IMG/VR virus record: IMGVR_UViG_3300046777_002658
Location: 1 to 64,000 of that record
Length of the DNA: 64,000 bases
Direction: 5' to 3' (one strand)
Origin: a virus
Shown here: positions 1-64,000 of the stretch, in pieces
How the letters are laid out: each line of letters begins with the position of its first letter
Position numbering within the stretch: the stretch's first letter is position 1
Translations under genes and position numbers: made by a program
The notes under the pieces: generated by a model
The model's input: only the letters and a program-made list of their open reading frames with translations
What the model was told of the DNA's origin: nothing
Database searches by the model: none

Positions 1-134
<134 letters not shown>

Positions 135-283
135 GAGAGGAGGGTTTTTGGTTTCTAGCTTTTTGCGCTGTCTAGGAGAGGCAAGAAGGTCTTTCTGCAT
201 AGCAAGCTTTGTGTTTCATCATTCTTGCATAAAAAGCACTGTTAAAGACTCATAGAGTTGCACATAGTTAAAAAAGAAAAGAG

Positions 284-526
284 TCAAACTATATTTACCT
301 TTTGGTCTTGCATTAATGCTATTAATGGTGATACAACCACTGTTAAACCTGGTTTTAAAAGTGCAGGTAATTGAAAACACAAAGACTTACCCCCACCTGT
401 GGGCATGACTACCATTAAATCACGATTTTGCAGGGCATCTTCGATAACTTGTCTTTGTCCAGGACGAAATTGATCGTAACCAAAATGATGTTTTAAGGCT
501 TGTTCTAAGTGGGGATACTGAAGCAT
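284..526 (-). pseudogene. recQ: 5' fragment of RecQ helicase, truncated after motif Ia
   Basis: MLQYPHLEQALKHHFGYDQFRPGQ...VMPTGGGKSLCFQLPAL...VVSPLIALMQDQ is a typical RecQ N-terminus. It ends in KVNIV-stop after ~80 aa, whereas RecQ is ~600-730 aa. ATG at 526. Confidence 0.9.
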
Positions 527-697
527 GGTAGATGGTTGTCGCGTGTCTGAGTTGTGATGAAGATATGAAAATTTTAACAATTTTGCCGTTGTCTGTGAGA
601 ATAATTAGAGGAGGTTTTGCATTCGAGCTATCAACAATGATATAGTTATATGTGAGCGATCGCACTGGCACTATTATATATTTAGTTTGAATGAACG

Positions 698-735
698 AAC
701 CACGAAGGAGCGAAGGTAGCGAAGGAAGAAGAGTT
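698..735. repeat. Short dispersed CGAAGG repeat, Nostocales-type intergenic repeat
   Basis: CGAAGG x3 in AACCACGAAGGAGCGAAGGTAGCGAAGGAAGAAGAG; the family resemblance is from recall only. Confidence 0.4.
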
Positions 736-906
736 TTAGAGAGTTTTTGCGTTAGTTCTGGTAAGTTGTGTTTGTTGGATATTTTTGTTATAATCTAGGT
801 AAGCTGGTTTTGATAATTACCCAGGGTTTTGTATTTTACTATTTTGTGAAAGAATTTAAATTGTAATGTATTGAGATTAATTTAAAAAAGTGAACTGGAT
901 AAACTC

Positions 907-2859
907 ATGTTTATTAGTATTGAACAGATTAGAGAGTCTCTGAAACATTTAGAAAAGGTAGATTCTTTTTGGGTAATTACTTTTTTGAAGTCTAAGCAAT
1001 TACAATTACCAGTAGGTAATACTATTGAAATATCTCTATATTCGGAAATTAAAGATTTTTTAGAAAAAAACTATAAACTCTATAAGGACTCAACATTTTC
1101 TTATAGATGTTTCCGTTTATCAAAAAATAAAAATAGATGGATAAAACTTAACAGATATGTAAATTCTATAATAGAAGATGTTTATAGAGAGATTTATAAA
1201 GATATCCATACACCAATATTTAGAGAATCATTAATCAATAACATAAATGAAGACAGATGGGGCTGGAAAGATAACTATATTGAAATTTTAAAATCCTGTT
1301 TGTCTCAGTATGATAATCAACTGATTCCTACTTTTCATTTAGCTGTATGGCTATATCGTGAAAAAGAATGGTCATCTGAAACAACACCAGAAGATATTAT
1401 TGAAAAATTTAAAGATGATTTTTTGATAAATGAGCGAGAATTTAACAACTTATTTGATATTTCTATTCCTGAAAATACCAACATAAGCCAGCTTTTCAAA
1501 AATAAAAAAGTGTCTTGGACAGAATTAAAAAATGTTATTGGAAAACCTCCATTTATACCACCCGAAGAAGGTACTTTAACTTATTTAGAAATACAAGGGG
1601 TAGGGGCTGCAAAAAAACTTTGTTTTGAACCAGCAGAAAGACTGAGTTTAATTACAGGTGATAATGGATTTGGTAAAACTTTTTTACTAGAATGTGCTTG
1701 GTGGGCTTTAACTGGACATTGGGCAAATTTACCAGCATATCCAACCCAAACTGTAAGTGAAGATGAACCTGTAATTACATTCACAATTTCTGGAGATTCT
1801 GAATCTGATACAGAGAGTATTTCTTATGATTGGCAACTTCAAAGATGGAATGAAATTAAAAATCGCTCAACTATTCCAGGTCTTTTAATTTATGCCAGAG
1901 TAGATGGTTCTTTTGCCGTATGGGACACAGCAAAACAATATTTATCATCTTCTTCACGGATTAGAAATATTGATAGAAAACCACTTCCTTTTGTGTTTAC
2001 AAAAGATGAGTTATGGAATGGTCAAAAAGATGAAAATGGTAATACTTTTATTAATGGGTTATTACAAGATTGGATTCAATGGCAAAGTAGACCAGATAAA
2101 TATCCATTTAACACCTTGGTAAAAGTATTAGAACGTTTGTCTCCTCCAGAACAGGGTGATTTAGGAATTTTGAAACCAGGAGAACCTGTTAGACTTCCTT
2201 ATGATGCTAGAGAAATTCCCACCATAGAACATCCTTATGGAACTGTTCCCATTATTCATGCTTCCGCAGGGGTACAGCGGATAATTACAATGGCTTATTT
2301 GATAGTTTGGGCTTATGAAGAACATAAAATACAATCAAAACTTATCCGCATAGAACCACAGAAGAGAATGGTTATTTTAGTAGATGAATTAGAAGCACAT
2401 CTTCACCCCCAATGGCAAAGGGCTATTTTACCTGCTTTATTAGATGTGAGAGATGATTTAGCGTCTGATTTACAAGTGCAAATTATGGTTGCTACTCATT
2501 CTCCTTTAGTTATGGCATCTGTAGAACCTAGATTTGATCAAAGAGTTGATAAGTTATTTAGTCTAGAACTGGTGAAAAGCGATTTATTAGGGAATGAAGT
2601 TCAAATTGAAGAACTTCCTTTTATTCGTCAAGGTGTGGTAGATTATTGGTTAATGTCTGATGTTTTTAAATTGCGTCATTCGCGTTCTTTGGAAGCAGAA
2701 AAGGCTATAGAAGCAGCGAAAGTTTTACAATTATCAGATAATCCAAATTCGGAAGATGTGGCAAGAGTATCAAATGATTTGGCAAGGTATTTATCAGAAG
2801 ATGATAGATTTTGGCCAAGGTGGGTTTATTTTGCAGAACAGCATGGAGTAGATTTGTGA
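907..2859 (+). CDS. ABC/AAA-type ATPase (PtuA/Septu-like) with an extra ~220-aa N-terminal domain
   Basis: Walker A GDNGFGKT; signature-like ASAGVQR; Walker B/D-loop ILVDELEAHLHPQWQ; H-loop ATHSP; GTGA overlap with a downstream HNH gene. Confidence 0.8.
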   Translation: MFISIEQIRESLKHLEKVDSFWVITFLKSKQLQLPVGNTIEISLYSEIKDFLEKNYKLYKDSTFSYRCFRLSKNKNRWIKLNRYVNSIIEDVYREIYKDIHTPIFRESLINNINEDRWGWKDNYIEILKSCLSQYDNQLIPTFHLAVWLYREKEWSSETTPEDIIEKFKDDFLINEREFNNLFDISIPENTNISQLFKNKKVSWTELKNVIGKPPFIPPEEGTLTYLEIQGVGAAKKLCFEPAERLSLITGDNGFGKTFLLECAWWALTGHWANLPAYPTQTVSEDEPVITFTISGDSESDTESISYDWQLQRWNEIKNRSTIPGLLIYARVDGSFAVWDTAKQYLSSSSRIRNIDRKPLPFVFTKDELWNGQKDENGNTFINGLLQDWIQWQSRPDKYPFNTLVKVLERLSPPEQGDLGILKPGEPVRLPYDAREIPTIEHPYGTVPIIHASAGVQRIITMAYLIVWAYEEHKIQSKLIRIEPQKRMVILVDELEAHLHPQWQRAILPALLDVRDDLASDLQVQIMVATHSPLVMASVEPRFDQRVDKLFSLELVKSDLLGNEVQIEELPFIRQGVVDYWLMSDVFKLRHSRSLEAEKAIEAAKVLQLSDNPNSEDVARVSNDLARYLSEDDRFWPRWVYFAEQHGVDL

Positions 2860-3260
2860 TTCCGATTAAACCCCAGCCTGAACCTGATGATTTTGATGAA
2901 AAAGTTAGAAAAAAAGGTGAAGAATTTTTAAGTAAAGTTCCTAATCCTGAAAAAAAAGATTGGACAAATCGTGATTATTGGCGGAGGGCATTACCGGATT
3001 TATACAAAGCTTGTAATCATATTTGTGTATATTCCGCAGAGTGGATTTCTTATCAAACAGGTAGTCCAGCAGTTGATCATTTTATTCCTAAAAGTGTTAA
3101 ACCTGAACTAGCTTATGAATGGGATAACTTCCGCCTTATTTGCTCAAAAATTAACTCTAACAAAGGAACAAAAGAAGAGATTATAGATCCTTTTTTCTTA
3201 CCGATAGATAGTTTTATTCTTGATTTTCCTTCTATGGTTATTAAACCTAATCCTAAGTGA
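2856..3260 (+). CDS. HNH endonuclease (PtuB-like), probably C-terminally truncated at the host/phage junction
   Basis: GTG start overlaps the ATPase stop, with GGAG RBS at 2845-2848; CVYS...VDHFIPKS...YEWDNFRLICSKINSNKG HNH motif; only 134 aa. Confidence 0.75.
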   Translation: MIPIKPQPEPDDFDEKVRKKGEEFLSKVPNPEKKDWTNRDYWRRALPDLYKACNHICVYSAEWISYQTGSPAVDHFIPKSVKPELAYEWDNFRLICSKINSNKGTKEEIIDPFFLPIDSFILDFPSMVIKPNPK

Positions 3261-3504
3261 TGGTTTAGTACCTCAAGCTTGTGTCGATGAAGCGATCGCA
3301 GCTTGTGGGGTATTTGGAAAGCTAGAAATAAAACCTTTAGAAGTACCAGTTAAACAAGAAGTTTCTGAAGAACTTATAAAGTCAGTTGAAAAGCTCCTAC
3401 GCAGTCTTAAGTTTCAAGGAGCTTCTGCTGCCTATTTAAGCAAGCAGAAAAAGCTTAGATGTAAGCCAACAGATCAGCCAGCTTTTAATCTGCACCCTAC
3501 TTAA
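3261..3504 (+). pseudogene. 3' remnant of a phage gene cut at the junction
   Basis: Open frame (...VPQACVDEAIAACGVFGKLEIK...) with no RBS or start inside the phage-style sequence; followed by a palindrome shared with the early region at 58-62 kb. Confidence 0.5.
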
Positions 3505-3507
3505 TTC

Positions 3508-3528
3508 TATGACGAACTGTTCGTCATA
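3508..3528. promoter_or_regulatory. Palindrome TATGACGAAC-T-GTTCGTCATA
   Basis: The core ACGAA-NNN-TTCGT recurs at 57955-57979, 60682-60694 and 62004-62024. Confidence 0.6.
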
Positions 3529-3579
3529 GAAATATTGCAAGAAAAAAGATAAAAGAAAGAACTAAAAGGAGAGTAAGCT

Positions 3580-3672
3580 ACGAAAGCCGTAATAGCAATT
3601 GCATTGATGTTTGTAGTGTTTACTGCAAGAGATGACCAGACAGGAGATTGCTTACGCCGGGGTGATTATTGA
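3580..3672 (+). pseudogene. Small hydrophobic ORF with ACG in the start-codon position
   Basis: AAAAGGAG RBS, then ACG AAA GCC GTA ATA GCA ATT... (KAVIAIALMFVVFTARDD...), 30 codons to TGA. Confidence 0.4.
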
Positions 3673-3707
3673 GACGTTAGAGTTTTGAAAAACTAAAGAT
3701 GTGACTT

Positions 3708-3965
3708 ATGGGTGAAGCAAGAAGAAGGATACAAGCTGAGATAAACTTGATGAGACCTAACTGGGCTGTAAAAATAAAAGAGCTACAGCACAATATTTCT
3801 CTATTAGAAGCAGTGGAAGAACCACCAGTAGAAGGCGATAGCTATTATGAGTTTATGGAGGACTTTAAAAACTTTCAAGAAGAACTCTTTGGGCTATCAA
3901 GACTATCAGCAATGACAGACAGACAGTTGAGAAAAATGTACAGCAACCGAGGTTATATAGGTTAA
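3708..3965 (+). CDS. Hypothetical phage protein
   Basis: 85-aa ORF in a co-oriented run of small genes. Confidence 0.6.
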   Translation: MGEARRRIQAEINLMRPNWAVKIKELQHNISLLEAVEEPPVEGDSYYEFMEDFKNFQEELFGLSRLSAMTDRQLRKMYSNRGYIG

Positions 3966-3969
3966 AACA

Positions 3970-4329
3970 ATGACAAACAAAGTTACACAACAACAAATTG
4001 ACGCGCTACTTGATAATGCAACCACAGAAGAGCACCTGTTTCATGGTGGCAAGTCTTTAATCATCTCCTACCAGCTTGAAAACGGCTTCACTATTGAAGG
4101 GCGTGCAGCTATTGTAGACCTTGCAGGCTTTGATATTGAGATTGGTAGAAAGGTTGCTAGAGCAAACGCTGCCAGCCAGCTTTGGGCACTGGAAGGTTAT
4201 CTTCTACAGAACAAACTCTTTGAACAGCAGAGAATTAACGTGTTGAGCATAAGCTTGAAGGCTTTGAGCTCTACAAGAAGTATTTCACCAAGAAAATCGC
4301 CGAAAGGCACAGAAGCCACTTGGCTTTAG
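3970..4329 (+). CDS. N4 Gp49/Sf6 gp66 family protein (Acb4-like candidate nucleotide sponge); last codons run into the IS605 left end
   Basis: KVTQQQIDALL...LENGFTIEGRAAIVDLAGFDIEIGRKVA...LWALEGYLL is the family pattern (NGF..G....D...FD.EIG..IA...LW.LEGY). Confidence 0.8.
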   Translation: MTNKVTQQQIDALLDNATTEEHLFHGGKSLIISYQLENGFTIEGRAAIVDLAGFDIEIGRKVARANAASQLWALEGYLLQNKLFEQQRINVLSISLKALSSTRSISPRKSPKGTEATWL

Positions 4330-4372
4330 ACAGTGGAGGAAGTGCCAACGGCGAATTTATTCGCCTAGATAG

Positions 4373-4774
4373 CTAATGGTGGTGCGGGTCTTCTATGTAT
4401 CTCTTGATGACATCTGCTGAAACTTGTCCAGCAGTAGAATAAAAATAACTATTAGTCCACAAACTAGGAAGTTTAAGTAATTCAAGAAATTCTCGCCTCA
4501 AAAAGCAAGATGAGCGACCTTTGAAGGCCTTAACCACTTGATTGATAGCAACATCTGGTTGATGTTCTACAAACAAATGAACATGGTCTGGGGCAACTTC
4601 AAGAGCAAGTATGTCCCAGTCTTTTTCTTTGGCTAATTCATAAATTATCTGTCGAAGGCGTTTAGCTATCTCTCCGGTCAATACCCTTTTGCGTCGCTTG
4701 GGTATCCACACCAGATGAACTACTGCATTACCTTTTGAGTGATTACCTATCCTATATTCCAAAGTTGTCTTCAT
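4373..4774 (-). CDS. tnpA: IS200/IS605 Y1 HUH transposase
   Basis: HLVWIPKRRKRVL, HUH motif DHVHLF, FKGRSS, LWTNSYF, catalytic Tyr in IKRYIE. Confidence 0.97.
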   Translation of the reverse strand: MKTTLEYRIGNHSKGNAVVHLVWIPKRRKRVLTGEIAKRLRQIIYELAKEKDWDILALEVAPDHVHLFVEHQPDVAINQVVKAFKGRSSCFLRREFLELLKLPSLWTNSYFYSTAGQVSADVIKRYIEDPHHH

Positions 4775-4792
4775 GTTGTTTAGTATCGGCTA

Positions 4793-4822
4793 TTGACAAA
4801 TACATCATATCTCAACTATACT
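4793..4822 (+). promoter_or_regulatory. Sigma70-type promoter for tnpB
   Basis: TTGACA (4793-4798), 18-nt spacer, TATACT (4817-4822). Confidence 0.6.
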
Positions 4823-4853
4823 TCTAAAATCAGCAAACATTGAAGGTCGAACA

Positions 4854-6125
4854 ATGTACAGATGTCAGCAAATTCTCGTTAAGCCTGATAAATCAACAAC
4901 TGCAATCTTGGAGTACGTCTGCACAGAAGCTAAAAAGCTAACAAATTGTGGCGTTTACTATTCCAGGCAGATGTATTTTAAAACTGGACGCATTCCCAGT
5001 AGGGCAGACTTACACAAGCAGTTGGGGACTTATCAGAAAAACATTCATTATCAAGCGTTGTATTCTGATACTTCCCAGCAAATACTAACCAGTGTAGCTG
5101 AATCGTTTAAGTCATACATTGGATTGGCAAAAGCCGCTAAAAAGGGTGAAGTCTCCCAAAAACCACGATTACCTAATTACTGTAAAAGTGTTATGACTGT
5201 AGCTACTTTTACGGGTAGGTCATTAAAGTTAATTAATGGGATGATTAGGTTTCCTTTGGGGACAAAAGTTAAAGCATGGTTTGGGATAGATTCTTTTTGT
5301 CTACCGATGCCATCTAATCTTGATTTTAAATCAATCAGAGAAGTACGCATTCTGCCTAGAAATAGACAATTTTATGCAGAATTTGTCTATCAAGTAAATG
5401 AAGTGCAGTCTGATGTTGACAAAAATAATGTTTTAGGAATTGACCACGGATTGAATAACTGGTTGACCTGTGTTTCTAATCTAGGAACATCATTTATTGT
5501 TGATGGACTTCATCTAAAAAGTTTAAATCAGTGGTATAACAAATCAATCGCTAAACTTAAAAGCTATAAACCACAGGGCTTTTGGTCTAACAGGTTAGCT
5601 GCTATTACAGAAAAAAGAAACCGACAAATGCGTGATGCAGTGAATAAGGCTGCAAGAATAGTCATTAACCATTGCGTTGAGAATAAGATTGGCACTGTTG
5701 TTTTTGGATGGAATAAAGGACAAAAAGACAGTATTGATTTAGGTTCTAAAACCAATCAAAAGTTTGTCCAAATTCCCACAGCAAGATTAAAAGACCGTAT
5801 TGCCCAATTATGTAAACAATACGGAATAGATTTTGTTGAAACAGAAGAATCATATACCTCTCAGACTTCGTTTTTAGATAATGATGTTATGCCTAAGTTC
5901 GGTGAAAAACCCGAAGGGTGGACAGCAAGTGGAAAACGGATTAGTCGTGGTGTCTATAAAACTTCTGATGGGTTCAAACTTAATGCAGACTGCAATGGTG
6001 CTGCTAATATTTTGAGAAAAGTAGCGGTGATGCTAGGAGTTGATCTTAGCGGAATCAGTAGAGGCTGTTTAAGTCAGCCTAAGAAAGTTCGTTTATGGAC
6101 TCTTCAGAAATCTCCGCGTCTTTAG
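4854..6125 (+). CDS. tnpB: TnpB RNA-guided nuclease, RuvC-II-rearranged type without zinc finger
   Basis: RuvC-I LGIDHG; VVFGWNKG in place of the usual Glu; ETEESYTSQ; RuvC-III NADCNGAANI. Confidence 0.95.
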   Translation: MYRCQQILVKPDKSTTAILEYVCTEAKKLTNCGVYYSRQMYFKTGRIPSRADLHKQLGTYQKNIHYQALYSDTSQQILTSVAESFKSYIGLAKAAKKGEVSQKPRLPNYCKSVMTVATFTGRSLKLINGMIRFPLGTKVKAWFGIDSFCLPMPSNLDFKSIREVRILPRNRQFYAEFVYQVNEVQSDVDKNNVLGIDHGLNNWLTCVSNLGTSFIVDGLHLKSLNQWYNKSIAKLKSYKPQGFWSNRLAAITEKRNRQMRDAVNKAARIVINHCVENKIGTVVFGWNKGQKDSIDLGSKTNQKFVQIPTARLKDRIAQLCKQYGIDFVETEESYTSQTSFLDNDVMPKFGEKPEGWTASGKRISRGVYKTSDGFKLNADCNGAANILRKVAVMLGVDLSGISRGCLSQPKKVRLWTLQKSPRL

Positions 6126-6140
6126 ACCGGAGAAGCTTAA

Positions 6141-6303
6141 CACTTTTGAGTATGAAGGGGAGACGAGAGTAACTTTCTGGGAGGAAGAGGATGGCCTTCT
6201 ACTTGTTGAAGTAACCTTTAAGTCTGGGGTGAAGCAGAAAGTCAATATCGGAGAGCTAGATGAGTTTATAAAAGCTAACATCAGTGATCTTGTAGAGGTT
6301 TAA
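6141..6303 (+). pseudogene. 3' half of the phage gene interrupted by IS605
   Basis: TFEYEGETRVTFWEEEDGLLLVEVTFKSG...DLVEV-stop has no start and is in frame with VEHKLEGFELYKKYFT left of the IS. Confidence 0.7.
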
Positions 6304-6379
6304 AATAAATACAAACCTCTATAGGTTCGATAAACTAGTTTAAAATAGCAAACAATTAAAACAACAAGGAACTAAACCG

Positions 6380-6631
6380 ATGGGATTATTTAGCAGAAAG
6401 CCTAGCAAGGAAGAAAAGATTGAAGCACTAGCTGAAGACATCTATGATTGCAACACAAACATGAATGAAAGCCGCAATCCAATACAGCAGCTAGTAGCTT
6501 TGGCGCATAATGAAGAAAAAGATCCTGAGAAGAAACAGAAGATGTTGCAGGAAACCCGCGAGTGGGCTCAAAAGAAAGCAACTGAGATAGTGGAAGAAGA
6601 AGAAAAGAACAAACCTTGGTGGAAATTATGA
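6380..6631 (+). CDS. Hypothetical protein (MGLFSRK... KPWWKL)
   Basis: AAGGA RBS, 83 aa, aromatic/basic termini. Confidence 0.7.
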   Translation: MGLFSRKPSKEEKIEALAEDIYDCNTNMNESRNPIQQLVALAHNEEKDPEKKQKMLQETREWAQKKATEIVEEEEKNKPWWKL

Positions 6632-6957
6632 ATATAGACTTTGACCTCCTAAAAGCCAACACCAAATTACCAATACCCTTTTTCGATGAGAATGGTAAGA
6701 AAATAGGTGTAATAACTTCTCTATCATAGGAGGAAGGGCTATTAAAAGGACAGGCAATAATGCACCCAGGCATAGAAATAAAAATGACACTAGCTGTAAA
6801 AGAAGAGTTTGAGACTACAGGCGAAGCTAAAGTTAGACGTACCCTTCTGCACAATCAGTATCAAGAAGCAAGTCAGCAGATTATCCCTCAACTAACTGTT
6901 GATAACCCAGAGCAAATAAAAACTGAAGATGATATTCTAGAAGCTGCTCAAGACTAA
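6628..6957 (+). pseudogene. Hypothetical phage gene with in-frame TAG at 6727-6729
   Basis: ATG 6628 overlaps the previous stop; MNIDFDLL...ITSLS-TAG-EEGLLKGQAIMHPG... is in frame with track ORF 6760-6957. Confidence 0.6.
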
Positions 6958-6992
6958 TTGAGACGTAAAGCAATAAGAAGTAGGATGTCCAA

Positions 6993-7259
6993 ATGATTAT
7001 CTGCATGGTTGAAAACTGCGCCGCTTGGGATGGGCAAGGTGGTCTTTATTTAATAGACACCTCTCTGTTGACTTCTGAACCCTTCAGGTCATTCCTAGAG
7101 TCTGCTGGGTCAGAACTATATGTTGATGAGGATGTAAAGTTTGGGGTCTGCACAGTTGAAAGACAAGGTTGGAGCTGGCAGTATGAGTCAGACATCCAAA
7201 GAGCAATAGTAAAGCCGCCGCAGTTAGTTCAGAAGTTAATCTCAGTGACGTTTGAATAA
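6993..7259 (+). CDS. Hypothetical protein
   Basis: 88-aa ORF overlapping the start of the next gene. Confidence 0.6.
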   Translation: MIICMVENCAAWDGQGGLYLIDTSLLTSEPFRSFLESAGSELYVDEDVKFGVCTVERQGWSWQYESDIQRAIVKPPQLVQKLISVTFE

Positions 7260-7627
7260 TGAAAAACTCTCACAGATACTTAGTTGAAAGTCTAAAAAGC
7301 ACCAGAAACGACAGCCTGGGCTTATTTCTAGAGAAGCTAATTGAAAAAGGTTACAGAATAAGTGACAGCAATGGAGATTATCTAGTTATAGAAAACTACT
7401 TAAGGAAAGGTGTTGTGGCTTTTGATGAGCTGCGTGAGTTTAAAGGTAAGGGAGTTTCTGGTAAACGACTATTCTTCAACCTATCTGACGAATGGGATAA
7501 GTATCAGCAATCTCCTATTGCACTGCCAGCTCCGGCTAATGAATGTCAAGTTGACTTCGCTTTAAACGCCATAGATAGTTTAAAAGTCCCAGAAGGTGCT
7601 GAGGATTATATCTGGGATTACTGCTAG
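7259..7627 (+). CDS. Hypothetical protein
   Basis: 122-aa ORF with TAATG coupling. Confidence 0.65.
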   Translation: MKNSHRYLVESLKSTRNDSLGLFLEKLIEKGYRISDSNGDYLVIENYLRKGVVAFDELREFKGKGVSGKRLFFNLSDEWDKYQQSPIALPAPANECQVDFALNAIDSLKVPEGAEDYIWDYC

Positions 7628-7661
7628 AGTATAGCTTACAGCCATCAACAAAAATACCTGT

Positions 7662-7850
7662 ATGCCTACCCACGTTGATAAGTTCTTTGCCTACCAGCAC
7701 CTACCGGTAGAGCTACAAAAAGTCAGCAAACCTATAGGTGAGTTAGCAGAATTGATGGACAGTTTATTACCAGACGGGGCTGAGAAGTCCGCTGGTATGA
7801 GAAAACTGTTAGAGGCTAAAGATTGTTTTGTTAGAGCAAAGCTACCTTAA
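7662..7850 (+). CDS. Small helical-hairpin phage protein, Acb2/Tad1-like candidate
   Basis: FFAYQHLPVELQKVSKP...DGAEKSAGMRKLLEAKDCFVRA is a widespread small phage family; the sponge-fold link is inferred from the KL.EA...RA helix. Confidence 0.55.
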   Translation: MPTHVDKFFAYQHLPVELQKVSKPIGELAELMDSLLPDGAEKSAGMRKLLEAKDCFVRAKLP

Positions 7851-8064
7851 TTAGTAGTAGCAAACACAACAAAGCCCTCCACGTTTATTATCTGGAGGTC
7901 TTTGTTGTAAGTCAGTTCTTAGGTTGTATCTCTGGGAATGACTTAACCAAAAGAAGTAGTTGCTAGATGCAGGAAATATGACAAACCTGGGCTAGTTAGT
8001 TACTTTTTTAGCTTATTATGACTGTAGCATAACTTATCAAAACTGGCAACTAAGGTTAAAAACT

Positions 8065-8310
8065 ATGAAAGGAGTATTAATCAAGTAGAGACGGTCTGAC
8101 CCGTATGAAGATAAAGAACAGAGAAAAGCTGCCATAAAGAACGCCCACCGCACTGTCAGACAGCAGACTAGAAACCAACTAAAAGCGATCGCAGAAGGCT
8201 ATAGTTCAGAGGAGTGGCTGCTCCACCAAATCTTTCATGAGCCACATCACCCAGAAAGAGCTTGGGAGACTTTTGAGCAGCCAAGAGTTAGACTTGGGTA
8301 TTTTGATTAA
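8065..8310 (+). pseudogene. Hypothetical gene with damaged 5' end (in-frame TAG at 8086 or lost start)
   Basis: 73 open codons RRSDPYEDKEQRK...VRLGYFD; AAGGAG RBS present but no usable ATG after it. Confidence 0.5.
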
Positions 8311-8320
8311 AGGAGTATTT

Positions 8321-8642
8321 ATGGGAGCAGGCGGAGCAAAGTCAGCAACTCCAGCAGGTGAACAATCTAATTCTTCAAAAGAATTAGAAGTATTAAGTCC
8401 TCACTTACAGCAAAGATGGTTTGAAGCCATAGACAGAGCTGAGTTATCAAGAAAAGGAATGAAGAAAAAGGGAAGACAAGACAGTTAAAAAATTTCGAGA
8501 AAATGTTGGTTTAGGACTTTTTGTAGGTTCAGTCATATCACAAAGTGAACAGTTACCTGAGCCAGCTCCTACAATCACAAAAGTTGTACTAGGTGCGGCA
8601 GTTGTGGCTAAAGTAGTTTTAGACGCGCTGTCGGACGACTAA
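8321..8642 (+). pseudogene. Small probable membrane protein split by a +1 frameshift in the A5 run at 8465-8469
   Basis: AAGGAG RBS and ATG 8321; removing one A fuses MGAGG...RKGMKK to REDKTVKKFRENVGLGLFVG...VVLDALSDD. Confidence 0.45.
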
Positions 8643-8647
8643 ACAAA

Positions 8648-9613
8648 ATGAAAAATAGCATCTTACAGGATTACGCAGATTTTGTGTGTAGAAGACAATC
8701 TGTGCTATTAAACAAAATCTACACCTCTCCTGACTATATAGACCCTGTTCTTGGGACTAACAAGTTTACAAACGTCCAAAGAATCTTTGACAGAGTATCT
8801 CAGTATGAACTCAAAGAAGTTTTATACTCTGGTAGCCAAAAGATAGAAGATTTAATTCTCAGAGTGTTTATCTTCAACCAGTTTAAAACTGAAGCTTTTT
8901 GGGAGTATTTAAAGTCTAGAGACTACTGCCCAGAGTTTAAAACCTTTAAGGCTGAGGAGTTTACAAAGCTAATAGCTGAATATAGTGGCAAAGATAAGCT
9001 ATTTACCTCTGCTTATGTTGTGCCAGGAAAGAGTGGAGAGAGTAAGGCTAAAACAATAGCAGAACGAGCTGGAGTTTTAACAAGAGTTTTATTTAGAACT
9101 GGTGGAATATCACAGAAAGGAGAGCAGTTACTTTCTGTCTTAAAAGAGATACCAGGCATTGGAGACTTTTTAGGTTCTCAAGTAGTATTTGACTTGCTGT
9201 GGCATGAAGCCTTTAAAGACTGGAAGCCTCTTTACATTTTAGGGGTAGGGGCAGTGCGCGGGGCTTTTAAGCTAAGTTTAATTCCTAACGCTAATAAAGT
9301 AACCCCTCAAGAAGCTGAATACGCCTTAAAGAAAGCTCTAGAGATAGTTCAAGAATCAGACTACCCTTACGTCACAGCTAACAACTTTAAGAATGTAGAG
9401 CTTTGCCCAGCAGATATTCAGAATACCTTTTGTGAGATTGACAAGCGGTTTAGACTAACTCATCCTGAGTTACAAGTATCAAAATCTAGCCCGACAAGAA
9501 TTAAAAATGTCTACAAACCTAGAGCAGCTATTGAGTACAAAGTTCCTGGTTGGTGGGTTGGTGCAGAAGGTATAATAGCGGTAGATAGAAAGGAAAATAA
9601 TGGAACAGCCTAG
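8648..9613 (+). CDS. 5-hmdU DNA kinase helical-domain / aGPT-Pplase1-family protein (thymidine hypermodification family)
   Basis: DPVLGTNKFTNVQRIFDRVSQY matches the family motif DP.L....F.NV.R..DR.S; HhH-like IPGIGDFLGSQVVFDL; ADIQNTFCEIDK near the C-terminus. Confidence 0.75.
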   Translation: MKNSILQDYADFVCRRQSVLLNKIYTSPDYIDPVLGTNKFTNVQRIFDRVSQYELKEVLYSGSQKIEDLILRVFIFNQFKTEAFWEYLKSRDYCPEFKTFKAEEFTKLIAEYSGKDKLFTSAYVVPGKSGESKAKTIAERAGVLTRVLFRTGGISQKGEQLLSVLKEIPGIGDFLGSQVVFDLLWHEAFKDWKPLYILGVGAVRGAFKLSLIPNANKVTPQEAEYALKKALEIVQESDYPYVTANNFKNVELCPADIQNTFCEIDKRFRLTHPELQVSKSSPTRIKNVYKPRAAIEYKVPGWWVGAEGIIAVDRKENNGTA

Positions 9614-10217
9614 TAATTCCCTCACTATACAAGAGACTATCCAAAACAAGGTAAGAGCCCTTATTAAACAAAGGGCAGATGATTTGTATACTTTGATAAG
9701 AGCTGATGCTCAGTGGTTAGAGAATAACAAAATTCAGCTAAAGTTCAATCTACCAATTGGAATTGTGAGACCAATAATTTCTGGTAGTGAGCAAAAGTGG
9801 TTTGGGGCTGAGGTGTATATTCTTTGTAGACCTGAGATGCACCCAAACCAAAATACAGTTACTGTGCAGCACAAAGATGGAACTGTGGGCTACTTTTGGG
9901 AGGAAGAGGTGTTGCTGACTCCAGACACAGAGGAGTTAGAAGTTGATAGCTACGAGGTGCTAGTTAACTTACACCACAAAGTAAACTTGCACTCTTTTAC
10001 ACTCCAAGAGAGGCTCAAGAAGTTAGCTGAACAAAATGCAACTGTAAGAAAGCACTGCTTGTCTCCTAACTTTTATAGTTTTAGTAACTGGTCTGACAGG
10101 TTTAAGTATATTTTAGACCAGCTTGTAGTACCAAATATTAAGGTGGTTGATAATGGGGAGATAGAGCTGCTCAAGCAGCTAAAACTAACAGAAGCTTTAG
10201 AGAAAACAGCAACGTAA
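9600..10217 (+). CDS. Hypothetical protein
   Basis: 205-aa ORF with AAGGA RBS overlapping the upstream gene. Confidence 0.7.
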   Translation: MEQPSNSLTIQETIQNKVRALIKQRADDLYTLIRADAQWLENNKIQLKFNLPIGIVRPIISGSEQKWFGAEVYILCRPEMHPNQNTVTVQHKDGTVGYFWEEEVLLTPDTEELEVDSYEVLVNLHHKVNLHSFTLQERLKKLAEQNATVRKHCLSPNFYSFSNWSDRFKYILDQLVVPNIKVVDNGEIELLKQLKLTEALEKTAT

Positions 10218-10294
10218 GAGACTGGCTACTAGTTTAAGGCTACTTCCCGCTCTAAGCGTTTGAACAAATCTATCGGATTGTTATTCACCGATAC

Positions 10295-10336
10295 TTTTTG
10301 CTAACTTATGTTAACAAATACATAAGTTAGCAAAAA
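10295..10336. terminator. Long hairpin with T and A tracts (bidirectional terminator-like)
   Basis: TTTTTGCTAACTTATGT-TAACAAAT-ACATAAGTTAGCAAAAA, 17-bp perfect stem. Confidence 0.6.
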
Positions 10337-10429
10337 AAGTATAGGCTATGACAGAACTTAGCCACAAAGACCGCCAGCACTGGTTAAACAACAGAACATA
10401 TTCAACAACAAAGCTTACTGGAGATTATA

Positions 10430-10591
10430 ATGGTTAACGAATTAAAGGAGATTCTATATTCAGTGCAGTTAGTTAGACAGCTTCTAAGTGGTAGTTGGTT
10501 TCTAGTAGCAGATTACAACAGAGATAAAGTTGTGTGGTATAGAAAACCACCGGAAGGCTATTATGTTCTAAAAGTAGAGGAATGGGTTTAG
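10430..10591 (+). CDS. Small hypothetical protein (53 aa, below track cutoff)
   Basis: GGAG RBS; MVNELKEILYSVQLVRQLLSGSWFLVADYNRDKVVWYRKPPEGYYVLKVEEWV; stop abuts the next ATG. Confidence 0.55.
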   Translation: MVNELKEILYSVQLVRQLLSGSWFLVADYNRDKVVWYRKPPEGYYVLKVEEWV

Positions 10592-10816
10592 ATGCGCAAG
10601 GGCAACCTTGAAACTATAGAGTTAGAGTGGTTTAACCCAAAAGAGGCAGCTCCTAAGCAACTGTCTTGGGTTTTAGTAAAAGATGATGATGACAACGTAT
10701 ATCTCTGCAAGTATATAGGGGACAGATACTACCCTGAAAGTGGAATATACATCAGAGACAACTGGGTAGCAAAAGAGTGGTCTTATTTCCCCTTTAAACA
10801 CAATAGTAGACCTTGA
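10592..10816 (+). CDS. DUF551-like small phage protein
   Basis: EWFNPKEAAPKQLSWVLV...VYLCKY...VAKEWSYFP follows the W.....P...VLV...W..P pattern. Confidence 0.5.
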   Translation: MRKGNLETIELEWFNPKEAAPKQLSWVLVKDDDDNVYLCKYIGDRYYPESGIYIRDNWVAKEWSYFPFKHNSRP

Positions 10817-10841
10817 ACAAAAGTAGCTTTTAAAGTATAAT
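10813..10841 (+). promoter_or_regulatory. Sigma70-type promoter ahead of the tRNA/ncRNA cluster
   Basis: TTGAAC, 17-nt spacer, TATAAT. Confidence 0.65.
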
Positions 10842-10931
10842 ACTGTTATGTAGTGCAAAACGTCTTGCAAAAGCAGAACAAATAGTCCGCTCAGAGTGTA
10901 TATGAGCCCAGTATGAAGGTAAGCTGGTAAG

Positions 10932-11030
10932 TAGTAGGTGGCGGATGGTTGACGCGCTTGTCTAGTGTTATTCAGAAATGAATGGTGCAGTGGCACAAGG
11001 AAAGTGGGGTTCGACTCCTCACCCTACTAA
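10932..11030 (+). tRNA. tRNA-His(GTG)-like gene with a 26-nt hairpin inserted in the anticodon loop
   Basis: Acceptor TAGTAGG/CCTACTA; D arm GCG..CGC; anticodon stem CTTGT/ACAAG; loop CT-[10964-10989]-GTG-GC; T loop TTCGACT. Confidence 0.6.
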
Positions 11031-11060
11031 TTGCCCTAAATGTCTCCTTGAAATGTTACT

Positions 11061-11096
11061 GTTTTAGATTAGCTGGGGGCAAAGCTAATCTAAAAC
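11061..11096. terminator. Perfect 14-bp hairpin
   Basis: GTTTTAGATTAGCT-GGGGGCAA-AGCTAATCTAAAAC. Confidence 0.55.
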
Positions 11097-11125
11097 CTTC
11101 TTAATCAAAAGTAAAACTGAGTTTT

Positions 11126-11326
11126 ATAAGCAAAACACAACCAATCATTAATACTGCATCCTTAGCCACCTCTTTGTACAGAGCTTACGGCGACTCTGCT
11201 GAGTGGAAAAACTTCCAGGGTAACAAAATGCCAGAGTGAGGAGAACTGCCAGATAATATCAAAAAGCATTAGACTGAGGTTGCTAATTACGTTAATGAAT
11301 TACTAGAACAACAAACAGTTTGTTAA
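11126..11326 (+). pseudogene. Small phage gene with three G-to-A-type lesions (ATA start, TGA, TAG)
   Basis: (M)SKTQPIINTASLATSLYRAYGDSAEWKNFQGNKMPE-TGA-GELPDNIKKH-TAG-TEVANYVNELLEQQTVC; both stops fall where Trp is expected in the MPEW..LP....W motif. Confidence 0.65.
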
Positions 11327-11346
11327 AGTTGTGATATACTGAGTTT

Positions 11347-11472
11347 AGTAGAGTGACTGAGAGGCTTAAAGTTGAATCCTAAACTAATAAAGGACTTGAC
11401 TTGCTAATGTGGATAAGTGACGCAAGACAGTCAATACTTATCGACTCGTGGGTTCTAATCCCACCTCTACTA
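11347..11472 (+). tRNA. tRNA-Ser(GCT)-like gene, 126 nt, with extra hairpin and long variable arm
   Basis: Acceptor AGTAGAG/CTCTACT; D arm ACT-GAGAGGCTTAA-AGT; TTGCTAA loop; variable stem GATAAGT/ACTTATC; T arm GTGGG-TTCTAAT-CCCAC; extended -10 TGATATACT just upstream. Confidence 0.55.
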
Positions 11473-11893
11473 ACCTTCTCGTTTTGCGAGAACCAGCACT
11501 GCACTGGAGTTGTGTGGCTTCATGCCAATAGCTGATGCAGACACAGACTGGTAAAGCTGTGAATGAAATAAAGCCTGGTAGTTTTCTCACCCTAGCCGCA
11601 TGACAGAACAACTAGGGGTTCACCGTTAGCATCTAAGGATGTAAGAGGAGACAAAGTTAGTATAGTTATCTTAACAACTGTAAAAGGCGTAACTCTAGGA
11701 ATAGTCTGGTTTCCTGTAGGCGAATCTCTCCTTGCACTACTCACAGTTAATAAAGCACTAGTAGCTGAGTTTGAGAAAGCTAGTGTATTAAAGAAGGGAA
11801 CTCAGAGGTTAAACCAATAATAAATCCGACCCGCCCAGTAACGAGGAAAGCAAAACAGGTACAGTTGTTTAGATAGTTCTACTAATAGAAAAT
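11473..11893 (+). ncRNA. Large multi-helix non-coding RNA, GOLLD-like
   Basis: No ORF. Helices: CCCTAG/CTAGGG (11590/11612), AACAACTGTA/TACAGTTGTT (11673/11860), GAGGAGA/TCTCCTT (11645/11727), GCACTAG/CTAGTGT (11755/11780), loop-crossing CTGAGTT/AACTCAG (11765/11799), CAGACT/AGTCTG (11544/11703). Lies inside a phage tRNA cluster. Confidence 0.6.
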
Positions 11894-11970
11894 GGAGAAT
11901 GTAACTCAATAGTAGAGTAGAAGCCTTTAAGAAATTAATTAAATCTGAGTTTAAATCTCAGCGTTCTCCA
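11894..11970 (+). tRNA. Degenerate tRNA-Lys-like gene with unpaired anticodon stem
   Basis: GAGAATG/CGTTCTC acceptor; ACTC/GAGT D stem; CTGAG-TTTAAAT-CTCAG T arm; CTTTAAG loop flanked by non-pairing strands. Confidence 0.5.
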
Positions 11971-11975
11971 CATTC

Positions 11976-12046
11976 GGGGGTGTCGTATAGAGGCATTATG
12001 TCCGATTGTCTATCAGAAGAAGGCGGATCGTTACCGCTCACCCTCG
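11976..12046 (+). tRNA. trnD: tRNA-Asp(GTC)
   Basis: GGGGGTG/CACCCTC acceptor, G73, loop TTGTCTA (GTC at 12008-12010) with one stem mismatch, T arm GGCGG-ATCGTTA-CCGCT. Confidence 0.7.
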
Positions 12047-12068
12047 TTCTAGTTTATCTAGAAGTTAT

Positions 12069-12128
12069 TCCTCTTTAGTTCAGTGGCAGAACGATCAGTC
12101 CTTGGTTCAAATCCAAGAGGGGGAGCCA
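12069..12128 (+). tRNA. 60-nt tRNA-Asn-like RNA lacking the whole anticodon arm, with encoded CCA
   Basis: TCCTCTT/AGGGGGA acceptor; GTTC-AGTGGCA-GAAC D arm; only GATCAGTC before the CTTGG-TTCAAAT-CCAAG T arm; ends G-CCA. Confidence 0.65.
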
Positions 12129-12202
12129 CCAAGCCTGGGCTAAAGGTAAGCCACCTCTTTTGGGAAGAGGATATCATGTAAGTTCGACTTCAGCGGCGTG
12201 GA
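12129..12202 (+). tRNA. trnP: tRNA-Pro(TGG) with distorted T arm
   Basis: CCAAGCC/GGCGTGG acceptor (one mismatch); GGCT/AGCC D stem; CCTCT-TTTGGGA-AGAGG anticodon arm; starts immediately after the preceding CCA. Confidence 0.7.
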
Positions 12203-12237
12203 CCTGTTAGAGAAAACTCAAACACCCTAAAACTACA

Positions 12238-14457
12238 CTAGAAGTAATCATCACTACTCCAGCTTCCACCATCATTTCTACTTGTACCCCAACCTTTATA
12301 AGCTGTCTTTATCTGGGAGGCTAACTCACGCCCAGCTCCTGCAAAAGCTATATCCAAATTAGGGTCACCAGGTAAAAGCTTTGCTTCTTTGCTTTCACTT
12401 CTTATAGCCGTACCCTGTATAGCCGAGCTTAAGTCGCTCATTAAATGCCAGGCTACCACTGCTACTGCATCACAGATATCTTTAGAATTATGAACAATGA
12501 TGCCGGCAGCTAAAGCAAAGTTATCCCACTCATCAACCTCTAGGTCATAAACAGGTACAGGGCTATCAAGAGTTACAGGAATAATACTTTTAACTTTGTA
12601 CTCTTTATTTGGCTTGACAGGCATTAAGCAAGTGATACCCGGTGCTATATCCTTTGCCTGTATATAGTTCCCTGTTCTAGTCATAAAAAGATGTTCAGGA
12701 GTACATCTAACAACAGCTTCTGTGTCTAGAACAACGTTTAGCAGGTGTGTGACCTCTTTAGTCTTTCTACCTTTAGCTCTACCAGGTACAATAGTCCCGT
12801 CAGGCTTACAACTATAAACCCAAACCTCTCGGTTTTGTAGTTCAGCAATTGTTGGTTGTGTACCATCAAGCAAGGGTATTCTGGTTTCCGCAGTAAAACA
12901 GCCGTCTTTGCGGTGGTCGATCTTTCTATTTTTTATTAGTTGAATACCAAACATCTCTTCTTTTAGCTTATTACTCCAAGGAGAATCTTTAGGCAGGACT
13001 AACCTGTTTTCATGAAGTAGCTTTCTAGCAAAGTCATAAATCTCTAACTGCTTAGTTTGTGAGAAAGTAATGATACTAGCGTTTAACCCTGTCATCTTCA
13101 AACGCTGGACAGTCTCAGGATTGTAATGGTCACTAGTAATCTTTGTTAAGGGTCTACTGCCATGAATTTGGTAAATAGCCTGGTAGACATTACTAATACC
13201 AACCTGCTGACCTATATCTGGTTCCCAAGCTAACAAGCCATCAATAACTGCAATCTTCTCCCCGCTTCTTACCTCTCTATGACCAAAAGCGATCGCAAAG
13301 GCATCCCTAACAAAAGCTGGGTCGAGGTGCATTACTGAGGATTGTGTAAACCTTCTGATATCCTTTAGTTCCAATCTTACAAGATTATCATCTGCTGGGG
13401 GCAACACGTTAACTCTCAAAACACTATTGCCAGTAAAAGCTCTTTCTACTTCCTGGTCATTAAAAAAAGAGTAAGCGCGGTTAAACCTAACTCCCTCAAA
13501 CTCTAGAGCAGCGTTTCTAGGGTCTAGATCATACTCACCCTGAATGATAGGATTGTCTCTACTAGCATGAACAGGGTTTAAGTCCCATGATCGTAATCTA
13601 TAACCTAACCAACCATTACTAGTTTTGGCTTTGTTATATAAAAACTGGATAGCGTCGCCCTCGCGCCAGGCAGAAGAGATGGCCACTTTTTTAGCATCAA
13701 CACCAAATGTTGTGCCAGAAATGCCTATGTTAGACCATAGCTCAATAGCCTTACTCTCACCGTCCTCTGTCCCGCCTTCATCAAATCTGGCTACCTCATC
13801 CATTACTAAGAGAATTACAGATGAACCAACTTGAGAAGCAGAGTTAGAGTTACCGCTGTAGATGTGGAGTAGCTTCTCTGGGTATTTAACCTCTTCCTCA
13901 CCAATTATCAACTTTTTCTGGTCTATCAGTCTTTTAAGGGGAGGAATATACTCTAATAATGCTCTAGCCTGCCCGAATATAGTCTTTTTTGTTTGTGTAG
14001 CACTTGTGGCTATACAGTAGATAGCAATAGGAGTAGAAGCAGCAATGTTGTACTTTTTTTGAGGGGACTTTAGCATACAGAGTTTATAAAACTCGTAAGC
14101 CACTATGACAGAAGCAGACCAACTTTTTCCAGCTCGTCTGCCAGCCTCCATACACAAAGACTGAAATGGGACACCAGCCTGGTAGAACTCAGGGTTTATG
14201 CTGGTTCTGTCTAACTCGTACCAAGCTTCAAGTAAAGCTATATCTTCTTCATCTAGCTCTAACCCATAAAAGGTTTTAAATAGTAGATACTGCCTGCGGT
14301 GTATTTCCGTGACACCCCAACCTTCTCTATCAATAACATTATCTACAAAGTCAACAATATCTTTAGCTACATCACTATGTCCTAGCTGATCATTTATAGA
14401 ATCAACTAAGCTACCGAAAAAGTCATCTACACTAAGTCCACTTCCTTTTAATGCCAT
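12238..14457 (-). CDS. terL: Terminase large subunit containing a mini-intein
   Basis: Walker A GRRAGKS, Walker B LLVMDE, nuclease MHLDPA..DAFAIA, C-terminal DH..DG/SKD..DAV split by the intein. Confidence 0.92.
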   Translation of the reverse strand: MALKGSGLSVDDFFGSLVDSINDQLGHSDVAKDIVDFVDNVIDREGWGVTEIHRRQYLLFKTFYGLELDEEDIALLEAWYELDRTSINPEFYQAGVPFQSLCMEAGRRAGKSWSASVIVAYEFYKLCMLKSPQKKYNIAASTPIAIYCIATSATQTKKTIFGQARALLEYIPPLKRLIDQKKLIIGEEEVKYPEKLLHIYSGNSNSASQVGSSVILLVMDEVARFDEGGTEDGESKAIELWSNIGISGTTFGVDAKKVAISSAWREGDAIQFLYNKAKTSNGWLGYRLRSWDLNPVHASRDNPIIQGEYDLDPRNAALEFEGVRFNRAYSFFNDQEVERAFTGNSVLRVNVLPPADDNLVRLELKDIRRFTQSSVMHLDPAFVRDAFAIAFGHREVRSGEKIAVIDGLLAWEPDIGQQVGISNVYQAIYQIHGSRPLTKITSDHYNPETVQRLKMTGLNASIITFSQTKQLEIYDFARKLLHENRLVLPKDSPWSNKLKEEMFGIQLIKNRKIDHRKDGCFTAETRIPLLDGTQPTIAELQNREVWVYSCKPDGTIVPGRAKGRKTKEVTHLLNVVLDTEAVVRCTPEHLFMTRTGNYIQAKDIAPGITCLMPVKPNKEYKVKSIIPVTLDSPVPVYDLEVDEWDNFALAAGIIVHNSKDICDAVAVVAWHLMSDLSSAIQGTAIRSESKEAKLLPGDPNLDIAFAGAGRELASQIKTAYKGWGTSRNDGGSWSSDDYF
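12487..12900 (-). mobile_element. 138-aa cis mini-intein (Hint domain, no homing endonuclease)
   Basis: Block A CFTAETRI; block B CTPEHLF; block F VYDLEV; block G IVHN followed by Ser+1. Confidence 0.93.
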
Positions 14458-14623
14458 TAGAAAAAACTAGCCCTACCGTCTAGTGATAAAAGTTGAATTA
14501 TTAGCAGCTTGTTGCTAATGATTAAATATATAAAAGTTATTAATAAATCAGTAAATAGCATAATTGTCTGTAGAGGACTATCACTACTAACTTAACCAGC
14601 TAGTATAGGCAATCAAAATAACC

Positions 14624-16774
14624 TTATGGTGTAGGTTCCTCTTTTGCTATAGCCTTAATATTAAACTCTCCAGAAATTATGTATCTAACTCCTACAGGAG
14701 CAATCCAGTCTAGAGCTGCTGATAGACCTGTAGGAATTGGGCTTTTTGTACTTAATGAAACGAGCCCTGTAAAGTTTTCTAGAGGCTCAACAAATTTATC
14801 TCCTGATAAACTACTAGCAGTGTCGTAAGGAAAACCTGGTATTGGTCTTAGCTGTGATTGATTTTTATTAGTAGTCAAAGTAGAAAAGATTCCTTCTTGC
14901 TCTCCAACTGCTTGCTGCTGGTAATAAGCTATTGCTCTATACTCTAACTCTTCAAAATACAAATGATTAAAAGTTTTGTTAGGAGCGGTGTAAGTGTTAT
15001 CTTCCAAGCTCTGCAAAACAGAGTATAACTCTGGGTTATTGTAAGTCTGCTCAAAGTCAACTTTTAACAAGGTAGCTAATCTCTCTTTAACAGAAAGATT
15101 AGGTTGCCTGTACAAAGTGTCTAAAACAGATCTAGAGACCTCCTCTGATAGGTAACTAGCTAAAGGGAAGACAAGTTTTAATAACTCAGTTAAAATAAAA
15201 CCTCTAGAATCTAGAAGAGGTAGTCTGACCAAGCTATATCTTAAAAACCAAACAAAGTATGATTGTGAGTAGGCATACAGTAAAGCACCAATGTTTGTAG
15301 ACCTGTCTTCTTGAGCTTCTACACTAGACCAAAAATCACCGTCTGGTGACATTCTAATAAGTTCTTCTTTGCAGTAAGAAGTGTAAGCAGAGGCTTCTAC
15401 AGCATACAAATTAAAAATAGCGTCTGTGGTTAGTAAAAAATTTGTTACACCACAAGCCACAGGGGTTAATTCATAAATCTCAAGTTGTGTCTGTTCAAGT
15501 AGCAAAGCCTCGTCAGACGTATCTAAAAGCAAACTTGTTACCCAGCTAGGTGTAGTTAAAGAAGACTGTTTCACTAGAGCAGCAACTAAAAAATCAGAGC
15601 TATCAGTAACACTTGTTTTATAGCCATAATAGATAGAAAAGAAGCTATTAAAGTCATGAGGTTTAAATTCTAGTAACCACCATAACTTGTAGCTAAGAGT
15701 GTCTAACTGCTCTGTGTCTGTAAAAATATCATAAAAAAAATCATTTAGCTTCAGGGGAGCATTAATAATAGACAAGTATAATCTAGCTGCTTTTTCGTGC
15801 ACTAAACTATCGTACTGAAGTAGTAAGAAAGAGTTAAAGAATAAAGAAGATATGTAACTAGTCTTTAAAGAAAGTTGATAATAGTCATAATAACCGTCTT
15901 CTTGAACACCAGCGCACCAGTAGTTTATTTTGCTAACAGACTCAGCGCAGCAGTAAGCAAAAACTTTTGCAAGCTCTAAAGACTCATGCAGAAAGTTGTC
16001 CAGCAGGTTATCAAAATAGCTTATCTTATTAAGATAGTGAAGACTTTTTGTTATAGCCAGCCCCAACAAAGCATTGTCTAAAACATAAACAGTAGTCTCT
16101 TCTGGAACAGGCTCTAGTGAAGTTAAACCCCAAAAGCCTTCTGTAACTGCCAGTAGTTGCCCTGAAGAGTCTGAAAGCTGCCCGGACTGCTTCACTATTC
16201 TTGTTAGTTCTCTCAACTGACTAACCACTAGTTCAGGTTCATCTAAGGCACAAGCCAAAAGCAAACCCCAAGCCGCTGAGTTGATACTTCTTGTACCGGA
16301 GGACAGGCTAGAGACACAAGTTACACCTGTACTAAAATTAGGAACTTTATAAGAAACTATAGTGCTGAAAGGAAACACAAACTGTACTGTTAAGGCTTTA
16401 TTAGGCAGGTGCACTAGTTTGTGATTATTGTAATCAACAGCAACAGTAGTGCTGGCTAAGTTAGAGTCGTCTGCATAGGTAATTTCTCTTGTCTCTGAGT
16501 CACCAGTTTTAGTAACCTTAAACTCGTTAACAGCTAACTCATAGTAGAAGTTAACAGGTGAGCTCAACAGCAAAGGTGAAGTTACACCCCAAACTTGACT
16601 ATAAGCACCAGATGTAACCTTGTAAGACTCTTCAGTATCAACAGCAGTTATTTCTAAATCCCGGTGTTGCTCATCTTTTTCAGAGGCTATCGAACTAGGT
16701 GTTAAAGTAAACTTACTATAGTAATTTAAAGAGGCTTGGTTACAAAAAAACCAAGCTGGCAAATATGGTTTCAT
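14624..16774 (-). CDS. Probable baseplate wedge subunit
   Basis: Directly downstream of the baseplate J-like gene; C-terminal LDWIAPVGVRY resembles gpI/gp7-type ends. Confidence 0.5.
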   Translation of the reverse strand: MKPYLPAWFFCNQASLNYYSKFTLTPSSIASEKDEQHRDLEITAVDTEESYKVTSGAYSQVWGVTSPLLLSSPVNFYYELAVNEFKVTKTGDSETREITYADDSNLASTTVAVDYNNHKLVHLPNKALTVQFVFPFSTIVSYKVPNFSTGVTCVSSLSSGTRSINSAAWGLLLACALDEPELVVSQLRELTRIVKQSGQLSDSSGQLLAVTEGFWGLTSLEPVPEETTVYVLDNALLGLAITKSLHYLNKISYFDNLLDNFLHESLELAKVFAYCCAESVSKINYWCAGVQEDGYYDYYQLSLKTSYISSLFFNSFLLLQYDSLVHEKAARLYLSIINAPLKLNDFFYDIFTDTEQLDTLSYKLWWLLEFKPHDFNSFFSIYYGYKTSVTDSSDFLVAALVKQSSLTTPSWVTSLLLDTSDEALLLEQTQLEIYELTPVACGVTNFLLTTDAIFNLYAVEASAYTSYCKEELIRMSPDGDFWSSVEAQEDRSTNIGALLYAYSQSYFVWFLRYSLVRLPLLDSRGFILTELLKLVFPLASYLSEEVSRSVLDTLYRQPNLSVKERLATLLKVDFEQTYNNPELYSVLQSLEDNTYTAPNKTFNHLYFEELEYRAIAYYQQQAVGEQEGIFSTLTTNKNQSQLRPIPGFPYDTASSLSGDKFVEPLENFTGLVSLSTKSPIPTGLSAALDWIAPVGVRYIISGEFNIKAIAKEEPTP

Positions 16775-16776
16775 TT

Positions 16777-17847
16777 TTAACCTGGGTAAGAAATCTCTAA
16801 GGAAGATAATAAAAGAACTTGGTCTATGTCAGCCTTTAAGTCAGAGGTAGGAGATTGAACCTTTAAGTTTTGTACAAGAGGTCTAACTAATTGGTCAATC
16901 TTACTTAATGGAATACTTTCAGCTATATCTAAGGAGCTAACATAGTTGTTAATAGTAAAAGATATCTGCTGTGTAAGCAAAGACAAGTTAGCTAAAGAGG
17001 AATTAAAAGGTGTTACTTTAAGAGATAAATCAAAAGTTTTTATTCTAGCTTGACCAACAGCCAAAATAATGCCAGCTGGAACAGTTCTTAAAAGATAATC
17101 TCTAAGAGCTTCAAGCTCTGTATTATTAAACTCTTCAAGAGTGTTAACCCATATCTCTACTACTCCACCTACTCTAGTCTTTACATATCCTCTTGTTACA
17201 CCTGGGTATGAGAGAAGTATCTGTCTAAAGAAGTTTTTTGAAGCAGTTTGGTTAGGAGACAATAAAGATGCCAGCAACCTCTGTCTAAAGTAGTCATCAG
17301 GTTCAATATCTCTTCCACCCTGCATAGCACCAGTATAAATATTGTTTGCTAATCTAGCTGTCCCAACTTTAAACACAATAGACGGATAGTTTGTGCTGAA
17401 CAAAGTAGTTCCGGCGGCTATATTATAAGCCGAACCACTACTAGCAGCTTTAATTGACAAACTAACTGTTACGAACCTTGATGTTGTGATACTAGCAGTA
17501 GATATAAACTGTAGACCAGTAACAAGATCTGTTAAAACAATACCTAATGGTAAACTTTGCTCTTCTACGGTTGGGCTGATTAAAACAGTTCCCAAAGCAG
17601 TAGTAGGGCTGTCTCTGACTACAATATTACGAGCAAGCAAATCTAAGTCATCTGCCTGCGCAGTTAAAACATTGCTGGATTCTAAAAAGCTATTAAGCCT
17701 CTGTTCTTGGTCACTTATAACAGAAGCATTGGCTCTAGCTAACACGTAAAAAGGAGAACTTTGGTTAAGGTTTAGGTTAGGAAGAGTCAGCGCCAACGAG
17801 CTTAGAAACTCTGATTGTATTTCTTCTATAGTTCTTTGTTTAAACAT
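16777..17847 (-). CDS. Baseplate J-like protein
   Basis: DDLDLLA..IV.R..PT.A.G, A...GSAYNIAAG, GGRDIEPDDYFRQR, PAGI. Confidence 0.88.
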   Translation of the reverse strand: MFKQRTIEEIQSEFLSSLALTLPNLNLNQSSPFYVLARANASVISDQEQRLNSFLESSNVLTAQADDLDLLARNIVVRDSPTTALGTVLISPTVEEQSLPLGIVLTDLVTGLQFISTASITTSRFVTVSLSIKAASSGSAYNIAAGTTLFSTNYPSIVFKVGTARLANNIYTGAMQGGRDIEPDDYFRQRLLASLLSPNQTASKNFFRQILLSYPGVTRGYVKTRVGGVVEIWVNTLEEFNNTELEALRDYLLRTVPAGIILAVGQARIKTFDLSLKVTPFNSSLANLSLLTQQISFTINNYVSSLDIAESIPLSKIDQLVRPLVQNLKVQSPTSDLKADIDQVLLLSSLEISYPG

Positions 17848-17848
17848 T

Positions 17849-18205
17849 TTATAAAAAAGTAGCTAGTGTTTCATTATTAGCCGTAGAAGATTTAAACAAG
17901 ACTTTGATATTGTTACCCGCAACCTCAACAGACTTAACTGTAATATCAGGGTCTGAGGATAATGATTCTTCAACAACATCAGCAAAGTCAATATTGTTAA
18001 GCTCCCTATCAGGATAGGACAAGTATTGTCTTAAGTTACTGCCAAAAGTAGTGTCTATTACTTTTGTACCTTCAGAAGTTTTTATAGCTCTAGCATAAGT
18101 CAGAGGGAGCGTTCCTAGCCTTCTCTTAACAGAAATAGAGATAACATTGTTGCCCTCTATCCAATCTGCTAGTAAATCACCATTCTCAAAAGTTAAGTCT
18201 TTCAT
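17849..18205 (-). CDS. gp25/GPW-like baseplate wedge (sheath initiator)
   Basis: DLTFENGDL...FGSNLRQYL...LSSDPDI.VKSVEV; sits upstream of J. Confidence 0.75.
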   Translation of the reverse strand: MKDLTFENGDLLADWIEGNNVISISVKRRLGTLPLTYARAIKTSEGTKVIDTTFGSNLRQYLSYPDRELNNIDFADVVEESLSSDPDITVKSVEVAGNNIKVLFKSSTANNETLATFL

Positions 18206-18819
18206 ATAACAAAAGGTAGTTCTTGGTCTTGTGCGTTACCAATACCAACGTACCCTTGTTGAACGTCTAGAATCCATCTTTTTGTTCTAGACCTCTGAAG
18301 AGAAAAAGTATCAGGCTCAAAAAGGCTTACAAGTAGAGTGTATTCTCCTGGGCTCCAACTCTCTCCACCAGTGTACAAGATAGAACCAGAGACTGCTAAA
18401 TCGTTACCAACAACCAGCAACTCAGAGTTATGGTACAGTGACCAGCCTAGCCACCCAGCTTTGTGGTAAGAAGGAACAGAACACTTTATGTTCAAAGAAC
18501 CTAAACTTTTTGTAGAATCAATAACTTTACTTCTGACAATCGGTAGTTCACCGATAGAGTCAATTATCCCTGCCTTATCAGTAAAAATGGCATCTAAGTT
18601 CCCGGCTACTAACTTTACAGCTACTCTAGTGTCTAGAATGTTGGTTACTAATCCTATAGAGTCTGAAAAGTTAATTCTTTGACCAAGCGCCAGGACTAGC
18701 TTAGGATCAATGGTTTTGACATAAATTATAGATTGTTCCACAGATAGAACATATACACTATTATTTACACTAGGTGTAGTGCTGATTAACTGCTCAGAAG
18801 CGGGCTGAAAATTTATCAT
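18202..18819 (-). CDS. Hypothetical virion protein
   Basis: 205 aa, coupled to the gp25-like gene. Confidence 0.6.
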   Translation of the reverse strand: MINFQPASEQLISTTPSVNNSVYVLSVEQSIIYVKTIDPKLVLALGQRINFSDSIGLVTNILDTRVAVKLVAGNLDAIFTDKAGIIDSIGELPIVRSKVIDSTKSLGSLNIKCSVPSYHKAGWLGWSLYHNSELLVVGNDLAVSGSILYTGGESWSPGEYTLLVSLFEPDTFSLQRSRTKRWILDVQQGYVGIGNAQDQELPFVI

Positions 18820-18834
18820 GGAGGAGTAAGAAAA

Positions 18835-19128
18835 ATGATTGTTAGAAAAATAAAAGAATTAGATGTTGTAGCACTCACAGATGCAGAAGTTACAAAAACA
18901 GAAGAAGGAAAGCAGTTAAGGGTAGGTCAGGTTGGTATAGTAGCTTATATGTATAACCAAGACACGTTTATTGTAGAGTTTATCAACAAACAAGATGAGA
19001 GCAAGTTTGCTATCTTAACGCTGCAGACAAATCAAGTTCTTCCTTTACTTTTTTGTAGGAGTAATCAAGAAAGCCACCAGCCATTGTCTACAGATTTAGA
19101 GATAGGTGGTAATGAACTTTCACTATAA
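18835..19128 (+). CDS. DUF4926-family protein, inserted antisense in the baseplate operon
   Basis: KIKELDVVAL...LRVGQVGIV..Y..DTFIVEF....G/S...AIL.L. Confidence 0.75.
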   Translation: MIVRKIKELDVVALTDAEVTKTEEGKQLRVGQVGIVAYMYNQDTFIVEFINKQDESKFAILTLQTNQVLPLLFCRSNQESHQPLSTDLEIGGNELSL

Positions 19129-21011
19129 TCTGTTAGCTCATTCGGCTCTGGAATCTTTGAGGAAGTAGGAACTGGAGGAAGGTCTGCATCCTTAACCTTA
19201 CCTAAACCTAACAGAGCTGTCAGTTTATTAGCTAGTAATTTTTGACCACTAGCCACCAGCTTAGAGGATAAAGAAGATAAATCACCAGAGGCTACTGCCT
19301 TACCAATTTGAGAGGATAACTGACTAGCAGTCTTAGTATCTACTTTTCCTAGTCCCAGTCCTGTCAAGTTTAAGGTTTGTTTAGTGACAGATGAGGTTAG
19401 GGCAGACTTTTCTATAGAACCAAGTGCTTTATGCGCAGTATCACTAGGAAGAAAACTTGATAATTCAGGCAGACCTAGCTGTTTAGTTGCGTTTGTAACA
19501 ACACTAACAGCTGATAGAGGATTAATAGAAATACCTGAAGCAGTAGTAGCAGCAGAAGAAGATAAGCCAGATATGCCCAGACTAGTTAGTGAATTTAAAC
19601 CGCCTAGAATCTTTTTCGAGTCAAGGTCTAAAATGGGTCTGCCAAACCCTCCCATACCAATGTGGATCATTGAGCCACTCAATGAAAGAACTCCTCCAGA
19701 GCTAACACTTGTGGAGGTAGTAGATGACAAGTACATTGATGAGCCAGCGACTAAATTTGTTTCTCCTTTGCTTGTTATATGGTTTTCTCCCTTAGAAGAA
19801 ACAAAAACATTCTTATCAGATACTAAATAAGTGCTGTCTGAGCTTTGCTGCCAGACTAGCTTTCCGGCTCTCACTACCCAGTTATTTTCTATCTTTGAAT
19901 TAAACTGTCCTGCTAGTAATCCTAGTTCTTCTTTTACTTGAATCTTTGCTTGGTCAGCTTGTTCTAGTAAACTACTAGAAACTCTATAAGTGTCATTCCC
20001 ATAGCTGTATAGAGAGTCTGTACAGTAATCAATACTAATCTTTGTCTGCAAGACTGAAAGCTTTTGAGCTCTTTTCCAGCTGTAGGTAGAAACTTGTCTG
20101 TTTAAGTCTGTAACAGATAGATAACTCTTTCCTTGAATAGAAAAATCTTCACACCTTGTGTACACAGAGGGTGAGAAAAAGTCAATTACAGCACCACTAT
20201 TAAACCTAAAGCTATAAGCTTCATCCTGCTTTGTAGTAGTTGACTTACTAAACGAGTGACCACTACCAGAAAAACTAGTTCTAGTCTTTTGCCATAGTGC
20301 CCAAGACTCAAAAGAGGATTGTAGAACAGTTTTATAGCTCTTTAAAGACTCTAGGCTACTAGCGTGCTTATCACTAGAAAAACTCTTTAGCCAGTCTAAT
20401 AAAACAATGTACTCATCATCAATATGTGAGTCTTTGCTTATTAAAGATAGCCCTAAAGAGGAGTTAGAAGCTTCTTCTTTAGAGTTTAAAATACTTTTTT
20501 TAGCTTCACTGCTAAACGTTTGGTGGCTGACCTCTGGTGTCTGAGCCTTCTTGTTCACCAAGCCACTTAAAAGATTACTTTGTGTCTTCTTAGCTTTTCC
20601 TAAAATAGAACTTTGATCTGTTACTAGGTTAGCTGTAACCACAATTACATTGCCAGCATTGTTTAGGTTCTGATATTCTTGGAGACTTATTCTACTGCCA
20701 GAAGAGACGGGCACAGCAGCAAAAGCAGCACTACTAGACTCTTTAAAAGATACATTATATAGACTGTCATTGATCTTTGTTAAAAGAACCTTCTGTGTAG
20801 AGGATAAACTTGAAGAGATTACAGCAATATTAAACTCTTGATTGCTATTGTTATAAACAACTCTTAAGTGTGTACTACCAGAGCATACATAAGAGTCTGG
20901 TCTGATAACTACTTCTGCTAAACTACCTTTGGCTGATTGTAAACTAATCTGCTCGAAGAATAACTGATCTGATAAAAGAACTGGCTGAGAGGGGTCAAAT
21001 ACTTTAGTCAT
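19065..21011 (-). CDS. Baseplate spike-related protein with gp5/VgrG-like beta-helix repeats and Ser/Leu/Gly-rich tail
   Basis: VSSKGENHITSKGETNLVAGSSMYLSSTTSTSVSSGGVLSLSGSMIHIG octad-like repeats. Confidence 0.55.
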   Translation of the reverse strand: MTKVFDPSQPVLLSDQLFFEQISLQSAKGSLAEVVIRPDSYVCSGSTHLRVVYNNSNQEFNIAVISSSLSSTQKVLLTKINDSLYNVSFKESSSAAFAAVPVSSGSRISLQEYQNLNNAGNVIVVTANLVTDQSSILGKAKKTQSNLLSGLVNKKAQTPEVSHQTFSSEAKKSILNSKEEASNSSLGLSLISKDSHIDDEYIVLLDWLKSFSSDKHASSLESLKSYKTVLQSSFESWALWQKTRTSFSGSGHSFSKSTTTKQDEAYSFRFNSGAVIDFFSPSVYTRCEDFSIQGKSYLSVTDLNRQVSTYSWKRAQKLSVLQTKISIDYCTDSLYSYGNDTYRVSSSLLEQADQAKIQVKEELGLLAGQFNSKIENNWVVRAGKLVWQQSSDSTYLVSDKNVFVSSKGENHITSKGETNLVAGSSMYLSSTTSTSVSSGGVLSLSGSMIHIGMGGFGRPILDLDSKKILGGLNSLTSLGISGLSSSAATTASGISINPLSAVSVVTNATKQLGLPELSSFLPSDTAHKALGSIEKSALTSSVTKQTLNLTGLGLGKVDTKTASQLSSQIGKAVASGDLSSLSSKLVASGQKLLANKLTALLGLGKVKDADLPPVPTSSKIPEPNELTDYSESSLPPISKSVDNGWWLS

Positions 21012-22126
21012 AGCAATTCACTTAACCTATAATCAAAGTCATTACCTATAATTTTGCCGCTAGAGCTTAACCAAGATAGGATATCTCTTTCAAGCTCTGT
21101 CAAGGCTTGGGGAGCTTCTAACCTAGTAGAAAATATGTTTAACACAGAGTAAGCATCATAGGCTAAGGTAAAGTATCCAGCTATCTGCTCTTTGATGGGA
21201 TTGTAAGTGTTAGTAGTCTGAAAAACTTCTAAGGAGGTGAGTTGTACCTCTTTGTCTAAGTTTGATAAAGCTATAGCTGCTAGTAAGTATGCCTCAGCTA
21301 TAAAAGCCTGTAGAACAAGTTGGAATCCAGCTGGCTTGAGAATACTTAAAATAGAAGAAGCAATATTACTTAATTTATTATTGTCATTAATAGTTAAAAA
21401 AGGTGTTAAAACCTCAAAGACTTTACTACTGTATTCACCTAAAAATAAACGCTGCTGTAGTAGATCATAGTCATTAATAGATAAACCTTGCCTTCTAGCC
21501 TGCTGTAAAGCAAAGTAGTTTTCGTCTTGACTGGTAAGGGAAAAAAGTTTTTCTGCTTTAAGTTTAATTAGGTGTAGAAAAGAGTTCTCTAGCCTTAAAG
21601 CGACTTTCAACTCTCTTATCCTTTCCTTTGGTAAAAGATCGTAAGAAGTACCTAGCAAACTCCATATAAGTCTGAGGGTGGACTGCATTACCTCCGGTAG
21701 ATAAGCACCTTGGTCTACGTATTGAATATAAAAAGCTAGAGTTCCTAACTCCCCCCAATACTTATTTGGCTGTTCTATAAGTTCTGGGTTGGGAGGAATG
21801 TAATCCCAAATGTCGTCAAAGGAGTTTGTAGCCCACACCTGTTTAGATTGACTTGTGAGGTTACTACGAAGACTAGAAGTAAACTGACAGTTAAACACAA
21901 AAGCATCAGCAGCTTTTGATACTAGATAATCTCTGTAATGTAGAAGAGTTTTGTTTTTACTTTGGTTATAGCTTTTTTCGTATTTAGAGGCTTCCTTGAT
22001 AAAAGCAGATTGCTTAAGAACTAATGTCAATGCTCTTCTCTGCTCTGTGTCAGCTCTACTTTTAGACTCGTAGTCTACTTTCTGTGATAAAGGTGATAAA
22101 GGTAATCCAACATTGTATTCAAACAT
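21008..22126 (-). CDS. Hypothetical tail/baseplate protein
   Basis: 372 aa in the tightly coupled minus-strand operon. Confidence 0.6.
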   Translation of the reverse strand: MFEYNVGLPLSPLSQKVDYESKSRADTEQRRALTLVLKQSAFIKEASKYEKSYNQSKNKTLLHYRDYLVSKAADAFVFNCQFTSSLRSNLTSQSKQVWATNSFDDIWDYIPPNPELIEQPNKYWGELGTLAFYIQYVDQGAYLPEVMQSTLRLIWSLLGTSYDLLPKERIRELKVALRLENSFLHLIKLKAEKLFSLTSQDENYFALQQARRQGLSINDYDLLQQRLFLGEYSSKVFEVLTPFLTINDNNKLSNIASSILSILKPAGFQLVLQAFIAEAYLLAAIALSNLDKEVQLTSLEVFQTTNTYNPIKEQIAGYFTLAYDAYSVLNIFSTRLEAPQALTELERDILSWLSSSGKIIGNDFDYRLSELL

Positions 22127-22128
22127 AA

Positions 22129-22764
22129 TTAATCTTCCTGAGAAAGGTCTAAGCTTGCCCCTAAAACGTAATCATAAAACTCTCTTCTTACAGCTGTTAT
22201 CAATTGTTTATATTTTGCTGGATACTCTGTTAGCACAATACTGCTGTGCAGACCCACTAAGTTAGTAAAAAAAGAAAACAAATCTTTACTTTCATAATCT
22301 AGTAAAAGAGAGGTTAGGTTGGTGTCTACTTGGGCTACAAACTCTATTAAGCTAAAAGGGTTATTGTAAAAGGCATTAATACTATAGTCTGGCAAACCCA
22401 AGTAATTAGTTAGATAGTGTGTTAGCTTTGCAGGTGTTTGCACATCTAATAAAGAATCTAAAAAGAAACTTGTAGGAGCGTACATATCAGCATATATGCT
22501 ATCTAACAAAGGACTAACAGAGGCTGCATCCTGAGTAACTAAATATTTTATACTTATTAAAGCTAATGTAGATTGACCTTTGCCTACTATATAAACCAGA
22601 GAGTCTATATAGCTATATAGACTACTAGTTTTTGTAAAAGCTTTTATACTATTTACTAACTCCCTAGAGTTGGGGACAGAGAATAAATTAAGTTGCCCAA
22701 CCAGACCTTCTGCTCTTACAAACCTGGGTTGAGGCGTAATTAAACTGGTTCTAGCTATTTTCAT
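22129..22764 (-). CDS. Hypothetical tail/baseplate protein
   Basis: 211 aa, coupled. Confidence 0.6.
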   Translation of the reverse strand: MKIARTSLITPQPRFVRAEGLVGQLNLFSVPNSRELVNSIKAFTKTSSLYSYIDSLVYIVGKGQSTLALISIKYLVTQDAASVSPLLDSIYADMYAPTSFFLDSLLDVQTPAKLTHYLTNYLGLPDYSINAFYNNPFSLIEFVAQVDTNLTSLLLDYESKDLFSFFTNLVGLHSSIVLTEYPAKYKQLITAVRREFYDYVLGASLDLSQED

Positions 22765-22766
22765 TG

Positions 22767-24596
22767 TTAAAGAGAGTTAGAGGGTAATTCTTGAATTATT
22801 GTAGGGGGTATAGCGGATTTTTTTTCTGCATCACCGCATGGGTCAACTTTAGTAGAAAGACTGGCTTTTGCTTTTTCCTTTTTAATCTTCTCTCTAGCCA
22901 TTCTAATTCTTTCGACTGTTAAGCCTGATGAAGGTTTGTTTATTAGGTTGCTAATTTCTTTAGCAAGAAAACTAGAGGCTGGCTTCCATAGCATCTTTCC
23001 TAACATACCAGCAGGAGAGTTGTTTTGCTTAAATAAACCACTGCCAGTATTTTCTAAAACAGAGGTTAATTCCACCTGATCAATAGACAAACCACTGTCT
23101 TTTCCCCCAGTCTTAAATCTAAAAGGACCAAAGTTTATTATCTTATTATCATCCTCATCTCTTGTAACCTTAGCCTGAAAGTTGTCAGGCAAGATCTTAT
23201 TTAACTCCTTGCTGCCTAGACTGGTACTAACTTCAACTTCACCTAAAAAATCTACTACGTCACCCAAAGAAATCTTAGTGTTTTCCAGCCTTAAAAAAAG
23301 CTTACCAGTCTCGTTTACTAGCCAAGTTCCATTTTTTACTAAAAACTCTTGAGTTTTAGATATATCTATTTGGGAGGTGTCTATTGTTATATCACCAATT
23401 GATATCCCTAAACTACTAGCTGACACTTGATAAAAATTGGGTAGAAGTTTATTAACCGTCTTTAAGCTGGAGTTAATAAAAGGATTAAAAACTTGACCAT
23501 TAACTTTAACTAGTGAAGTTTTAGGATCATAGTTAAAATCACCAACCCTTACATTAGTTATCACTAGCTGACCTGCTTCGTTCTTCTCAACATTTAGACT
23601 AATCTGCAACTCGTCTGGTAGAAGTTTGTTAATGCTGTCTAGCGCAGCAGAGGTTTCTAAACTAACTAAATCTTGAAGAAGGTTATCTACAAAGCTTCTA
23701 AAGTTATCTTGAACCTTTTTTGTGGCATCTCTTATACAGCCTGTCTTTTGGTCGTAAAACTTAATATCCAGTTCTAGCTCATCGAACAGTTCGTCAAAAT
23801 ACTCTTCTAAAAACGCTGTGTAGTCATCATTAATAGAATTTCTGTCTTCTTGGTTAGCAGCAGCAGGCTTATTTTGGTCCCAGCTAATAGACTCAGAGGT
23901 ATAGGATAAGGTACCAAAAGTAGCCCACTTAATAGCCTGTTCAGCTGCTTCAACTTTATCTAATACGTTCTTAATACTTGTATCTTGTAAGTTTAAAGGA
24001 CTGTCTAGATTGTGATGAACTTCAGAGGTGGAATAGGTTGATTTGATGCCAGGAGTAAACTCTTGAACGTTGCCAACAGGGTCATAACTTGTATAAGCAC
24101 CAGGTTTAGGAGCTACAAACTTTTCGCTATTACCAAAAAAATCATACTTAGGGTAAGTGCAGGTATGAGATAACCCCGCCCATTTTAGAGACTCTGGGTT
24201 GCTAGTGCCTGGTAAACCACCACCAAAATTAGTAGTTGAGCTTGGAACATTCCTGCTGTCACTGTTAAGAACTTTGGGTATTAAAGACTTCCAATTACTA
24301 TGCCCAACAATAATAGCCTGGCTGCTGTTACCACTAAGATACTGCACTCTTACTTTGTCGCCGGGGATTAAAGGGTTAGAGACACCAATATTATTAGAGC
24401 TTTTGTAGTTAGCATCGTAGTAGGCTCTAACATAAGTTCTGCTCAAAGGCAAGAAGACAACTGCTGTACCTTCTAGTCTGTCTAAAAAGCTTACAGACTG
24501 AACTACTCCTTCAAAGGACACATTGTTGTACTGGTTGTAGTAAGCAGTCTGTGCTGCTACCTGCGGTCTACTTCTAAAAGAATCTGTTATATCCAT
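22767..24596 (-). CDS. Spike protein with N-terminal gp5/gpV-type OB fold
   Basis: FEGVVQSV...AVVFLP...PLIPGDKVRVQYLSGNSSQAIIVG directly after the hub gene. Confidence 0.6.
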   Translation of the reverse strand: MDITDSFRSRPQVAAQTAYYNQYNNVSFEGVVQSVSFLDRLEGTAVVFLPLSRTYVRAYYDANYKSSNNIGVSNPLIPGDKVRVQYLSGNSSQAIIVGHSNWKSLIPKVLNSDSRNVPSSTTNFGGGLPGTSNPESLKWAGLSHTCTYPKYDFFGNSEKFVAPKPGAYTSYDPVGNVQEFTPGIKSTYSTSEVHHNLDSPLNLQDTSIKNVLDKVEAAEQAIKWATFGTLSYTSESISWDQNKPAAANQEDRNSINDDYTAFLEEYFDELFDELELDIKFYDQKTGCIRDATKKVQDNFRSFVDNLLQDLVSLETSAALDSINKLLPDELQISLNVEKNEAGQLVITNVRVGDFNYDPKTSLVKVNGQVFNPFINSSLKTVNKLLPNFYQVSASSLGISIGDITIDTSQIDISKTQEFLVKNGTWLVNETGKLFLRLENTKISLGDVVDFLGEVEVSTSLGSKELNKILPDNFQAKVTRDEDDNKIINFGPFRFKTGGKDSGLSIDQVELTSVLENTGSGLFKQNNSPAGMLGKMLWKPASSFLAKEISNLINKPSSGLTVERIRMAREKIKKEKAKASLSTKVDPCGDAEKKSAIPPTIIQELPSNSL

Positions 24597-24600
24597 ATTT

Positions 24601-26637
24601 TTAAAAAGGTGTTATAAGACCTAGCTCAGTGTAATAACCAGGTGTTCCATCATTAAAGCGATGTATTAAACCTTCTACTCTCCATATAGTTTCTGGGTCA
24701 TCTTTAAACTTAACCTGGTCATTCTGAGGTACGTTATCTCCTCCCTCTTCTAGATTAGGAAGATCACACATAATCTGAGTGTTAGAAAATCCAGTAACAC
24801 TTCCAGTTATAGTATTAGCACTAGTACCATCTTTGCTAGTAACGACAGAAAGATAATCATTAGGAAGAGTAACCGACTCTGGAGTTGTACCTGAGTTATT
24901 TCTTACTTGGTTAGCCAAATCTAAAGCTAAATCTTGGTAATGCCCGTAATACTGAACAAAGTTTGTTTTATCTGTAATAGCCTCATCTAGCATACTTTTG
25001 TGATCTGGTACTTTAATAGAGTTTTTTGGTGCACCCCCTAATATTTGAATAGCTTCTCCGGGTGTGAGAGAAGGGTCTCCTATCATATGCGCTGTGGCCG
25101 CTCTGACTTCTTTACCTTTAGCCCTAACATAGGCTAGTGCAACTCCTACTAACTCTGCTGAACTATTGATAGAAGGGTCTACTACTGTGTAGTAGCTACA
25201 GGGGAAAGCACGACCTTCAAACCTTGAAGGTATAACTCTTAAATGTATGCTCATGGCTTCACCACCACTTGCAGCATTAGACTTAGTAACAATAATGTTT
25301 GACCTCCAAGATAAGGTTGACTGCTCTTCTCTAAACAAGATTAGTTTTTGGCAAGCGTGTACCTCTTCAGGAGCTGACAACACTTCTCTTCCAGCCACAA
25401 CTGTTAGGTCTAAGCCACCATCATTGCTGTTAGCCACCACAGCAGTTCTATCAACGTCACTTCTTACCTCATAAAGCCCTGAAATTCCTTCTGGAGCGAT
25501 TCTATTAAAGTAAGTTCTATAAAACCTTTTAGGGTCGTTTAATCCAGAAGTATCAACTCCTCTGGGGCAGTACCAATAATCTCCAGTCCGGTGGTCACAG
25601 AACACCTCTGTCATAACTGGTTCTTGGAGAGCAAGATACTTGATGTACTCTATAGCCACACGTTCTGTAACCACATAGTTCATTTGCAGATCACTGCCAT
25701 TAGAAAAAGGCATTCGACCAGTAATAATATTGAACTTAGGAAAAAAGCTTATATCTTCTAGTTTGTCAGTTGTCTTACCACCTAAAAAAGTTATCCCTGA
25801 ATCTTCTGTTTGAACCTCATAGTTTCTAAATCCATCATAGCCAGTGCTAAAGCTAACATCTTGAGTATTTTTCTTATCATCCTCAGAAATGTAAAAGCCA
25901 CAGTTTGCAGCATTGCAGCCAGTAGTACCTCTCAAGTCTCCCACTGCCCTTTTAGCGATCGCCATAATTACATCTTTTCTAGGTATCTGCCCATTTTTAC
26001 CAATGTCTGAAACCAAGTTCTCGCTCTCAGCACTGTTAAAGGAGGATAAGGAATCCATCAGATACTTCATTCTGTCTCTGCACTCAATAGAGTAGGAAAA
26101 GCCGTCGTTAGTGCTAGTAGAGTCTATTACAGTATCAATGCTGCCAATATAAACTCTAAGAAGTCTTGTCCCAAGGTCTTCTTTAGTGATAGATTCTCCC
26201 AAGTAGTTTTTGTATCCAATATAAATACAAATTTCATCACCCGGACCTAGTGGAAATTTTCTTCTCTGAGTGCCGTCTGGCTTCAACTTTTTAGTCAAGT
26301 CTTCTGGTATCTCCCCATCCTTTGCTTGAGAATTTTTAGCTGGTCTATACGGCTCTACTAATGTCAAGGGAGGCAGACAGTCGTCTGGGTTAGTTAAGTT
26401 AATAGAGCACTTTATAAAGGCTGTTGAGGCAGTCCAAAATCTAGATATATTAACTCTAGCTCTTGAAACCACCCAGCTACTATTATCTGTAGCCTCACTT
26501 GATATAAGAATAACTCCCTTTAAGTCTGTGAGTACCAGAACTGGAACTTGAGCATTTGCTTGTTGATGACAAGAGTCACCTAAAACCCAAGTATTATCTT
26601 TTGTTTTTCCGGGAAAGCTTGCTTGTATTACTGCCAT
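24601..26637 (-). CDS. Baseplate hub (gp27/gpD-like)
   Basis: GDEICIYIGY, YIGSIDTV, IECRDRMKYL, IGDPSLTPGEAI, WRVEGLIHRF...GYYTEL. Confidence 0.75.
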   Translation of the reverse strand: MAVIQASFPGKTKDNTWVLGDSCHQQANAQVPVLVLTDLKGVILISSEATDNSSWVVSRARVNISRFWTASTAFIKCSINLTNPDDCLPPLTLVEPYRPAKNSQAKDGEIPEDLTKKLKPDGTQRRKFPLGPGDEICIYIGYKNYLGESITKEDLGTRLLRVYIGSIDTVIDSTSTNDGFSYSIECRDRMKYLMDSLSSFNSAESENLVSDIGKNGQIPRKDVIMAIAKRAVGDLRGTTGCNAANCGFYISEDDKKNTQDVSFSTGYDGFRNYEVQTEDSGITFLGGKTTDKLEDISFFPKFNIITGRMPFSNGSDLQMNYVVTERVAIEYIKYLALQEPVMTEVFCDHRTGDYWYCPRGVDTSGLNDPKRFYRTYFNRIAPEGISGLYEVRSDVDRTAVVANSNDGGLDLTVVAGREVLSAPEEVHACQKLILFREEQSTLSWRSNIIVTKSNAASGGEAMSIHLRVIPSRFEGRAFPCSYYTVVDPSINSSAELVGVALAYVRAKGKEVRAATAHMIGDPSLTPGEAIQILGGAPKNSIKVPDHKSMLDEAITDKTNFVQYYGHYQDLALDLANQVRNNSGTTPESVTLPNDYLSVVTSKDGTSANTITGSVTGFSNTQIMCDLPNLEEGGDNVPQNDQVKFKDDPETIWRVEGLIHRFNDGTPGYYTELGLITPF

Positions 26638-26653
26638 AAATATCTAATAAAAA

Positions 26654-26674
26654 AGGAGTAGCAAACCTACTCCT
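26654..26674 (-). terminator. Terminator after the tail tube gene
   Basis: AGGAGTAG-CAAAC-CTACTCCT next to an A tract (T tract on the minus strand). Confidence 0.55.
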
Positions 26675-26703
26675 CTTATTGTATCTAGCTTATTAGATTA
26701 TCG

Positions 26704-27375
26704 TTAACCAAATAGATAGTTTCTTTCTGTACCACTAGGCGGTTTGACGGTTGCTATACTAGGTTTAATTTGACTAAAAGAAAATGGTGGAGCAGGTTTT
26801 ACAATTACTCCAGGAGCTTCTATTACAGAGCCTGGAAAGTAAACAATATCCTCACACATACCCTCTAATCGGTTAGCTATAACATTGCCTCCGGAAGCAC
26901 CAGCAACTGTAAGGTTATCAACCTTGGCAAACCTTAGTTGGTATCTACCAGTCGCGCTACGACCCTGTCCAAGAACATTAGATTCTTGCTTTACCTCTAC
27001 AGCTTGATTACCATAATAAACACTAGTATTATGTAACTCAGGGGCATTAAATTGAACTGTGATCACAAATCTTGGGTTAGGAATAGCTTTAAACTCAGAG
27101 CCAACTTGCTGCTGCCCAAAGACTTCCTGCATGATGCGGTCATCAATCATCCCTCTTTCTAAAGTCCAACCATAAGCGTTGATACCATCTAAAAGCCTAG
27201 AGTTTTTCGACCCAAAAGGAAGATAACGCTCTGTCGCGTTCATTATAGTCCACTGAAAACCGGTAAAACCTCCTAGTAAAACAGGCCTACCAGTTACTTG
27301 GTCGTTTATAAAAACAGTGGTATGAAACCCCTGTAAGGGGTCAAGTATTGCATTATTAACATTAAAGCTTGGCAT
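26704..27375 (-). CDS. Tail tube protein
   Basis: Follows the sheath; DPLQGF, ERYLPFG...LLDG.....WTLERG, PRFVIT, VIANRLEGMCE. Confidence 0.75.
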   Translation of the reverse strand: MPSFNVNNAILDPLQGFHTTVFINDQVTGRPVLLGGFTGFQWTIMNATERYLPFGSKNSRLLDGINAYGWTLERGMIDDRIMQEVFGQQQVGSEFKAIPNPRFVITVQFNAPELHNTSVYYGNQAVEVKQESNVLGQGRSATGRYQLRFAKVDNLTVAGASGGNVIANRLEGMCEDIVYFPGSVIEAPGVIVKPAPPFSFSQIKPSIATVKPPSGTERNYLFG

Positions 27376-27388
27376 ACTAATGTTTCTC

Positions 27389-30300
27389 CTATATTGCTGT
27401 TTGCAGACTAAATTCTTCTGTCAAGTCCAAGACAGTATCAACAAGGATTCTGTCAGCTGGAAAGGTAGGAGTCAGCCTGATACGAATGTTAAGGCGACCA
27501 GCTAACTGGTCTTTTTGGGTATTGTTGGCTGAAGAACAGATTGTTGGTGCTAGTTGTGTGAACCAACCCTCCCTAAACTTAGTCTGCAGATAAGCATCAC
27601 AAGCTGTAGCTGCTTCACTTTGCAATGAAGCATTATTAGGACGAGAGCGAACCCATTGCAGGTTGATATACAAGTCAGACTTAATTTGGTCTAAAAGTCT
27701 AACAATTGAAGCATATCTGTAAACTGGGTGTTTACTAGTAGTTAAACCATTAGAAAATCTGAATCCTCCAGCATTTTGGTCATAAACCAAAACCTCTACC
27801 CCGCTTTCAGCCATTCTGTCCAAGTAAGACGAATTGATTTTAGTGTCTATAGAAGACACTCCTCTGATTAGGCTTCCTGAGAAAGAAGCTGCCGGAGATA
27901 TTTGGGGAGAGCGAGAGTAGCTATACCCCACATAACTACCAGTTGACCCAACGTTTGGAATTAGTTGGTTGGTTAAAGTTGTCATCAACTGCCTGCCATT
28001 CACCAAAACAACCCGCTCAGAGTTTAATTGCTCTCTGAGAATCTCTGCCCTTTCAGCAGAGATATTAGCAGGAAGTTCAAACACAGCTGTGCGTAAACCA
28101 TTCTCAACTGTAGATCTCTCTACACTAGCTTTAGCGGCATCAAAAACTGACTGAAAAGTAGGGTCTCCGTAGATTATTCCCGGTAAAGCAAGAACAGCAA
28201 TATTGTAGTCTTCTAGCTCATTAATAGCTTTTATGAATCCAGCCACTAAACCAGGAGTAGCTAATTCACCTTCTGATGTACTGTTTGACCCACCAACTAA
28301 ACTAACTTGCTTGAGAACAGATGATCCTTGAGCAGTAAAAGAGGTTACTCCTGTATTAAAAGCTGTCGATATAGCTTGTAAGGGAGGAGCAAGACGCTGT
28401 GGAGTTAGCTTTAAGACTCTTGTTGCTACATTAAGGCTAGAGCCAGCTTCAGCTAGTCTTAAAGCAGGTATAAAGTAAGCCTGGGTATTGCTTGAAGAAC
28501 TAAAAGCTAGACTACGACCTGTATTAGTATCAATATTGCCAGAATCAACAATGAAGATTTTCTTGCTATCAGGTGTGACAGCATTAGTGTTTAAGTCTTG
28601 AACTTGCAACTGGAATGAGCCAGTCTGACGATTAATTTTTTGGTTTGTGATTGTGTATCGGAGATTGTTGCCATGTACGCCAGGAGTTAAGGCAAATAAT
28701 CTCCATAGTAGAGTTCCATCAGCAGCGTACAAGTCTCTAGAAGCAAACACCGCTCCAGTTACTCCACCCTTAAAGTTGTAGTAGAAGCCATAGGAACCAG
28801 AAGGACTGTTTAGTAGTGCATCTTCTATATCTCCTGTAGAATACTTATCTAACTTCCAGGAAATTCTGTTAGACTGCTCACCCTCAATTGAAGAAAGTAG
28901 TGTGATACTAGGGCTGCTAGAGATATCATCTAAATCGGTAACTTTGATTAGCTCAGAAGCTGTACTACTAGACTCTATACCTGTTTTTAAGTCTTGAAGA
29001 ACTTCTACAAGAGTAGTGTTATCTTGGTAAGCATCTTGCCCTGATGATGTTTTTGCTCCTACTAAAACAGAAGTTTTTGCAAAAGGTACAAAGAACTGCC
29101 CGCCTGTTTCTAGGGGTAGCTTAACCTGACCGTCTGCACCCCAAAGAATCTCTAAACCAATACTTTCACTATCAAGCTTCGTAGGTTCTGTGGTACTGAC
29201 TCCAACGTTGCTGGTCTGCTGGAAGGTAAAGGTCTTATAAACACCACCAGAATCTTCATTAAGAAGGAAATAACTGTCAACGGCAAAAGTGCCATAACCA
29301 TCGTTATAGGTGTCAGATAGAGAATAGTATTTGTTTCCAAAAGGAGATACTGTATTCTCTGGTGTATCAAAATGGTAGCCAATTACATATTGAGCTTTGT
29401 TAGGAAATCTAATTTGGTAGTCATTATTATCTAACTGGCTGAAGTCTACTACCCGACCAACTAAGTTAGTAGTAATATCTTCATTAACAATTAAGGTTAA
29501 TCTTCCAATAGTGTTGTTAGGGCTAATAGCAGCTGTTACAGGTGTTGCAGAAGCAATTGTAAAAAGAGTGCCACCAATAGAAAGTTTGTAGTCTACATTA
29601 ATATCTTCGGGCTTTAACAAACCTTGAACAACAATCTCCTTTGTTCCTGCGTTTACAGATAAAACAGATGGTACAAGAGTTACCTCGGTATTTTCTGTTA
29701 GCTCAGGTAAGCTCTCGTTTAAGCTAAATCTGTATCCTGTGGTTAAGTCTCCTACGTCATTAACAGCACCATTAAATAACTCGTCACCAATAATGTCATC
29801 CCCAGGAGCACCATCTATGATAGTGCTAACGCTGACACCGTTAAAAGAAGAAATCTGTGAGCCGTTATTTCCCACTAACACTGGATCAATTCTTTGTGTG
29901 TACAGTTTGCCATTAATAGACAAAACCATACTTTTCAAAAAAGTAGGATTAGTATTAGGAGATAAAGGAGTCAAACTATCCCCAGAGACTAAGTTATCTA
30001 CAATTACGCTGCCTTCACCAGCTGCTTGAGCACCAGCAGTAAAAGCAACTTTACCAACAATAGAGTTAGAGTGCTTTAACTCTGATCTTAAGAGAAGTCC
30101 GTGGTAGACAGGAGATAGGTCTAAAAGCTTACTGGCAATCAAAAGCTTATCAGAAGCTGTTTCAGAAGTAGTAGTTAAGGAGTAACCAGGTTGAAGTAAC
30201 TCTTTTAGTACAGATAGGTTATCAGCGTCCTTTCTGATTAAAGCAATTTGATAGCCTACAGTAGAAGTTCTAAGAACAGAGACGTTGATCGTACTAGCTG

Positions 30301-30838
30301 AGAGGACAGGAAGTGAACTATTACCTTCTACAGCCTTGGTTACATAAAACTTGAATCTTCCCTGTCCACTAAAAGTAGGGTGGGTTACTAAACTGTTTTT
30401 AGTTTTTACCTTAGAGAAGAGAGAGTTTATTGTAATAGCATCACTAAGATAGTTTAAGGTTAGCTCAAAGCCAGTTGTTCTGTTAGAACTTGGTACTAGA
30501 GAGCTGCCAGAAACTGTGTAGCCTATTCTTGGAGCAACATTAGGAGCAGAGGAGGAAAACTTGATTGTTGCTGAAGATGCGCTAGAAGCTGCTGACGCTC
30601 TACAGATGGTAAAGTCTGATAGACCATTATTCATTGCTTGCTGCACAAAGAGAGACCCAGGTGAGCTGTCTAAAGAGTACAAGCTGGCAAACTCTTCTGC
30701 CCCGCTAATTTCTTGAGGTATTTCTGAGCCCCTACTAAAAATAGAAGCAACTCCTACTTGGTCTCTCCAAGGTCTTGCTTCTACAGCAGGACCTACTATA
30801 GAATCTCTAAACTCAATACTAGGGCGTGTTGAAACCAT
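27389..30838 (-). CDS. Tail sheath protein, unusually long (1149 aa)
   Basis: N-terminal IFSRG..IPQEISG.EEF..LY; ALTPGVHGN; C-terminal YASIVRLLDQIK, NNTQKDQLAGRLNIRIRLTPTFPADRI. Confidence 0.9.
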   Translation of the reverse strand: MVSTRPSIEFRDSIVGPAVEARPWRDQVGVASIFSRGSEIPQEISGAEEFASLYSLDSSPGSLFVQQAMNNGLSDFTICRASAASSASSATIKFSSSAPNVAPRIGYTVSGSSLVPSSNRTTGFELTLNYLSDAITINSLFSKVKTKNSLVTHPTFSGQGRFKFYVTKAVEGNSSLPVLSASTINVSVLRTSTVGYQIALIRKDADNLSVLKELLQPGYSLTTTSETASDKLLIASKLLDLSPVYHGLLLRSELKHSNSIVGKVAFTAGAQAAGEGSVIVDNLVSGDSLTPLSPNTNPTFLKSMVLSINGKLYTQRIDPVLVGNNGSQISSFNGVSVSTIIDGAPGDDIIGDELFNGAVNDVGDLTTGYRFSLNESLPELTENTEVTLVPSVLSVNAGTKEIVVQGLLKPEDINVDYKLSIGGTLFTIASATPVTAAISPNNTIGRLTLIVNEDITTNLVGRVVDFSQLDNNDYQIRFPNKAQYVIGYHFDTPENTVSPFGNKYYSLSDTYNDGYGTFAVDSYFLLNEDSGGVYKTFTFQQTSNVGVSTTEPTKLDSESIGLEILWGADGQVKLPLETGGQFFVPFAKTSVLVGAKTSSGQDAYQDNTTLVEVLQDLKTGIESSSTASELIKVTDLDDISSSPSITLLSSIEGEQSNRISWKLDKYSTGDIEDALLNSPSGSYGFYYNFKGGVTGAVFASRDLYAADGTLLWRLFALTPGVHGNNLRYTITNQKINRQTGSFQLQVQDLNTNAVTPDSKKIFIVDSGNIDTNTGRSLAFSSSSNTQAYFIPALRLAEAGSSLNVATRVLKLTPQRLAPPLQAISTAFNTGVTSFTAQGSSVLKQVSLVGGSNSTSEGELATPGLVAGFIKAINELEDYNIAVLALPGIIYGDPTFQSVFDAAKASVERSTVENGLRTAVFELPANISAERAEILREQLNSERVVLVNGRQLMTTLTNQLIPNVGSTGSYVGYSYSRSPQISPAASFSGSLIRGVSSIDTKINSSYLDRMAESGVEVLVYDQNAGGFRFSNGLTTSKHPVYRYASIVRLLDQIKSDLYINLQWVRSRPNNASLQSEAATACDAYLQTKFREGWFTQLAPTICSSANNTQKDQLAGRLNIRIRLTPTFPADRILVDTVLDLTEEFSLQTAI

Positions 30839-30938
30839 AAGATTTTTGTTATGATAAAAATTTAACTATTAATATTTATTCGACTAAACTCAACATAGCT
30901 TTAAAGTCATAAAGACAGAAAATAGTTTTTGTGTTTAT

Positions 30939-31781
30939 TTATATATTTATGTTGACCTCTGTAGGCTTAGGAAATATAAAAGCTGAATCACCCACAGATT
31001 CTACAATCTCGTAAGATACAACTAGATAAGAAGTGTGAAAGATTAGGTTGGGGCTGTCTTTAAGCCAGTTAGAAGTAGGATAATCAACGTACTCTACTAT
31101 TGGATTCCCTATTTTAAATGGTCTAATAACTACTAAGCTTCTTATAACCTTTACTAAAAGACTCATCCAAGATCTAAGAACCCTTTCGGCTGGAAGAGTT
31201 AAAATGCTCAAGTTTACATTAGTACCAAGGACTGAAGGAGCTATAACAGCATCTTCATTATCTGTAAACTCTTCAAGGGTAGTGGTGTCTGCTGGCAGGC
31301 TAGAGTCTTTATACTGAACTCTTTTAGCTGCTGGTACATATAGAGGGTTAAAGTCAGGAGAATCAGTTAATAAGTCACTCAGCAACTGCACAGGAACATT
31401 TAAACTAGCATCTTGGTAAAACAACTGCACTACAAAAGAAAAACGTGATTCCACGCCATAATTAGTATCTCCGGCTCTTCCTAGATACTTGTCCTTATAG
31501 ACAACTGATTTTATTCCTGCATCTTTTTTTGAGAAATAGGGGCTTTTTTGATTAAAACCCCCATACGCCGGGTAAACAGCTAAAGTCAAGCCCGGCTCAA
31601 TTAGCTCCAAACCACCAAAATCTCTGGCGCTCACAATACGAATTGGTTCTGTTTGAGCTACTTCTCCTATAACAATTGGGTAGAATATCTGGCTGTTTAC
31701 TACGTCGTAGTGGGTAAGAATAGCGTTTAATAAGGCTAATACAGCTTGGTCATGAGTTGGGGGTAAATAATCTAAAGCCAT
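30939..31781 (-). CDS. Probable tail completion/terminator protein
   Basis: Position between the adaptor and sheath genes. Confidence 0.45.
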   Translation of the reverse strand: MALDYLPPTHDQAVLALLNAILTHYDVVNSQIFYPIVIGEVAQTEPIRIVSARDFGGLELIEPGLTLAVYPAYGGFNQKSPYFSKKDAGIKSVVYKDKYLGRAGDTNYGVESRFSFVVQLFYQDASLNVPVQLLSDLLTDSPDFNPLYVPAAKRVQYKDSSLPADTTTLEEFTDNEDAVIAPSVLGTNVNLSILTLPAERVLRSWMSLLVKVIRSLVVIRPFKIGNPIVEYVDYPTSNWLKDSPNLIFHTSYLVVSYEIVESVGDSAFIFPKPTEVNINI

Positions 31782-33400
31782 ATATTCTGCTGGATGCTAT
31801 TGTTTTCGTCGTTTATTCTTTGCCAAGTCAAGTTTTTTCTTTCTCTGGTAATTAACTGGGGAATTGAACTACTTGTGCCGGTGTTTATTAATGAGCCACC
31901 AGAAATTGTGCTGCATTCGGCTCTAACCGACTTAGGGTTACTACTAAACAAAGTGTGAGGACTATAAAGACCACCAGTAGCAATCTCTATATCAGAAGGC
32001 ATTTCTAATATATCTATTACTACATAAGTATTAAACCTAGATAAAGTCCAAGCCAAAAGCTCTACACCAGCTATAGGTAGTTGAGAACTTAGAGGGTCAT
32101 TTCTGACTATTGCTCCGGTTAAACCACTACTATTTCTTGTCACCGTCAGAGCAGCAAGAAGAGCGATCGCAATCTGAGAAAACCTTAGATTATCCGCTTC
32201 TGTTTGTTCTGCTGGGTCAGTTTTTATAACTCTTGGAATATTAATATCTGTAAAATCCTCTGTGGGGTTACTCTCTCCAGCAGCCCAAAACTGGACTCTG
32301 ATTTTTAGGTTAGAGGTGGTAGGAGCAGATAGCTCTTCTGTATACCGAAGTTTGTTCCTTAAATAAAGGACAGTTGGTTGGTGAGTCTTTTGATTAACAG
32401 TTGATGAAGCTTTGTTATCCTTCAGTAAAATAATCATACCGTTGAGAACTCTGTTACTTAAGGAGTTCCAGCGCAAACCCCAGTCAAAAGGAGCTTCACC
32501 AGTTTTGACACCCGCTACAGACTTTTCTACTTTTATACTAAGCGAGTAAGCAACTACTCCTCTTGTAGGGGTTCTAGGATAAAAGTTTAAGTAGTGAAGA
32601 TCATTTAACTCAAATGTACCCCCTGCTAACTCTGCTACAGCAATTAATGAATGTTCATTAAACATAAGACTGACTGAGTTTATAGACTCAGCTAGTTCAG
32701 CTACTATCTGCCACGCTGTTGTACTAGAGGTGTATAGCCTGGATTCCACCCAAGTAGAAGTTAAACCAGGAGAGTACCAGCTAACTTTCACTGTACTACC
32801 AGACTCTAGAACAATATCTTTAGCACTAAATATAAAATTAGGGTCAGCTCTGTCATCATTAGAAGTAGAATTAGAACCAGAGTTAGAGAACTCATAGGTT
32901 AGGCAAACTCTATCTAAGTCAGCTAATGCTTGTTGTTCTATCTTATGAGACTGCTCTGCTTGCTCTGGTACTTGCGAAAGCTGACCTATCAGCAGAGCAG
33001 CTGTTAAGGCTGCACTAACTCTTCTTATACCATCAGAAAATATAGTTCTGTTAACTAAACCAGAAGCATCAATGTTAGGGTCAGCGTACATAACTTCTTT
33101 TACTTGGTCTAAGTCTGTAAAAAGAAAAGTGTTATCCAGCTTTCTTCTAGCAGAAGCCAGCACTAACGCTATTCTGGGGTCTGCTTCTGTTGTAGCTACA
33201 TTAAAAATTTCTAAGGTAGTTCTTCTTTTTAAAAGAACGGAGTAGCGCCTTACCATCTCTGAGTAAGCAACTAATTCTGGAGAGGCAGCTACAATCTGTG
33301 CCTCAGTTAAACTAGCTGCCTCTTGAGCTGAAATTGTTGGGGAAATACCATTAGGCTGAGGAAAGCTAAAGCGGTCAGCAAAGTTTAACGTGGTGGGCAT
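31772..33400 (-). CDS. Probable head-tail adaptor with C-terminal extension
   Basis: N-terminal helical RIALVLASARRKLDN...VSAALTAALL pattern like Mu gp36-type adaptors; position. Confidence 0.45.
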   Translation of the reverse strand: MPTTLNFADRFSFPQPNGISPTISAQEAASLTEAQIVAASPELVAYSEMVRRYSVLLKRRTTLEIFNVATTEADPRIALVLASARRKLDNTFLFTDLDQVKEVMYADPNIDASGLVNRTIFSDGIRRVSAALTAALLIGQLSQVPEQAEQSHKIEQQALADLDRVCLTYEFSNSGSNSTSNDDRADPNFIFSAKDIVLESGSTVKVSWYSPGLTSTWVESRLYTSSTTAWQIVAELAESINSVSLMFNEHSLIAVAELAGGTFELNDLHYLNFYPRTPTRGVVAYSLSIKVEKSVAGVKTGEAPFDWGLRWNSLSNRVLNGMIILLKDNKASSTVNQKTHQPTVLYLRNKLRYTEELSAPTTSNLKIRVQFWAAGESNPTEDFTDINIPRVIKTDPAEQTEADNLRFSQIAIALLAALTVTRNSSGLTGAIVRNDPLSSQLPIAGVELLAWTLSRFNTYVVIDILEMPSDIEIATGGLYSPHTLFSSNPKSVRAECSTISGGSLINTGTSSSIPQLITRERKNLTWQRINDENNSIQQNIWL

Positions 33401-33402
33401 TA

Positions 33403-33987
33403 TTACTCTTCAACTCCAAGAATAAGATTACATTCTTTTACGACACTTGCCAGTCCTTTAAACTTCTCCTTGATATAAGCAACAAGTTCAACTTGTAAAG
33501 GCTCTTCTTCTTTAAGCTTTCCTAAATAAGCAACAATTGACCTCCAGTTATAGTTATCTGGCAGAGCTTCTTTTATAACCTTGTCAAAGTTGTTTAAGCT
33601 TGAGTCTAAAACTACCTTGACCTCATCTACAGGGTCAACAAGACCATTCAAGAGATTATTACCTTCAGCAGCATACTCAGAGTAAATCTCATGTAAAGGG
33701 TTTGCAGCAGCATCTTTAATAGGAGTAGCAAACACATCTTTGTTATCTGGAAAAGCCGGTCTAACAGGAGAAAGTTCTGGCACTACCTCTTGGAAGCTTA
33801 GTTTTGCATAGCTAGGTTCTACAGGCTCAGAGTTGGATATAACAGTAAAATCACTAGCTACAGGGGAATTGATAATCTTTAGACCATCTTGCTCAGAAAG
33901 GTGAAGACGATCTCCCGCCTCCACCTTTCTGGTTGTTCCCCCTATCTGTACTAAACCAGGTCGGTTAGCAATAAGACGATAGGACAT
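33403..33987 (-). CDS. Hypothetical protein downstream of head genes
   Basis: 194 aa, coupled. Confidence 0.6.
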   Translation of the reverse strand: MSYRLIANRPGLVQIGGTTRKVEAGDRLHLSEQDGLKIINSPVASDFTVISNSEPVEPSYAKLSFQEVVPELSPVRPAFPDNKDVFATPIKDAAANPLHEIYSEYAAEGNNLLNGLVDPVDEVKVVLDSSLNNFDKVIKEALPDNYNWRSIVAYLGKLKEEEPLQVELVAYIKEKFKGLASVVKECNLILGVEE

Positions 33988-33993
33988 ATTTGT

Positions 33994-34782
33994 TTAAGGG
34001 TTGGCAAAGTTATTGTTAACAATCAAAGAGCTAGTTGCAGTTAGAAGGCTTCCAGCGCCAGAGCTTGCACCATCAGTATCATAAGATAAAACTAAAGTTG
34101 CAAGATGCAAAGAAGCACAGTCTCTTAACTCAGCCATAGAGTTAGAGCTAGTGTAAGGAGGATAGTTTGTCCCTACGTAGATTTTCTTCTCTACTGCGTT
34201 GATAGACAGATTTGACAGTGTAATAACTGGGCTTGACTCACCACCCCATGTTCTATTCTTACCTGTTTGAGCAGGAACTGGAGGAGCTTCAAAAATAGGA
34301 TTGTAAGCAACCCACTGACCAGCAACTCTTTTATAAAAGGTATCGGTGGTTAAATACTCACCAATATCATTACACAAAGCATACTTGTCACCGTTAGAAA
34401 CCGCAACTCCGTTTAGCAAGGTTGTTGGAGCAGAAGAACCTCTAACAATAGGTACTAGTTTGCGAGTTGGGTTCAGAAAGATGTGGTAGTAGTTTAAACC
34501 TGGTGAAACACCTAACGTATTAGGATTAATCACTAAAGAAACATCTGAGGCTAATGTAGATAACTCGCTATCTAAGTAAGCTTTACCAGAGCTGATATTC
34601 ACAGTTTGTGCAGCAGGAACTTTAGGGGTTGTTCCTGTACTAGCTGTAGGAGTCCAAGTAGGGTTTAAACCAGTAAAAACAGAACTATAAGGGTAGTAGG
34701 ATAAACCCATGCCACGAGCATCAGGGTAAATATCCTTAAGAGTGCGAAAGCCTGGTGCGGCTAAAGATTCAACTGGTGTCAT
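33994..34782 (-). CDS. Probable capsid decoration/cement protein
   Basis: Directly after the MCP; Thr/Ser/Pro-rich beta-type sequence. Confidence 0.45.
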   Translation of the reverse strand: MTPVESLAAPGFRTLKDIYPDARGMGLSYYPYSSVFTGLNPTWTPTASTGTTPKVPAAQTVNISSGKAYLDSELSTLASDVSLVINPNTLGVSPGLNYYHIFLNPTRKLVPIVRGSSAPTTLLNGVAVSNGDKYALCNDIGEYLTTDTFYKRVAGQWVAYNPIFEAPPVPAQTGKNRTWGGESSPVITLSNLSINAVEKKIYVGTNYPPYTSSNSMAELRDCASLHLATLVLSYDTDGASSGAGSLLTATSSLIVNNNFANP

Positions 34783-34809
34783 TTAAAGCCTCTTTTAAAT
34801 AATTTGTTT

Positions 34810-34837
34810 TGGTTTCTAGCTTATGCGCTAGAAACCA
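34810..34837 (-). terminator. Hairpin after the major capsid gene
   Basis: TGGTTTCTAGC-TTATGC-GCTAGAAACCA. Confidence 0.6.
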
Positions 34838-34856
34838 GATTAAGAAAAAACAGATA

Positions 34857-36170
34857 CTAGAACGTACCGTAGTTTAGGTTTGACTGCAAGATTTGTTTAG
34901 CAAACACATCTTCAGGTTCGCACACATCTAAAATGCAAATCCAGTGGGGGTATGTAACAACTGGGAGAAAAGCATCACCCAACTGCATAGTCATACCTGT
35001 AGTGGCGGGAGGAGGAGCAATATCAGAAGAGCGCATAAATAAACCAGGAGCCCCATCAATAGCTTCTCCACTACAGTGGTAGGTATAGCCTAAGGAGGCG
35101 CTGGAGTCGTTCATAGCAGTTCTAGCAACTACAGCCACCTTGTTAACTGGCCAGAAAGTCTGAATAGTACCTGTAACAGGGTCACGGTATAGACCATCCA
35201 TGATGCGGATTCTTAAACCAGCAATAGAAGAGATGTCACCACCTGGTCCCATAGTAATAAAGGAAGCAGGAGCCGCACCAGTTCCTAAAGCAGCGTTACC
35301 AGCCACAGTAGTTGTAGGTTGGTTTAACACTAACAAGCTTGGTATACCCATCAATGACTTGATGTAGTCGTTCTGCATAATGATGGTCATCAAGTCAGAA
35401 GAAATAACCAGCTCAGTAAAGCGGTTTTTGTTGGTATTATATAACCATTGTTTAATTAACTGTAAGCAGCTTATTAAATCAGCTTTTGGGTCAGTCCATT
35501 TTACTCCTGCACGACCGTCAGTAGACTTAAATAGTAAGGCTTCTGGACGACCTTTATCATTGACCAAATTACTGGCAGCCACAAGACCAGTACCAGTAAT
35601 AGAAGCATTAGCAGCTACAGTGGCATTAAAGCCATTGTAAGAAAAGAAGTTGTGAGTGGGGATGTTTGTACTAGCATTGATACTAACGTTAGTGCGAGGG
35701 TCTTTGTAGACAATACCACCCAATAAAGCCTTAGCTCGGAAAAGATCTTTAACACGAGCATGACGATTTAACAACTGTTGAACACGTTGTTTAACAATGT
35801 CTGCTGGGTTCCAAGCCTGATTAACAGTACCAACCTTTCTTAACTGGTTGATTAAATGTTGGTCAATAAAGTCATTTTCACGAACTACCGCTGGGTGAGC
35901 CATAAAAGACTGAACCCGGTTTGGCTCCATGTATCCACCGCTGGGAACACCAAACTTAACAATAGGAGTGATACCTAAACCTTCAATGACCTGTTCTGTA
36001 ACGATTGTTCGTTCGGGGATGTTTCTGTCAGGGAAGAAATCAGTTAAAGGAGTAATCTCTAACTGTTCAAAGGATTTAGCTAACTCAGTTAGCTGTAAAC
36101 TGCCAAGTGCAGGGATATCGCCTATATACTTATACTCACTAGCACCAGCATCAAACTCTTGAAGACCCAT
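34857..36170 (-). CDS. Major capsid protein (HK97 fold, gpE/Mu T-like)
   Basis: TPLTDFFPDRNI, GITPIVKFG, VRENDFID, KALLGG, AFLPVVTYPH; downstream of the protease. Confidence 0.88.
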   Translation of the reverse strand: MGLQEFDAGASEYKYIGDIPALGSLQLTELAKSFEQLEITPLTDFFPDRNIPERTIVTEQVIEGLGITPIVKFGVPSGGYMEPNRVQSFMAHPAVVRENDFIDQHLINQLRKVGTVNQAWNPADIVKQRVQQLLNRHARVKDLFRAKALLGGIVYKDPRTNVSINASTNIPTHNFFSYNGFNATVAANASITGTGLVAASNLVNDKGRPEALLFKSTDGRAGVKWTDPKADLISCLQLIKQWLYNTNKNRFTELVISSDLMTIIMQNDYIKSLMGIPSLLVLNQPTTTVAGNAALGTGAAPASFITMGPGGDISSIAGLRIRIMDGLYRDPVTGTIQTFWPVNKVAVVARTAMNDSSASLGYTYHCSGEAIDGAPGLFMRSSDIAPPPATTGMTMQLGDAFLPVVTYPHWICILDVCEPEDVFAKQILQSNLNYGTF

Positions 36171-36210
36171 TAGGTTGTTTCCTATTAATTAATAAAAATT
36201 CGATTTAGTA

Positions 36211-37281
36211 TCAAACGTATTGACGATTTTGAGCCTGGCGTTCTGCTAACATTTGGTTGTTGGCAGCAATTACAGAGGCGTAAGGATTAGGAGCTGGAGC
36301 GTCTGGCTTAACAGCTTCGCTATCAACAGCACCCTTTGGTTCAGTAAACAATTGAACATTGTTAGCAGATTGTGCTTCATACATCTTCCAAAATTTCTCG
36401 CGCTGTTCCAAACTCAAGCCACCAGTTTTAATCATCTCAGAGAAGGTTTCTTTGCTTTCTGCGGAGATATTTAAAAGAGAGACTTTAGCAAGTAGATTTT
36501 CTTCGTCCTGCTTTTCCAGGCGTAGGTTAGCTTCACTAAGCTTTTGCTCAGTTGTAGCCAACTTAGTGTTTAAACCTTCAACAGTCAAAGTTAACGCAAT
36601 AACCTTTTCAGAAAGAGCTTGGTATTGATCTTCTAAAGCTTTAGAAGAATCAAGCGTAGTAGTTTCCAATTGAGTTGTCATTTCTTTTTCAGTAGTTAAG
36701 GGAAATAAGATAGTTAAGTTATTTTCAACGCTCTCAGAAAATTGTTGGGTTACAGCCTCTACTCTGGGCATACCAGTCAAAAAAGGACGATTAGTTAAGG
36801 CTGCTCCTCTGAGAACAGTACCTATAGGCTGTCCAGTCTTTTTGCTAATAGCATTTCTAGATACTTCTGCACTGGAGTAGCGGTATGAGCCTTTAGCAGC
36901 GTCTTCATAGGCTTTTTCATCCACAGGATCATACAAAGCATAAAGAGTGTCTGACTGCTGGTAAAGCTTCTCTAAAAAAGCTACAGAAGGAGCTCCTTCG
37001 ACTGTAGAATTATCAGTAGGATGCCCAAGAAATAATGGGGGTTCGTACCCAAGAACATTTCCATCCCAGTTTTGGAGCATAGAGTCAAAGTCTGTCTGGT
37101 CAAACTTTACTTCTCCATAATCAGGATGAAACCATTTCCCTAGAACAGCAATGGGAACCTTCAGGTAATTCTTCTGTTTAGAAAATACCTGCTTGATACT
37201 CCACAGACCATAAGTTATTTCAATAGAATTACCCATAGACTTTCTAGTGTTATAAAACAAACGTAGCTTGTAAATATACAA
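36211..37281 (-). CDS. Mu gpI-like prohead protease/scaffold
   Basis: LGKWFHP.YG, PPLFLGH, YRYSSAE, LRGAALTNRPFL, coiled-coil scaffold C-terminus. Confidence 0.88.
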   Translation of the reverse strand: MYIYKLRLFYNTRKSMGNSIEITYGLWSIKQVFSKQKNYLKVPIAVLGKWFHPDYGEVKFDQTDFDSMLQNWDGNVLGYEPPLFLGHPTDNSTVEGAPSVAFLEKLYQQSDTLYALYDPVDEKAYEDAAKGSYRYSSAEVSRNAISKKTGQPIGTVLRGAALTNRPFLTGMPRVEAVTQQFSESVENNLTILFPLTTEKEMTTQLETTTLDSSKALEDQYQALSEKVIALTLTVEGLNTKLATTEQKLSEANLRLEKQDEENLLAKVSLLNISAESKETFSEMIKTGGLSLEQREKFWKMYEAQSANNVQLFTEPKGAVDSEAVKPDAPAPNPYASVIAANNQMLAERQAQNRQYV

Positions 37282-37311
37282 GAACCAAGAAAAAAGAATA
37301 GAAAATAAGAA

Positions 37312-38001
37312 TTAAATAACTTGTGAGCTTTTTTGCTTAACAAGTTGTTCGTACTTTCTCTTTATGTAAAGGTTAGTGAGAGTTTCATCCTTTACCCCGT
37401 CTTGAGTCATAAAAGAGGGAGCTGCTAACAAAGCTTCAACATATAGCTCTTGATCAGAAAACTCAGAGTTAACAGGAACAATAGCGTCTTGTGACTGAAC
37501 TACAGTTGCTAAAGCAGGTTGGGCAGTCTCTGAAAACATCTCTTTGGAGTCAGAAGAACCAAGAAGAGTAGCAGGGTCAACATGACTATCACAGTAGTAA
37601 AAAGGAATAACTCTTTGGTTCCACTTCTTACAAATAGCGTGTTCCTCAACAGGCTCATACGTCGAGAAAGCACAGTTAGAGCAACTAGCAGGTAAACGAT
37701 AGTTAGGTATCTTGGAGCAGCACTCTTCCTTAACCCAAGTATTCAAATAACCGTAGGAAGAGTAGTCACTAAACTTCTGCTCTTGCTGAGGCAACAAACG
37801 GTTCGTTGAAATTGCTGCTGCAGAAGCAGCAGGTTCAGTTGGCACAGGTTGGGTAACTGCAGCAACTGGTTCTTGTGCAATAGGAACTCTTGCTACTAAA
37901 GCAGGCTTTGGTGCTTCTTGACCGCTTGCTAAAATAGGTTCGATAGTAGGGGTAAAGTTGGGACTAACGTTAAGAGATTGTAGAAGATCAAGTTCTTGCA
38001 T
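37312..38001 (-). CDS. Hypothetical protein with Cys cluster
   Basis: SCSNCAF...AICKKW...FYYCD. Confidence 0.6.
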   Translation of the reverse strand: MQELDLLQSLNVSPNFTPTIEPILASGQEAPKPALVARVPIAQEPVAAVTQPVPTEPAASAAAISTNRLLPQQEQKFSDYSSYGYLNTWVKEECCSKIPNYRLPASCSNCAFSTYEPVEEHAICKKWNQRVIPFYYCDSHVDPATLLGSSDSKEMFSETAQPALATVVQSQDAIVPVNSEFSDQELYVEALLAAPSFMTQDGVKDETLTNLYIKRKYEQLVKQKSSQVI

Positions 38002-38053
38002 AGGAATTAAGTAAGTCTAGATTCAAAGTACAGTAGGTTTTGGAATAAACAAA

Positions 38054-38680
38054 ATGGAAAGTTACGCTTTTTTAGTAGCACAAAGAGATTATTTAAAAAA
38101 GTTTAAGCTACTCTCTTTCCCAATAGAAAAGGAAGATGACAGTAAAAAAGGAATAACAACTATTAGCATGAGCGTAGTTTTTGGTGATGAAAGCCACTTA
38201 ATTTCTAGATCGTCAAGAACTATTCCTGACTTTTGGGCTAATGCTGTAAAAATAGAATCTGCTAGGCAGACTATTTTGTACAATCACAAGAATAATGAGA
38301 TTAGCTTTCTGGAAGCTGTGGGAAACATGGTGCTAGAGGAGTTTTCTAATAGTCTGGTTAAGTCTGCTTCTATAAAAAACTACTTAGTAACTTATTGGGT
38401 TGGCTTGAATAGGTATATAGTACCCCTACAGCCCAACAAGTCTCACTTGATTCAAGACTACGAAAACTTAGTAGCTTCTAGAGCCTTGTTAAAAGGCTAC
38501 ACAATCAAAGAGATAAAAGGCAGTCACTTCGAGGTTACTTCTGCTTCTGGTAGAGTTCAAGCTACGTCTCTTAACAACTGCACTTGTAGGGAATTTACAG
38601 ACTTTAACGACTGCTTACACAACAAGTTTGCCAGAGCAGTAGCAAGAAATAGACCGCATCTAAGTTACTTACTGAGGTGA
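38054..38680 (+). CDS. SWIM zinc-finger protein, antisense within the head operon
   Basis: C-terminal CTCREF....DCLH (CxC..CxH). Confidence 0.7.
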   Translation: MESYAFLVAQRDYLKKFKLLSFPIEKEDDSKKGITTISMSVVFGDESHLISRSSRTIPDFWANAVKIESARQTILYNHKNNEISFLEAVGNMVLEEFSNSLVKSASIKNYLVTYWVGLNRYIVPLQPNKSHLIQDYENLVASRALLKGYTIKEIKGSHFEVTSASGRVQATSLNNCTCREFTDFNDCLHNKFARAVARNRPHLSYLLR

Positions 38681-40096
38681 GCGGCTATTAACTTGTTTGG
38701 TGGTGGAGCCTGTTGCTCTACCTGCTTTACCGGCTCCGTTTGGTCCCACGTCAGAGTTATTAGTTTTCTGGCGGGGATTAATAAGCATTTCCTTAATGAA
38801 CTTAGAGTCATCTGCACTCATATGTCTGTCAGCAAGTTTAACCATCTGCCTAACCATGTTCCAGTCAGCCTGGTTTCTGGGGTTAAGGTAGCCATTCTCT
38901 GTGAGACCCTTAACCATTTGCATGGTAGCTACTCTATCCTCAGAGCGATCGCTGTAGACTCTAGCAAAAGTAGGTGGTATTTTGGCAGAAGCTCTATTAA
39001 AGTTCCACTTAACAAGTAGAGTTAGAATCTGTTTGATAACTGCAGTGGTTAACTCTTCACGCTTTTTATCCTTGATAGCACTAAAAACCTCCATTCTTCT
39101 TTCTACTACTTCAGGTGTCAGCCCACTAGCTCTATCACTAATCAAAAAGTAGGGGCAGATATGTTTGATACTCTCCTCATCAGCAAAACCAATAGCATCT
39201 AAAAATACGTTTCCTACCAAGTCTGACTGAGGAACAGAACCAACTTCCGGTTTAGCTCCATCAACAGTAAAAGGTAGCAAGAGAGTTTCTTGGATACCTT
39301 CATCACTTTCTAGCTGTTCTCTCAAAACATCTAAAGTAGTAACAGGTTCTTCTTCTCCCGTAGAAGGATTAACCCTCAGCTGAGAAGTAGAGTGAGAGGG
39401 ACTGACAATAAAGGTAGTTCTGTGACCTGCTTTCTGAAGGTAAATCATCATAAGGTCAATCAAAGCCTCTTTTAGCCTTTGCCACTTATAGCCTGGAGAA
39501 ACTATTGACTGACCATAGTAGTTACCATACTGGTTATCATTAGCTAAAAATAGGACTTTCCAAAGGTCTAGCTTAGTCTCTGCTGCATTAAAACCTATAG
39601 AGCTTTGGTAGATGCCAGCTTTGTGATACCCATCGTAACTGGTTGAACCTTCTTTAAGTCTTCCTTTTTTATCTGTGTAGATAGTAATTCCAGACGGGTG
39701 GTAAGTGATTAGATCTTCCAAAGTTAGAGTACCAAACTCTAACTTAAACATAATTTCTGAAACACTAGCTCCCGCCCAATCAGAAGTAAACTGAGCAGTC
39801 TCTAAACAAGACTTCCAGCTTACTCCAAGACTGTCTTCCATAGTCTTGAGGTTATTGTTTAGAAACTCAGCTATTTCGGCATCTGGATGGCATATCTCTC
39901 CAATAGTAGAGATTATGTAGTTGTCGTAAGTGTTGACTGCTGACTTAATAGTTAAGTCTTGTCTTACTAACCTTTCATTAAGCTTAAGGCGAACTTGGGG
40001 TAGTTTTCTGCTAAATTGATTTTGGTTAAAACCCCCTTGTTGGGTAAACTTACCTTTAGCTGCTCTTTTATCTTCATATACAATATCTGTTGCCAT
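38669..40096 (-). CDS. Portal protein (DUF935/Mu gp29-like)
   Basis: AGASVSEIMF, NYYGQSIVSPGYKW, size and position next to the protease. Confidence 0.8.
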   Translation of the reverse strand: MATDIVYEDKRAAKGKFTQQGGFNQNQFSRKLPQVRLKLNERLVRQDLTIKSAVNTYDNYIISTIGEICHPDAEIAEFLNNNLKTMEDSLGVSWKSCLETAQFTSDWAGASVSEIMFKLEFGTLTLEDLITYHPSGITIYTDKKGRLKEGSTSYDGYHKAGIYQSSIGFNAAETKLDLWKVLFLANDNQYGNYYGQSIVSPGYKWQRLKEALIDLMMIYLQKAGHRTTFIVSPSHSTSQLRVNPSTGEEEPVTTLDVLREQLESDEGIQETLLLPFTVDGAKPEVGSVPQSDLVGNVFLDAIGFADEESIKHICPYFLISDRASGLTPEVVERRMEVFSAIKDKKREELTTAVIKQILTLLVKWNFNRASAKIPPTFARVYSDRSEDRVATMQMVKGLTENGYLNPRNQADWNMVRQMVKLADRHMSADDSKFIKEMLINPRQKTNNSDVGPNGAGKAGRATGSTTKQVNSRSPQ

Positions 40097-40107
40097 TACT
40101 TACTTAC

Positions 40108-40644
40108 TTATTTAAATAGTTTTTGGATTGTATTGTTAGAAGAACCAAAGTTTAGTTGTCCATTAAATTTTTCTCTAGCCATCTTAGCCTCTTGCTCCTG
40201 CTTTCTTAGATCTCTGCTGCGTTCTTCTCCTATCCTTGTAACTTCAAAAGCTATAGCTTTCTTGATCGCATCAGGCAAACCGTAATGCTTGTAAAAAGTA
40301 TCTTCGTTAAGACCAAACCAGTCTGCAACTGAGACTGGCATTAGTTGGTTTATAGCTACTAAACTAGCAATGTCATACTTTTTAGCAAGCCTCTCAGCAT
40401 CGTTTTGAGAACGAAAATAGTGCTGTGCAGAAAATATCTCTGCTTCCTTACTAGTGTTAAAGAAATGTTTGGGATTTAGAGGATACCAATCAGGAAAACA
40501 AGAAAGCTTCCCTCCCAACCTAGCACTAGATGTTATGGGTATAGGAGGTATGTACTTGCAGAATGGTACTAAGCTGAGGTAACAGTTGTAGTGCTTGCTT
40601 TTTTGGATGGAGATTTCTTCTTCCCAAGCGCGGCTTTCTTCAGC
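40108..40644 (-). CDS. Tail assembly chaperone T portion (-1 frame, expressed as G-T fusion)
   Basis: The frame of track ORF 40108-40518 stays open back to the slippery site at 40644-40650. Confidence 0.7.
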   Translation of the reverse strand, partial: AEESRAWEEEISIQKSKHYNCYLSLVPFCKYIPPIPITSSARLGGKLSCFPDWYPLNPKHFFNTSKEAEIFSAQHYFRSQNDAERLAKKYDIASLVAINQLMPVSVADWFGLNEDTFYKHYGLPDAIKKAIAFEVTRIGEERSRDLRKQEQEAKMAREKFNGQLNFGSSNNTIQKLFK

Positions 40645-41345
40645 TTTCCCCGCGCTTTAGCTGCTTCAGCACCATCATTGTCTAATAAAAATAAGTTAAC
40701 AAAAACTGTAGAAATAAACTGTACATCATCAATACGCTCTTCATCTAACAAGCACATTACATCTTTAGGCAGTTCTATAATAGGTGCTTGGTCAATAGAC
40801 TCTAGACACATCGCCACCAGCATTTCATCAAGAGTACAACCATTTTCTTGAGGACTCTTGTAAGAATTGTCAGCTTTCCATTGGGTAGAGGTGTTAGGAC
40901 GATTCAGAACATAACTCTTGCCAGAAGGAGTAATAGAACCAGGAATTAAAGTAGTCTGAGTTAAAGGCTTAACACGCTCTTCAACAGCAAAGTTTTTTGC
41001 AGAGCGAGAGTAGTCTTTGTCCAAAAAGCAAGTTTCAATAAACTCAATCATCATTGCCTGACGATCATCAATAGGAAAGGAAGCCAAACGTGATGGTAGG
41101 TCTTGTGCCTCCATAGGAATCTCTTTCTTACCTGTTTCGGTTTTAGCTTCTATTTTGGTCAACATAGAAGCAAACAGTAACTCCTCAACGCTGTAGTTGG
41201 GTCCTACTTCGCCCTCTCTGGTGGGATAAGGATAAATACGTTTAGCTTTTCTGTAATCTCCATAGTTAGGAGCTTGGTAGGTAATAGTTAGCTTCCGGTT
41301 TGGTAAGTCTGCTGCGTCAATAACTAATAGCTGTTTATCAAGCAT
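40569..41345 (-). CDS. Tail assembly chaperone G
   Basis: Internally duplicated chaperone-like sequence (APNYGDY/RPNTSTQ; EELLFA/DEMLVA); G-GGA-AAG slippery heptamer near the 3' end. Confidence 0.75.
   Translation of the reverse strand: MLDKQLLVIDAADLPNRKLTITYQAPNYGDYRKAKRIYPYPTREGEVGPNYSVEELLFASMLTKIEAKTETGKKEIPMEAQDLPSRLASFPIDDRQAMMIEFIETCFLDKDYSRSAKNFAVEERVKPLTQTTLIPGSITPSGKSYVLNRPNTSTQWKADNSYKSPQENGCTLDEMLVAMCLESIDQAPIIELPKDVMCLLDEERIDDVQFISTVFVNLFLLDNDGAEAAKARGKLKKAALGKKKSPSKKASTTTVTSA
40644..40650 (-). promoter_or_regulatory. Programmed -1 frameshift heptamer GGGAAAG
   Basis: CG(G) GGA AAG in the G reading frame, identical to the lambda G/GT site; the -1 frame is open for 178 further codons. 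Confidence 0.8.
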
Positions 41346-41424
41346 AGTAATAAGCTAGTAAGTTGGATACAAACTCAATGTAGCTTGATAAACAGAATGG
41401 AAGAAGAAGTTATAGGCTTGAAGA

Positions 41425-44400
41425 ATGGAAGAAAATAGTAATTTACTAGACAACAACAATGATTATGATGATTACTCTGAGGAGCTCTACAATAATAACA
41501 CCTTAACAGAAGCTCCAACAGAGCAAGAGATAAGAGAGAACCCCTTCAGAAGTCTTATTGAATACAATATTAATCATGGCGGGGGAATTAATAAATTCTT
41601 TGACAGCTCAGACTATAACCAGTCTGACCCCTTTAAAGCCGCCGCAAACTTGAGTATTAGTTTTAACCAAAAGATGCTGGGGGTTGAAGCTAGAACTCAA
41701 AGAGAGTATTTAGAGTTTGCTGTGCAGGTACAAGCGGATAGACTGTCTTCTGCGATAGGTAGCTATGAAGCTGATATGCAGAGAGCAACAGGACATAACC
41801 TAGCTGGCGAGAGAGTAGAAACCTATAAATCTCCAAACGGCTTCCTGACTAGACCTACTCAATATGATACCTACTCCTTGTTCTCTAATCAAGAGGCTAG
41901 AGAAATGGGGCTAAGGTTGTCTATGTACCAACTACCAGAGACAAACACAGTAGTTGGTATCTCACAGCGCAGCAGAAGCAGCACAGAAATAGTAACCCAA
42001 AGCTTTTTAAACTCTGATCAATCAAGAAGAGACTTGTCCTCCACAAACTCACAAAGGTCTATGAGAGTCTTAGTGGGTAACGAGGTAGCTAGTAATATTC
42101 TTAATAGAAATGAGAATATAAATGTTTATGGTGTAGGAATGCCTCAAGGAGCTAACTTACACGCTAAGGTTGGGTATTTATATACTAATAATAGTCTTGA
42201 GACTGACTACAAAGATACTTTAAGAAACCAGAAAGCGCAAACAGCTTTTATATCTACACAAAATATTACCTCTGCCCTTCCAAAAGCTAATACCTCCGAG
42301 GAGATGTTAGTTCTTTCTAGAGGAGACATATACAGAAGCAATAACCAAAATCCGCTTACTTATAGAGACTCTATTCTTGACGAAAGAGAAGAAATTAGAA
42401 ATCGCTTAATAGATCAGTTAAAAGGTGTCACAGATGCTATAGCTAGTCTAGCTAAGTCTCAACAAAGACAGGTAGAAAAAAGCTTTAGAGAAAGTGTTAA
42501 ACAAGTTACAAAAGATAATATAACAAGCTTAGAAAGCATGAGAGCGGGTGCTAACTCCTCTGTGTTTGTAAATGAAGATATTTTAATAGAGATTAAAAAT
42601 AAAGTTAAAGATGCTGCTGAAAAAAGCAGCACTAAAAAGGTAGTTTTATCAATCCAGTATTTAGAGAATATATTTCTTGACAATAGCTCAAACTCTTCTA
42701 GCAGGTATGATAACGATGTAAGAATACCCATGCTAAACGCTCTGGAATTGTTATCAAAACAAGGTAGGTTAAGTCTTGCTACATCCAGCGTTAGTTTTGC
42801 TCCTGACCAAGGGTTGTTTAACATTTTAGATAAATTTCACTCCAATGAGATAACCGGTTATAGCAAAACAGTTTTAAAAACCCTTTTAGACAATAACTCC
42901 TTTTCAATTCTGCCTACTAGTTTTGCTCACAGTAAGACGTTTGCCATCTTTGATATGCCAGAATCTAGACCAGACTTAAATAAGCTTAAACTAGATAGTT
43001 TTGGTATAAGTTCTGCTAACTTCACCCGCAACGCTTTCGAGAATAATATTGAGACTGGTTTAATTCTTGATAGGGACAGCCTAAGAGGATTAACAGACCG
43101 AGAACAGCAAGATATAACAAACTACTATTATTATGGTGTCAGTAATTTTAATAGGCTAAGAGCTCAAGGTTCATTTGTAGAAAGTAGAGGCAATGCAGAG
43201 CAAACAGAAAAATTAATAGGTATTCTGACATCTATGGGAGGTCAGGAGTCCAGAGAAAGAGTATCCGGCTCTCCCTTTGTTTTTAGTAGACGTTATGACA
43301 TTAACAGAGGTGTTGAGCTATCTGGGTTAGATATACAAATAAGGGGTTTAGGACAGGGTGCTAAGGGTTACTCGTTCTCTGTCACTGTAGGACAGGAGTA
43401 TGGTCAGAATGGCTATGAACCGATTGTTTATCTTTCTAAAAACAATCGTGTGATCAACGGGATGATCTATAAAAATGATTCATCTCAAGCTTTACAACTT
43501 TACAACGGTGAGTACCTGGCTCCAGGAGAAACTAGACAGTTTAGTGCTTTGGAAGTAGTGGCTGGTTTAGTTGACACACTGCGCCACACAACGCTTTTTG
43601 AGGCTTCTAGAGGATCTTTACAGACAGCTATAAAATCAATGACGACTGCTACCAGACTGCAAGGTTTGAGTAGAGTTTTGGGTAACCTACTGTTTGAGCA
43701 AGCTCAGTTGAAGAACTATATGAGCTGGTTAGACAGTCAGGGTTCAGGTTTTACTGATGTAATGACAAACCTGCACCAAAGAGATGCTGGAGCCAGAGGT
43801 TGGTTAAACAATATTCTTAACGATGGGAAAGATCAGAACATAGCTACAAAAACACTAGCTTCTTTAGCAGAAAGACTTAGTATTCCTTTGAGTCAATCTA
43901 GTTTAGGAACTGAAGTAGCAAGTAGACTACCTGAACGTACAGCACAAATTCTGGATATTCTGAATAAGGAAATTGGAGGCGATCGCAGAGATGTCGCTAC
44001 AACTACTGCTGGAATGGTAAAAGCTTTAGACAGACTATTAATGAATAGTTTAGATAATAGCCAAACAGCAACTCTCTACACTGACCTCTTAAGAATGATA
44101 GTTCAGCAAGATGCTGTGGCTAATGATATATACGAAAGAAGTCAGCAGAGAGCTAAACAAGAGTTGTTTTCACAAATGACTAGTGCTTTCATGCAGCCTC
44201 ATGAGTTGAGATACTCATTTGGGCAAGCATTGTATAAAAGACCAGTTTTTAGCATTAATAATGATTTATCTAAACTAGCAAGGTCACAAAATACTCTAGG
44301 GCTGCTTCTTTCCCCTCATGGCTTGAGGCATGGTGAATCTTTGGGTGACACTTACATTAGAGCGATAGCTGATAGTGTGAGATTCACTGAAAGAGATTTA

Positions 44401-47400
44401 TACAGCAATCAAGGTGGTATTTATAAAGCAGAAGGTGGAGCAGCGACTATTCGTCATGCTGAATCAATGCTGGGAACTATGAGAGGTATAGGTATTCTCA
44501 GAAGGAGTGAGTATAGAGACAGATCTTTAGCTGCTTATATTGCTGTTGGTCTGTCTGATGAACAAGCAAGAAGGAGAACAGAAGAGCAAGAAAAAGAAGT
44601 ATTCAAATTACAAGAGTTGTCTGGTAATAGTTCAAGCAACCTGTTCTTCTTTCCTTATAGAGTCACAGAGCAAATCTCTGGACGATTAAAGAACCTACAG
44701 AGCGGTAGACCTCTAGAAGCTGCTTCTGCTAGATTTGCTACCTATGCCCATACTTTAGGAGTTGTTGGTAACGACAGTTATAGTGATTTATCTAATATGT
44801 TGTCTGGTAACATCTTTACAAGCCTACCAGAACATCAATATAAGTATCTGCAACAGTTAATTATAGACCACGGCAGTTATGAAAATGTTTTAAATTATAT
44901 TCGTACTAATATTCATGGTGATTCTTTAAGTCTAGTCAGAGGTTTACTTGGAGGATCAGCGCCTAAAAGAGTTTTACAGAGCATGGGTATCTCAACAATG
45001 TCTGACTTTGCTTATGTAAACTCAGAGTATAAGGACGCAGATAAAAACTCTTTAGAGTATGCTTACTTGCACAAAACCTCTATGAGTTTTGATACTACCC
45101 AAATTCTTAGTAACGTCGAGTTTGCTGGTAAAGTAGCCAGAACTTTAACTAAAGGTGTAACCTTCCTTGCTAAAGATACTCTTATAGATAATGTTAGTTT
45201 AAACAAACATCTGCAAGATAAGGTTCTAGAAGATATTGCAGCCATTGACTCAACTATCACTGGTAGTTTTAAAGAGCAGTTGCAAAAGTTGGATAAGGGG
45301 CAACTAAAAGATCTAGAAAAACTAGTTGCGCTGAAGTATAACACTGTCCAGTTTAAAGCCTCCAAAGGTCTGTTCTTCTTTAAGAAAGGTGTTCACTCAG
45401 CAGCAGAAGGCAGCAGCATAGAGGAAAGGCTGCATAGCAAAAGGCTGATAGGTGAGTTTCAAGAGACTAAAGGAACTTTTACTATTAATGGTTTTTACCA
45501 GTATGAAAGTATGGGCGGTCAAGAAAAGGCTGCTAAACTAATATCCTTTAAACTACCAGCTACCAGTCAAAGAATATATGGTGGTGTGACTGTTTTGCAC
45601 GAACAACCGAGAGTTTATTTTAGTGGTTCCTCTACTCTAAACCTAGAAATGGAGACCTCAACCATCGGTAGAGATAGTTCTGGTAGGAGACCAGGTAGCG
45701 ATACTAATAAAGGACCAAACTTATATCTTGCTGGAGACTTGTTTGACTTCTTAGACAAGTACAGTGGAACAAATAAAAACCTACTGCCTGACAGAGTTAA
45801 AGATCAAAAGATTTATTCAGTTATCTCCCCATCCCAGATTAAAGGTTTTAATTTTGAGCAAGGGTTGATGCTAATAGAGCAGAGACATGGTAATAGGTTT
45901 TTAGACCTAATAGAAAGTGATAGAGGTGGCAGAGCTGTCGCAGAAGGTCTAGCCTTGATGATGCTACAGTCTAAGGATAGCAATGAAGTGACCATCTCTG
46001 AGCTGCTTGGTCAAAGTTTAATTGATGAGGGTGGGGACAGAAAATCAGTAGGCTACTCTTTTCTTATGAAGCCTGGTGGAAAAGCTGTTGGTAAGAAACT
46101 ACCAGAGAAGGATAACAACCCAACAATCTCTTCTGCTTTACAAGGCAGCTTTCTTCTGTATGACCAGTTTGGATCTTTGGCTTTACCAGAGTTTTTGAAT
46201 AGTAACATGACTATAAGCCAAGCTCTCACTAAAACTGTAGCCCTAGCTCTTGGTACTGGTAATGATTCAGAGAAAGCAAGGCTGCACTTGAAGAATAGAA
46301 GTGCTGAAATCTTTAGGCAAGTTCAAAGAAAAAGTGATAAGGAATTAGGTGTTTTAGACCCTTCTAGATATATCTTCAGTGATGGGTTTGATAGTAGGTC
46401 AGCGAGCGTTCTGGCTTATCTAGTAAAAGCTGGGCAAGATTTGTTAGGTAAAGTTGATACAAATGCTAGGTTATCAGGCAACTCTATCAGTGAGGTAAAC
46501 CCTGCTTACTTTATGGGTACTGAAAATAGAAGAAGGTATCTAGGTGAAGTAGCAGGAGAAGACTCTAAAACCAGAAGAGCAATGTTAGCTTCTGTTAGAA
46601 GAGTGGCTGCTGGCTTAGGAGTACATCTACCAGCGCCAGAAGAAATTAATAATGCCAACGATGCTGAAAGAGGCATACTTGAAAGAAGACTAGAATACGG
46701 TCTTTCTCAAGTTAATGCTATGCTGCGCTTGAATAGATTCTTGGAGTTTGGTATGGAACAACTACCAAGCAAAGTATCTGTGGCAGTTGGTATGCAGAAC
46801 ATGACTAAACTAGAAGGTCAGTATGCCTTAGAACTATCTCAGCGGGAGTTAGGTTTGTTTACCAACACTTTGCAAGAGAAGCAAGATGTTTTGACCATTC
46901 AAAAGGCTGTTCTTTTACTAGGTAGTTTAATGGAAGGACATCTGCCAGACCCCTATAAAGCTTCTAAACTGTACAGTTTAAAAGTTACTAATCTTGCTTC
47001 TGCTAATGAAGAGGCAGGGTTTAGTAAAAGTTTACACTTCTCAACTAAATTCCTGAGTAACTTTAGTAGAGTAGCAGAGAAGACCTTGCCAACAGTTGTA
47101 AAAGGAAAAAGAGGATTTAGCACTCCCTTAGCGGAAGATGCTGTTCTAGCTTATATGTTTGGTGCAGATGCCACTAATGCTAACAACTTAGTAGATAAGA
47201 TGGGTTTAGTAAGAAGTCAAGTTAGCGGGATGGTGTTACCTTCAGCTCAAGATGCCGAGTTTGGTGTAGACCACAGAAGAAGATTGTTAGAGCAGACTAT
47301 CCTCAGCGAACTAAAGATTGATCCAGAGCAAAGAAAAGCAATCCAAAACGAAGTTATAGGAATTATAAAAGACTTTGAGCCTACAACTCGACTAAAGGCT

Positions 47401-50400
47401 ATTAGAGGTAGCAACCCTGGTAGACAAGACTTTATTAATAGAAACCTTAGAAACGTTATTATAGAGCGTGCAGAAAGAACTTTGCAAAAAGGTGAGAAGC
47501 TCATAGCTCCAGTCTCTTACTACGAAGACTTTTTCTACAATTTAACAAGAGGATTAGTTGATAAAGAGCCAGCAGTTTTAAAAGAGTTTTCTGACCCAGA
47601 CACACAAAAAGTTGCTACTTACCTAACAGACGACTTGCTTAGAGCAAGTGGTGTATATAAGCATTACCAAGGAGAACTAAATGAGAGAATCAGAGCTTCT
47701 CAAACAACTGGTACTGGGCTAGAGTATATCAGCTACGGTCTAGAAGTTTTGAGAAGTGTAAGCAGTAAGTTCTTGAGCGGAACTGAACCAGAGAAAAAGA
47801 AAGCTCAAAGCTTGTATGACTCTATAACCAAAACCCAAAGGTTGGTTCTGCCAGTGCTGACTGGTTATGGAATGAAAGAAGGTCGCTACGAAGTCAGCTA
47901 TGCTTCTACAAGAACTGAAAGCCCCAACCAGGGTTTGCTGTTAGGGTTAGACCTAATGCAGAAACTTTCTTTGGTATTCCAAGGTGAAAGCCACGCTGCG
48001 CTGGATACACAAGTTGCTTTGGTAAGACAACTAGACGCTACAAAAGGCATCTTACAGAAGCTTAGGTCTGGAGGAAAAGTAGAGTTAGATGACTATGAAC
48101 TAACTCAGTACCGCAGACTAGAGTTTTTAATGAGAGAATCTGTTGAAACCACTGCTCAACTGTTAAATAATCAAGAGACTATCAGACAAGCCGGGAATGA
48201 CAGACTGAAGTTATCAGGTATTAGTGCGATCGCTATGTCAAGCTTGTTATTAGCTGATGATGAAGTTGGCTTTGGCTCAAGATTTGATGAAGTGACTTCT
48301 ACAGGTGATAGATCTAAGTTTGGGTTAAGAGGGCAGATTGGTAGAATGCACAGAGAGCTTGTTAGTCGAGCTAATCAGGTGTCAAATGCTCAAAGAGAGC
48401 TTGACAATATGTCAATCCAATTAGCAAAAGAAACTGGGACTGGGATAAGTGGTAGAGAAGTAGAGCTTTTAGTAGGTACAGAGCACAGGAAGATGAGCTC
48501 TTTAATCAATGAATGGAAAGACAACCAAAGAAAACTAAAAACCGTTGAGAGGCTTGCTGCTTCAGCCAGACAAAACAGAAGTTTAACACAACGTGAAGCT
48601 CAAGAGATAGAACAACTTGGGGCTACAGATAAACAAGCGGGAAACCGTCTTGTAAAAATCAACTCCTATGTAACTAAAAAGCTTTTAAAGGCATTTGGTT
48701 TAGTCTACAGAAAAATAAGAGAAGCACCAGAAGTAGAAGGTGAAAGATATAATTTAGTCGAAGTAACCAAAACTAGACCTCTTATTATAGGAGGAGAGGT
48801 AGAGTCTTACGCTAAAGACGGCAGTAGAATTAAACGCTATAAAGAGTATGGAGACTTAGAAGTTGGCTTAAAGGATTCTAATCATATTATAGCCTTCAGT
48901 GATATTGATGAATTTGAGAAAATAGCCACAGGTAAATTAAGAAAAGAAGGTATTGCTATTGGAAAAAGAATAAAAGCTCAAGAATCTTATATACAAAAAC
49001 TAGAGACTAAACTTAGAGAAGCTCCTTTTATACTAGCTAATAAGCAAAGTGAACTTGAGTTATATTTACAAGACACAGCAACCAAACTAAACAACCTTAA
49101 GTCAGCCTTTTTAAAAGAAGAGTTAAAACCTAATCAATTAATAGCTGTTACAGACTTAAGACCATTAATATCCTCAGACAACAGAGTTGATTTCTTAGAG
49201 TTTGCTAACGAGTATATCTTGAAGCTCTTAATGTCTGATAATACTAAGGCTACCTCCAAAGAATATGAGAAAGACAGAATATTAAGAGAGAAGCTAAAAA
49301 CTATTCCTTTGTTTGAGAGGCTTTTAGCTGCAAAAAGAAGAGATGCAAAAGCCTCAGCCAGAGCAAATTTTAATCTTATTGAAGGTGTTTACTATAATGA
49401 TGCTACTAACGTTAGACAAGGTAGCCCTTCTGGGGCTTCTGTACCAGCTGATAGTGGGACAAGATTTGTTAGTATAGTTCCTGTAGAGACAGAACTGGCT
49501 GGTAGAGCCGAGGCAACAAAAACTTTTATAACTCCTGCCCAGCAGCAATCTAGTACAGTAATGCTGGTAGCTGCTTTAGGGCAACATTATACGCAATTAG
49601 GGGATAATGACGGTGACAGTTTCCAAGGTGCTGTTACTCAGTTAGCAAGCATAACAAGACTAATCCAGCAGCAGCAAGAGAAGATTCAAAAGTTAGCTGC
49701 TTCTAAGAAAGACTATTCACATGATGTTTCTTTATCTGATGAGCAGATAGAACACTTTAACAATCTTAATGAAAAAGCTGTCAGAGCAGAGTTAGCAGAG
49801 TTAGAGGTCCACAGAGATGTGTTGCTAAAAGCTTATCAAGAGAAGAAGTCTAATGCTAGTGCTAAAGCTGCTGAAGGAATGAGAAGGTTTACTGCTACCT
49901 ATACAGCAGTGCCAGAAGAAATGATGGGACCCAGCGGAGTTCTAAGAGATGAGCAACATCAACCACTAGTTAAGCAATATAGAGACACCTTAGATGGTGT
50001 TTATGGAAATACTAAACACGCTGTAGATGCTATTGGAAATTTAAATGCTGACGTGTTATCTAAATTAGAGTTAACACAATCTGGTACTGGCTTTAGGGTT
50101 GATAATCTTACTGATTTAAATTTAACACAAGAACAGCAAGATGGGGTTAGAGCCGAAATTGATTGGTATAACCAACAGTTTGGTAGAGACCATCAAGACC
50201 AACAATCCTTTAAAGAAGCTATCATCATCCAGCAAGCTACTAAAGCTAACGTTAACGCTGCTGTGAGCAACGTTAGTAACAAACAAATTCCAGCTGCTTT
50301 AGGGTCAATAGTTGATGACCAAAGACTAACAGAACTACAGTCAATTCTTGGTGCTTCTGGTTCAGGTTTGTTGGGTACTACATATAATACTGTAGTTCCT

Positions 50401-53187
50401 TTAGTAGCCCTAAAGATGGGTGAGTTGACAGCTCAACAAACTTTAAAAGGTGAGCAAGGTAGGTTCTACAGAATGTCACTGGCTGCCGGTCTTACAAAGG
50501 AAATAGCCAAGGTTGAGAAAGAATTAGTTCTTGACCGCCAAAATAAAACACTACTAGCTATAAAAAACGAACTAGAAGCAAAAAGAAATACCTACTTTTT
50601 CTCTACTGAGTCTATGGCTACCAAGCTAAGACTACAAGAAGGTAAAAAACAGGTTGAAGTGGCTATGAGATTTGTTATCACCACTCAACAGTTCTTAAGA
50701 GACGCTGGTATCAAACCCAAAGAAGATAAAAGTAGTGCTGTTAAAACTACAATCCTAGAAGAAGCTGATAACTTTACTCTGTCAGGTAGTGACTTAGAAA
50801 AGTATGGCATCAGAGTAGATGAAGGAGAAACTAGCGTCCGAGGTTTGACAAACATTTTTAATAGACTTACTGGTGAAGACGTAGCGGTAAGAAATAACAG
50901 AGAAAATATTCTAACCAGATTCTTAGGAGACAAGGTTGGTAATAATCTAGATATTTACCTTGATGGGGAAGACAGACCGGACGGAGATATATCTAATAAG
51001 CAAATTAGAGCCTTCACAGCCTTAAAACTGATGACAGAATATGTCTCTGGTAGGTTTGAAGATACCTCTTCAATGATTGCTGGAAGCGTATTTTCAGGCG
51101 TTTTAAGCTCTCTAAGAACTAATAAGAAGTATAGTAGTTTGTCGGATGACGAGTTTATACCTAAACTGATTGCTAACCTGACTAGTAGTTTTCAATCTGA
51201 GTATATTCTCAAGAACACAATAGAAATAGAAAACCAATTATCTTTTGCCAGCACAGGTAAAGAGATACTAAACTTTTATGGAATAGAAGCTGACGGAAGT
51301 TTAAACAGAACTGCCATAGATAGTATTGTTGATAAAAAGAGAGCTTCTCTTTCTGGTGAGGATAAGTACACAGGAGAAGAGTTAGACAAGTTAGAGAAGT
51401 ATTTAAAGGGCTATAGAGATGAACAACTAGACCGACAGCAGGCTATTGCAGAAGCAACAGTTAGAAAAGGGCTGACAGATGACTTCAAAATATTTGAGGC
51501 TGCTTTAGCAACCAGTATCAACAAAACACTAGAGTATGACCAGCAAAGACTAGAGAATCAAATAGTAGAACTAAAAAGTCTGCATTCTACGCTAGGTCAA
51601 ATAAGAGAAGGTGGAGTTCCAAATGACCTAGAACAAAACTTAAATCTTTATACAACTGCTTTTGCTAACCAACTAGGAGCTGGCAAGATTGACTCTACTA
51701 TGTGGTCTGGCTTCTTTGCTGAGTCGTTACCAGAAGTCGCTAGGTTAGCCAAAGAGCATGGTGACGGTTCTGAGTCATCATATAAAGCCTTCTTTTCTTT
51801 ACTGGGTCTTGAAGGCACATCTATACAGGGAGATTTAACAGATAGTAATAGTAAGGAAGTCAACAATAAAGTTTTGGCAGCAGCAGTCAGTCAAGGTATG
51901 ACACCAGCAGACAAGCTAGAGCTGGCCAAAGAGTACACAAGGTTTATGGGTGGCAATGTTGACTCTACAGCTTTACAAGTCGAGCTTGATAGCCTGGATA
52001 AAGAAGGTAGATACTTATCAAAGGATGCTGAAAGAGTATTGCTACAGCAGTCAGGTCTGTCTGTCAAAGCAGCTGAGACCTTTGCTGCTGGTATAGACAC
52101 AATTAGAAACCTCTCAGAAACAGCTTCCGCTGCTGAGTATGCTGCCAGCCAGAGTGCTTTTAACTATACTAAAGCTGACTTAAACTTACAATACACAAAT
52201 TTGATAGCTCAACAAGTAGAAACTGCTAATAATACAGACATATCACTAGAAGAGAGGGAAAGGCTAAACGTTGAGTACGAAGCTACTAAAAATCATATAG
52301 AAACTCAGATGTTACAAGCTCAACAGGCTGTCAGAACAGGTGAAGTGGTTAATAGTCTTAAAGAAAGAAGAGCAGTTTTAAATGACACCGTTAACCAACT
52401 GCAGGCATCTCTTAACCAAACTGTTGAGGCTACTATCAAAAAGTCTCAGGAGGATTATGTCACCAAAACTACTAAAGAACTGACAAGAGTTAACGCTGCT
52501 TCTGAAGCAGTTAGCATATTTACTATTCCTATTCTGTTTGCTCTAATGCAAGGTAAGTCATCAGCTTCAGAGCAGGTTATACAAGGGGTAACAGATACTG
52601 CTCAAGCTTACCTTGGCTCTAGTTTTGCTCCTGGGCACAACTTAGAAAAAACAGCTGAGAAAATGAGAGAAGCCAGAATAAGAAGTAGCTTAAATATGAG
52701 CGGTAGCAGCACAGCATCCTTACTAGGAGCTACAGCTTTTGAAGCTATTTTTAACGCTAGTTCTGTTATCTCTAATAAAGCAGTACAAGCTATATCTGAT
52801 AAGATCGGTGGTTTTGCTGCTACACCAGGAGGTAGATTTGCTGGAGAGTTGATTGGTGGTGTCTTGGGCATAAGTTTAGCTGGTCTTGTTACTAACAGAA
52901 AAGCTGGTCTACCAGGAGAAAAAACAACAGAGCAAGATGTTGCTGACAGAATTATTGAAGGTATTAAGCAGTCAGCTCAAGCTGCTTCTGCTAGATACAG
53001 TGAAATGATTATTGCTAAAGCAAGTGTTGAAGTGGAGGGAGAGGATAATGCTAGTGTTGAAAGTCATTTAATAACGTCAGATTATCGAGAGGATGGTCAC
53101 TTATCTATTATGGAGAAAGACGAGCTTACTGGAGTAACTGCTAGAACTTATGAAGGTGACCAAATACAAACTTGGATGGAGGGCTAA
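41425..53187 (+). CDS. 3920-aa tape-measure-position protein with two PLD-type motifs and two-barrel RNA polymerase motifs (candidate virion RNAP fusion)
   Basis: LHAK(246-248)..ISTQN; HSK(502-504)..SSANFT..NIETG; GRRPGSDTNKG(1420-1430)..ISPSQIKG; NVRQGSP..LGDNDGD(2727-2731); hydrophobic Gly/Ala C-terminus; adjacent to the G/GT chaperone. Confidence 0.7.
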   Translation: MEENSNLLDNNNDYDDYSEELYNNNTLTEAPTEQEIRENPFRSLIEYNINHGGGINKFFDSSDYNQSDPFKAAANLSISFNQKMLGVEARTQREYLEFAVQVQADRLSSAIGSYEADMQRATGHNLAGERVETYKSPNGFLTRPTQYDTYSLFSNQEAREMGLRLSMYQLPETNTVVGISQRSRSSTEIVTQSFLNSDQSRRDLSSTNSQRSMRVLVGNEVASNILNRNENINVYGVGMPQGANLHAKVGYLYTNNSLETDYKDTLRNQKAQTAFISTQNITSALPKANTSEEMLVLSRGDIYRSNNQNPLTYRDSILDEREEIRNRLIDQLKGVTDAIASLAKSQQRQVEKSFRESVKQVTKDNITSLESMRAGANSSVFVNEDILIEIKNKVKDAAEKSSTKKVVLSIQYLENIFLDNSSNSSSRYDNDVRIPMLNALELLSKQGRLSLATSSVSFAPDQGLFNILDKFHSNEITGYSKTVLKTLLDNNSFSILPTSFAHSKTFAIFDMPESRPDLNKLKLDSFGISSANFTRNAFENNIETGLILDRDSLRGLTDREQQDITNYYYYGVSNFNRLRAQGSFVESRGNAEQTEKLIGILTSMGGQESRERVSGSPFVFSRRYDINRGVELSGLDIQIRGLGQGAKGYSFSVTVGQEYGQNGYEPIVYLSKNNRVINGMIYKNDSSQALQLYNGEYLAPGETRQFSALEVVAGLVDTLRHTTLFEASRGSLQTAIKSMTTATRLQGLSRVLGNLLFEQAQLKNYMSWLDSQGSGFTDVMTNLHQRDAGARGWLNNILNDGKDQNIATKTLASLAERLSIPLSQSSLGTEVASRLPERTAQILDILNKEIGGDRRDVATTTAGMVKALDRLLMNSLDNSQTATLYTDLLRMIVQQDAVANDIYERSQQRAKQELFSQMTSAFMQPHELRYSFGQALYKRPVFSINNDLSKLARSQNTLGLLLSPHGLRHGESLGDTYIRAIADSVRFTERDLYSNQGGIYKAEGGAATIRHAESMLGTMRGIGILRRSEYRDRSLAAYIAVGLSDEQARRRTEEQEKEVFKLQELSGNSSSNLFFFPYRVTEQISGRLKNLQSGRPLEAASARFATYAHTLGVVGNDSYSDLSNMLSGNIFTSLPEHQYKYLQQLIIDHGSYENVLNYIRTNIHGDSLSLVRGLLGGSAPKRVLQSMGISTMSDFAYVNSEYKDADKNSLEYAYLHKTSMSFDTTQILSNVEFAGKVARTLTKGVTFLAKDTLIDNVSLNKHLQDKVLEDIAAIDSTITGSFKEQLQKLDKGQLKDLEKLVALKYNTVQFKASKGLFFFKKGVHSAAEGSSIEERLHSKRLIGEFQETKGTFTINGFYQYESMGGQEKAAKLISFKLPATSQRIYGGVTVLHEQPRVYFSGSSTLNLEMETSTIGRDSSGRRPGSDTNKGPNLYLAGDLFDFLDKYSGTNKNLLPDRVKDQKIYSVISPSQIKGFNFEQGLMLIEQRHGNRFLDLIESDRGGRAVAEGLALMMLQSKDSNEVTISELLGQSLIDEGGDRKSVGYSFLMKPGGKAVGKKLPEKDNNPTISSALQGSFLLYDQFGSLALPEFLNSNMTISQALTKTVALALGTGNDSEKARLHLKNRSAEIFRQVQRKSDKELGVLDPSRYIFSDGFDSRSASVLAYLVKAGQDLLGKVDTNARLSGNSISEVNPAYFMGTENRRRYLGEVAGEDSKTRRAMLASVRRVAAGLGVHLPAPEEINNANDAERGILERRLEYGLSQVNAMLRLNRFLEFGMEQLPSKVSVAVGMQNMTKLEGQYALELSQRELGLFTNTLQEKQDVLTIQKAVLLLGSLMEGHLPDPYKASKLYSLKVTNLASANEEAGFSKSLHFSTKFLSNFSRVAEKTLPTVVKGKRGFSTPLAEDAVLAYMFGADATNANNLVDKMGLVRSQVSGMVLPSAQDAEFGVDHRRRLLEQTILSELKIDPEQRKAIQNEVIGIIKDFEPTTRLKAIRGSNPGRQDFINRNLRNVIIERAERTLQKGEKLIAPVSYYEDFFYNLTRGLVDKEPAVLKEFSDPDTQKVATYLTDDLLRASGVYKHYQGELNERIRASQTTGTGLEYISYGLEVLRSVSSKFLSGTEPEKKKAQSLYDSITKTQRLVLPVLTGYGMKEGRYEVSYASTRTESPNQGLLLGLDLMQKLSLVFQGESHAALDTQVALVRQLDATKGILQKLRSGGKVELDDYELTQYRRLEFLMRESVETTAQLLNNQETIRQAGNDRLKLSGISAIAMSSLLLADDEVGFGSRFDEVTSTGDRSKFGLRGQIGRMHRELVSRANQVSNAQRELDNMSIQLAKETGTGISGREVELLVGTEHRKMSSLINEWKDNQRKLKTVERLAASARQNRSLTQREAQEIEQLGATDKQAGNRLVKINSYVTKKLLKAFGLVYRKIREAPEVEGERYNLVEVTKTRPLIIGGEVESYAKDGSRIKRYKEYGDLEVGLKDSNHIIAFSDIDEFEKIATGKLRKEGIAIGKRIKAQESYIQKLETKLREAPFILANKQSELELYLQDTATKLNNLKSAFLKEELKPNQLIAVTDLRPLISSDNRVDFLEFANEYILKLLMSDNTKATSKEYEKDRILREKLKTIPLFERLLAAKRRDAKASARANFNLIEGVYYNDATNVRQGSPSGASVPADSGTRFVSIVPVETELAGRAEATKTFITPAQQQSSTVMLVAALGQHYTQLGDNDGDSFQGAVTQLASITRLIQQQQEKIQKLAASKKDYSHDVSLSDEQIEHFNNLNEKAVRAELAELEVHRDVLLKAYQEKKSNASAKAAEGMRRFTATYTAVPEEMMGPSGVLRDEQHQPLVKQYRDTLDGVYGNTKHAVDAIGNLNADVLSKLELTQSGTGFRVDNLTDLNLTQEQQDGVRAEIDWYNQQFGRDHQDQQSFKEAIIIQQATKANVNAAVSNVSNKQIPAALGSIVDDQRLTELQSILGASGSGLLGTTYNTVVPLVALKMGELTAQQTLKGEQGRFYRMSLAAGLTKEIAKVEKELVLDRQNKTLLAIKNELEAKRNTYFFSTESMATKLRLQEGKKQVEVAMRFVITTQQFLRDAGIKPKEDKSSAVKTTILEEADNFTLSGSDLEKYGIRVDEGETSVRGLTNIFNRLTGEDVAVRNNRENILTRFLGDKVGNNLDIYLDGEDRPDGDISNKQIRAFTALKLMTEYVSGRFEDTSSMIAGSVFSGVLSSLRTNKKYSSLSDDEFIPKLIANLTSSFQSEYILKNTIEIENQLSFASTGKEILNFYGIEADGSLNRTAIDSIVDKKRASLSGEDKYTGEELDKLEKYLKGYRDEQLDRQQAIAEATVRKGLTDDFKIFEAALATSINKTLEYDQQRLENQIVELKSLHSTLGQIREGGVPNDLEQNLNLYTTAFANQLGAGKIDSTMWSGFFAESLPEVARLAKEHGDGSESSYKAFFSLLGLEGTSIQGDLTDSNSKEVNNKVLAAAVSQGMTPADKLELAKEYTRFMGGNVDSTALQVELDSLDKEGRYLSKDAERVLLQQSGLSVKAAETFAAGIDTIRNLSETASAAEYAASQSAFNYTKADLNLQYTNLIAQQVETANNTDISLEERERLNVEYEATKNHIETQMLQAQQAVRTGEVVNSLKERRAVLNDTVNQLQASLNQTVEATIKKSQEDYVTKTTKELTRVNAASEAVSIFTIPILFALMQGKSSASEQVIQGVTDTAQAYLGSSFAPGHNLEKTAEKMREARIRSSLNMSGSSTASLLGATAFEAIFNASSVISNKAVQAISDKIGGFAATPGGRFAGELIGGVLGISLAGLVTNRKAGLPGEKTTEQDVADRIIEGIKQSAQAASARYSEMIIAKASVEVEGEDNASVESHLITSDYREDGHLSIMEKDELTGVTARTYEGDQIQTWMEG

Positions 53188-53711
53188 AGATGACTAGCGG
53201 GTCATTTGTGGAAAGTAACAGGTATAAAAAGATTTTAGCTCTAACAAGCAAGGCTAATTACTATGTTCTAGGATTTGGAAGATATACACCTTGGACTTTA
53301 GACTTAACGCCTCCTGTTGTATCAGGAGTAGAAACTAGCGTAGACGAATTATTTGGTTTTATTAGAGTTATACAAATTACTGGTGTTGCTAAAACAACTC
53401 AACAGCTATCTGATTTTAGTGTGAATGGTGATTATTATAAAAAATTACCAAATACTGTACAAGATTTATCTACTGCTAAGTGTAAAGAACTATGCTTTGA
53501 AGGAACTCTGACTCATTCTGAAATAACTCAACCTAGCTGGAGGTCATTGAGCTTACATGAGTCACCTACAGCTCTCACACTTACAGGATTTATTACTGCT
53601 ACTTTAGCAGGCTTATCTTTAACTTACCTAGCACACTTTAGACCTAGAACTAAAGAGAGTGGTGCAATAGAGACTATCCGATTGATACTTCCTATTGATG
53701 GAGGGCTGTAA
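53172..53711 (+). CDS. Baseplate wedge-like protein (T4 gp8-like pattern)
   Basis: YYVLGFGRYTPW....PP...ELFGFIRV. Confidence 0.5.
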   Translation: MDGGLKMTSGSFVESNRYKKILALTSKANYYVLGFGRYTPWTLDLTPPVVSGVETSVDELFGFIRVIQITGVAKTTQQLSDFSVNGDYYKKLPNTVQDLSTAKCKELCFEGTLTHSEITQPSWRSLSLHESPTALTLTGFITATLAGLSLTYLAHFRPRTKESGAIETIRLILPIDGGL

Positions 53712-54850
53712 TGGCACAACTATTTGGTTCTAATAACCCCTTAACAGCCCAACTAATAGCTCTAGCACTCCCAAAAAGTGATAGTAAAAAACCTAACAAA
53801 TCTACAGGTGCAGCATCCAGAGTCATAACGCCAGCTATTGTTGGTAATGACTTGGTTAATGCAAACGCTCGAAGAAATAAAAAAGACTCTTTTACAGTTG
53901 ATTATTACGTTGGGGAAAAAGAAGGTCAAGCAAATTATTTAAAGTTTACGTTTGCTTTGCTACCAGCTATAGATAATATTGTTAACTACTCAGCTTCTAG
54001 TCCATTCAGGGGTAATGAGAGCGTACCTGAAGTGAAGCCAGGTATTCCTATCAGAACTGCTATGAAGCATAGAAATACTGTTATTCCTGGTGGTACCAAC
54101 GTTATTCAGACAATTGGAATAGATAGTAAGTACATTGTTTTGGTAGGGGCTTTTGTTGGCACTGAAAAGTCAACTAGTGGAGATTCAGTTGGGGCTACTT
54201 TCTACGACACTATATACCAAAGAGCTGGAAACCCTAAAGGGCCGCTACCTGAGTATAGCTCTTACAAACAAGCAAAGTTTTTTAACGATGAAGTTGTAGA
54301 AAAAGGAGCTCCTGTTACTATAACTATTCAGACAGAGGGACAAAAACCTGATGATTCTATTAAGGTAACTGGTGTAATAGTAGACTTTAAGATTCAGGCT
54401 GTTAGGGAAGCTAAGACCTACTATGCTATGACTATTCTTTATACCAACAGTCTCAGAAATAAAACTAAAGATGCAGCTGCTACCACCACTGAGCCTACCA
54501 CCACTGCGCCTACCACCACTGCGCCTGCTCCCTCGTCAAACATTCCTACTAGTAATAACTCCACCAAAACCACAAAACTGAAAACACTACCGGCAGGCGA
54601 GGTTGGAAAGCAGCTAATTGGTAGAGAGTGGAACCAATACTTAGCTAGAACCGTAGGAGAGGTATATGATTTTTGGGGCGAAGCAGATGGTTCTCATCGT
54701 GAAAAACTAAGTAATGATATGTATACCTTCAGATACAAAAGAAAAGACAAGAGCGGGAACGTACTACGTCCTAACAAGGATAATATTATTGTTATTACTG
54801 TCGAGTTTAGCTCGGATAAAAATAGTTGGTTTGTGACTGATGCGTATTAA
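53711..54850 (+). CDS. Probable tail tube initiator/virion protein with Thr/Pro linker
   Basis: PGGTNVIQTIG...V.LVGAF...KITGVIVDF; linker encoded by three 15-bp repeats at ~54480-54526. Confidence 0.5.
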   Translation: MAQLFGSNNPLTAQLIALALPKSDSKKPNKSTGAASRVITPAIVGNDLVNANARRNKKDSFTVDYYVGEKEGQANYLKFTFALLPAIDNIVNYSASSPFRGNESVPEVKPGIPIRTAMKHRNTVIPGGTNVIQTIGIDSKYIVLVGAFVGTEKSTSGDSVGATFYDTIYQRAGNPKGPLPEYSSYKQAKFFNDEVVEKGAPVTITIQTEGQKPDDSIKVTGVIVDFKIQAVREAKTYYAMTILYTNSLRNKTKDAAATTTEPTTTAPTTTAPAPSSNIPTSNNSTKTTKLKTLPAGEVGKQLIGREWNQYLARTVGEVYDFWGEADGSHREKLSNDMYTFRYKRKDKSGNVLRPNKDNIIVITVEFSSDKNSWFVTDAY

Positions 54851-54884
54851 TTGGTTTGTGGCTGATGCGAAAAAGTTAGACTAG

Positions 54885-55916
54885 GTGGTAATAATTAAAA
54901 AAATGACTTTAACAATAAACACTCAACAGGAAGTAGATAATAAGTTTTTAGGTGTAGGAGGCTATCAACTGGTTCAAGAGTACCTTTCTGAACAAGAGTT
55001 AATAGACTCTGTACTATTTGGTGGTCAAACTATATTTCTATCACTTTTTTCAACAGCTGAAGGTAAGCCGACAATAGTAGAGAATTTAGTAGAGCATGGA
55101 TACCAGCCTGATTCTTTGCTGGCAGTCTTAAACTCTAAGTTTGAACTTCTAGCCCAGAAAGTTCTTGAACCCACTGTTATTGCTGGAGAGACCATCTATC
55201 AATATGGCTTAACAGAAGATGAACGCCTTTTACTTTTTAGAAAACATCTAGGAAGGTTTTTCTTCTCATTTGAAACTAGACAAGGTGTAAAGGTTATCCA
55301 AGTCTTTAGCCTGACAGAAATACCTCCTAGTGAGCAGAACGCTTTGCTAAGTCTATGGAGAACCCAAGCGGAGTCCTTGTCTAACCAACAATCAAATATT
55401 GATGAACTTTTTATTAAACCAGTTACACAAAACCAGGTAAATTTATTTATATCTGAAACACAAAGTATATCTCTTCTATCGCCTGTAAATGAGCAAGTGT
55501 TTCTCAAGGGAGATTCTATTTACATCTCTACTAGTAATAGTGTAGTAATAGCTTTTAAAGCTGTGCATCAGGAACTTGATGAGGAATATCTGCAACTAAC
55601 AGAAAACTCCTTAACAGCTGTACTGTCATCTTTAAACTACACACTAATTCATAGAGACTTAGTTGACAACTCACAGTATTGGCTTTTAAGTGGAGGGGAT
55701 ACAAGACTAGACGTTCATTTCAACGCTGGGTTAGTTGATAAAGTCTATAAGTTGCAGTTTACCACTCTACGTTTAAGCAACACTGAAGGAAGTGGCTTAA
55801 GCAGATTAAAATACAGAGACGGGCTTTATATTTTAAAAGCTGCGAGTAAGTTTGACCCACTGCAGCCTTCAAAAACTATTAAGTTGTCAGCTACAGCTAG
55901 TCTACTAGAAGGATAA
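54885..55916 (+). CDS. Hypothetical protein
   Basis: 343-aa ORF. Confidence 0.6.
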   Translation: MVIIKKMTLTINTQQEVDNKFLGVGGYQLVQEYLSEQELIDSVLFGGQTIFLSLFSTAEGKPTIVENLVEHGYQPDSLLAVLNSKFELLAQKVLEPTVIAGETIYQYGLTEDERLLLFRKHLGRFFFSFETRQGVKVIQVFSLTEIPPSEQNALLSLWRTQAESLSNQQSNIDELFIKPVTQNQVNLFISETQSISLLSPVNEQVFLKGDSIYISTSNSVVIAFKAVHQELDEEYLQLTENSLTAVLSSLNYTLIHRDLVDNSQYWLLSGGDTRLDVHFNAGLVDKVYKLQFTTLRLSNTEGSGLSRLKYRDGLYILKAASKFDPLQPSKTIKLSATASLLEG

Positions 55917-56177
55917 TCTATCGTTTACTGCAGAGAGGTAACTATAAAGAACAGATAGATTAGCTTTATGCAAGGGAGTTAGACCTGTGTTTAGTAAAAC
56001 CCTGATGTTTGCTATTAAAAGGTCTAATTTTTTTAGTTCGTAAAAGTCTAGCAAAAACTCAACTAACTCGCTCTGCGTCAAACCTTTCTCTGCTGCCAGA
56101 CTTTTCAATGATTGAGTTGTATCTGGGGTTAGAGCAATCACAAATTTGCTGGTACGCTTTGTCTCTTTCCTGCCCAT
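55905..56177 (-). CDS. Ribbon-helix-helix (CopG-like) DNA-binding protein
   Basis: KFVIALTPDTTQSLKSLAAEKGLTQSELVEFLL. Confidence 0.7.
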   Translation of the reverse strand: MGRKETKRTSKFVIALTPDTTQSLKSLAAEKGLTQSELVEFLLDFYELKKLDLLIANIRVLLNTGLTPLHKANLSVLYSYLSAVNDRLSF

Positions 56178-56439
56178 CTAAGTTTACTATTTCTCTATAT
56201 AATTCAACTATTTTTCTAGTGTCTTCCCGGAGGATACTATTGCTAACAGAATCTTCTGCACAGAGAGAGTAAAACATAGGGTCTAGCAGCAAAAAGCCTT
56301 TAAACCTTAACTGTACCTCTGTGTCTTGTAGAAGAACCTGAAGGTTGTTATACTCTAAAATTGTGAGCCCACCTTTCTGTTCTACTTTTAGTTTACTAAT
56401 AAACTTAACAAACAAGAATATCTTCTTTAAAAAATTCAT
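56059..56439 (-). CDS. Hypothetical protein
   Basis: 126 aa after the PAAR gene; overlaps the RHH gene. Confidence 0.5.
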   Translation of the reverse strand: MNFLKKIFLFVKFISKLKVEQKGGLTILEYNNLQVLLQDTEVQLRFKGFLLLDPMFYSLCAEDSVSNSILREDTRKIVELYREIVNLDGQERDKAYQQICDCSNPRYNSIIEKSGSRERFDAERVS

Positions 56440-56443
56440 GGTC

Positions 56444-56746
56444 TTAACCTACTAAAACGTTAGCTGCACCTGGTCCTCTTGTAGCTCCAGTACAATGATT
56501 GCGATCGCCTACTCTATGAGCAGGTGAACCCTGGATTAAAACTTTAGAAGAGCCTGTAGTTAAAAAGCAAGGTCCACCGCAGAAAGCTAGGTCTCCAACT
56601 GTAGCAGGAGGTCTCCCAGCGACTAAAACCAGAGAAGCCTTACAGGAAGATATAAAACCACCAGGTACGTATGGTCCTCTTTTAGGATGAGGACAAACAG
56701 TAGTGTTAGGACAGCCAATTCCGTCAAACAGCAAAGCTTGAAACAT
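56444..56746 (-). CDS. PAAR-repeat spike tip protein
   Basis: CPHP, VAGRPPATVGD..FC, GSSKVLIQGSPAHRVGD..HC. Confidence 0.88.
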   Translation of the reverse strand: MFQALLFDGIGCPNTTVCPHPKRGPYVPGGFISSCKASLVLVAGRPPATVGDLAFCGGPCFLTTGSSKVLIQGSPAHRVGDRNHCTGATRGPGAANVLVG

Positions 56747-57573
56747 TAGCTTCCTCCCTCTGTATCAGTGGATAAATAAGCAACCCATTTAACAAAGTAA
56801 TCTCCATCTAACAGAGCGGCTATCTGTGAGTTAAGAAGGCTGGTCTCTAGAACATCACCTTCTGGCTCCAAAGTTAAGGGCAAAAATGTAGTAGGTAAAT
56901 CTGGTATTTCGATAGCATTATAGTTCTCATTTAAAAACCTCTGAAGAGTTATCTGATATTGATTTTGGTTTAAAGTTGGTGGGTAATCCCCTGGCTTTTT
57001 AGTCTGGCTAAAGTTGGCTAGAGGAATAGTAAACTTTGGCATCCCAGGATTAGAAATAGCACTCCGGGCTTCCCCTTGTACTTTTGGTATTCTGTCAGAG
57101 CTATCAATTATTTCCCTAGCCTCGTTTACACATATATTATGTCTACCATCCCACACCTTGCTACTCTTTTGAGGAACAGGTACACCAGGAAATACATACA
57201 TAGAGCTGGTTCTTGAAAAATAACTGTCAGCCCCCCAATCGTAGTTAAAAGGGTTAGCAGGCGGGTACAACAACTCTTCTGCTTTAGGAGCCGGCGCTGG
57301 CTGTACAAAAGAGTAGCAATCAGAGTATAACTCAAGGTCAACAGCAAACCCAAGATGTCTTAGTTTAATGGGATTACTAGAAAGCCTGTAAAACACATGG
57401 CTTCTTTGATAAGTAATCAGGGTTCCATCCGGAGCTGCTAGATTTGAAGCTGTAACAGTCTCTACTTCCTCTAAGAAAGAAAGTTGGGGTGCTGGACTAG
57501 AAAAAGTTCTAGAACCTAAATATACGTCCTGCAAGGTTGGAGTAACAATCGGAGATATTGGTTTGTATTCCAT
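56746..57573 (-). CDS. Hypothetical protein
   Basis: 275 aa, coupled to the PAAR gene. Confidence 0.65.
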   Translation of the reverse strand: MEYKPISPIVTPTLQDVYLGSRTFSSPAPQLSFLEEVETVTASNLAAPDGTLITYQRSHVFYRLSSNPIKLRHLGFAVDLELYSDCYSFVQPAPAPKAEELLYPPANPFNYDWGADSYFSRTSSMYVFPGVPVPQKSSKVWDGRHNICVNEAREIIDSSDRIPKVQGEARSAISNPGMPKFTIPLANFSQTKKPGDYPPTLNQNQYQITLQRFLNENYNAIEIPDLPTTFLPLTLEPEGDVLETSLLNSQIAALLDGDYFVKWVAYLSTDTEGGS

Positions 57574-57717
57574 ATGTAAAAAAGATATTACCTACAAGTA
57601 TAGCTTATACAAGCTTTGCGATCACTCAAAGAAAAATATACGCAGATTTTTTGGGATTAAAAATAAGAAAAAAGAAAGCCGGGGTGTGTCTGGAAAAACA
57701 AATGAAGAGGTAAACAG

Positions 57718-57871
57718 AAAAGCAAAGGCGGAGCTGGGAGAAAAGCAAAGGCGGAGCTGGGAGAAAAGTAAGGTCGGAGCTGGGAGAAAAGTAAGGTCGG
57801 AGCTGGTAGAAGAATCAAAGGCGGAGCTGGGAGAAAAATTGATAGCTGGTAGAAAAATTGATAGCTGGTAG
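57718..57871. repeat. Iteron-like array: five 23-24-bp and two 19-bp direct repeats with core AGCTGG(G/T)AG
   Basis: Units at 57718, 57741, 57764, 57787, 57810, 57834, 57853; A-rich stretch immediately upstream. Confidence 0.85.
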
Positions 57872-58020
57872 AGGTTGATGAATAGTGCTTCCAGAAGGTA
57901 AGCCGGGGTTCTGAAAACGAACAATTCCTGGCTTGTTTTATGGGAGCTACCAAGCCCCTGACGAACTGTTCGTCAGGGGTATTTTTTGTTCTTTATAGGC
58001 GCTTAGAGCGGTTTTGCATC

Positions 58021-58743
58021 ATGTCTATTATCACTACTTCTTTCCTCTCTCTCTCTACCGACTCTTCCTACAGCATTTGGGTGTCAGCACCCAAAGCTGT
58101 GGGCATACACGCCCTCCACAACGGTCTAGCCCCAGCAGGGGGGTATGACCGTAAAAGCAAAGCTAGAGTAAAATCTAGCGGTACTTTAGAGTACCGCTGG
58201 AGTTTGGAGGACAGAGTTCTCCGCCCGGCTCATGCTCGCACTCTCTCGCCCCTTTACGGAGCCTTCACTAACCGACCAGAGCAGTCTTCCCTCGACCGTA
58301 GTAGTCGAGGGAACGGTAGAGTATGCCTAAAGATTAATCTTCAGGCAGTCCTCCCTTGGACAACCTGCACGAAGGGAGACTCGTACTCCCAAGGTAGAAA
58401 GGCAGTGGTTCTGCCTCTCTCTAAGGTTAAATTAGAACTTAAAAGGGCTGGCAACCCTTGGTTCTATTCTGACCGTTGCGATAACGGCAGGCAGCCTGGC
58501 GAAGAGACGCTCACTAGGGAACTGTGGAGGCTAAACGAAAGCCTGCGCCAGTCTTGGAAAGAAGGCTCTATTACCAAGGAGCAGTACGAACTGCTCCTGG
58601 AAGAGGGGGAGAGAAAGCTTATTGAACAATGGGAGGAGGAGAGAAAAAGGAAATGGTGGGAGTATACGCTCCCGTATGTAGAAGTACAAATATGGAGGGA
58701 GGTCACTCCTTCCATGATTGAGGACTGGATAATATTCGACTAG
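58021..58743 (+). CDS. Hypothetical early protein
   Basis: ATG 58021 follows the cassette motif (track start at 57940 lies inside the hairpin region); Trp/Glu-rich C-terminus. Confidence 0.65.
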   Translation: MSIITTSFLSLSTDSSYSIWVSAPKAVGIHALHNGLAPAGGYDRKSKARVKSSGTLEYRWSLEDRVLRPAHARTLSPLYGAFTNRPEQSSLDRSSRGNGRVCLKINLQAVLPWTTCTKGDSYSQGRKAVVLPLSKVKLELKRAGNPWFYSDRCDNGRQPGEETLTRELWRLNESLRQSWKEGSITKEQYELLLEEGERKLIEQWEEERKRKWWEYTLPYVEVQIWREVTPSMIEDWIIFD

Positions 58744-58747
58744 TCCT

Positions 58748-58773
58748 AACCCCTACTCGTGTGAGTAGGGGTT
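58748..58773 (+). terminator. Intrinsic terminator
   Basis: AACCCCTACTC-GTGT-GAGTAGGGGTT followed by a T tract. Confidence 0.8.
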
Positions 58774-58812
58774 TTTTCTTACAGAATTTTAAGCCTGTAA
58801 GGAGGCTTTAAA

Positions 58813-59325
58813 ATGTCAGTAAACGGTTTCGGATGCGAAAAAATGATAAAAGGACTTTTAGCAGAGGCTGGTTATAGCCTCAGCACCAAAATGGAAATTA
58901 AGAACCTGCTGGAGGCAGCAGGTTCTTACGTTGGTAGGTTTGAGAAATCCTACCAGCAGCGAACAGGTAAGTGTGTTCGTTGGCAGTCTAAAACTGCAGA
59001 GTTTGTTTTAGACCACATCTACAAAATCGACATTTTAGTAGATGTTTGTGGTAAGAGCTACGGCGTGCAACTTACCACAAATCCCTACGCCGTAGAAGAA
59101 AAGGTAGAGGTCATAGAAAACCGATGGAAGGCTGGCCTTTACCATAGAGGTGGTATAGCCTCTATAAGCGTAGTGCTTGTGAAAGAGGGACAGCTCGACT
59201 CGTTGTTGAGCTGGACTGACCAACAGCGCGACTCTGTTAAAGAGCAGATCTATGACTTAATAGACTTGCTGATTGACTGTGAAGATACTGGTCAAGTCGG
59301 TCAGTTTACTATAAGACTTCCTTAA
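58813..59325 (+). CDS. PD-(D/E)XK-like nuclease-fold protein
   Basis: LDHIYKIDILV...YGVQLT (D..D..Q.T pattern); GGAGG RBS. Confidence 0.5.
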   Translation: MSVNGFGCEKMIKGLLAEAGYSLSTKMEIKNLLEAAGSYVGRFEKSYQQRTGKCVRWQSKTAEFVLDHIYKIDILVDVCGKSYGVQLTTNPYAVEEKVEVIENRWKAGLYHRGGIASISVVLVKEGQLDSLLSWTDQQRDSVKEQIYDLIDLLIDCEDTGQVGQFTIRLP

Positions 59326-59328
59326 ATA

Positions 59329-59356
59329 AAAACCCACTCAATCTTGAGTGGGTTTT
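59329..59356 (+). terminator. Intrinsic terminator
   Basis: AAAACCCACTCA-ATCT-TGAGTGGGTTTT. Confidence 0.8.
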
Positions 59357-59448
59357 TCTTGAAAACTACAGCCGCGTAGGAAGATTAACCCCCCCTCCCC
59401 TCATATTGAGGGGTTTTTATGTTTTTTTACAGCCGCTTAGGAGGCTTT

Positions 59449-59742
59449 ATGTCCCACAAGAATATAGAAAAGAACCCAGCGGGGTTTCTCAAGACTTTCC
59501 GCTGTAAGGCGGAAGCTATCCTGAACCAAGCTTCAAAGCTTGGCTACTCCTACTCTCAGCCTGAGAAGAGGGAGTTAACTCTTGAGGAGTTATTCAAAGA
59601 CTCAAGAAGGTTACTACACCTGCTCACTCTCTGCAGAGAGTGGTGTACAAGAAAGTACGACTTAGAAACTGATGATGCTTTTATAGACATCATCAACAAG
59701 ATAGACTACCTCGCTAAGAGGTATGGAAACGGCGTGTTCTAG
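59449..59742 (+). CDS. Hypothetical early protein
   Basis: GGAGG RBS and ATG 59449. Confidence 0.65.
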   Translation: MSHKNIEKNPAGFLKTFRCKAEAILNQASKLGYSYSQPEKRELTLEELFKDSRRLLHLLTLCREWCTRKYDLETDDAFIDIINKIDYLAKRYGNGVF

Positions 59743-59747
59743 CAATT

Positions 59748-59771
59748 TACCCCAACTAATCAGTTGGGGTA
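59748..59771 (+). terminator. Intrinsic terminator
   Basis: TACCCCAACT-AATC-AGTTGGGGTA followed by TTTT. Confidence 0.75.
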
Positions 59772-59810
59772 TTTTCTGTCATTTACAGCCGCTTAGAGCG
59801 GCGTGAACCC

Positions 59811-60464
59811 GTGTCTTTTATCAAGAAATTGTTTGGCTTCTTTTCTTCTAACTCTTCAGCCCCTAAAGAGGTTGACTTGCTGGAAATTGCCCAGCAGAAC
59901 CTGGATAAGGTTAAGGCAGAAGCCGCTACCTTGAAAGATGTTGAAGCTAAAAAGAAAGCTGAAGAGCTAAGGCTGATTGAAAGAGCGGCTAAACTAGCCT
60001 CGATTGACAGAGAGCTAGAGTCCACCTTTGACTATATGTCTAAAGGTCATAAGAGGCTGAAGAAGATTGAGAAGCGGATTGCTACTCAAAAGCAGGAGGA
60101 GCAAGAGCAGCTCCAAGCTCACTTCTCCAAAGCTAGGGAGCTGAGAATGAAGTTTGAAGCCTCCCTCTGGGAGGAGGATGAGGACGAGTCTCAAACTCCT
60201 CCACCCGCAAAACCAGCACCAGCACCCGCACCAGCACCAGCACCAGCACCAGCACCCGCACCCGCACCCGCTCCAGCACCCGCACCCGCAAAACCAGCAT
60301 CTGTACCCGCACCCGCACCCGCTCCCGTTGCTCCACCCGCAGCTGCAGTTTCTTCTCAGGCTCCCGAAGAGCCTGAAGAAAGGCCAAAAGCGGAAAAGAG
60401 CGTAATAAAGGAGAGAGGAAAGAACCCCAATGTTGGGGAAATTCCTCCAGTGAATCTTAGATAG
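59811..60464 (+). CDS. Coiled-coil protein with (PA)n linker
   Basis: Charged helical N-half, then PAKPAPAPAPA... from GCACC(A/C) hexamer repeats (~60205-60340). Confidence 0.65.
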   Translation: MSFIKKLFGFFSSNSSAPKEVDLLEIAQQNLDKVKAEAATLKDVEAKKKAEELRLIERAAKLASIDRELESTFDYMSKGHKRLKKIEKRIATQKQEEQEQLQAHFSKARELRMKFEASLWEEDEDESQTPPPAKPAPAPAPAPAPAPAPAPAPAPAPAPAKPASVPAPAPAPVAPPAAAVSSQAPEEPEERPKAEKSVIKERGKNPNVGEIPPVNLR

Positions 60465-60470
60465 ATAACT

Positions 60471-60507
60471 TAACCCCTATAAGGCGCATGACCCCTTATA
60501 GGGGTTA
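60471..60507 (+). terminator. Intrinsic terminator
   Basis: TAACCCCTATAAGG/CCTTATAGGGGTTA 14-bp stem followed by a T tract. Confidence 0.8.
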
Positions 60508-60795
60508 TTTTTTTATGTCCAACAGGACAGTGCGCTGACTCAGCACCCTAGCCCCCAGTGGCAGGAATCCGGGATTTAATTGACCGGGAAGTTAGCGACA
60601 AATGGGATGTAAGTCCAAGAAACTGAACCCCGGTAAGGTACAGCCGCGCTAGTACAGCCGCACCCCAAAATCATTTCTGCAACGAAGAGTTCGTCGTGGG
60701 TTATTTTTACTATTTATAAGACTACTTTAAACATAAAGATAGCGCGAAGCCGTAAGCCCTGCGCTATAATCAGTATAGTAATTGAGTTTCTTACT

Positions 60796-61902
60796 ATGAT
60801 TGATTATAGCATTGTTTCCCGGCATCCGGTGTTTGGTTTTCCTGATAACCAAGATATTTGGAAACAGACAGATAAGCTGCACACACGTCGTCCTAAATCC
60901 TGGTTACGCTATAAGTGGGTGAAGGATAAAGTTGCTCTAGTTTGTCAAAGGTTAGGGTTGCCAGCGGAAGACGTAATGATTTCTAGACCTCCTAACTACT
61001 TCTTTAGTCCTCACATTGCTTACCTCTACGTGGGTTGGCTTCTTGGAGAAGATGAAGCAGTAAGATTCTACAAACATTATCTGATCACACCAGCAGAGCC
61101 AGAGTACAGAGAGTTTAACAAAGATAGGTCTTTAGCAGCAAGCTCCAGCAATCTAAAAAGATATGCGACACCCGAGATATTAAGCTTAGTACCCAATAGT
61201 TTTGAGGGGATTAGTTTCCAGACTTATGGTACTGCTGAAAAACCTTTTTGGTATGCAGATGATGTAGCAAGAGCTTTAGGTCTTACACATCAAAGAGATA
61301 TGTTGAGGTATTTAGAGGAGGATGAAAAGGGGACGGTTTTAACCCACACCCCTGGGGGACCTCAGCAAAAGACCATCGTGTATGAGCCTGGTCTTTACAC
61401 TTGTATATTAAGAGCTAGAGCAGCTACTACTAAAGGAACTCTAGCCTACAAGTTTAGAAGATGGGTGACTCACGAAGTGTTACCTTCTATAAGGATGTAT
61501 GGTTCTTACAGAAATAACATAAGAAAGAATTACATAGACGTAAACAATTTGTTTGCTAACTCACCTTCTCACCCAAATGCTCTTTTATTACATGATTTAG
61601 CTAGTAAGATACAAGCAGATGACAAGGAGGGGCTGCAGGCTTTGTTTGAACTGGCTAAGAGGTTAATGCCCGGTAATGATGAGTTGTTTGATAGTATGCT
61701 ACCTAAAGTAAGACAAGCAAAAAACCCTACAAGAGTAGGAGAAGCAATAACTTGGGAAGGAAGAACACAGACTATACCAGAATGGGCTAGAGAAATGGGT
61801 ATGACAGACTGTAACCTCAGAATACGAATTAGAAACTGGGGTTTGGAGAGAGCTATGTCAACACCTAAAGAAGAGAGGTTTGACAGAACAAAAGCAAGTT
61901 AA
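60796..61902 (+). CDS. BRO-N antirepressor-like protein with KilA-N-like N-terminus and small C-terminal DNA-binding module
   Basis: PFWYADDVARALG, TPGGPQQ..IVYEPGLY, FRRWVTHEVLPSIR; N-terminal PHIAYLYVGWL; C-terminal ITWEGRTQTIPEWAREMG. Confidence 0.85.
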   Translation: MIDYSIVSRHPVFGFPDNQDIWKQTDKLHTRRPKSWLRYKWVKDKVALVCQRLGLPAEDVMISRPPNYFFSPHIAYLYVGWLLGEDEAVRFYKHYLITPAEPEYREFNKDRSLAASSSNLKRYATPEILSLVPNSFEGISFQTYGTAEKPFWYADDVARALGLTHQRDMLRYLEEDEKGTVLTHTPGGPQQKTIVYEPGLYTCILRARAATTKGTLAYKFRRWVTHEVLPSIRMYGSYRNNIRKNYIDVNNLFANSPSHPNALLLHDLASKIQADDKEGLQALFELAKRLMPGNDELFDSMLPKVRQAKNPTRVGEAITWEGRTQTIPEWAREMGMTDCNLRIRIRNWGLERAMSTPKEERFDRTKAS

Positions 61903-61927
61903 TAACCGTAACTAACTAATTAAATAA

Positions 61928-61951
61928 CCCCTTGAGTTTTTACTCAAGGGG
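61928..61951 (+). terminator. Intrinsic terminator
   Basis: CCCCTTGAGT-TTTT-ACTCAAGGGG followed by a T tract. Confidence 0.8.
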
Positions 61952-62069
61952 ATTTTTTGTTGTTTACAAACGATAGGTACTACAAGCTATAAAGCACCAT
62001 ACTCACGACGAACGGTTCGTCGTGGGTATTTTTTATAGTCCGACAGCCGCTTAGACCAAGGAGGTTCGC

Positions 62070-64000
62070 ATGGCTTATCGACAACAACAAACCCTAGTTT
62101 GTTCAGCTAAGGCAGAGGTTCGCCAGAATCAACCCAGCCATAGCGCCGTTGATACAGCCGCGCCTTCTGGTCAAACTAACTGTTCGGGTAACGAAAACAA
62201 TTCTTCAAAGGTTTTAACCATGTCTTATTCCATGTCCGCTTTGTTACTTTCGTTGTCTATTGTCGTTAAAAGCGTAAAGAAGGTCGCTCCTTCTATGTCT
62301 ATGAGAAATAAAGTAGCAAGAGCCTCCAGGAAGGCTCAACAACGTTTGGCACGAGCCAAGCGCCAAGCCAGACAAGTCAAGAATGGCTGGCTGCGCTCCT
62401 CAGCGTATCAGAAGCTGTGTAGAGAGGCTGATCACGCCTCTCGTATCAGCTGCATCACTCCACCCGCCAGTAGTGCTGGTAAAGCTGGTTCATCCAGCAG
62501 ACCTATTGTTAAATACTCCCGCCTATCAGATGGCGAAGGGGTATATGCCTTGACCCCAGCAATCCGAGTGCACAGAACCTTTGTGGCGCCGGTCACACGC
62601 AGGGAACGACACCTTGCAGCTAGAGAGCAGCTTAAGGCTGCGGGACTGCTGCCTAACCAAGCCCCTGCTCTAGGCAAAGCTCTCAAGGAGCAACGTAAGG
62701 CTAAAGCCAAAGTTAAGTCCTTAACCTTTAGTCCCGTCGCACGTCCACGGGATATAGAAAAAGCTGCCCAGCAGCTAGAGAAAGCTGCTGCCAAAGCAGC
62801 AAGGCTTTCTGAAGTGGTTAAGGTTGCTGGGCACGCAGTAAGCAAGAAAAAAGAACAGAGAGAGGAAATCTTTGTTCAGAAAGTTGAGGCAGTAACCGCC
62901 CCTCCAACTCTCTTAAAACTGGCCGCAAGATGCCAACGGCTAAGACAGAGATATTACAAAAGTCAAGACGAGCAAGACTACAAAGTCTGGCAAGAAGCAG
63001 AGGAAGATTATGCCTTTCTCTGCAAGAAAAAAGAACAGAGAGAGGAAATCTTTGTTCAAGAGGTTGTCACTCCAGATGACTTCCTAGCGCAGTTGGAGTT
63101 CTTAAGAACTCAGCTAGACCAAAATATGGCGCCTCCTGTTGTGCCACAAGAGTTTGCTACTGCAGCAGCAGAGATTGTGGATGACTACAAAGCCCAGGCA
63201 GAAGCCACAGGCACAAAGGATATGACCATGCTTATGTCCCTTTCATCCCCCATCAAAAACTCTGCTGGAGAGGATGTACAGGTTATAACCATTACAGGTA
63301 ACTGGAGTGGCAACGAGATTGACCCACAACTAAAAGCAGCCAGTAAAGATGTGATGGTGAACTTAGTGGGCAAGAACAAACTGCAAAAAGCAGAGTTCAC
63401 AAAACGAGGCTTTGTTCTTGTTACACAAGAGTGGTATTGTTTACCACTAGAGCAAAATAAACAACTAATTAAGGAAACACCAGTGAGACCACCAATTGTT
63501 TCCAGAACCAGCTCAAACCCACCAAAGCTGGTTAAAACAGACAGGGCTGATGGTGTTAAGTACCTGCACCTTTACCCTAACAGTGTTACACCCAAAAACA
63601 TTAAGGAACTTCTAGCCGAGCCCAAAGAGCTAGAAGTGCTTGTTAACATTAGCTCTGAACGGCTAATAGTTGAGAACCGGGATAAGTTTGTAGAGTTTCT
63701 CAGAGCTAATGGCTTTGAGAATTACTCTACTCACGCTGACTGGTTAGTCCTGCCAGCAGGTAGAAAGTTTGCAGAAAGAGTAGTTAAAGCTGGGGTTGTT
63801 TTCTCTGAAGAAGAGGAGTCATTTAACAAACTGTGGGTAACAGTTGATGGGGTTGACTTAGTAGAAGCTACCTTAGCTCCTCGCAAACCAACAGAAAATA
63901 TGGATGATATAGAAAATGAAGAGTTGTGGAACCGATTGGGTATAGCAGAAGCTGTACGCCAAGCAGTTGCTACAGCTCTTTCTGATTATCTGTATGCTGA
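62070..64000 (+). CDS. Large hypothetical early protein (>643 aa, runs off the window; absent from the track)
   Basis: AAGGAGG RBS and ATG 62070; I found no stop to the window end (MAYRQQQTLVC...ALSDYLYA). Confidence 0.8.
   Translation, partial: MAYRQQQTLVCSAKAEVRQNQPSHSAVDTAAPSGQTNCSGNENNSSKVLTMSYSMSALLLSLSIVVKSVKKVAPSMSMRNKVARASRKAQQRLARAKRQARQVKNGWLRSSAYQKLCREADHASRISCITPPASSAGKAGSSSRPIVKYSRLSDGEGVYALTPAIRVHRTFVAPVTRRERHLAAREQLKAAGLLPNQAPALGKALKEQRKAKAKVKSLTFSPVARPRDIEKAAQQLEKAAAKAARLSEVVKVAGHAVSKKKEQREEIFVQKVEAVTAPPTLLKLAARCQRLRQRYYKSQDEQDYKVWQEAEEDYAFLCKKKEQREEIFVQEVVTPDDFLAQLEFLRTQLDQNMAPPVVPQEFATAAAEIVDDYKAQAEATGTKDMTMLMSLSSPIKNSAGEDVQVITITGNWSGNEIDPQLKAASKDVMVNLVGKNKLQKAEFTKRGFVLVTQEWYCLPLEQNKQLIKETPVRPPIVSRTSSNPPKLVKTDRADGVKYLHLYPNSVTPKNIKELLAEPKELEVLVNISSERLIVENRDKFVEFLRANGFENYSTHADWLVLPAGRKFAERVVKAGVVFSEEEESFNKLWVTVDGVDLVEATLAPRKPTENMDDIENEELWNRLGIAEAVRQAVATALSDYLYA

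Follow-up and report, generated by a model that had tools for sequence, protein, structure and literature searches.

The RNAs of phage tRNA regions, such as RNAC and RNAD of T4, GOLLD, and ROOL, are a long-standing puzzle. The question raised by the present locus is whether a further RNA of this kind lies at positions 11473-11893 of the window, i.e. the first 64 kb of an IMG/VR phage record of 196,877 bp with an estimated completeness of 94%. GOLLD and ROOL are phage and prophage RNAs that often lie close to tRNA islands, and they have no known function; many GOLLD members are over 800 nt, and the 3' region of GOLLD is universally conserved (PMC12286853). In the first-pass annotation, the whole stretch was proposed to be a single ornate RNA of about 420 nt, GOLLD-like or otherwise giant, with at least six complementary pairs, a long-range helix of about 19 bp, and two pseudoknots. 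The flagged stretch is composed of two parts, an element of ~180 bases (X) followed by an element of 231 nt (Y), and is not one giant GOLLD-like RNA.

The stretch is located inside a non-coding block of 1.4 kb (about 10817-12237). One flank of the block consists of small ORFs on the + strand that follow a gene for a 5-hmdU DNA kinase, and the other of the minus-strand gene of the large terminase, which carries an intein. Among named phages, those with the most similar terminases are Microcystis phages of the Ma-LMM01/MaMV type (36%) and a Microcoleus phage, and Leptolyngbya genomes also hold proteins related to the phage terminase. This similarity gives distant support to the label 'cyanophage', which appears reasonable for the phage, and the position of the stretch within its tRNA cluster had been correctly recognised. 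Many closer terminase relatives, at 65-91% identity, are present in public assemblies (protein search; P0001-P0023). The terminase gene itself (12238-14457, minus strand) contains the Pfam domains Intein_splicing and PT-HINT; its homologues (P0001-P0100) include intein-free proteins of ~600 aa, mini-intein proteins of ~740 aa, and proteins of 1000-1470 aa with LAGLIDADG endonuclease domains, and the intein site shows high mobility within this group of phages. An IS605-type TnpB gene with an OrfB_IS605 domain and a Cas12f1-like TNB domain is found at 4854-6125 (+ strand).

Terminase-anchored searches of IMG/VR provided two related lineages, L002 and L007, that have a tRNA cluster at the equivalent place, as well as a metagenome contig, L262, that is a near-duplicate of L007. 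The terminase of L002 is 79% identical to that of the window. The tRNA content is wholly different among the three lineages, with nine healthy tRNAs in L002, three in L007, and about three genes in the window, and the tRNA scores are 20-40 bits in the window cluster (10817-12237) compared with 43-66 bits in the relatives (L002 10425-11354). In L007 and L262, the segments adjoining the tRNA cluster (6001-6309 and 5580-5888, respectively) match only terminase residues 637-739, i.e. the C-terminal part, so that the gene is either interrupted at the cluster or has its 5' part located elsewhere. A HEARO RNA (RF02033, 101.8 bits) is present on the minus strand of L002 at 14036-14330, a few kb from the tRNA cluster of that lineage.

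In the window, the non-coding block is headed by a promoter-like site (10813-10841, + strand; TTGAAC, 17 nt, TATAAT), a consensus match only, which would fit + strand transcription of the cluster. Two tRNA-like elements precede the flagged stretch. Element A (10932-11030) is called by ARAGORN as a tRNA-His with a 26-nt 'intron' and is kept in the L007/L262 lineage (L262 about 6680-6780, minus strand). Comparison by eye with L262 shows a change from G-C to U-A in its T stem and from A-U to G-C in the hairpin of its insert; since pairing is retained across the latter change, the insert hairpin seems to be selected rather than decayed. A perfect 14-bp hairpin at 11061-11096 (+ strand), 3' of element A, is terminator-like with a poor T tail, and it is conserved in L007 and L002. 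Element B (11347-11473, + strand) is degenerate, with a good acceptor and T arm and an oversized middle; its Rfam tRNA match (11370-11472) scores 20.4 bits, under the gathering score of 29 bits, and its ARAGORN call requires the intron option and a lowered threshold. On the other side of the stretch are the tRNA-like gene D (11895-11969, + strand; Rfam tRNA, 40.4 bits) and two weak tRNA genes at 11976-12046 (34 bits) and 12129-12202 (28 bits, Pro-TGG by ARAGORN). Gene D has an irregular anticodon arm, 17 unaligned nt standing where this arm belongs in the Rfam tRNA model. The block also contains tRNA-like elements with oversized or absent anticodon arms, and several of its tRNA genes (gene D itself, 11895-11969; about 12061-12128) keep the acceptor, D, and T arms and have an abnormal or absent anticodon arm.

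The interpretation of 11473-11893 as one large ornate RNA, related to or resembling GOLLD or ROOL and forming RNA-only multimers, is favoured by its location in a phage tRNA island, as is often the case for GOLLD and ROOL (PMC12286853). It is also favoured by the lack of ORFs, which was confirmed: the overlapping frames are just TTG/GTG frames of 35-57 aa, and the indels relative to the relatives are not multiples of three. A covariance-model search had been suggested in the first-pass annotation. All 4227 Rfam families (Rfam 15) were compared by cmscan with positions 10300-12700 under permissive filters at E≤10, and the window was searched in addition at gathering score. At E≤10, positions 10300-12700 gave tRNA matches and three noise matches only, with no GOLLD, ROOL, or other large RNA, and no tRNA match fell within 11474-11893; at gathering score, neither GOLLD nor ROOL was matched anywhere in the window. 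The flagged region is therefore like GOLLD (RF01998) in belonging to a phage and lying inside the tRNA cluster of a 197-kb record, whereas neither X nor Y matches the covariance model of GOLLD or of ROOL (RF03087). The region also differs from GOLLD in size, being 421 nt, and in its conservation, since conservation is confined to the 5' ~180 nt, the 3' 230 nt being lineage-specific.

The pairing statistics are similarly unfavourable to a single large RNA. Perfect complements of 6, 7, and 8 nt number 33, 8, and 3 in the region compared with 26.6, 7.0, and 2.1 in shuffles, so that the complementary pairs listed previously are not above chance. One proposed pseudoknot (11765/11799) is among the 8 heptamer complements for which 7.0 are expected from shuffles, and the other (11645/11727) competes with a conserved helix of X (H4, below) whose changes preserve pairing; the pseudoknots are thus at chance level, and there is no supported pseudoknot of the type that would recall GOLLD or ROOL. 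The folding energy of the whole 421 nt is only marginally better than that of shuffles (MFE z = -1.68 on the + strand and -0.52 on the minus strand), which is close to the absence of excess stability that had been named as evidence against the reading, and the MFE fold retains X and Y as two separate domains that fold independently.

The long-range helix, the one significant pairing on the side of a large RNA, is real and longer than described. Annotated as about 19 bp (11664-11682 with 11860-11878), it extends over 11657-11682 and 11860-11885, with 22 Watson-Crick and 2 G-U pairs in 26 positions on the + strand, where both wobble positions read as G-U. When the 421 nt were dinucleotide-shuffled 200 times and the 1.4-kb non-coding stretch was shuffled 60 times, 22/26 was never reached, the maximum of the null being 20; across the entire 197-kb genome, just 3 inverted repeats within 600 nt attain 22/26 or more. 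The other two lie outside the window, at 75897-75959 and 78263-78322 of the whole record (G000); they score 23/26 and 22/26, have loops of 11 and 8 nt, and are hairpin-type repeats that are possibly terminators. Both arms of the long helix belong to Y. Only the first 180 nt of the stretch are conserved, the remainder is missing in relatives, and the conserved unit is 145-183 nt. Overall, the reading as one large ornate RNA is already largely refuted and appears extremely improbable; of the original annotation there remains a candidate non-coding structured RNA in the tRNA cluster, without the GOLLD-like or giant identity.

The composite nature of the region follows from the comparison with L007 and L002 by blastn and MAFFT, in which X alone is covered. 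X (11474-11655, + strand) fills the gap between element B, the 3' end of which sets its start, and element Y. Its homologue in L007 (6677-6859, minus strand; 183 nt) occupies exactly the interval from tRNA-Glu to tRNA-Asp, and that in L002 (10893-11037, minus strand; 145 nt) exactly the interval from tRNA-Arg to tRNA-Ser. The arrangement between tRNAs recurs in L262, and X is flanked by tRNA or tRNA-like genes of the same strand in all three lineages. The slot that corresponds to Y is empty in L007 and holds two tRNA-Ser genes in L002.

The identity of X is 146/180 (81%) with L007 and 108/142 (76%) with L002, while the four-fold codon sites of the flanking genes are identical at 35/52 (67%) and 277/648 (43%), respectively. 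Because the identity of X exceeds that of the four-fold sites, X is under purifying selection. The neighbouring tRNA-Asp is 94-97% identical to that of L002, and X has diverged far more. Therefore X, being above the four-fold sites and well below tRNA-Asp, is neither freshly exchanged nor drifting. Coding potential is rejected, since the indels of 22, 16, and 1-2 nt are not multiples of three. The distribution of X is narrow: pattern scans of viral, metagenome, and genome sequences gave only the L002 and L007 lineages and L262, blastn of positions 10800-12250 against 50,697 phage records gave no match for X, and a covariance model built for X (R1) matched only the three lineages and had no match in the records of nine more distant relatives. 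X is therefore dispensable for the wider group.

A fold of seven helices with 44 pairs was placed on the three-way alignment of the window, L007, and L002. In the 5' part, all on the + strand, H0 (11476-11481/11487-11492) is a hairpin of six pairs directly 3' of element B; H1 (11499-11503/11536-11540) has a G-C pair that is changed on both sides to A-U in L007 and L002; H2 (11508-11518/11524-11533) has two one-sided changes with pairing kept; and H3 (11542-11546/11557-11561) has an A-U pair that is changed on both sides to G-C in L002. The 3' domain (11581-11652, + strand) consists of H4 (11581-11588/11645-11652, + strand), in which one pair is U-A, U-G, and C-G across the three lineages, enclosing H5 and H6. 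The stem of H5 (11589-11593/11615-11619, + strand) is re-written in L002, where C-G and U-G have both become U-A, and H6 (11629-11633/11638-11642, + strand) has one pairing-preserving change. The deletions in L002 respect this fold, as the 22 nt removed are the whole tip of H2, with H1 retained, and the 16 nt removed are exactly the loop of H5.

In this fold, 94.3% of the paired cells are able to pair, compared with 35-48% when the partners are slid by 1-3 columns, and changes on both sides of a pair are found at 4 pairs in 4 different helices, compared with 0-1 in the slid controls. Column shuffles of the alignment did as well in 17 of 500 cases, a control that relatedness alone can beat, and covariation cannot reach statistical significance here because there are only three independent lineages, two of which are close. 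The covariation, on the lack of which the earlier reading of a structured RNA was to fall, is found in the first 180 nt and is modest. Thermodynamic support is weak and inconsistent, with MFE z values of -1.93 (window copy), +0.27 (L007), and -0.73 (L002), and the paired columns are not more conserved than the unpaired ones in comparison with L002. H0 is the weakest helix, with two pairs broken by single changes in the relatives and none compensated.

In a rival reading, X would give no functional RNA and would be a spacer or a decayed tRNA remnant, conserved for example through processing determinants of the adjacent tRNAs or recent exchange of the cluster among phages. An MFE z near zero in two of the three homologues, the uncompensated breaks in H0, the narrow distribution, and the visible degeneration of the window cluster, with tRNAs at 20-40 bits as opposed to 43-66 bits in the relatives, are all in keeping with such an origin. 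However, the identity of X is far over that of the four-fold sites (76% vs 43%), yet well under the 94-97% of tRNA-Asp, and four compensatory pairs are accompanied by clean deletions of hairpin tips. In addition, none of the three copies shows a cloverleaf, ARAGORN at a threshold of 80% detecting no tRNA in any lineage, and for this reason a decayed or intron-bearing tRNA was rejected for X. Furthermore, X persists through a complete change of the neighbouring tRNA content; from this persistence alongside a completely different tRNA set in each lineage, it can be argued that X is selected for itself. A spacer or remnant is thus unlikely, and X, which is absent from Rfam, is most likely a candidate for a new small structured RNA.

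The closest precedent is provided by RNAC and RNAD of T4. These are small non-coding RNAs among the phage tRNA genes, come from the transcripts of that region (PMC3014915, PMC9697503), and were both detected by Northern blot (PMC9697503); their roles are still not known (PMC3014915, PMC9697503). Like them, X is a candidate for a non-tRNA RNA between tRNA genes of the same strand, and its ends, which abut tRNAs, suggest that a route of release by processing may be shared. X is unlike them in host group and predicted fold, and no sequence similarity was found by blastn among the 50,697 phage records, which presumably include T4-like phages.

The second element, Y (11656-11886, + strand), is a lineage-specific insert of 231 nt that is closed by the long inverted repeat. 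The 5' arm (11657-11682, + strand) and the 3' arm (11860-11885, + strand), which ends in CTACTAA, are 85% complementary. The 177 nt between them (11683-11859) have no detectable excess of structure, ORF, or promoter-like site: the MFE z is +0.48 on the + strand and +1.08 on the minus strand, no better than shuffles, the frames are non-ATG frames of 35-50 aa only, and no promoter-like site is found inside Y on either strand. Y is absent from the slot in L007 and L002 and from elsewhere in the records of five relatives, it has a single copy in the 197-kb genome, and scans of the phage database and viral and genome pattern scans gave chance matches or nothing. No occurrence of the exact repeat-arm pattern was found in 185,579 species genomes or in IMG/VR. 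Y has no similarity to the tRNAs of the relatives or to the remaining cluster, and the only ARAGORN call in it is implausible and needs an intron of 100 nt. Two further candidates were accordingly rejected, namely a decayed or intron-bearing tRNA, as Y resembles no tRNA of the relatives, and a repeat family, as there is no second copy in the genome, no paralogy in the cluster, and no copy in the records of five relatives. The sole non-random feature of Y is the terminal inverted repeat of 26 positions, and since there is no homologue at all, nothing supports a function for Y.

In RNase III processing stalks and hairpin-type RNase P substrates, a long helix is formed from distant inverted repeats in stable-RNA units. 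The stem of Y is comparable to the processing stems of rRNA-operon and 4.5S precursors in that a helix of ~26 bp would lie in a stable-RNA transcription unit, a pure analogy; it differs from them in being conserved nowhere, and the enclosed 177 nt show no sign of a functional RNA. Alternatively, Y could be an element at the DNA level, either a MITE-like mobile remnant or a local inverted duplication, with no function as RNA. Imperfect terminal inverted repeats of 26 bp that bound 229 bp, an unstructured interior without an ORF, and the restriction of Y to one lineage, at a slot where the relatives vary as well, point in this direction, and other mobile DNA is present in the phage (the IS605-type TnpB gene at 4854-6125 and the terminase intein). 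Like MITEs, Y (about 230 bp) is non-coding, has terminal inverted repeats at its ends, and is found in some and missing in others when close relatives are compared. Unlike them, Y is single-copy, no family members were found even when the exact arm pattern was sought in the species genomes and IMG/VR, and a clear target-site duplication cannot be made out; both ends may carry a TA, which is palindromic and hence uninformative. There is also no empty-site allele among the relatives, since their slot differs by more than Y. An element of this kind is possible, if rather doubtful.

In short invertons, a segment of about 150-300 bp lies between repeats of about 20-30 bp, and the geometry of Y is typical of them. 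If Y were an inverton, a recombinase would flip the 177-bp segment and thereby alter the expression of the downstream tRNA-like genes. A serine recombinase is indeed encoded in the genome (Resolvase domain, 111.8 bits), but it is about 170 kb distant, and no dedicated recombinase is nearby; no tyrosine recombinase was found in the genome. This serine recombinase was located outside the window, at G000 181367-181780 on the minus strand, within an open frame of 457 aa. The repeats have 4 mismatches in 26, and an internal promoter-like site is lacking on both strands of Y, so that an inverton is very unlikely. Overall, Y may equally be a processing stem or the relic of a mobile element, and an inverton is less likely.

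At its foot (TTAGTATAG...CTACTAA), Y is similar to elements A and B with their acceptor-type ends, and CTACTAA terminates all three (A, 11023-11030; B, 11465-11473; Y, 11877-11886). The end of Y, TTCTACTAAT, is also identical to 10 nt of the type I-D CRISPR repeat of Synechocystis 6803 (PMC3575380, PMC9123187). A mimic of the CRISPR repeat was set aside, because the match was selected post hoc and does not extend, and is probably due to chance.

The preferred scheme, in which confidence is moderate, accommodates both elements as two unrelated + strand modules of a tRNA-cluster transcription unit: 1) X, a small structured RNA that would be released by tRNA processing, and 2) Y, a lineage-specific insert bounded by a hairpin. 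In the first module, an RNA with about seven helices in two domains would be kept by purifying selection within a narrow cyanophage-like clade. It may be co-transcribed with the tRNAs in a polycistronic + strand precursor, from which its 5' end would be cut by RNase Z or an equivalent enzyme and its 3' end by RNase P, giving a discrete RNA of 145-183 nt by a route such as that of RNAC and RNAD. We infer this excision because X, in every lineage, begins immediately 3' of a tRNA or tRNA-like gene and stops exactly where the next folded element has its 5' end. The product would probably be trans-acting, with a regulatory or a protein-binding role. In the second module, Y would have been inserted or replaced in the lineage of this phage only, at the slot that is variable in the relatives. 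In the transcript, its arms could form a long double-stranded stem, i.e. an RNase III-type or 4.5S-like processing stem, which may also set the 3' boundary of X.

A further reading, which is quite improbable, would make the cluster a tRNA-punctuated operon for non-coding RNA. Here X would be the payload, the tRNA-like genes around it, whose acceptor and T arms are intact while their anticodon arms are ruined or absent, would serve mainly as cutting signals for RNase P and RNase Z, and the foot of Y would be a substitute RNase P signal. Acting in trans, the payload might for example serve as a sponge or a decoy, with a host factor or a tRNA-directed defence as its target, or it might be a small self-assembling RNA.

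Given the modest support for the preferred scheme of two modules and the narrowness of the clade, X is better regarded as a candidate RNA family than as a surprise. The label 'GOLLD-like giant RNA' should be dropped, which is a useful negative result, and the striking long helix belongs to the orphan insert Y and not to the conserved fold. Among the RNAs of phage tRNA regions, X would add a small and tractable example from cyanophage-like phages. It is kept as the neighbouring tRNA genes swap, vanish, and degrade, which is a hint that X, and not the tRNAs, may be the selected product in this lineage.

Follow-up and report, generated by a model that had tools for sequence, protein, structure and literature searches.

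The giant gene and its neighbourhood

The DNA analysed here (the window) comprises positions 1 to 64,000 of the IMG/VR virus record IMGVR_UViG_3300046777_002658, and holds a giant gene that reads away from a head module. The genes around it, and the parts of its product lying outside the polymerase-like and PLD-type regions, are as follows:

34857..40096, minus strand: head module (Mu-like portal, head protease, major capsid protein) that is read away from the giant gene
40108..41345, minus strand: two small genes of 136 and 258 aa with no family match, which separate portal gene and giant gene, in either orientation, in every related locus
41425..53187, plus strand: giant ORF, 3920 aa, uninterrupted, member of a phage protein family of 3000-5400 aa
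48292..49374, plus strand: length-variable, poorly conserved stretch with many long helices (aa ~2290-2650)
49645..50754, plus strand: mostly helical conserved region 3′ of the Asp triad (aa 2740-3110), with invariant G2960, G2976, G2984, Y2987, Q3088, Q3089, R3092, D3093 and K3097
52489..52554, plus strand: hydrophobic segment 1, candidate membrane helix (aa 3689-3710)
52837..52899, plus strand: hydrophobic Gly-rich segment 2, candidate membrane helix with conserved G/E/R positions (aa 3805-3825)
53172..55916, plus strand: downstream genes in the same orientation, coding for a virion/baseplate-network-like protein (179 aa), a protein of 379 aa that has paralogues in relatives, and one of 343 aa

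An earlier note on this DNA had described a 3920-aa ORF at 41425-53187 on the plus strand, which is indeed a single unbroken frame, and all the motifs that it quoted are found in the giant protein. The hydrophobic Gly/Ala C-terminus that it had also pointed out consists of two such segments, at aa 3689-3710 and aa 3805-3825, the sole ones in the whole protein. Outward from the giant gene, the order of the 258-aa, 136-aa, portal, protease and capsid genes on one side and the 179-aa and 379-aa genes on the other is kept in all loci with enough flanking sequence, down to 21% identity of the giant protein. The same genome also encodes a second, different giant polymerase-like gene, ORF B, which starts at 62070, carries an SRAP...GDFDGD motif together with AlkB and helicase domains, and adjoins an early-type gene block. 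BLASTP among the three giants of this genome found no similarity.

The giant protein belongs to a large family that occurs in freshwater metagenomes. With a profile of aa 2640-3110 and a limit of E<=1e-3, 72 clusters were retrieved, almost all of them with 3000-5400 aa; at 50% identity the family counts about 70 clusters. Two members carry names, gp080 of the Microcystis phage Ma-LMM01 and a Microcoleus phage protein, both annotated as hypothetical; the link from the giant to Ma-LMM01 was found only through the Microcoleus phage protein as an intermediate.

Polymerase-like and PLD-type regions

Conventional searches gave no polymerase family for the giant protein through Pfam, PHROGs, NCBIfam or PDB sequence searches. 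The Pfam RNAP families matched neither the giant nor 13 relatives, PF00623 had no match anywhere in the genome with the cut-off relaxed to E 10, whereas the 14 control genomes all scored, and PHROGs holds no family for the giant. A whole-family profile against PDB sequences returned coiled-coil noise only, tblastn of aa 1-3000 against 50,697 phage records gave no match at 1e-5, hmmsearch against rpoB, rpoC, gp96, gp64 and gp66 gave none either, and hhalign of sub-profiles against single sequences of rpoB, rpoC, gp96, gp64, gp66 and ORF B stayed at probabilities below 2%. Because the curated Pfam models of Rpb1 and Rpb2 miss it, the giant is not filed here as a canonical beta/beta-prime polymerase but as a distant relative of that type.

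The case for this relationship starts from residue conservation. Conservation of the DxDGD motif in homologues had been named as a check in the earlier note, and D.DGD is kept in 67 of the 70 relatives scanned, in exactly one copy in 66, its middle residue being aromatic or Asn in all but one of them. In the two-barrel superfamily the Mg-binding Asp triad of the beta-prime-type barrel reads DxDxD, most often as D-b-D-G-D. Around it, R2664, G2726, D2727, D2729, G2730 and D2731 are invariant in 42 diverse members, and further downstream R3092, D3093 and K3097 are invariant as well, the comparisons covering 30-42 diverse family members. In the N-terminal half, K1429, P1431, K1473, D1194 and G1188 are invariant (30-31 members), as are Q1083, R1087, N1199 and G1480 across diverse members. 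Since these motifs persist in relatives down to 21-29% identity, they are more than chance. Eight residues have been reported as invariant in two-barrel polymerases, with three Asp plus Arg/Pro in one barrel and an Asp plus two basic residues in the other (PMC2919709), and the invariant residues of the giant family would fit most of these eight. PLD motifs are missing in some members while the polymerase-type residues are invariant in all, so that the polymerase-like part represents the conserved core of the family.

The beta-like half is made up of the following parts:

44653..45984, plus strand: beta/Rpb2-like module (aa ~1077-1520) from the fold model and invariant residues, with an invariant motif around Q1083, R1087, K1089, N1090 and R1095
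44953..45024, plus strand: aa 1177-1200, the first portion of the beta-like double-psi barrel, in which G1188, D1194 and N1199 are invariant and which parallels E. coli beta 800-818 (RVAFM..G....ED)
45058..45672, plus strand: insert in the barrel (aa ~1212-1416), a small helical bundle and a beta-sandwich like the beta flap
45682..45870, plus strand: second part of the beta-like barrel (aa 1420-1482), with the loop G-x-x-x-N-K1429-G-P and R1422, then V-I-S-P-S-Q-I-K1473-G-F-N-F-E-x-G1480

The AF2 model of aa 1060-1540 is confident (pLDDT 79.8, pTM 0.78), and RNAP second-largest subunits are its first matches, which bears out the fold check proposed for this side of the protein. With Foldseek against the PDB, chains of beta, Rpb2, RPC2 and poxvirus Rpo132 fill almost all of the top 50 rows, each of them weak singly (E 0.06-0.4). 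In the BFVD fold search the best match is Ma-LMM01 gp080 (E 2e-8) and the other named rows are mostly RNAP subunits of giant viruses and poxviruses; a comparison with 48,161 representatives placed RNAP second-largest subunits in five of the six top places at middling scores. VIA-align matches, like those of Foldseek, were to RNAP second-largest subunits. Designed DPBB proteins align to residues 118-420 of the same model.

Both motifs claimed earlier for this half, GRRPGSDTNKG from aa 1420 and ISPSQIKGFN at aa 1467-1476, stand, and the sequence parallels to E. coli beta include RV...G....D before a hydrophobic strand, G-x-x-x-N-K-G (beta 1060-1066) and V-h-x-P. D1194 and K1429 are invariant and R1422 nearly so; each falls within a modelled part of the barrel, and there are motif parallels to D814 and K1065 of E. 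coli beta. In the beta-type barrel of Rpb2, K979 and K987 form the basic pair and D837 is invariant (PMC2919709). The pair R1422/K1429 of the giant is 7 residues apart versus 8 in that barrel, and the second Lys that follows eight residues later in beta is absent after K1429. DNA-dependent RNAPs of the multisubunit type characteristically carry a flap (SBHM) insert in their beta barrel, which the RdRP/YonO type lacks (PMC7824862); the modelled beta barrel of the giant has a flap-type insert. Taken as a prediction of the fold model, a beta-like half of a two-barrel RNAP in the giant protein is supported.

A profile of aa 1315-1530 also gave a weak, short likeness to the archaeal Spt5/NusG N-terminus (E 0.02, about 45 residues, over the ..AILSPS.(I/V)KG(F/Y).F stretch), which we take for a chance motif likeness because in the model this stretch forms the second half of the barrel.

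For the other half, a single candidate feature was delimited:

49402..49644, plus strand: candidate beta-prime-like barrel (aa 2660-2740), R2664-x-G-x-P2668 ... G-D2727-N-D2729-G-D2731-S-F-Q, from invariance across relatives

Here too the quoted motifs, RQGSP at aa 2664-2668 and DNDGD at aa 2727-2731 (nucleotides 49603-49617), are in place. R2664 is invariant and P2668 nearly so, and the two-barrel superfamily has an invariant R-x-P upstream of the triad (Rpb1 R446/P448; PMC2919709). The Arg-Pro spacing varies, being R-x3-P in the giant, R-x-P in gp080 and R-x2-P in the Microcoleus phage protein, and the distance from Arg-Pro to the triad is 57-63 residues versus 37 in E. coli beta-prime and 35-43 in gp96, gp64 and gp66. 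In a shorter relative, P0046, some 850 residues separate the triad from the second part of the beta-like barrel, and a chain of 1200 residues would hold both barrels. The AF2 model of aa 2640-3110 is poor (pLDDT 62, pTM 0.33): its residues 13-49 and 63-95, which hold R2664 and the triad, have pLDDT <50 and form helix or coil with no double-psi barrel seen. Fold searches with this model gave helical-hairpin matches only, and an ESM Atlas feature search of the same region gave no usable match. What supports a putative beta-prime-like half is the family-wide invariance of the Asp triad and the upstream Arg/Pro. The two-barrel RNAP proposed in the earlier note thus stands in its beta-like half through the fold model; for the beta-prime side the invariance of triad, Arg and Pro speaks in its favour, and the fold model there is too poor.

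N-terminal to both halves lies the PLD-type region:

42022..43104, plus strand: PLD-like region with two HKD-type motifs (aa ~200-560), from weak HMM matches and motif conservation
42160..42264, plus strand: HKD-type motif 1, H246-x-K248 ... S277-T-Q-N280, then E292/E293
42928..43053, plus strand: HKD-type motif 2, H502-x-K504 ... S530-x-N532 ... N541-x-E543

The PLD motifs reported previously (LHAK...STQN at aa 245-280 and HSK...SSANFT...NIETG at aa 502-545) were recovered. They form a pair, H246/K248...T278-Q-N280 and H502/K504/D510...S530-A-N532, each followed by N/T-x-E and conserved in most relatives; in the PLD superfamily two HxK...D...G(S/T)xN motifs make up a single active site. The spacer of the first HKD motif is longer, and its canonical Asp position holds no Asp. 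Matches to known families are weak, with 13.7 bits for the giant against Pfam PLDc_2 (cut-off 27; E 0.056, sub-threshold; best relative 1.2e-4) and E 2e-4 at 20.9 bits against NCBIfam DrmC, whose threshold is 133. A search of PDB sequences with a profile of aa 190-580 came back blank. In BFVD, Ma-LMM01 gp080 bears the name ‘PLD phosphodiesterase domain-containing protein’. The suggested PLD nuclease or phospholipase pair can be kept as far as conserved motifs go, with HMM matches that are weak and sub-threshold. Two distant members (L016 and L018) have no PLD motifs, and because it is absent from some distant family members we regard the PLD region as an accessory domain.

Ma-LMM01 gp080 and known phage polymerases

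Ma-LMM01 gp080 (YP_851094, 3562 aa, ‘hypothetical protein’) is a full-length family member. It resembles the giant in the PLD region (1e-8), the middle region (1e-30), the beta-like region (5e-7) and the post-triad region (6e-43), has DFDGD at residue 2537 and occupies the same divergent position beside portal and capsid genes, although the two are only ~17-27% identical. It also differs in the first HKD position, where no His is aligned, and has a canonical HPK....D just before its GTxN. Its transcript is absent at 1 h and present at 3-6 h, with log2 values of 0, 0, 7.3 and 8.5, and was assigned to the ‘middle’ class B5 (PMC5780444 Table S3); gp080 is not an early gene, given this timing. The expression is like that of gp064, with a small rise from 3 h to 6 h, and capsid genes reach ~14 at 6 h (PMC5780444 Table S3). 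Sigma-70-like promoters were found for all gene classes of Ma-LMM01 (PMC5780444), and two papers describe the phage as having no RNAP of its own and all its promoters as host-like (PMC5780444, PMC9927357). In our literature search, gp080 was not described as a polymerase in the papers searchable, and we found no paper on the giant family, on its PLD fusion or on its presence in Ma-LMM01-type cyanophages.

Among characterized enzymes, gp96 of Thermus phage P23-45 (5002 aa; PMC10770324) is like the giant in its size, its single DxDGD (there DFDGD), its hydrophobic segments and its lack of sequence similarity to known RNAPs, but hhalign and hmmsearch detected no similarity between the two. Furthermore, gp96 serves as tape measure in a long non-contractile tail and is encoded in a tail module after chaperone-position genes, whereas the giant lies beside the portal in a contractile-tail phage. 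The RNAP of gp96 is N-terminal with the triad at residue 779, and the protein has a metallopeptidase; the giant has no peptidase, and its barrels are predicted at aa ~1180-1480 and ~2660-2740, after the PLD-type domain. P23-45 also has a second, non-virion two-barrel RNAP, gp64, a part that could be played here by ORF B and in Ma-LMM01 by gp064.

The virion RNAP gp66 of the crAss-like phage phi14:2 (2180 aa) was detected in virions and is active on early genes (bioRxiv 10.1101/2020.03.07.982082). Like the giant, it is encoded among structural genes, and it is a single-chain two-barrel enzyme as predicted for the giant. However, gp66 has DFDID and its fold groups with the RNAi polymerase QDE-1 (PMC10770324), whereas the giant module matches beta/Rpb2 with a flap-like insert; gp66 belongs to a podovirus and has no PLD domain, the giant belongs to a myovirus, and there is no sequence similarity between them. 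The virion RNAPs of phiKZ-like and AR9-like jumbo phages are multisubunit beta/beta-prime enzymes, a type predicted for the giant too, with the flap (SBHM) in the beta barrel and no sigma factor (PMC7598289, PMC7824862), and their pairing of a virion with a non-virion RNAP (PMC7598289) would be a further likeness to the phage of the giant. That said, they consist of 4-5 polypeptides whose pieces are recognised by Pfam-type methods, whereas the giant would hold both halves in one 3920-aa chain with extra domains, and no HMM picks these halves up. The virion RNAP of coliphage N4 (~3500 aa) is packaged in the capsid, ejected with the DNA and transcribes early genes (PMC13434306), the same logic as proposed below; it is a T7-like right-hand polymerase of unrelated fold, and the analogy is functional only. 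Given gp66 and P23-45 gp96, which are single-chain virion RNAPs, the architecture, of which the earlier note knew no description, cannot be called wholly undescribed, although its PLD fusion and the family itself were absent from the literature that we searched.

Proposed role of the giant protein and its alternatives

The giant is very probably a homologue of RNA polymerase, and a catalytically active one is likely; that it is packaged in the virion we consider moderately likely. Taken together, a one-piece member of the RNAP superfamily with a PLD-type domain, packaged in the virion for early transcription, is the working model that we favour with some confidence. The ORF, its family, the invariant motifs, the beta-like fold and the gene order are what the analysis shows of it; the beta-prime-like fold, catalysis, packaging with injection and the role of the PLD domain are what we infer. 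Along the chain, the PLD-type region (aa ~200-560) would be followed by the beta/Rpb2-like module (aa ~1077-1520), a variable helical spacer, the beta-prime-like segment (aa ~2660-2740), a helical region (aa 2740-3110) and the hydrophobic helices (aa 3689-3825). The flap-split beta-like barrel would supply D1194, R1422, K1429 and K1473, and the beta-prime-like segment R2664 and the Mg-binding triad D2727/D2729/D2731. A few copies of the giant may be packaged in the virion and enter the cell with the DNA, the hydrophobic C-terminus helping their passage through the envelope. Once injected, the protein would transcribe the first phage genes, possibly including ORF B at 62070, independently of the host polymerase, and the PLD domain would probably act during entry by cutting phosphodiester bonds, in nucleic acid or else in lipid. 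Indirect evidence favours packaging, namely the synteny with head genes, the non-early expression of gp080 and the C-terminal hydrophobic helices, as in ejected proteins. Against the working model stand the blank polymerase searches, the poor model of aa 2640-3110, the unusual Arg-Pro spacing and its distance from the triad, the missing second Lys after K1429 and the sigma-70-like promoters published for Ma-LMM01; the ‘middle’ expression class of gp080, which differs from that of capsid genes, counts against packaging.

The earlier note had instead placed the giant in a tape-measure position beside a G/GT chaperone, and this placement has to be given up. Immediately upstream are the 258-aa and 136-aa genes on the opposite strand, with no chaperone-like gene adjoining; transcription of the giant gene runs away from the genes for portal, protease and capsid, and those for sheath, tube-like and baseplate proteins are on the minus strand at 16.8-30.8 kb, 10-25 kb away. 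Its flanks are portal-side and fibre-like genes, the former in all relatives, and the giant gene is part of the structural gene block, not a tape measure. A tail tape measure with a fused RNAP and PLD domain is accordingly very improbable, even though the giant resembles tape measures in size, in its long helices and in the hydrophobic Gly-rich segments at its C-terminus, no tape measure was recognised by any library among the tail genes, and P23-45 gp96 proves that such a fusion exists (PMC10770324). The giant does not sit between tube or chaperone and baseplate genes, proteins of 678 and 609 aa encoded directly after the tube-like gene are candidates for that function, and it is another giant of the same genome that carries a Peptidase_M23 domain. 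Tape measures follow a rule of ~1.5 Å of tail per residue, by which 3560-3920 residues would predict 530-590 nm for this contractile-tail phage. The related MaMV-DH01, which holds a homologue, has a tail of 260 nm (PMC9927357).

Two other readings keep parts of the working model. A two-barrel RNAP might be made in the infected cell to transcribe middle or late genes, its place among structural genes being an accident of layout; the assignment of gp080 to the ‘middle’ class, with expression like gp064 and unlike capsid genes, agrees with this, and our literature search found no virion proteome for any family member. We find it unlikely: the place beside portal, protease and capsid genes is kept where giants are only 21-29% identical, a soluble transcription enzyme has no need of two C-terminal hydrophobic helices, a low transcript level is expected for a protein with few copies per particle, and ORF B, with its helicase and AlkB domains near the early-type block, suits a non-virion role better. 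Less probable still is an internal or ejection protein whose working enzyme is a PLD-type nuclease or lipase, the polymerase-like parts being chance or an inactive relic. It would account for the fact that the sole HMM matches of any kind are to PLD families and that UniProt names gp080 as a PLD domain protein, and it gains from the middling beta-like fold scores and from a beta-prime-like barrel not seen in the model. Against it, some members lack the PLD motifs and all retain the polymerase-type residues, strict conservation of the three Asp, the Arg, D1194 and K1429 at an overall identity of 17-25% is not what an inactive relic would show, and the top places among the 48,161 representatives went to RNAP second-largest subunits in five of six cases.

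Returning to the packaged polymerase, we put forward a wider and more tentative proposal, on which we remain somewhat doubtful. Ma-LMM01-type cyanomyophages (Fukuivirus and a wide metagenomic group of ~160-220-kb freshwater phages) might follow an overlooked, host-independent programme of two polymerases, in which the gp080-type giant, a fused beta-beta-prime enzyme with a PLD-type domain and membrane helices, travels in the particle, is ejected and starts transcription and an unrelated giant two-barrel enzyme (ORF B with its AlkB and helicase domains here, gp064 in Ma-LMM01) takes over, each with a private promoter class. If true, this would overturn the published view that all gene classes rely on host sigma-70, and single-chain virion RNAPs would gain a third lineage, independent of the others and descended from the flap-bearing beta/beta-prime type. 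Among the relatives of the polymerase that transcribes every cellular genome, the two-barrel enzymes encoded by phages are the most divergent, and ideas about the minimal core and about sigma-free promoter recognition have changed with each new lineage. Here the family is large and extends to Ma-LMM01, the best-studied Microcystis phage; should gp080-type proteins be active, the takeover strategy of cyanophages that control toxic blooms needs re-reading, the puzzling unchanged host transcription in Ma-LMM01 infection finds a simple explanation, and a cultured, testable system is available. For structural work, a single chain in which a beta half precedes a beta-prime half, with a flap insert and a fused PLD-type domain, would be a new architecture.

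Scans for promoter and terminator consensus sequences around the giant gene stayed at chance level. The genome as a whole has strand-specific private upstream motifs that are unlike sigma-70 promoters, and these, together with ORF B, count in favour of the working model; its candidate promoter motifs are ACAGCCGC(G/T)TAG and the AAGAAAAAAGAATAG motif.

The giant gene and its neighbourhood

The window covers the first 64 kb of a record of 196,877 bp whose completeness is judged 94%. Its giant ORF at 41425-53187 (plus strand) runs without interruption to a product of 3920 aa. Every string quoted in the earlier note was found at the residue named there, and DNDGD is indeed encoded at 49603-49617. 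Near-identical copies of this stretch were found in freshwater and plankton metagenomes; since it recurs nearly unchanged across several studies, we regard the giant as a real environmental phage gene.

Genes around the giant ORF
40108-41345, minus strand: g258 and g136 (258 and 136 aa), without family match, nearest the giant
Beyond g258/g136, minus strand: Mu-like portal gene, reading away from the giant
After the portal, minus strand: head protease and major capsid protein genes, reading away from the giant
10-25 kb from the giant, minus strand: sheath (1149 aa), tube-like protein, 678-aa and 609-aa proteins
10-25 kb from the giant, minus strand: gp25-like and gp6/J-like baseplate proteins, large terminase
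Downstream, same strand as the giant: small virion or baseplate-network-like protein, fibre-like paralogues

The earlier note had taken the giant for a tail tape measure beside a G/GT chaperone. However, no chaperone of that type adjoins it, and the flanking gene order places it divergent from the head module and outside the tape-measure position, with the sheath, tube and baseplate genes 10-25 kb off, which makes this role very unlikely. The order capsid, protease, portal, g136, g258, giant, g179, g379 (the last two also named by protein length) is kept in 13 related loci as far as each extends, including those whose giants are only 21-29% identical. One sub-lineage has g258 and g136 inverted to the strand of the giant, still between it and the portal; because they hold this place on either strand, their products may act together with the giant protein during assembly or packaging. 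The capsid shares ~30% identity with its counterpart in the Microcystis phage Ma-LMM01 group. The sheath gene (27389-30838, minus strand) matches sheath families only in its C-terminal 450 residues, its N-terminal 680 residues lying outside any such match, and a tRNA-Pro (TGG) gene at 12129-12204 (plus strand) adjoins the large terminase gene.

A putative two-barrel RNA polymerase

Word-based and pattern-based searches recovered 10 proteins and 14 loci related to the giant at 21-97% identity, and a profile of aa 2640-3110, searched exhaustively, hit 72 clusters (49 at E<=1e-10), nearly all of 3000-5400 aa. The DxDGD motif, whose lack of conservation would, by the earlier note, have refuted the idea, is kept in 67 of 70 scanned relatives, in exactly one copy in 66, with Phe, Tyr, Trp or Asn as middle residue in all but one. 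Deposited members come from two phages, Microcoleus phage My-WqHQDG, where the member is the first CDS and is cut, and Ma-LMM01, whose gp080 (3562 aa, annotated as hypothetical) matches four separate sub-profiles of the family (1e-8 to 6e-43) and is encoded in the same divergent placement adjoining portal and capsid genes. At 17-25% overall identity, only ~55 positions are invariant, and these are grouped in clusters.

Conserved clusters in the family (residues of the giant; invariant unless stated)
Q1083, R1087, K1089, N1090, R1095
G1188, D1194, N1199
K1429, P1431, K1473, G1480; R1422 near-invariant
R2664, G2666, run G-D-x-D-G-D at 2726-2731
G2960, G2976, G2984, Y2987
Q3088, Q3089, R3092, D3093, K3097

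The likeness to the beta subunit noticed around aa 1420 is supported by AlphaFold2 modelling of aa 1060-1540 from a 31-row alignment (mean pLDDT 79.8, pTM 0.78). In Foldseek against PDB, second-largest RNAP subunits of bacterial, plastid, archaeal, eukaryotic and poxvirus origin fill almost all of the top 50 rows, none below E 0.001; in BFVD the best match is gp080 (E 2e-8), followed mostly by giant-virus and poxvirus RNAP subunits. Model residues 118-420 are matched by designed double-psi barrels, and model residues 152-355 by the beta flaps of E. coli and Thermus taken as separate domains, so the modelled barrel is split by a flap-like insert, the beta/Rpb2 topology, which is absent from the RdRP/YonO type (PMC7824862). 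The two barrel parts carry short patterns that also occur in the E. coli beta sequence: RV..., G....D before a strand, G-x-x-x-N-K-G and V-h-x-P. Profile comparison also gave a weak match (E 0.02) of aa ~1456-1498 (window 45790-45920, ..IYSVISPSQIKGFNF..) to the archaeal Spt5/NusG N-terminus (..IYAILSPSKVKGYIF..), probably by chance, though both proteins are transcription machinery.

For the beta-prime-like half, sequence comparison revealed an invariant Asp triad and upstream Arg/Pro, with a hydrophobic strand before G-D-x-D-G-D and a short hydrophobic stretch after it, as in rpoC, Thermus phage P23-45 gp96 and gp64, and the crAss-like phage phi14:2 virion RNAP gp66. It departs from them in two ways: Arg and triad lie ~60 residues apart instead of ~40, and the number of residues between Arg and Pro is not constant. 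Modelling of aa 2640-3110 falls below pLDDT 50 exactly at this segment, and fold searches with it returned helical hairpins. HMM and profile-profile methods linked neither half to known polymerases, as likewise reported for gp96 (PMC10770324). According to PMC2919709, every two-barrel polymerase keeps the same eight residues; three of the eight appear in the giant and five are plausible. A polymerase is well supported for the beta-like half and plausible for the other, and we place the giant with the known single-chain phage two-barrel RNAPs, as a new variety. In the earlier note the architecture was not known to have been described; our literature search found no paper calling any member of this family a polymerase, but single-chain phage enzymes of this kind are known. 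Passages in PMC5780444 and PMC9927357 state that Ma-LMM01 and MaMV-DH01 have no RNAP and depend on host sigma-70; Ma-LMM01 is a cultured relative in which the polymerase reading is testable.

PLD-type region, virion packaging and further candidates

Both tandem PLD motifs seen earlier are present; they are HKD-like, an N/T-x-E element comes after each, and most members keep them, but family-model matches are weak (PLDc_2, E 0.056 in the giant and 1.2e-4 in a relative; DISARM PLD protein DrmC, E 2e-4). The UniProt-derived name of gp080 is PLD phosphodiesterase domain protein. The giant thus likely carries a PLD-type domain, nuclease or lipase. Since some members, such as L016 and L018, lack the motifs, the polymerase-like part is the family core and the PLD part an accessory.

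It is attractive to suppose that the giant is packaged and injected with the virion: its place in the structural block is kept, its only two hydrophobic helices in 3920 residues are both C-terminal, and gp080 is silent at 1 h of Ma-LMM01 infection. Also in favour is a second giant gene, which would suit a non-virion enzyme. Against packaging, gp080 transcripts follow a "middle" and not a "late" profile (PMC5780444). The second giant ORF (window 62070-64000, on to genome 73826; locus L008) encodes a 3918-aa protein that combines an AlkB-type dioxygenase domain (Pfam 1.9e-28), NSRAP with GDFDGD (residue 2490) ~38 residues beyond it, and a C-terminal Pif1/RecD-like helicase; it shows no similarity to the giant at 41425-53187, and is a candidate non-virion RNAP. 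In Ma-LMM01, gp064 (1673 aa, hypothetical; NC_008562 43811-48832; L026 7812-12833, minus strand) has QRTP, 37 residues and GDADGD, the canonical beta-prime barrel spacing, and its gene adjoins the early cluster gp054-gp063 and a 42-bp tandem repeat; although Ma-LMM01 is described as lacking any RNAP, gp064 is its second candidate. A third giant ORF outside the window (4246 aa, genome 183614-196354, minus strand, locus L010), unrelated in sequence to both others, has PLDc_2 (6.7e-5, aa 476-589) and Peptidase_M23 (aa 3744-3845) matches; given its peptidase and its size, it may be an ejection or tape-measure-like protein.

Putative regulatory motifs

The 197-kb genome has exactly four copies of ACAGCCGC(G/T)TAG, at window 59368, 59429, 59785 and 62043, all on the plus strand within 2.7 kb (0/100 shuffles reached four matches). 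Three copies lie a few bases 3' of a stem-loop that is GC-rich and has a T-run. A start codon comes 9-15 nt after three of the four and ~40 nt after the copy at 59368; the copy at 62043 directly precedes the second giant gene. The motif may act as a private promoter or start-site element. GAAAAAA(A)GA(A/T)(A/T)(A/G)G, mostly AAGAAAAAAGAATAG and unlike a sigma-70 promoter, has twelve exact plus-strand copies, at genome 75334-103471 and 163914 (outside the window) and one at window 37289; most precede small genes after the second giant gene. Window 58001-64000 has a G+C of 0.44-0.47 versus 0.37-0.42 in the 20 kb before, and holds short plus-strand genes, the majority with a strong stem-loop in front, and an anti-repressor (Ant)-like gene at 60796-61902.
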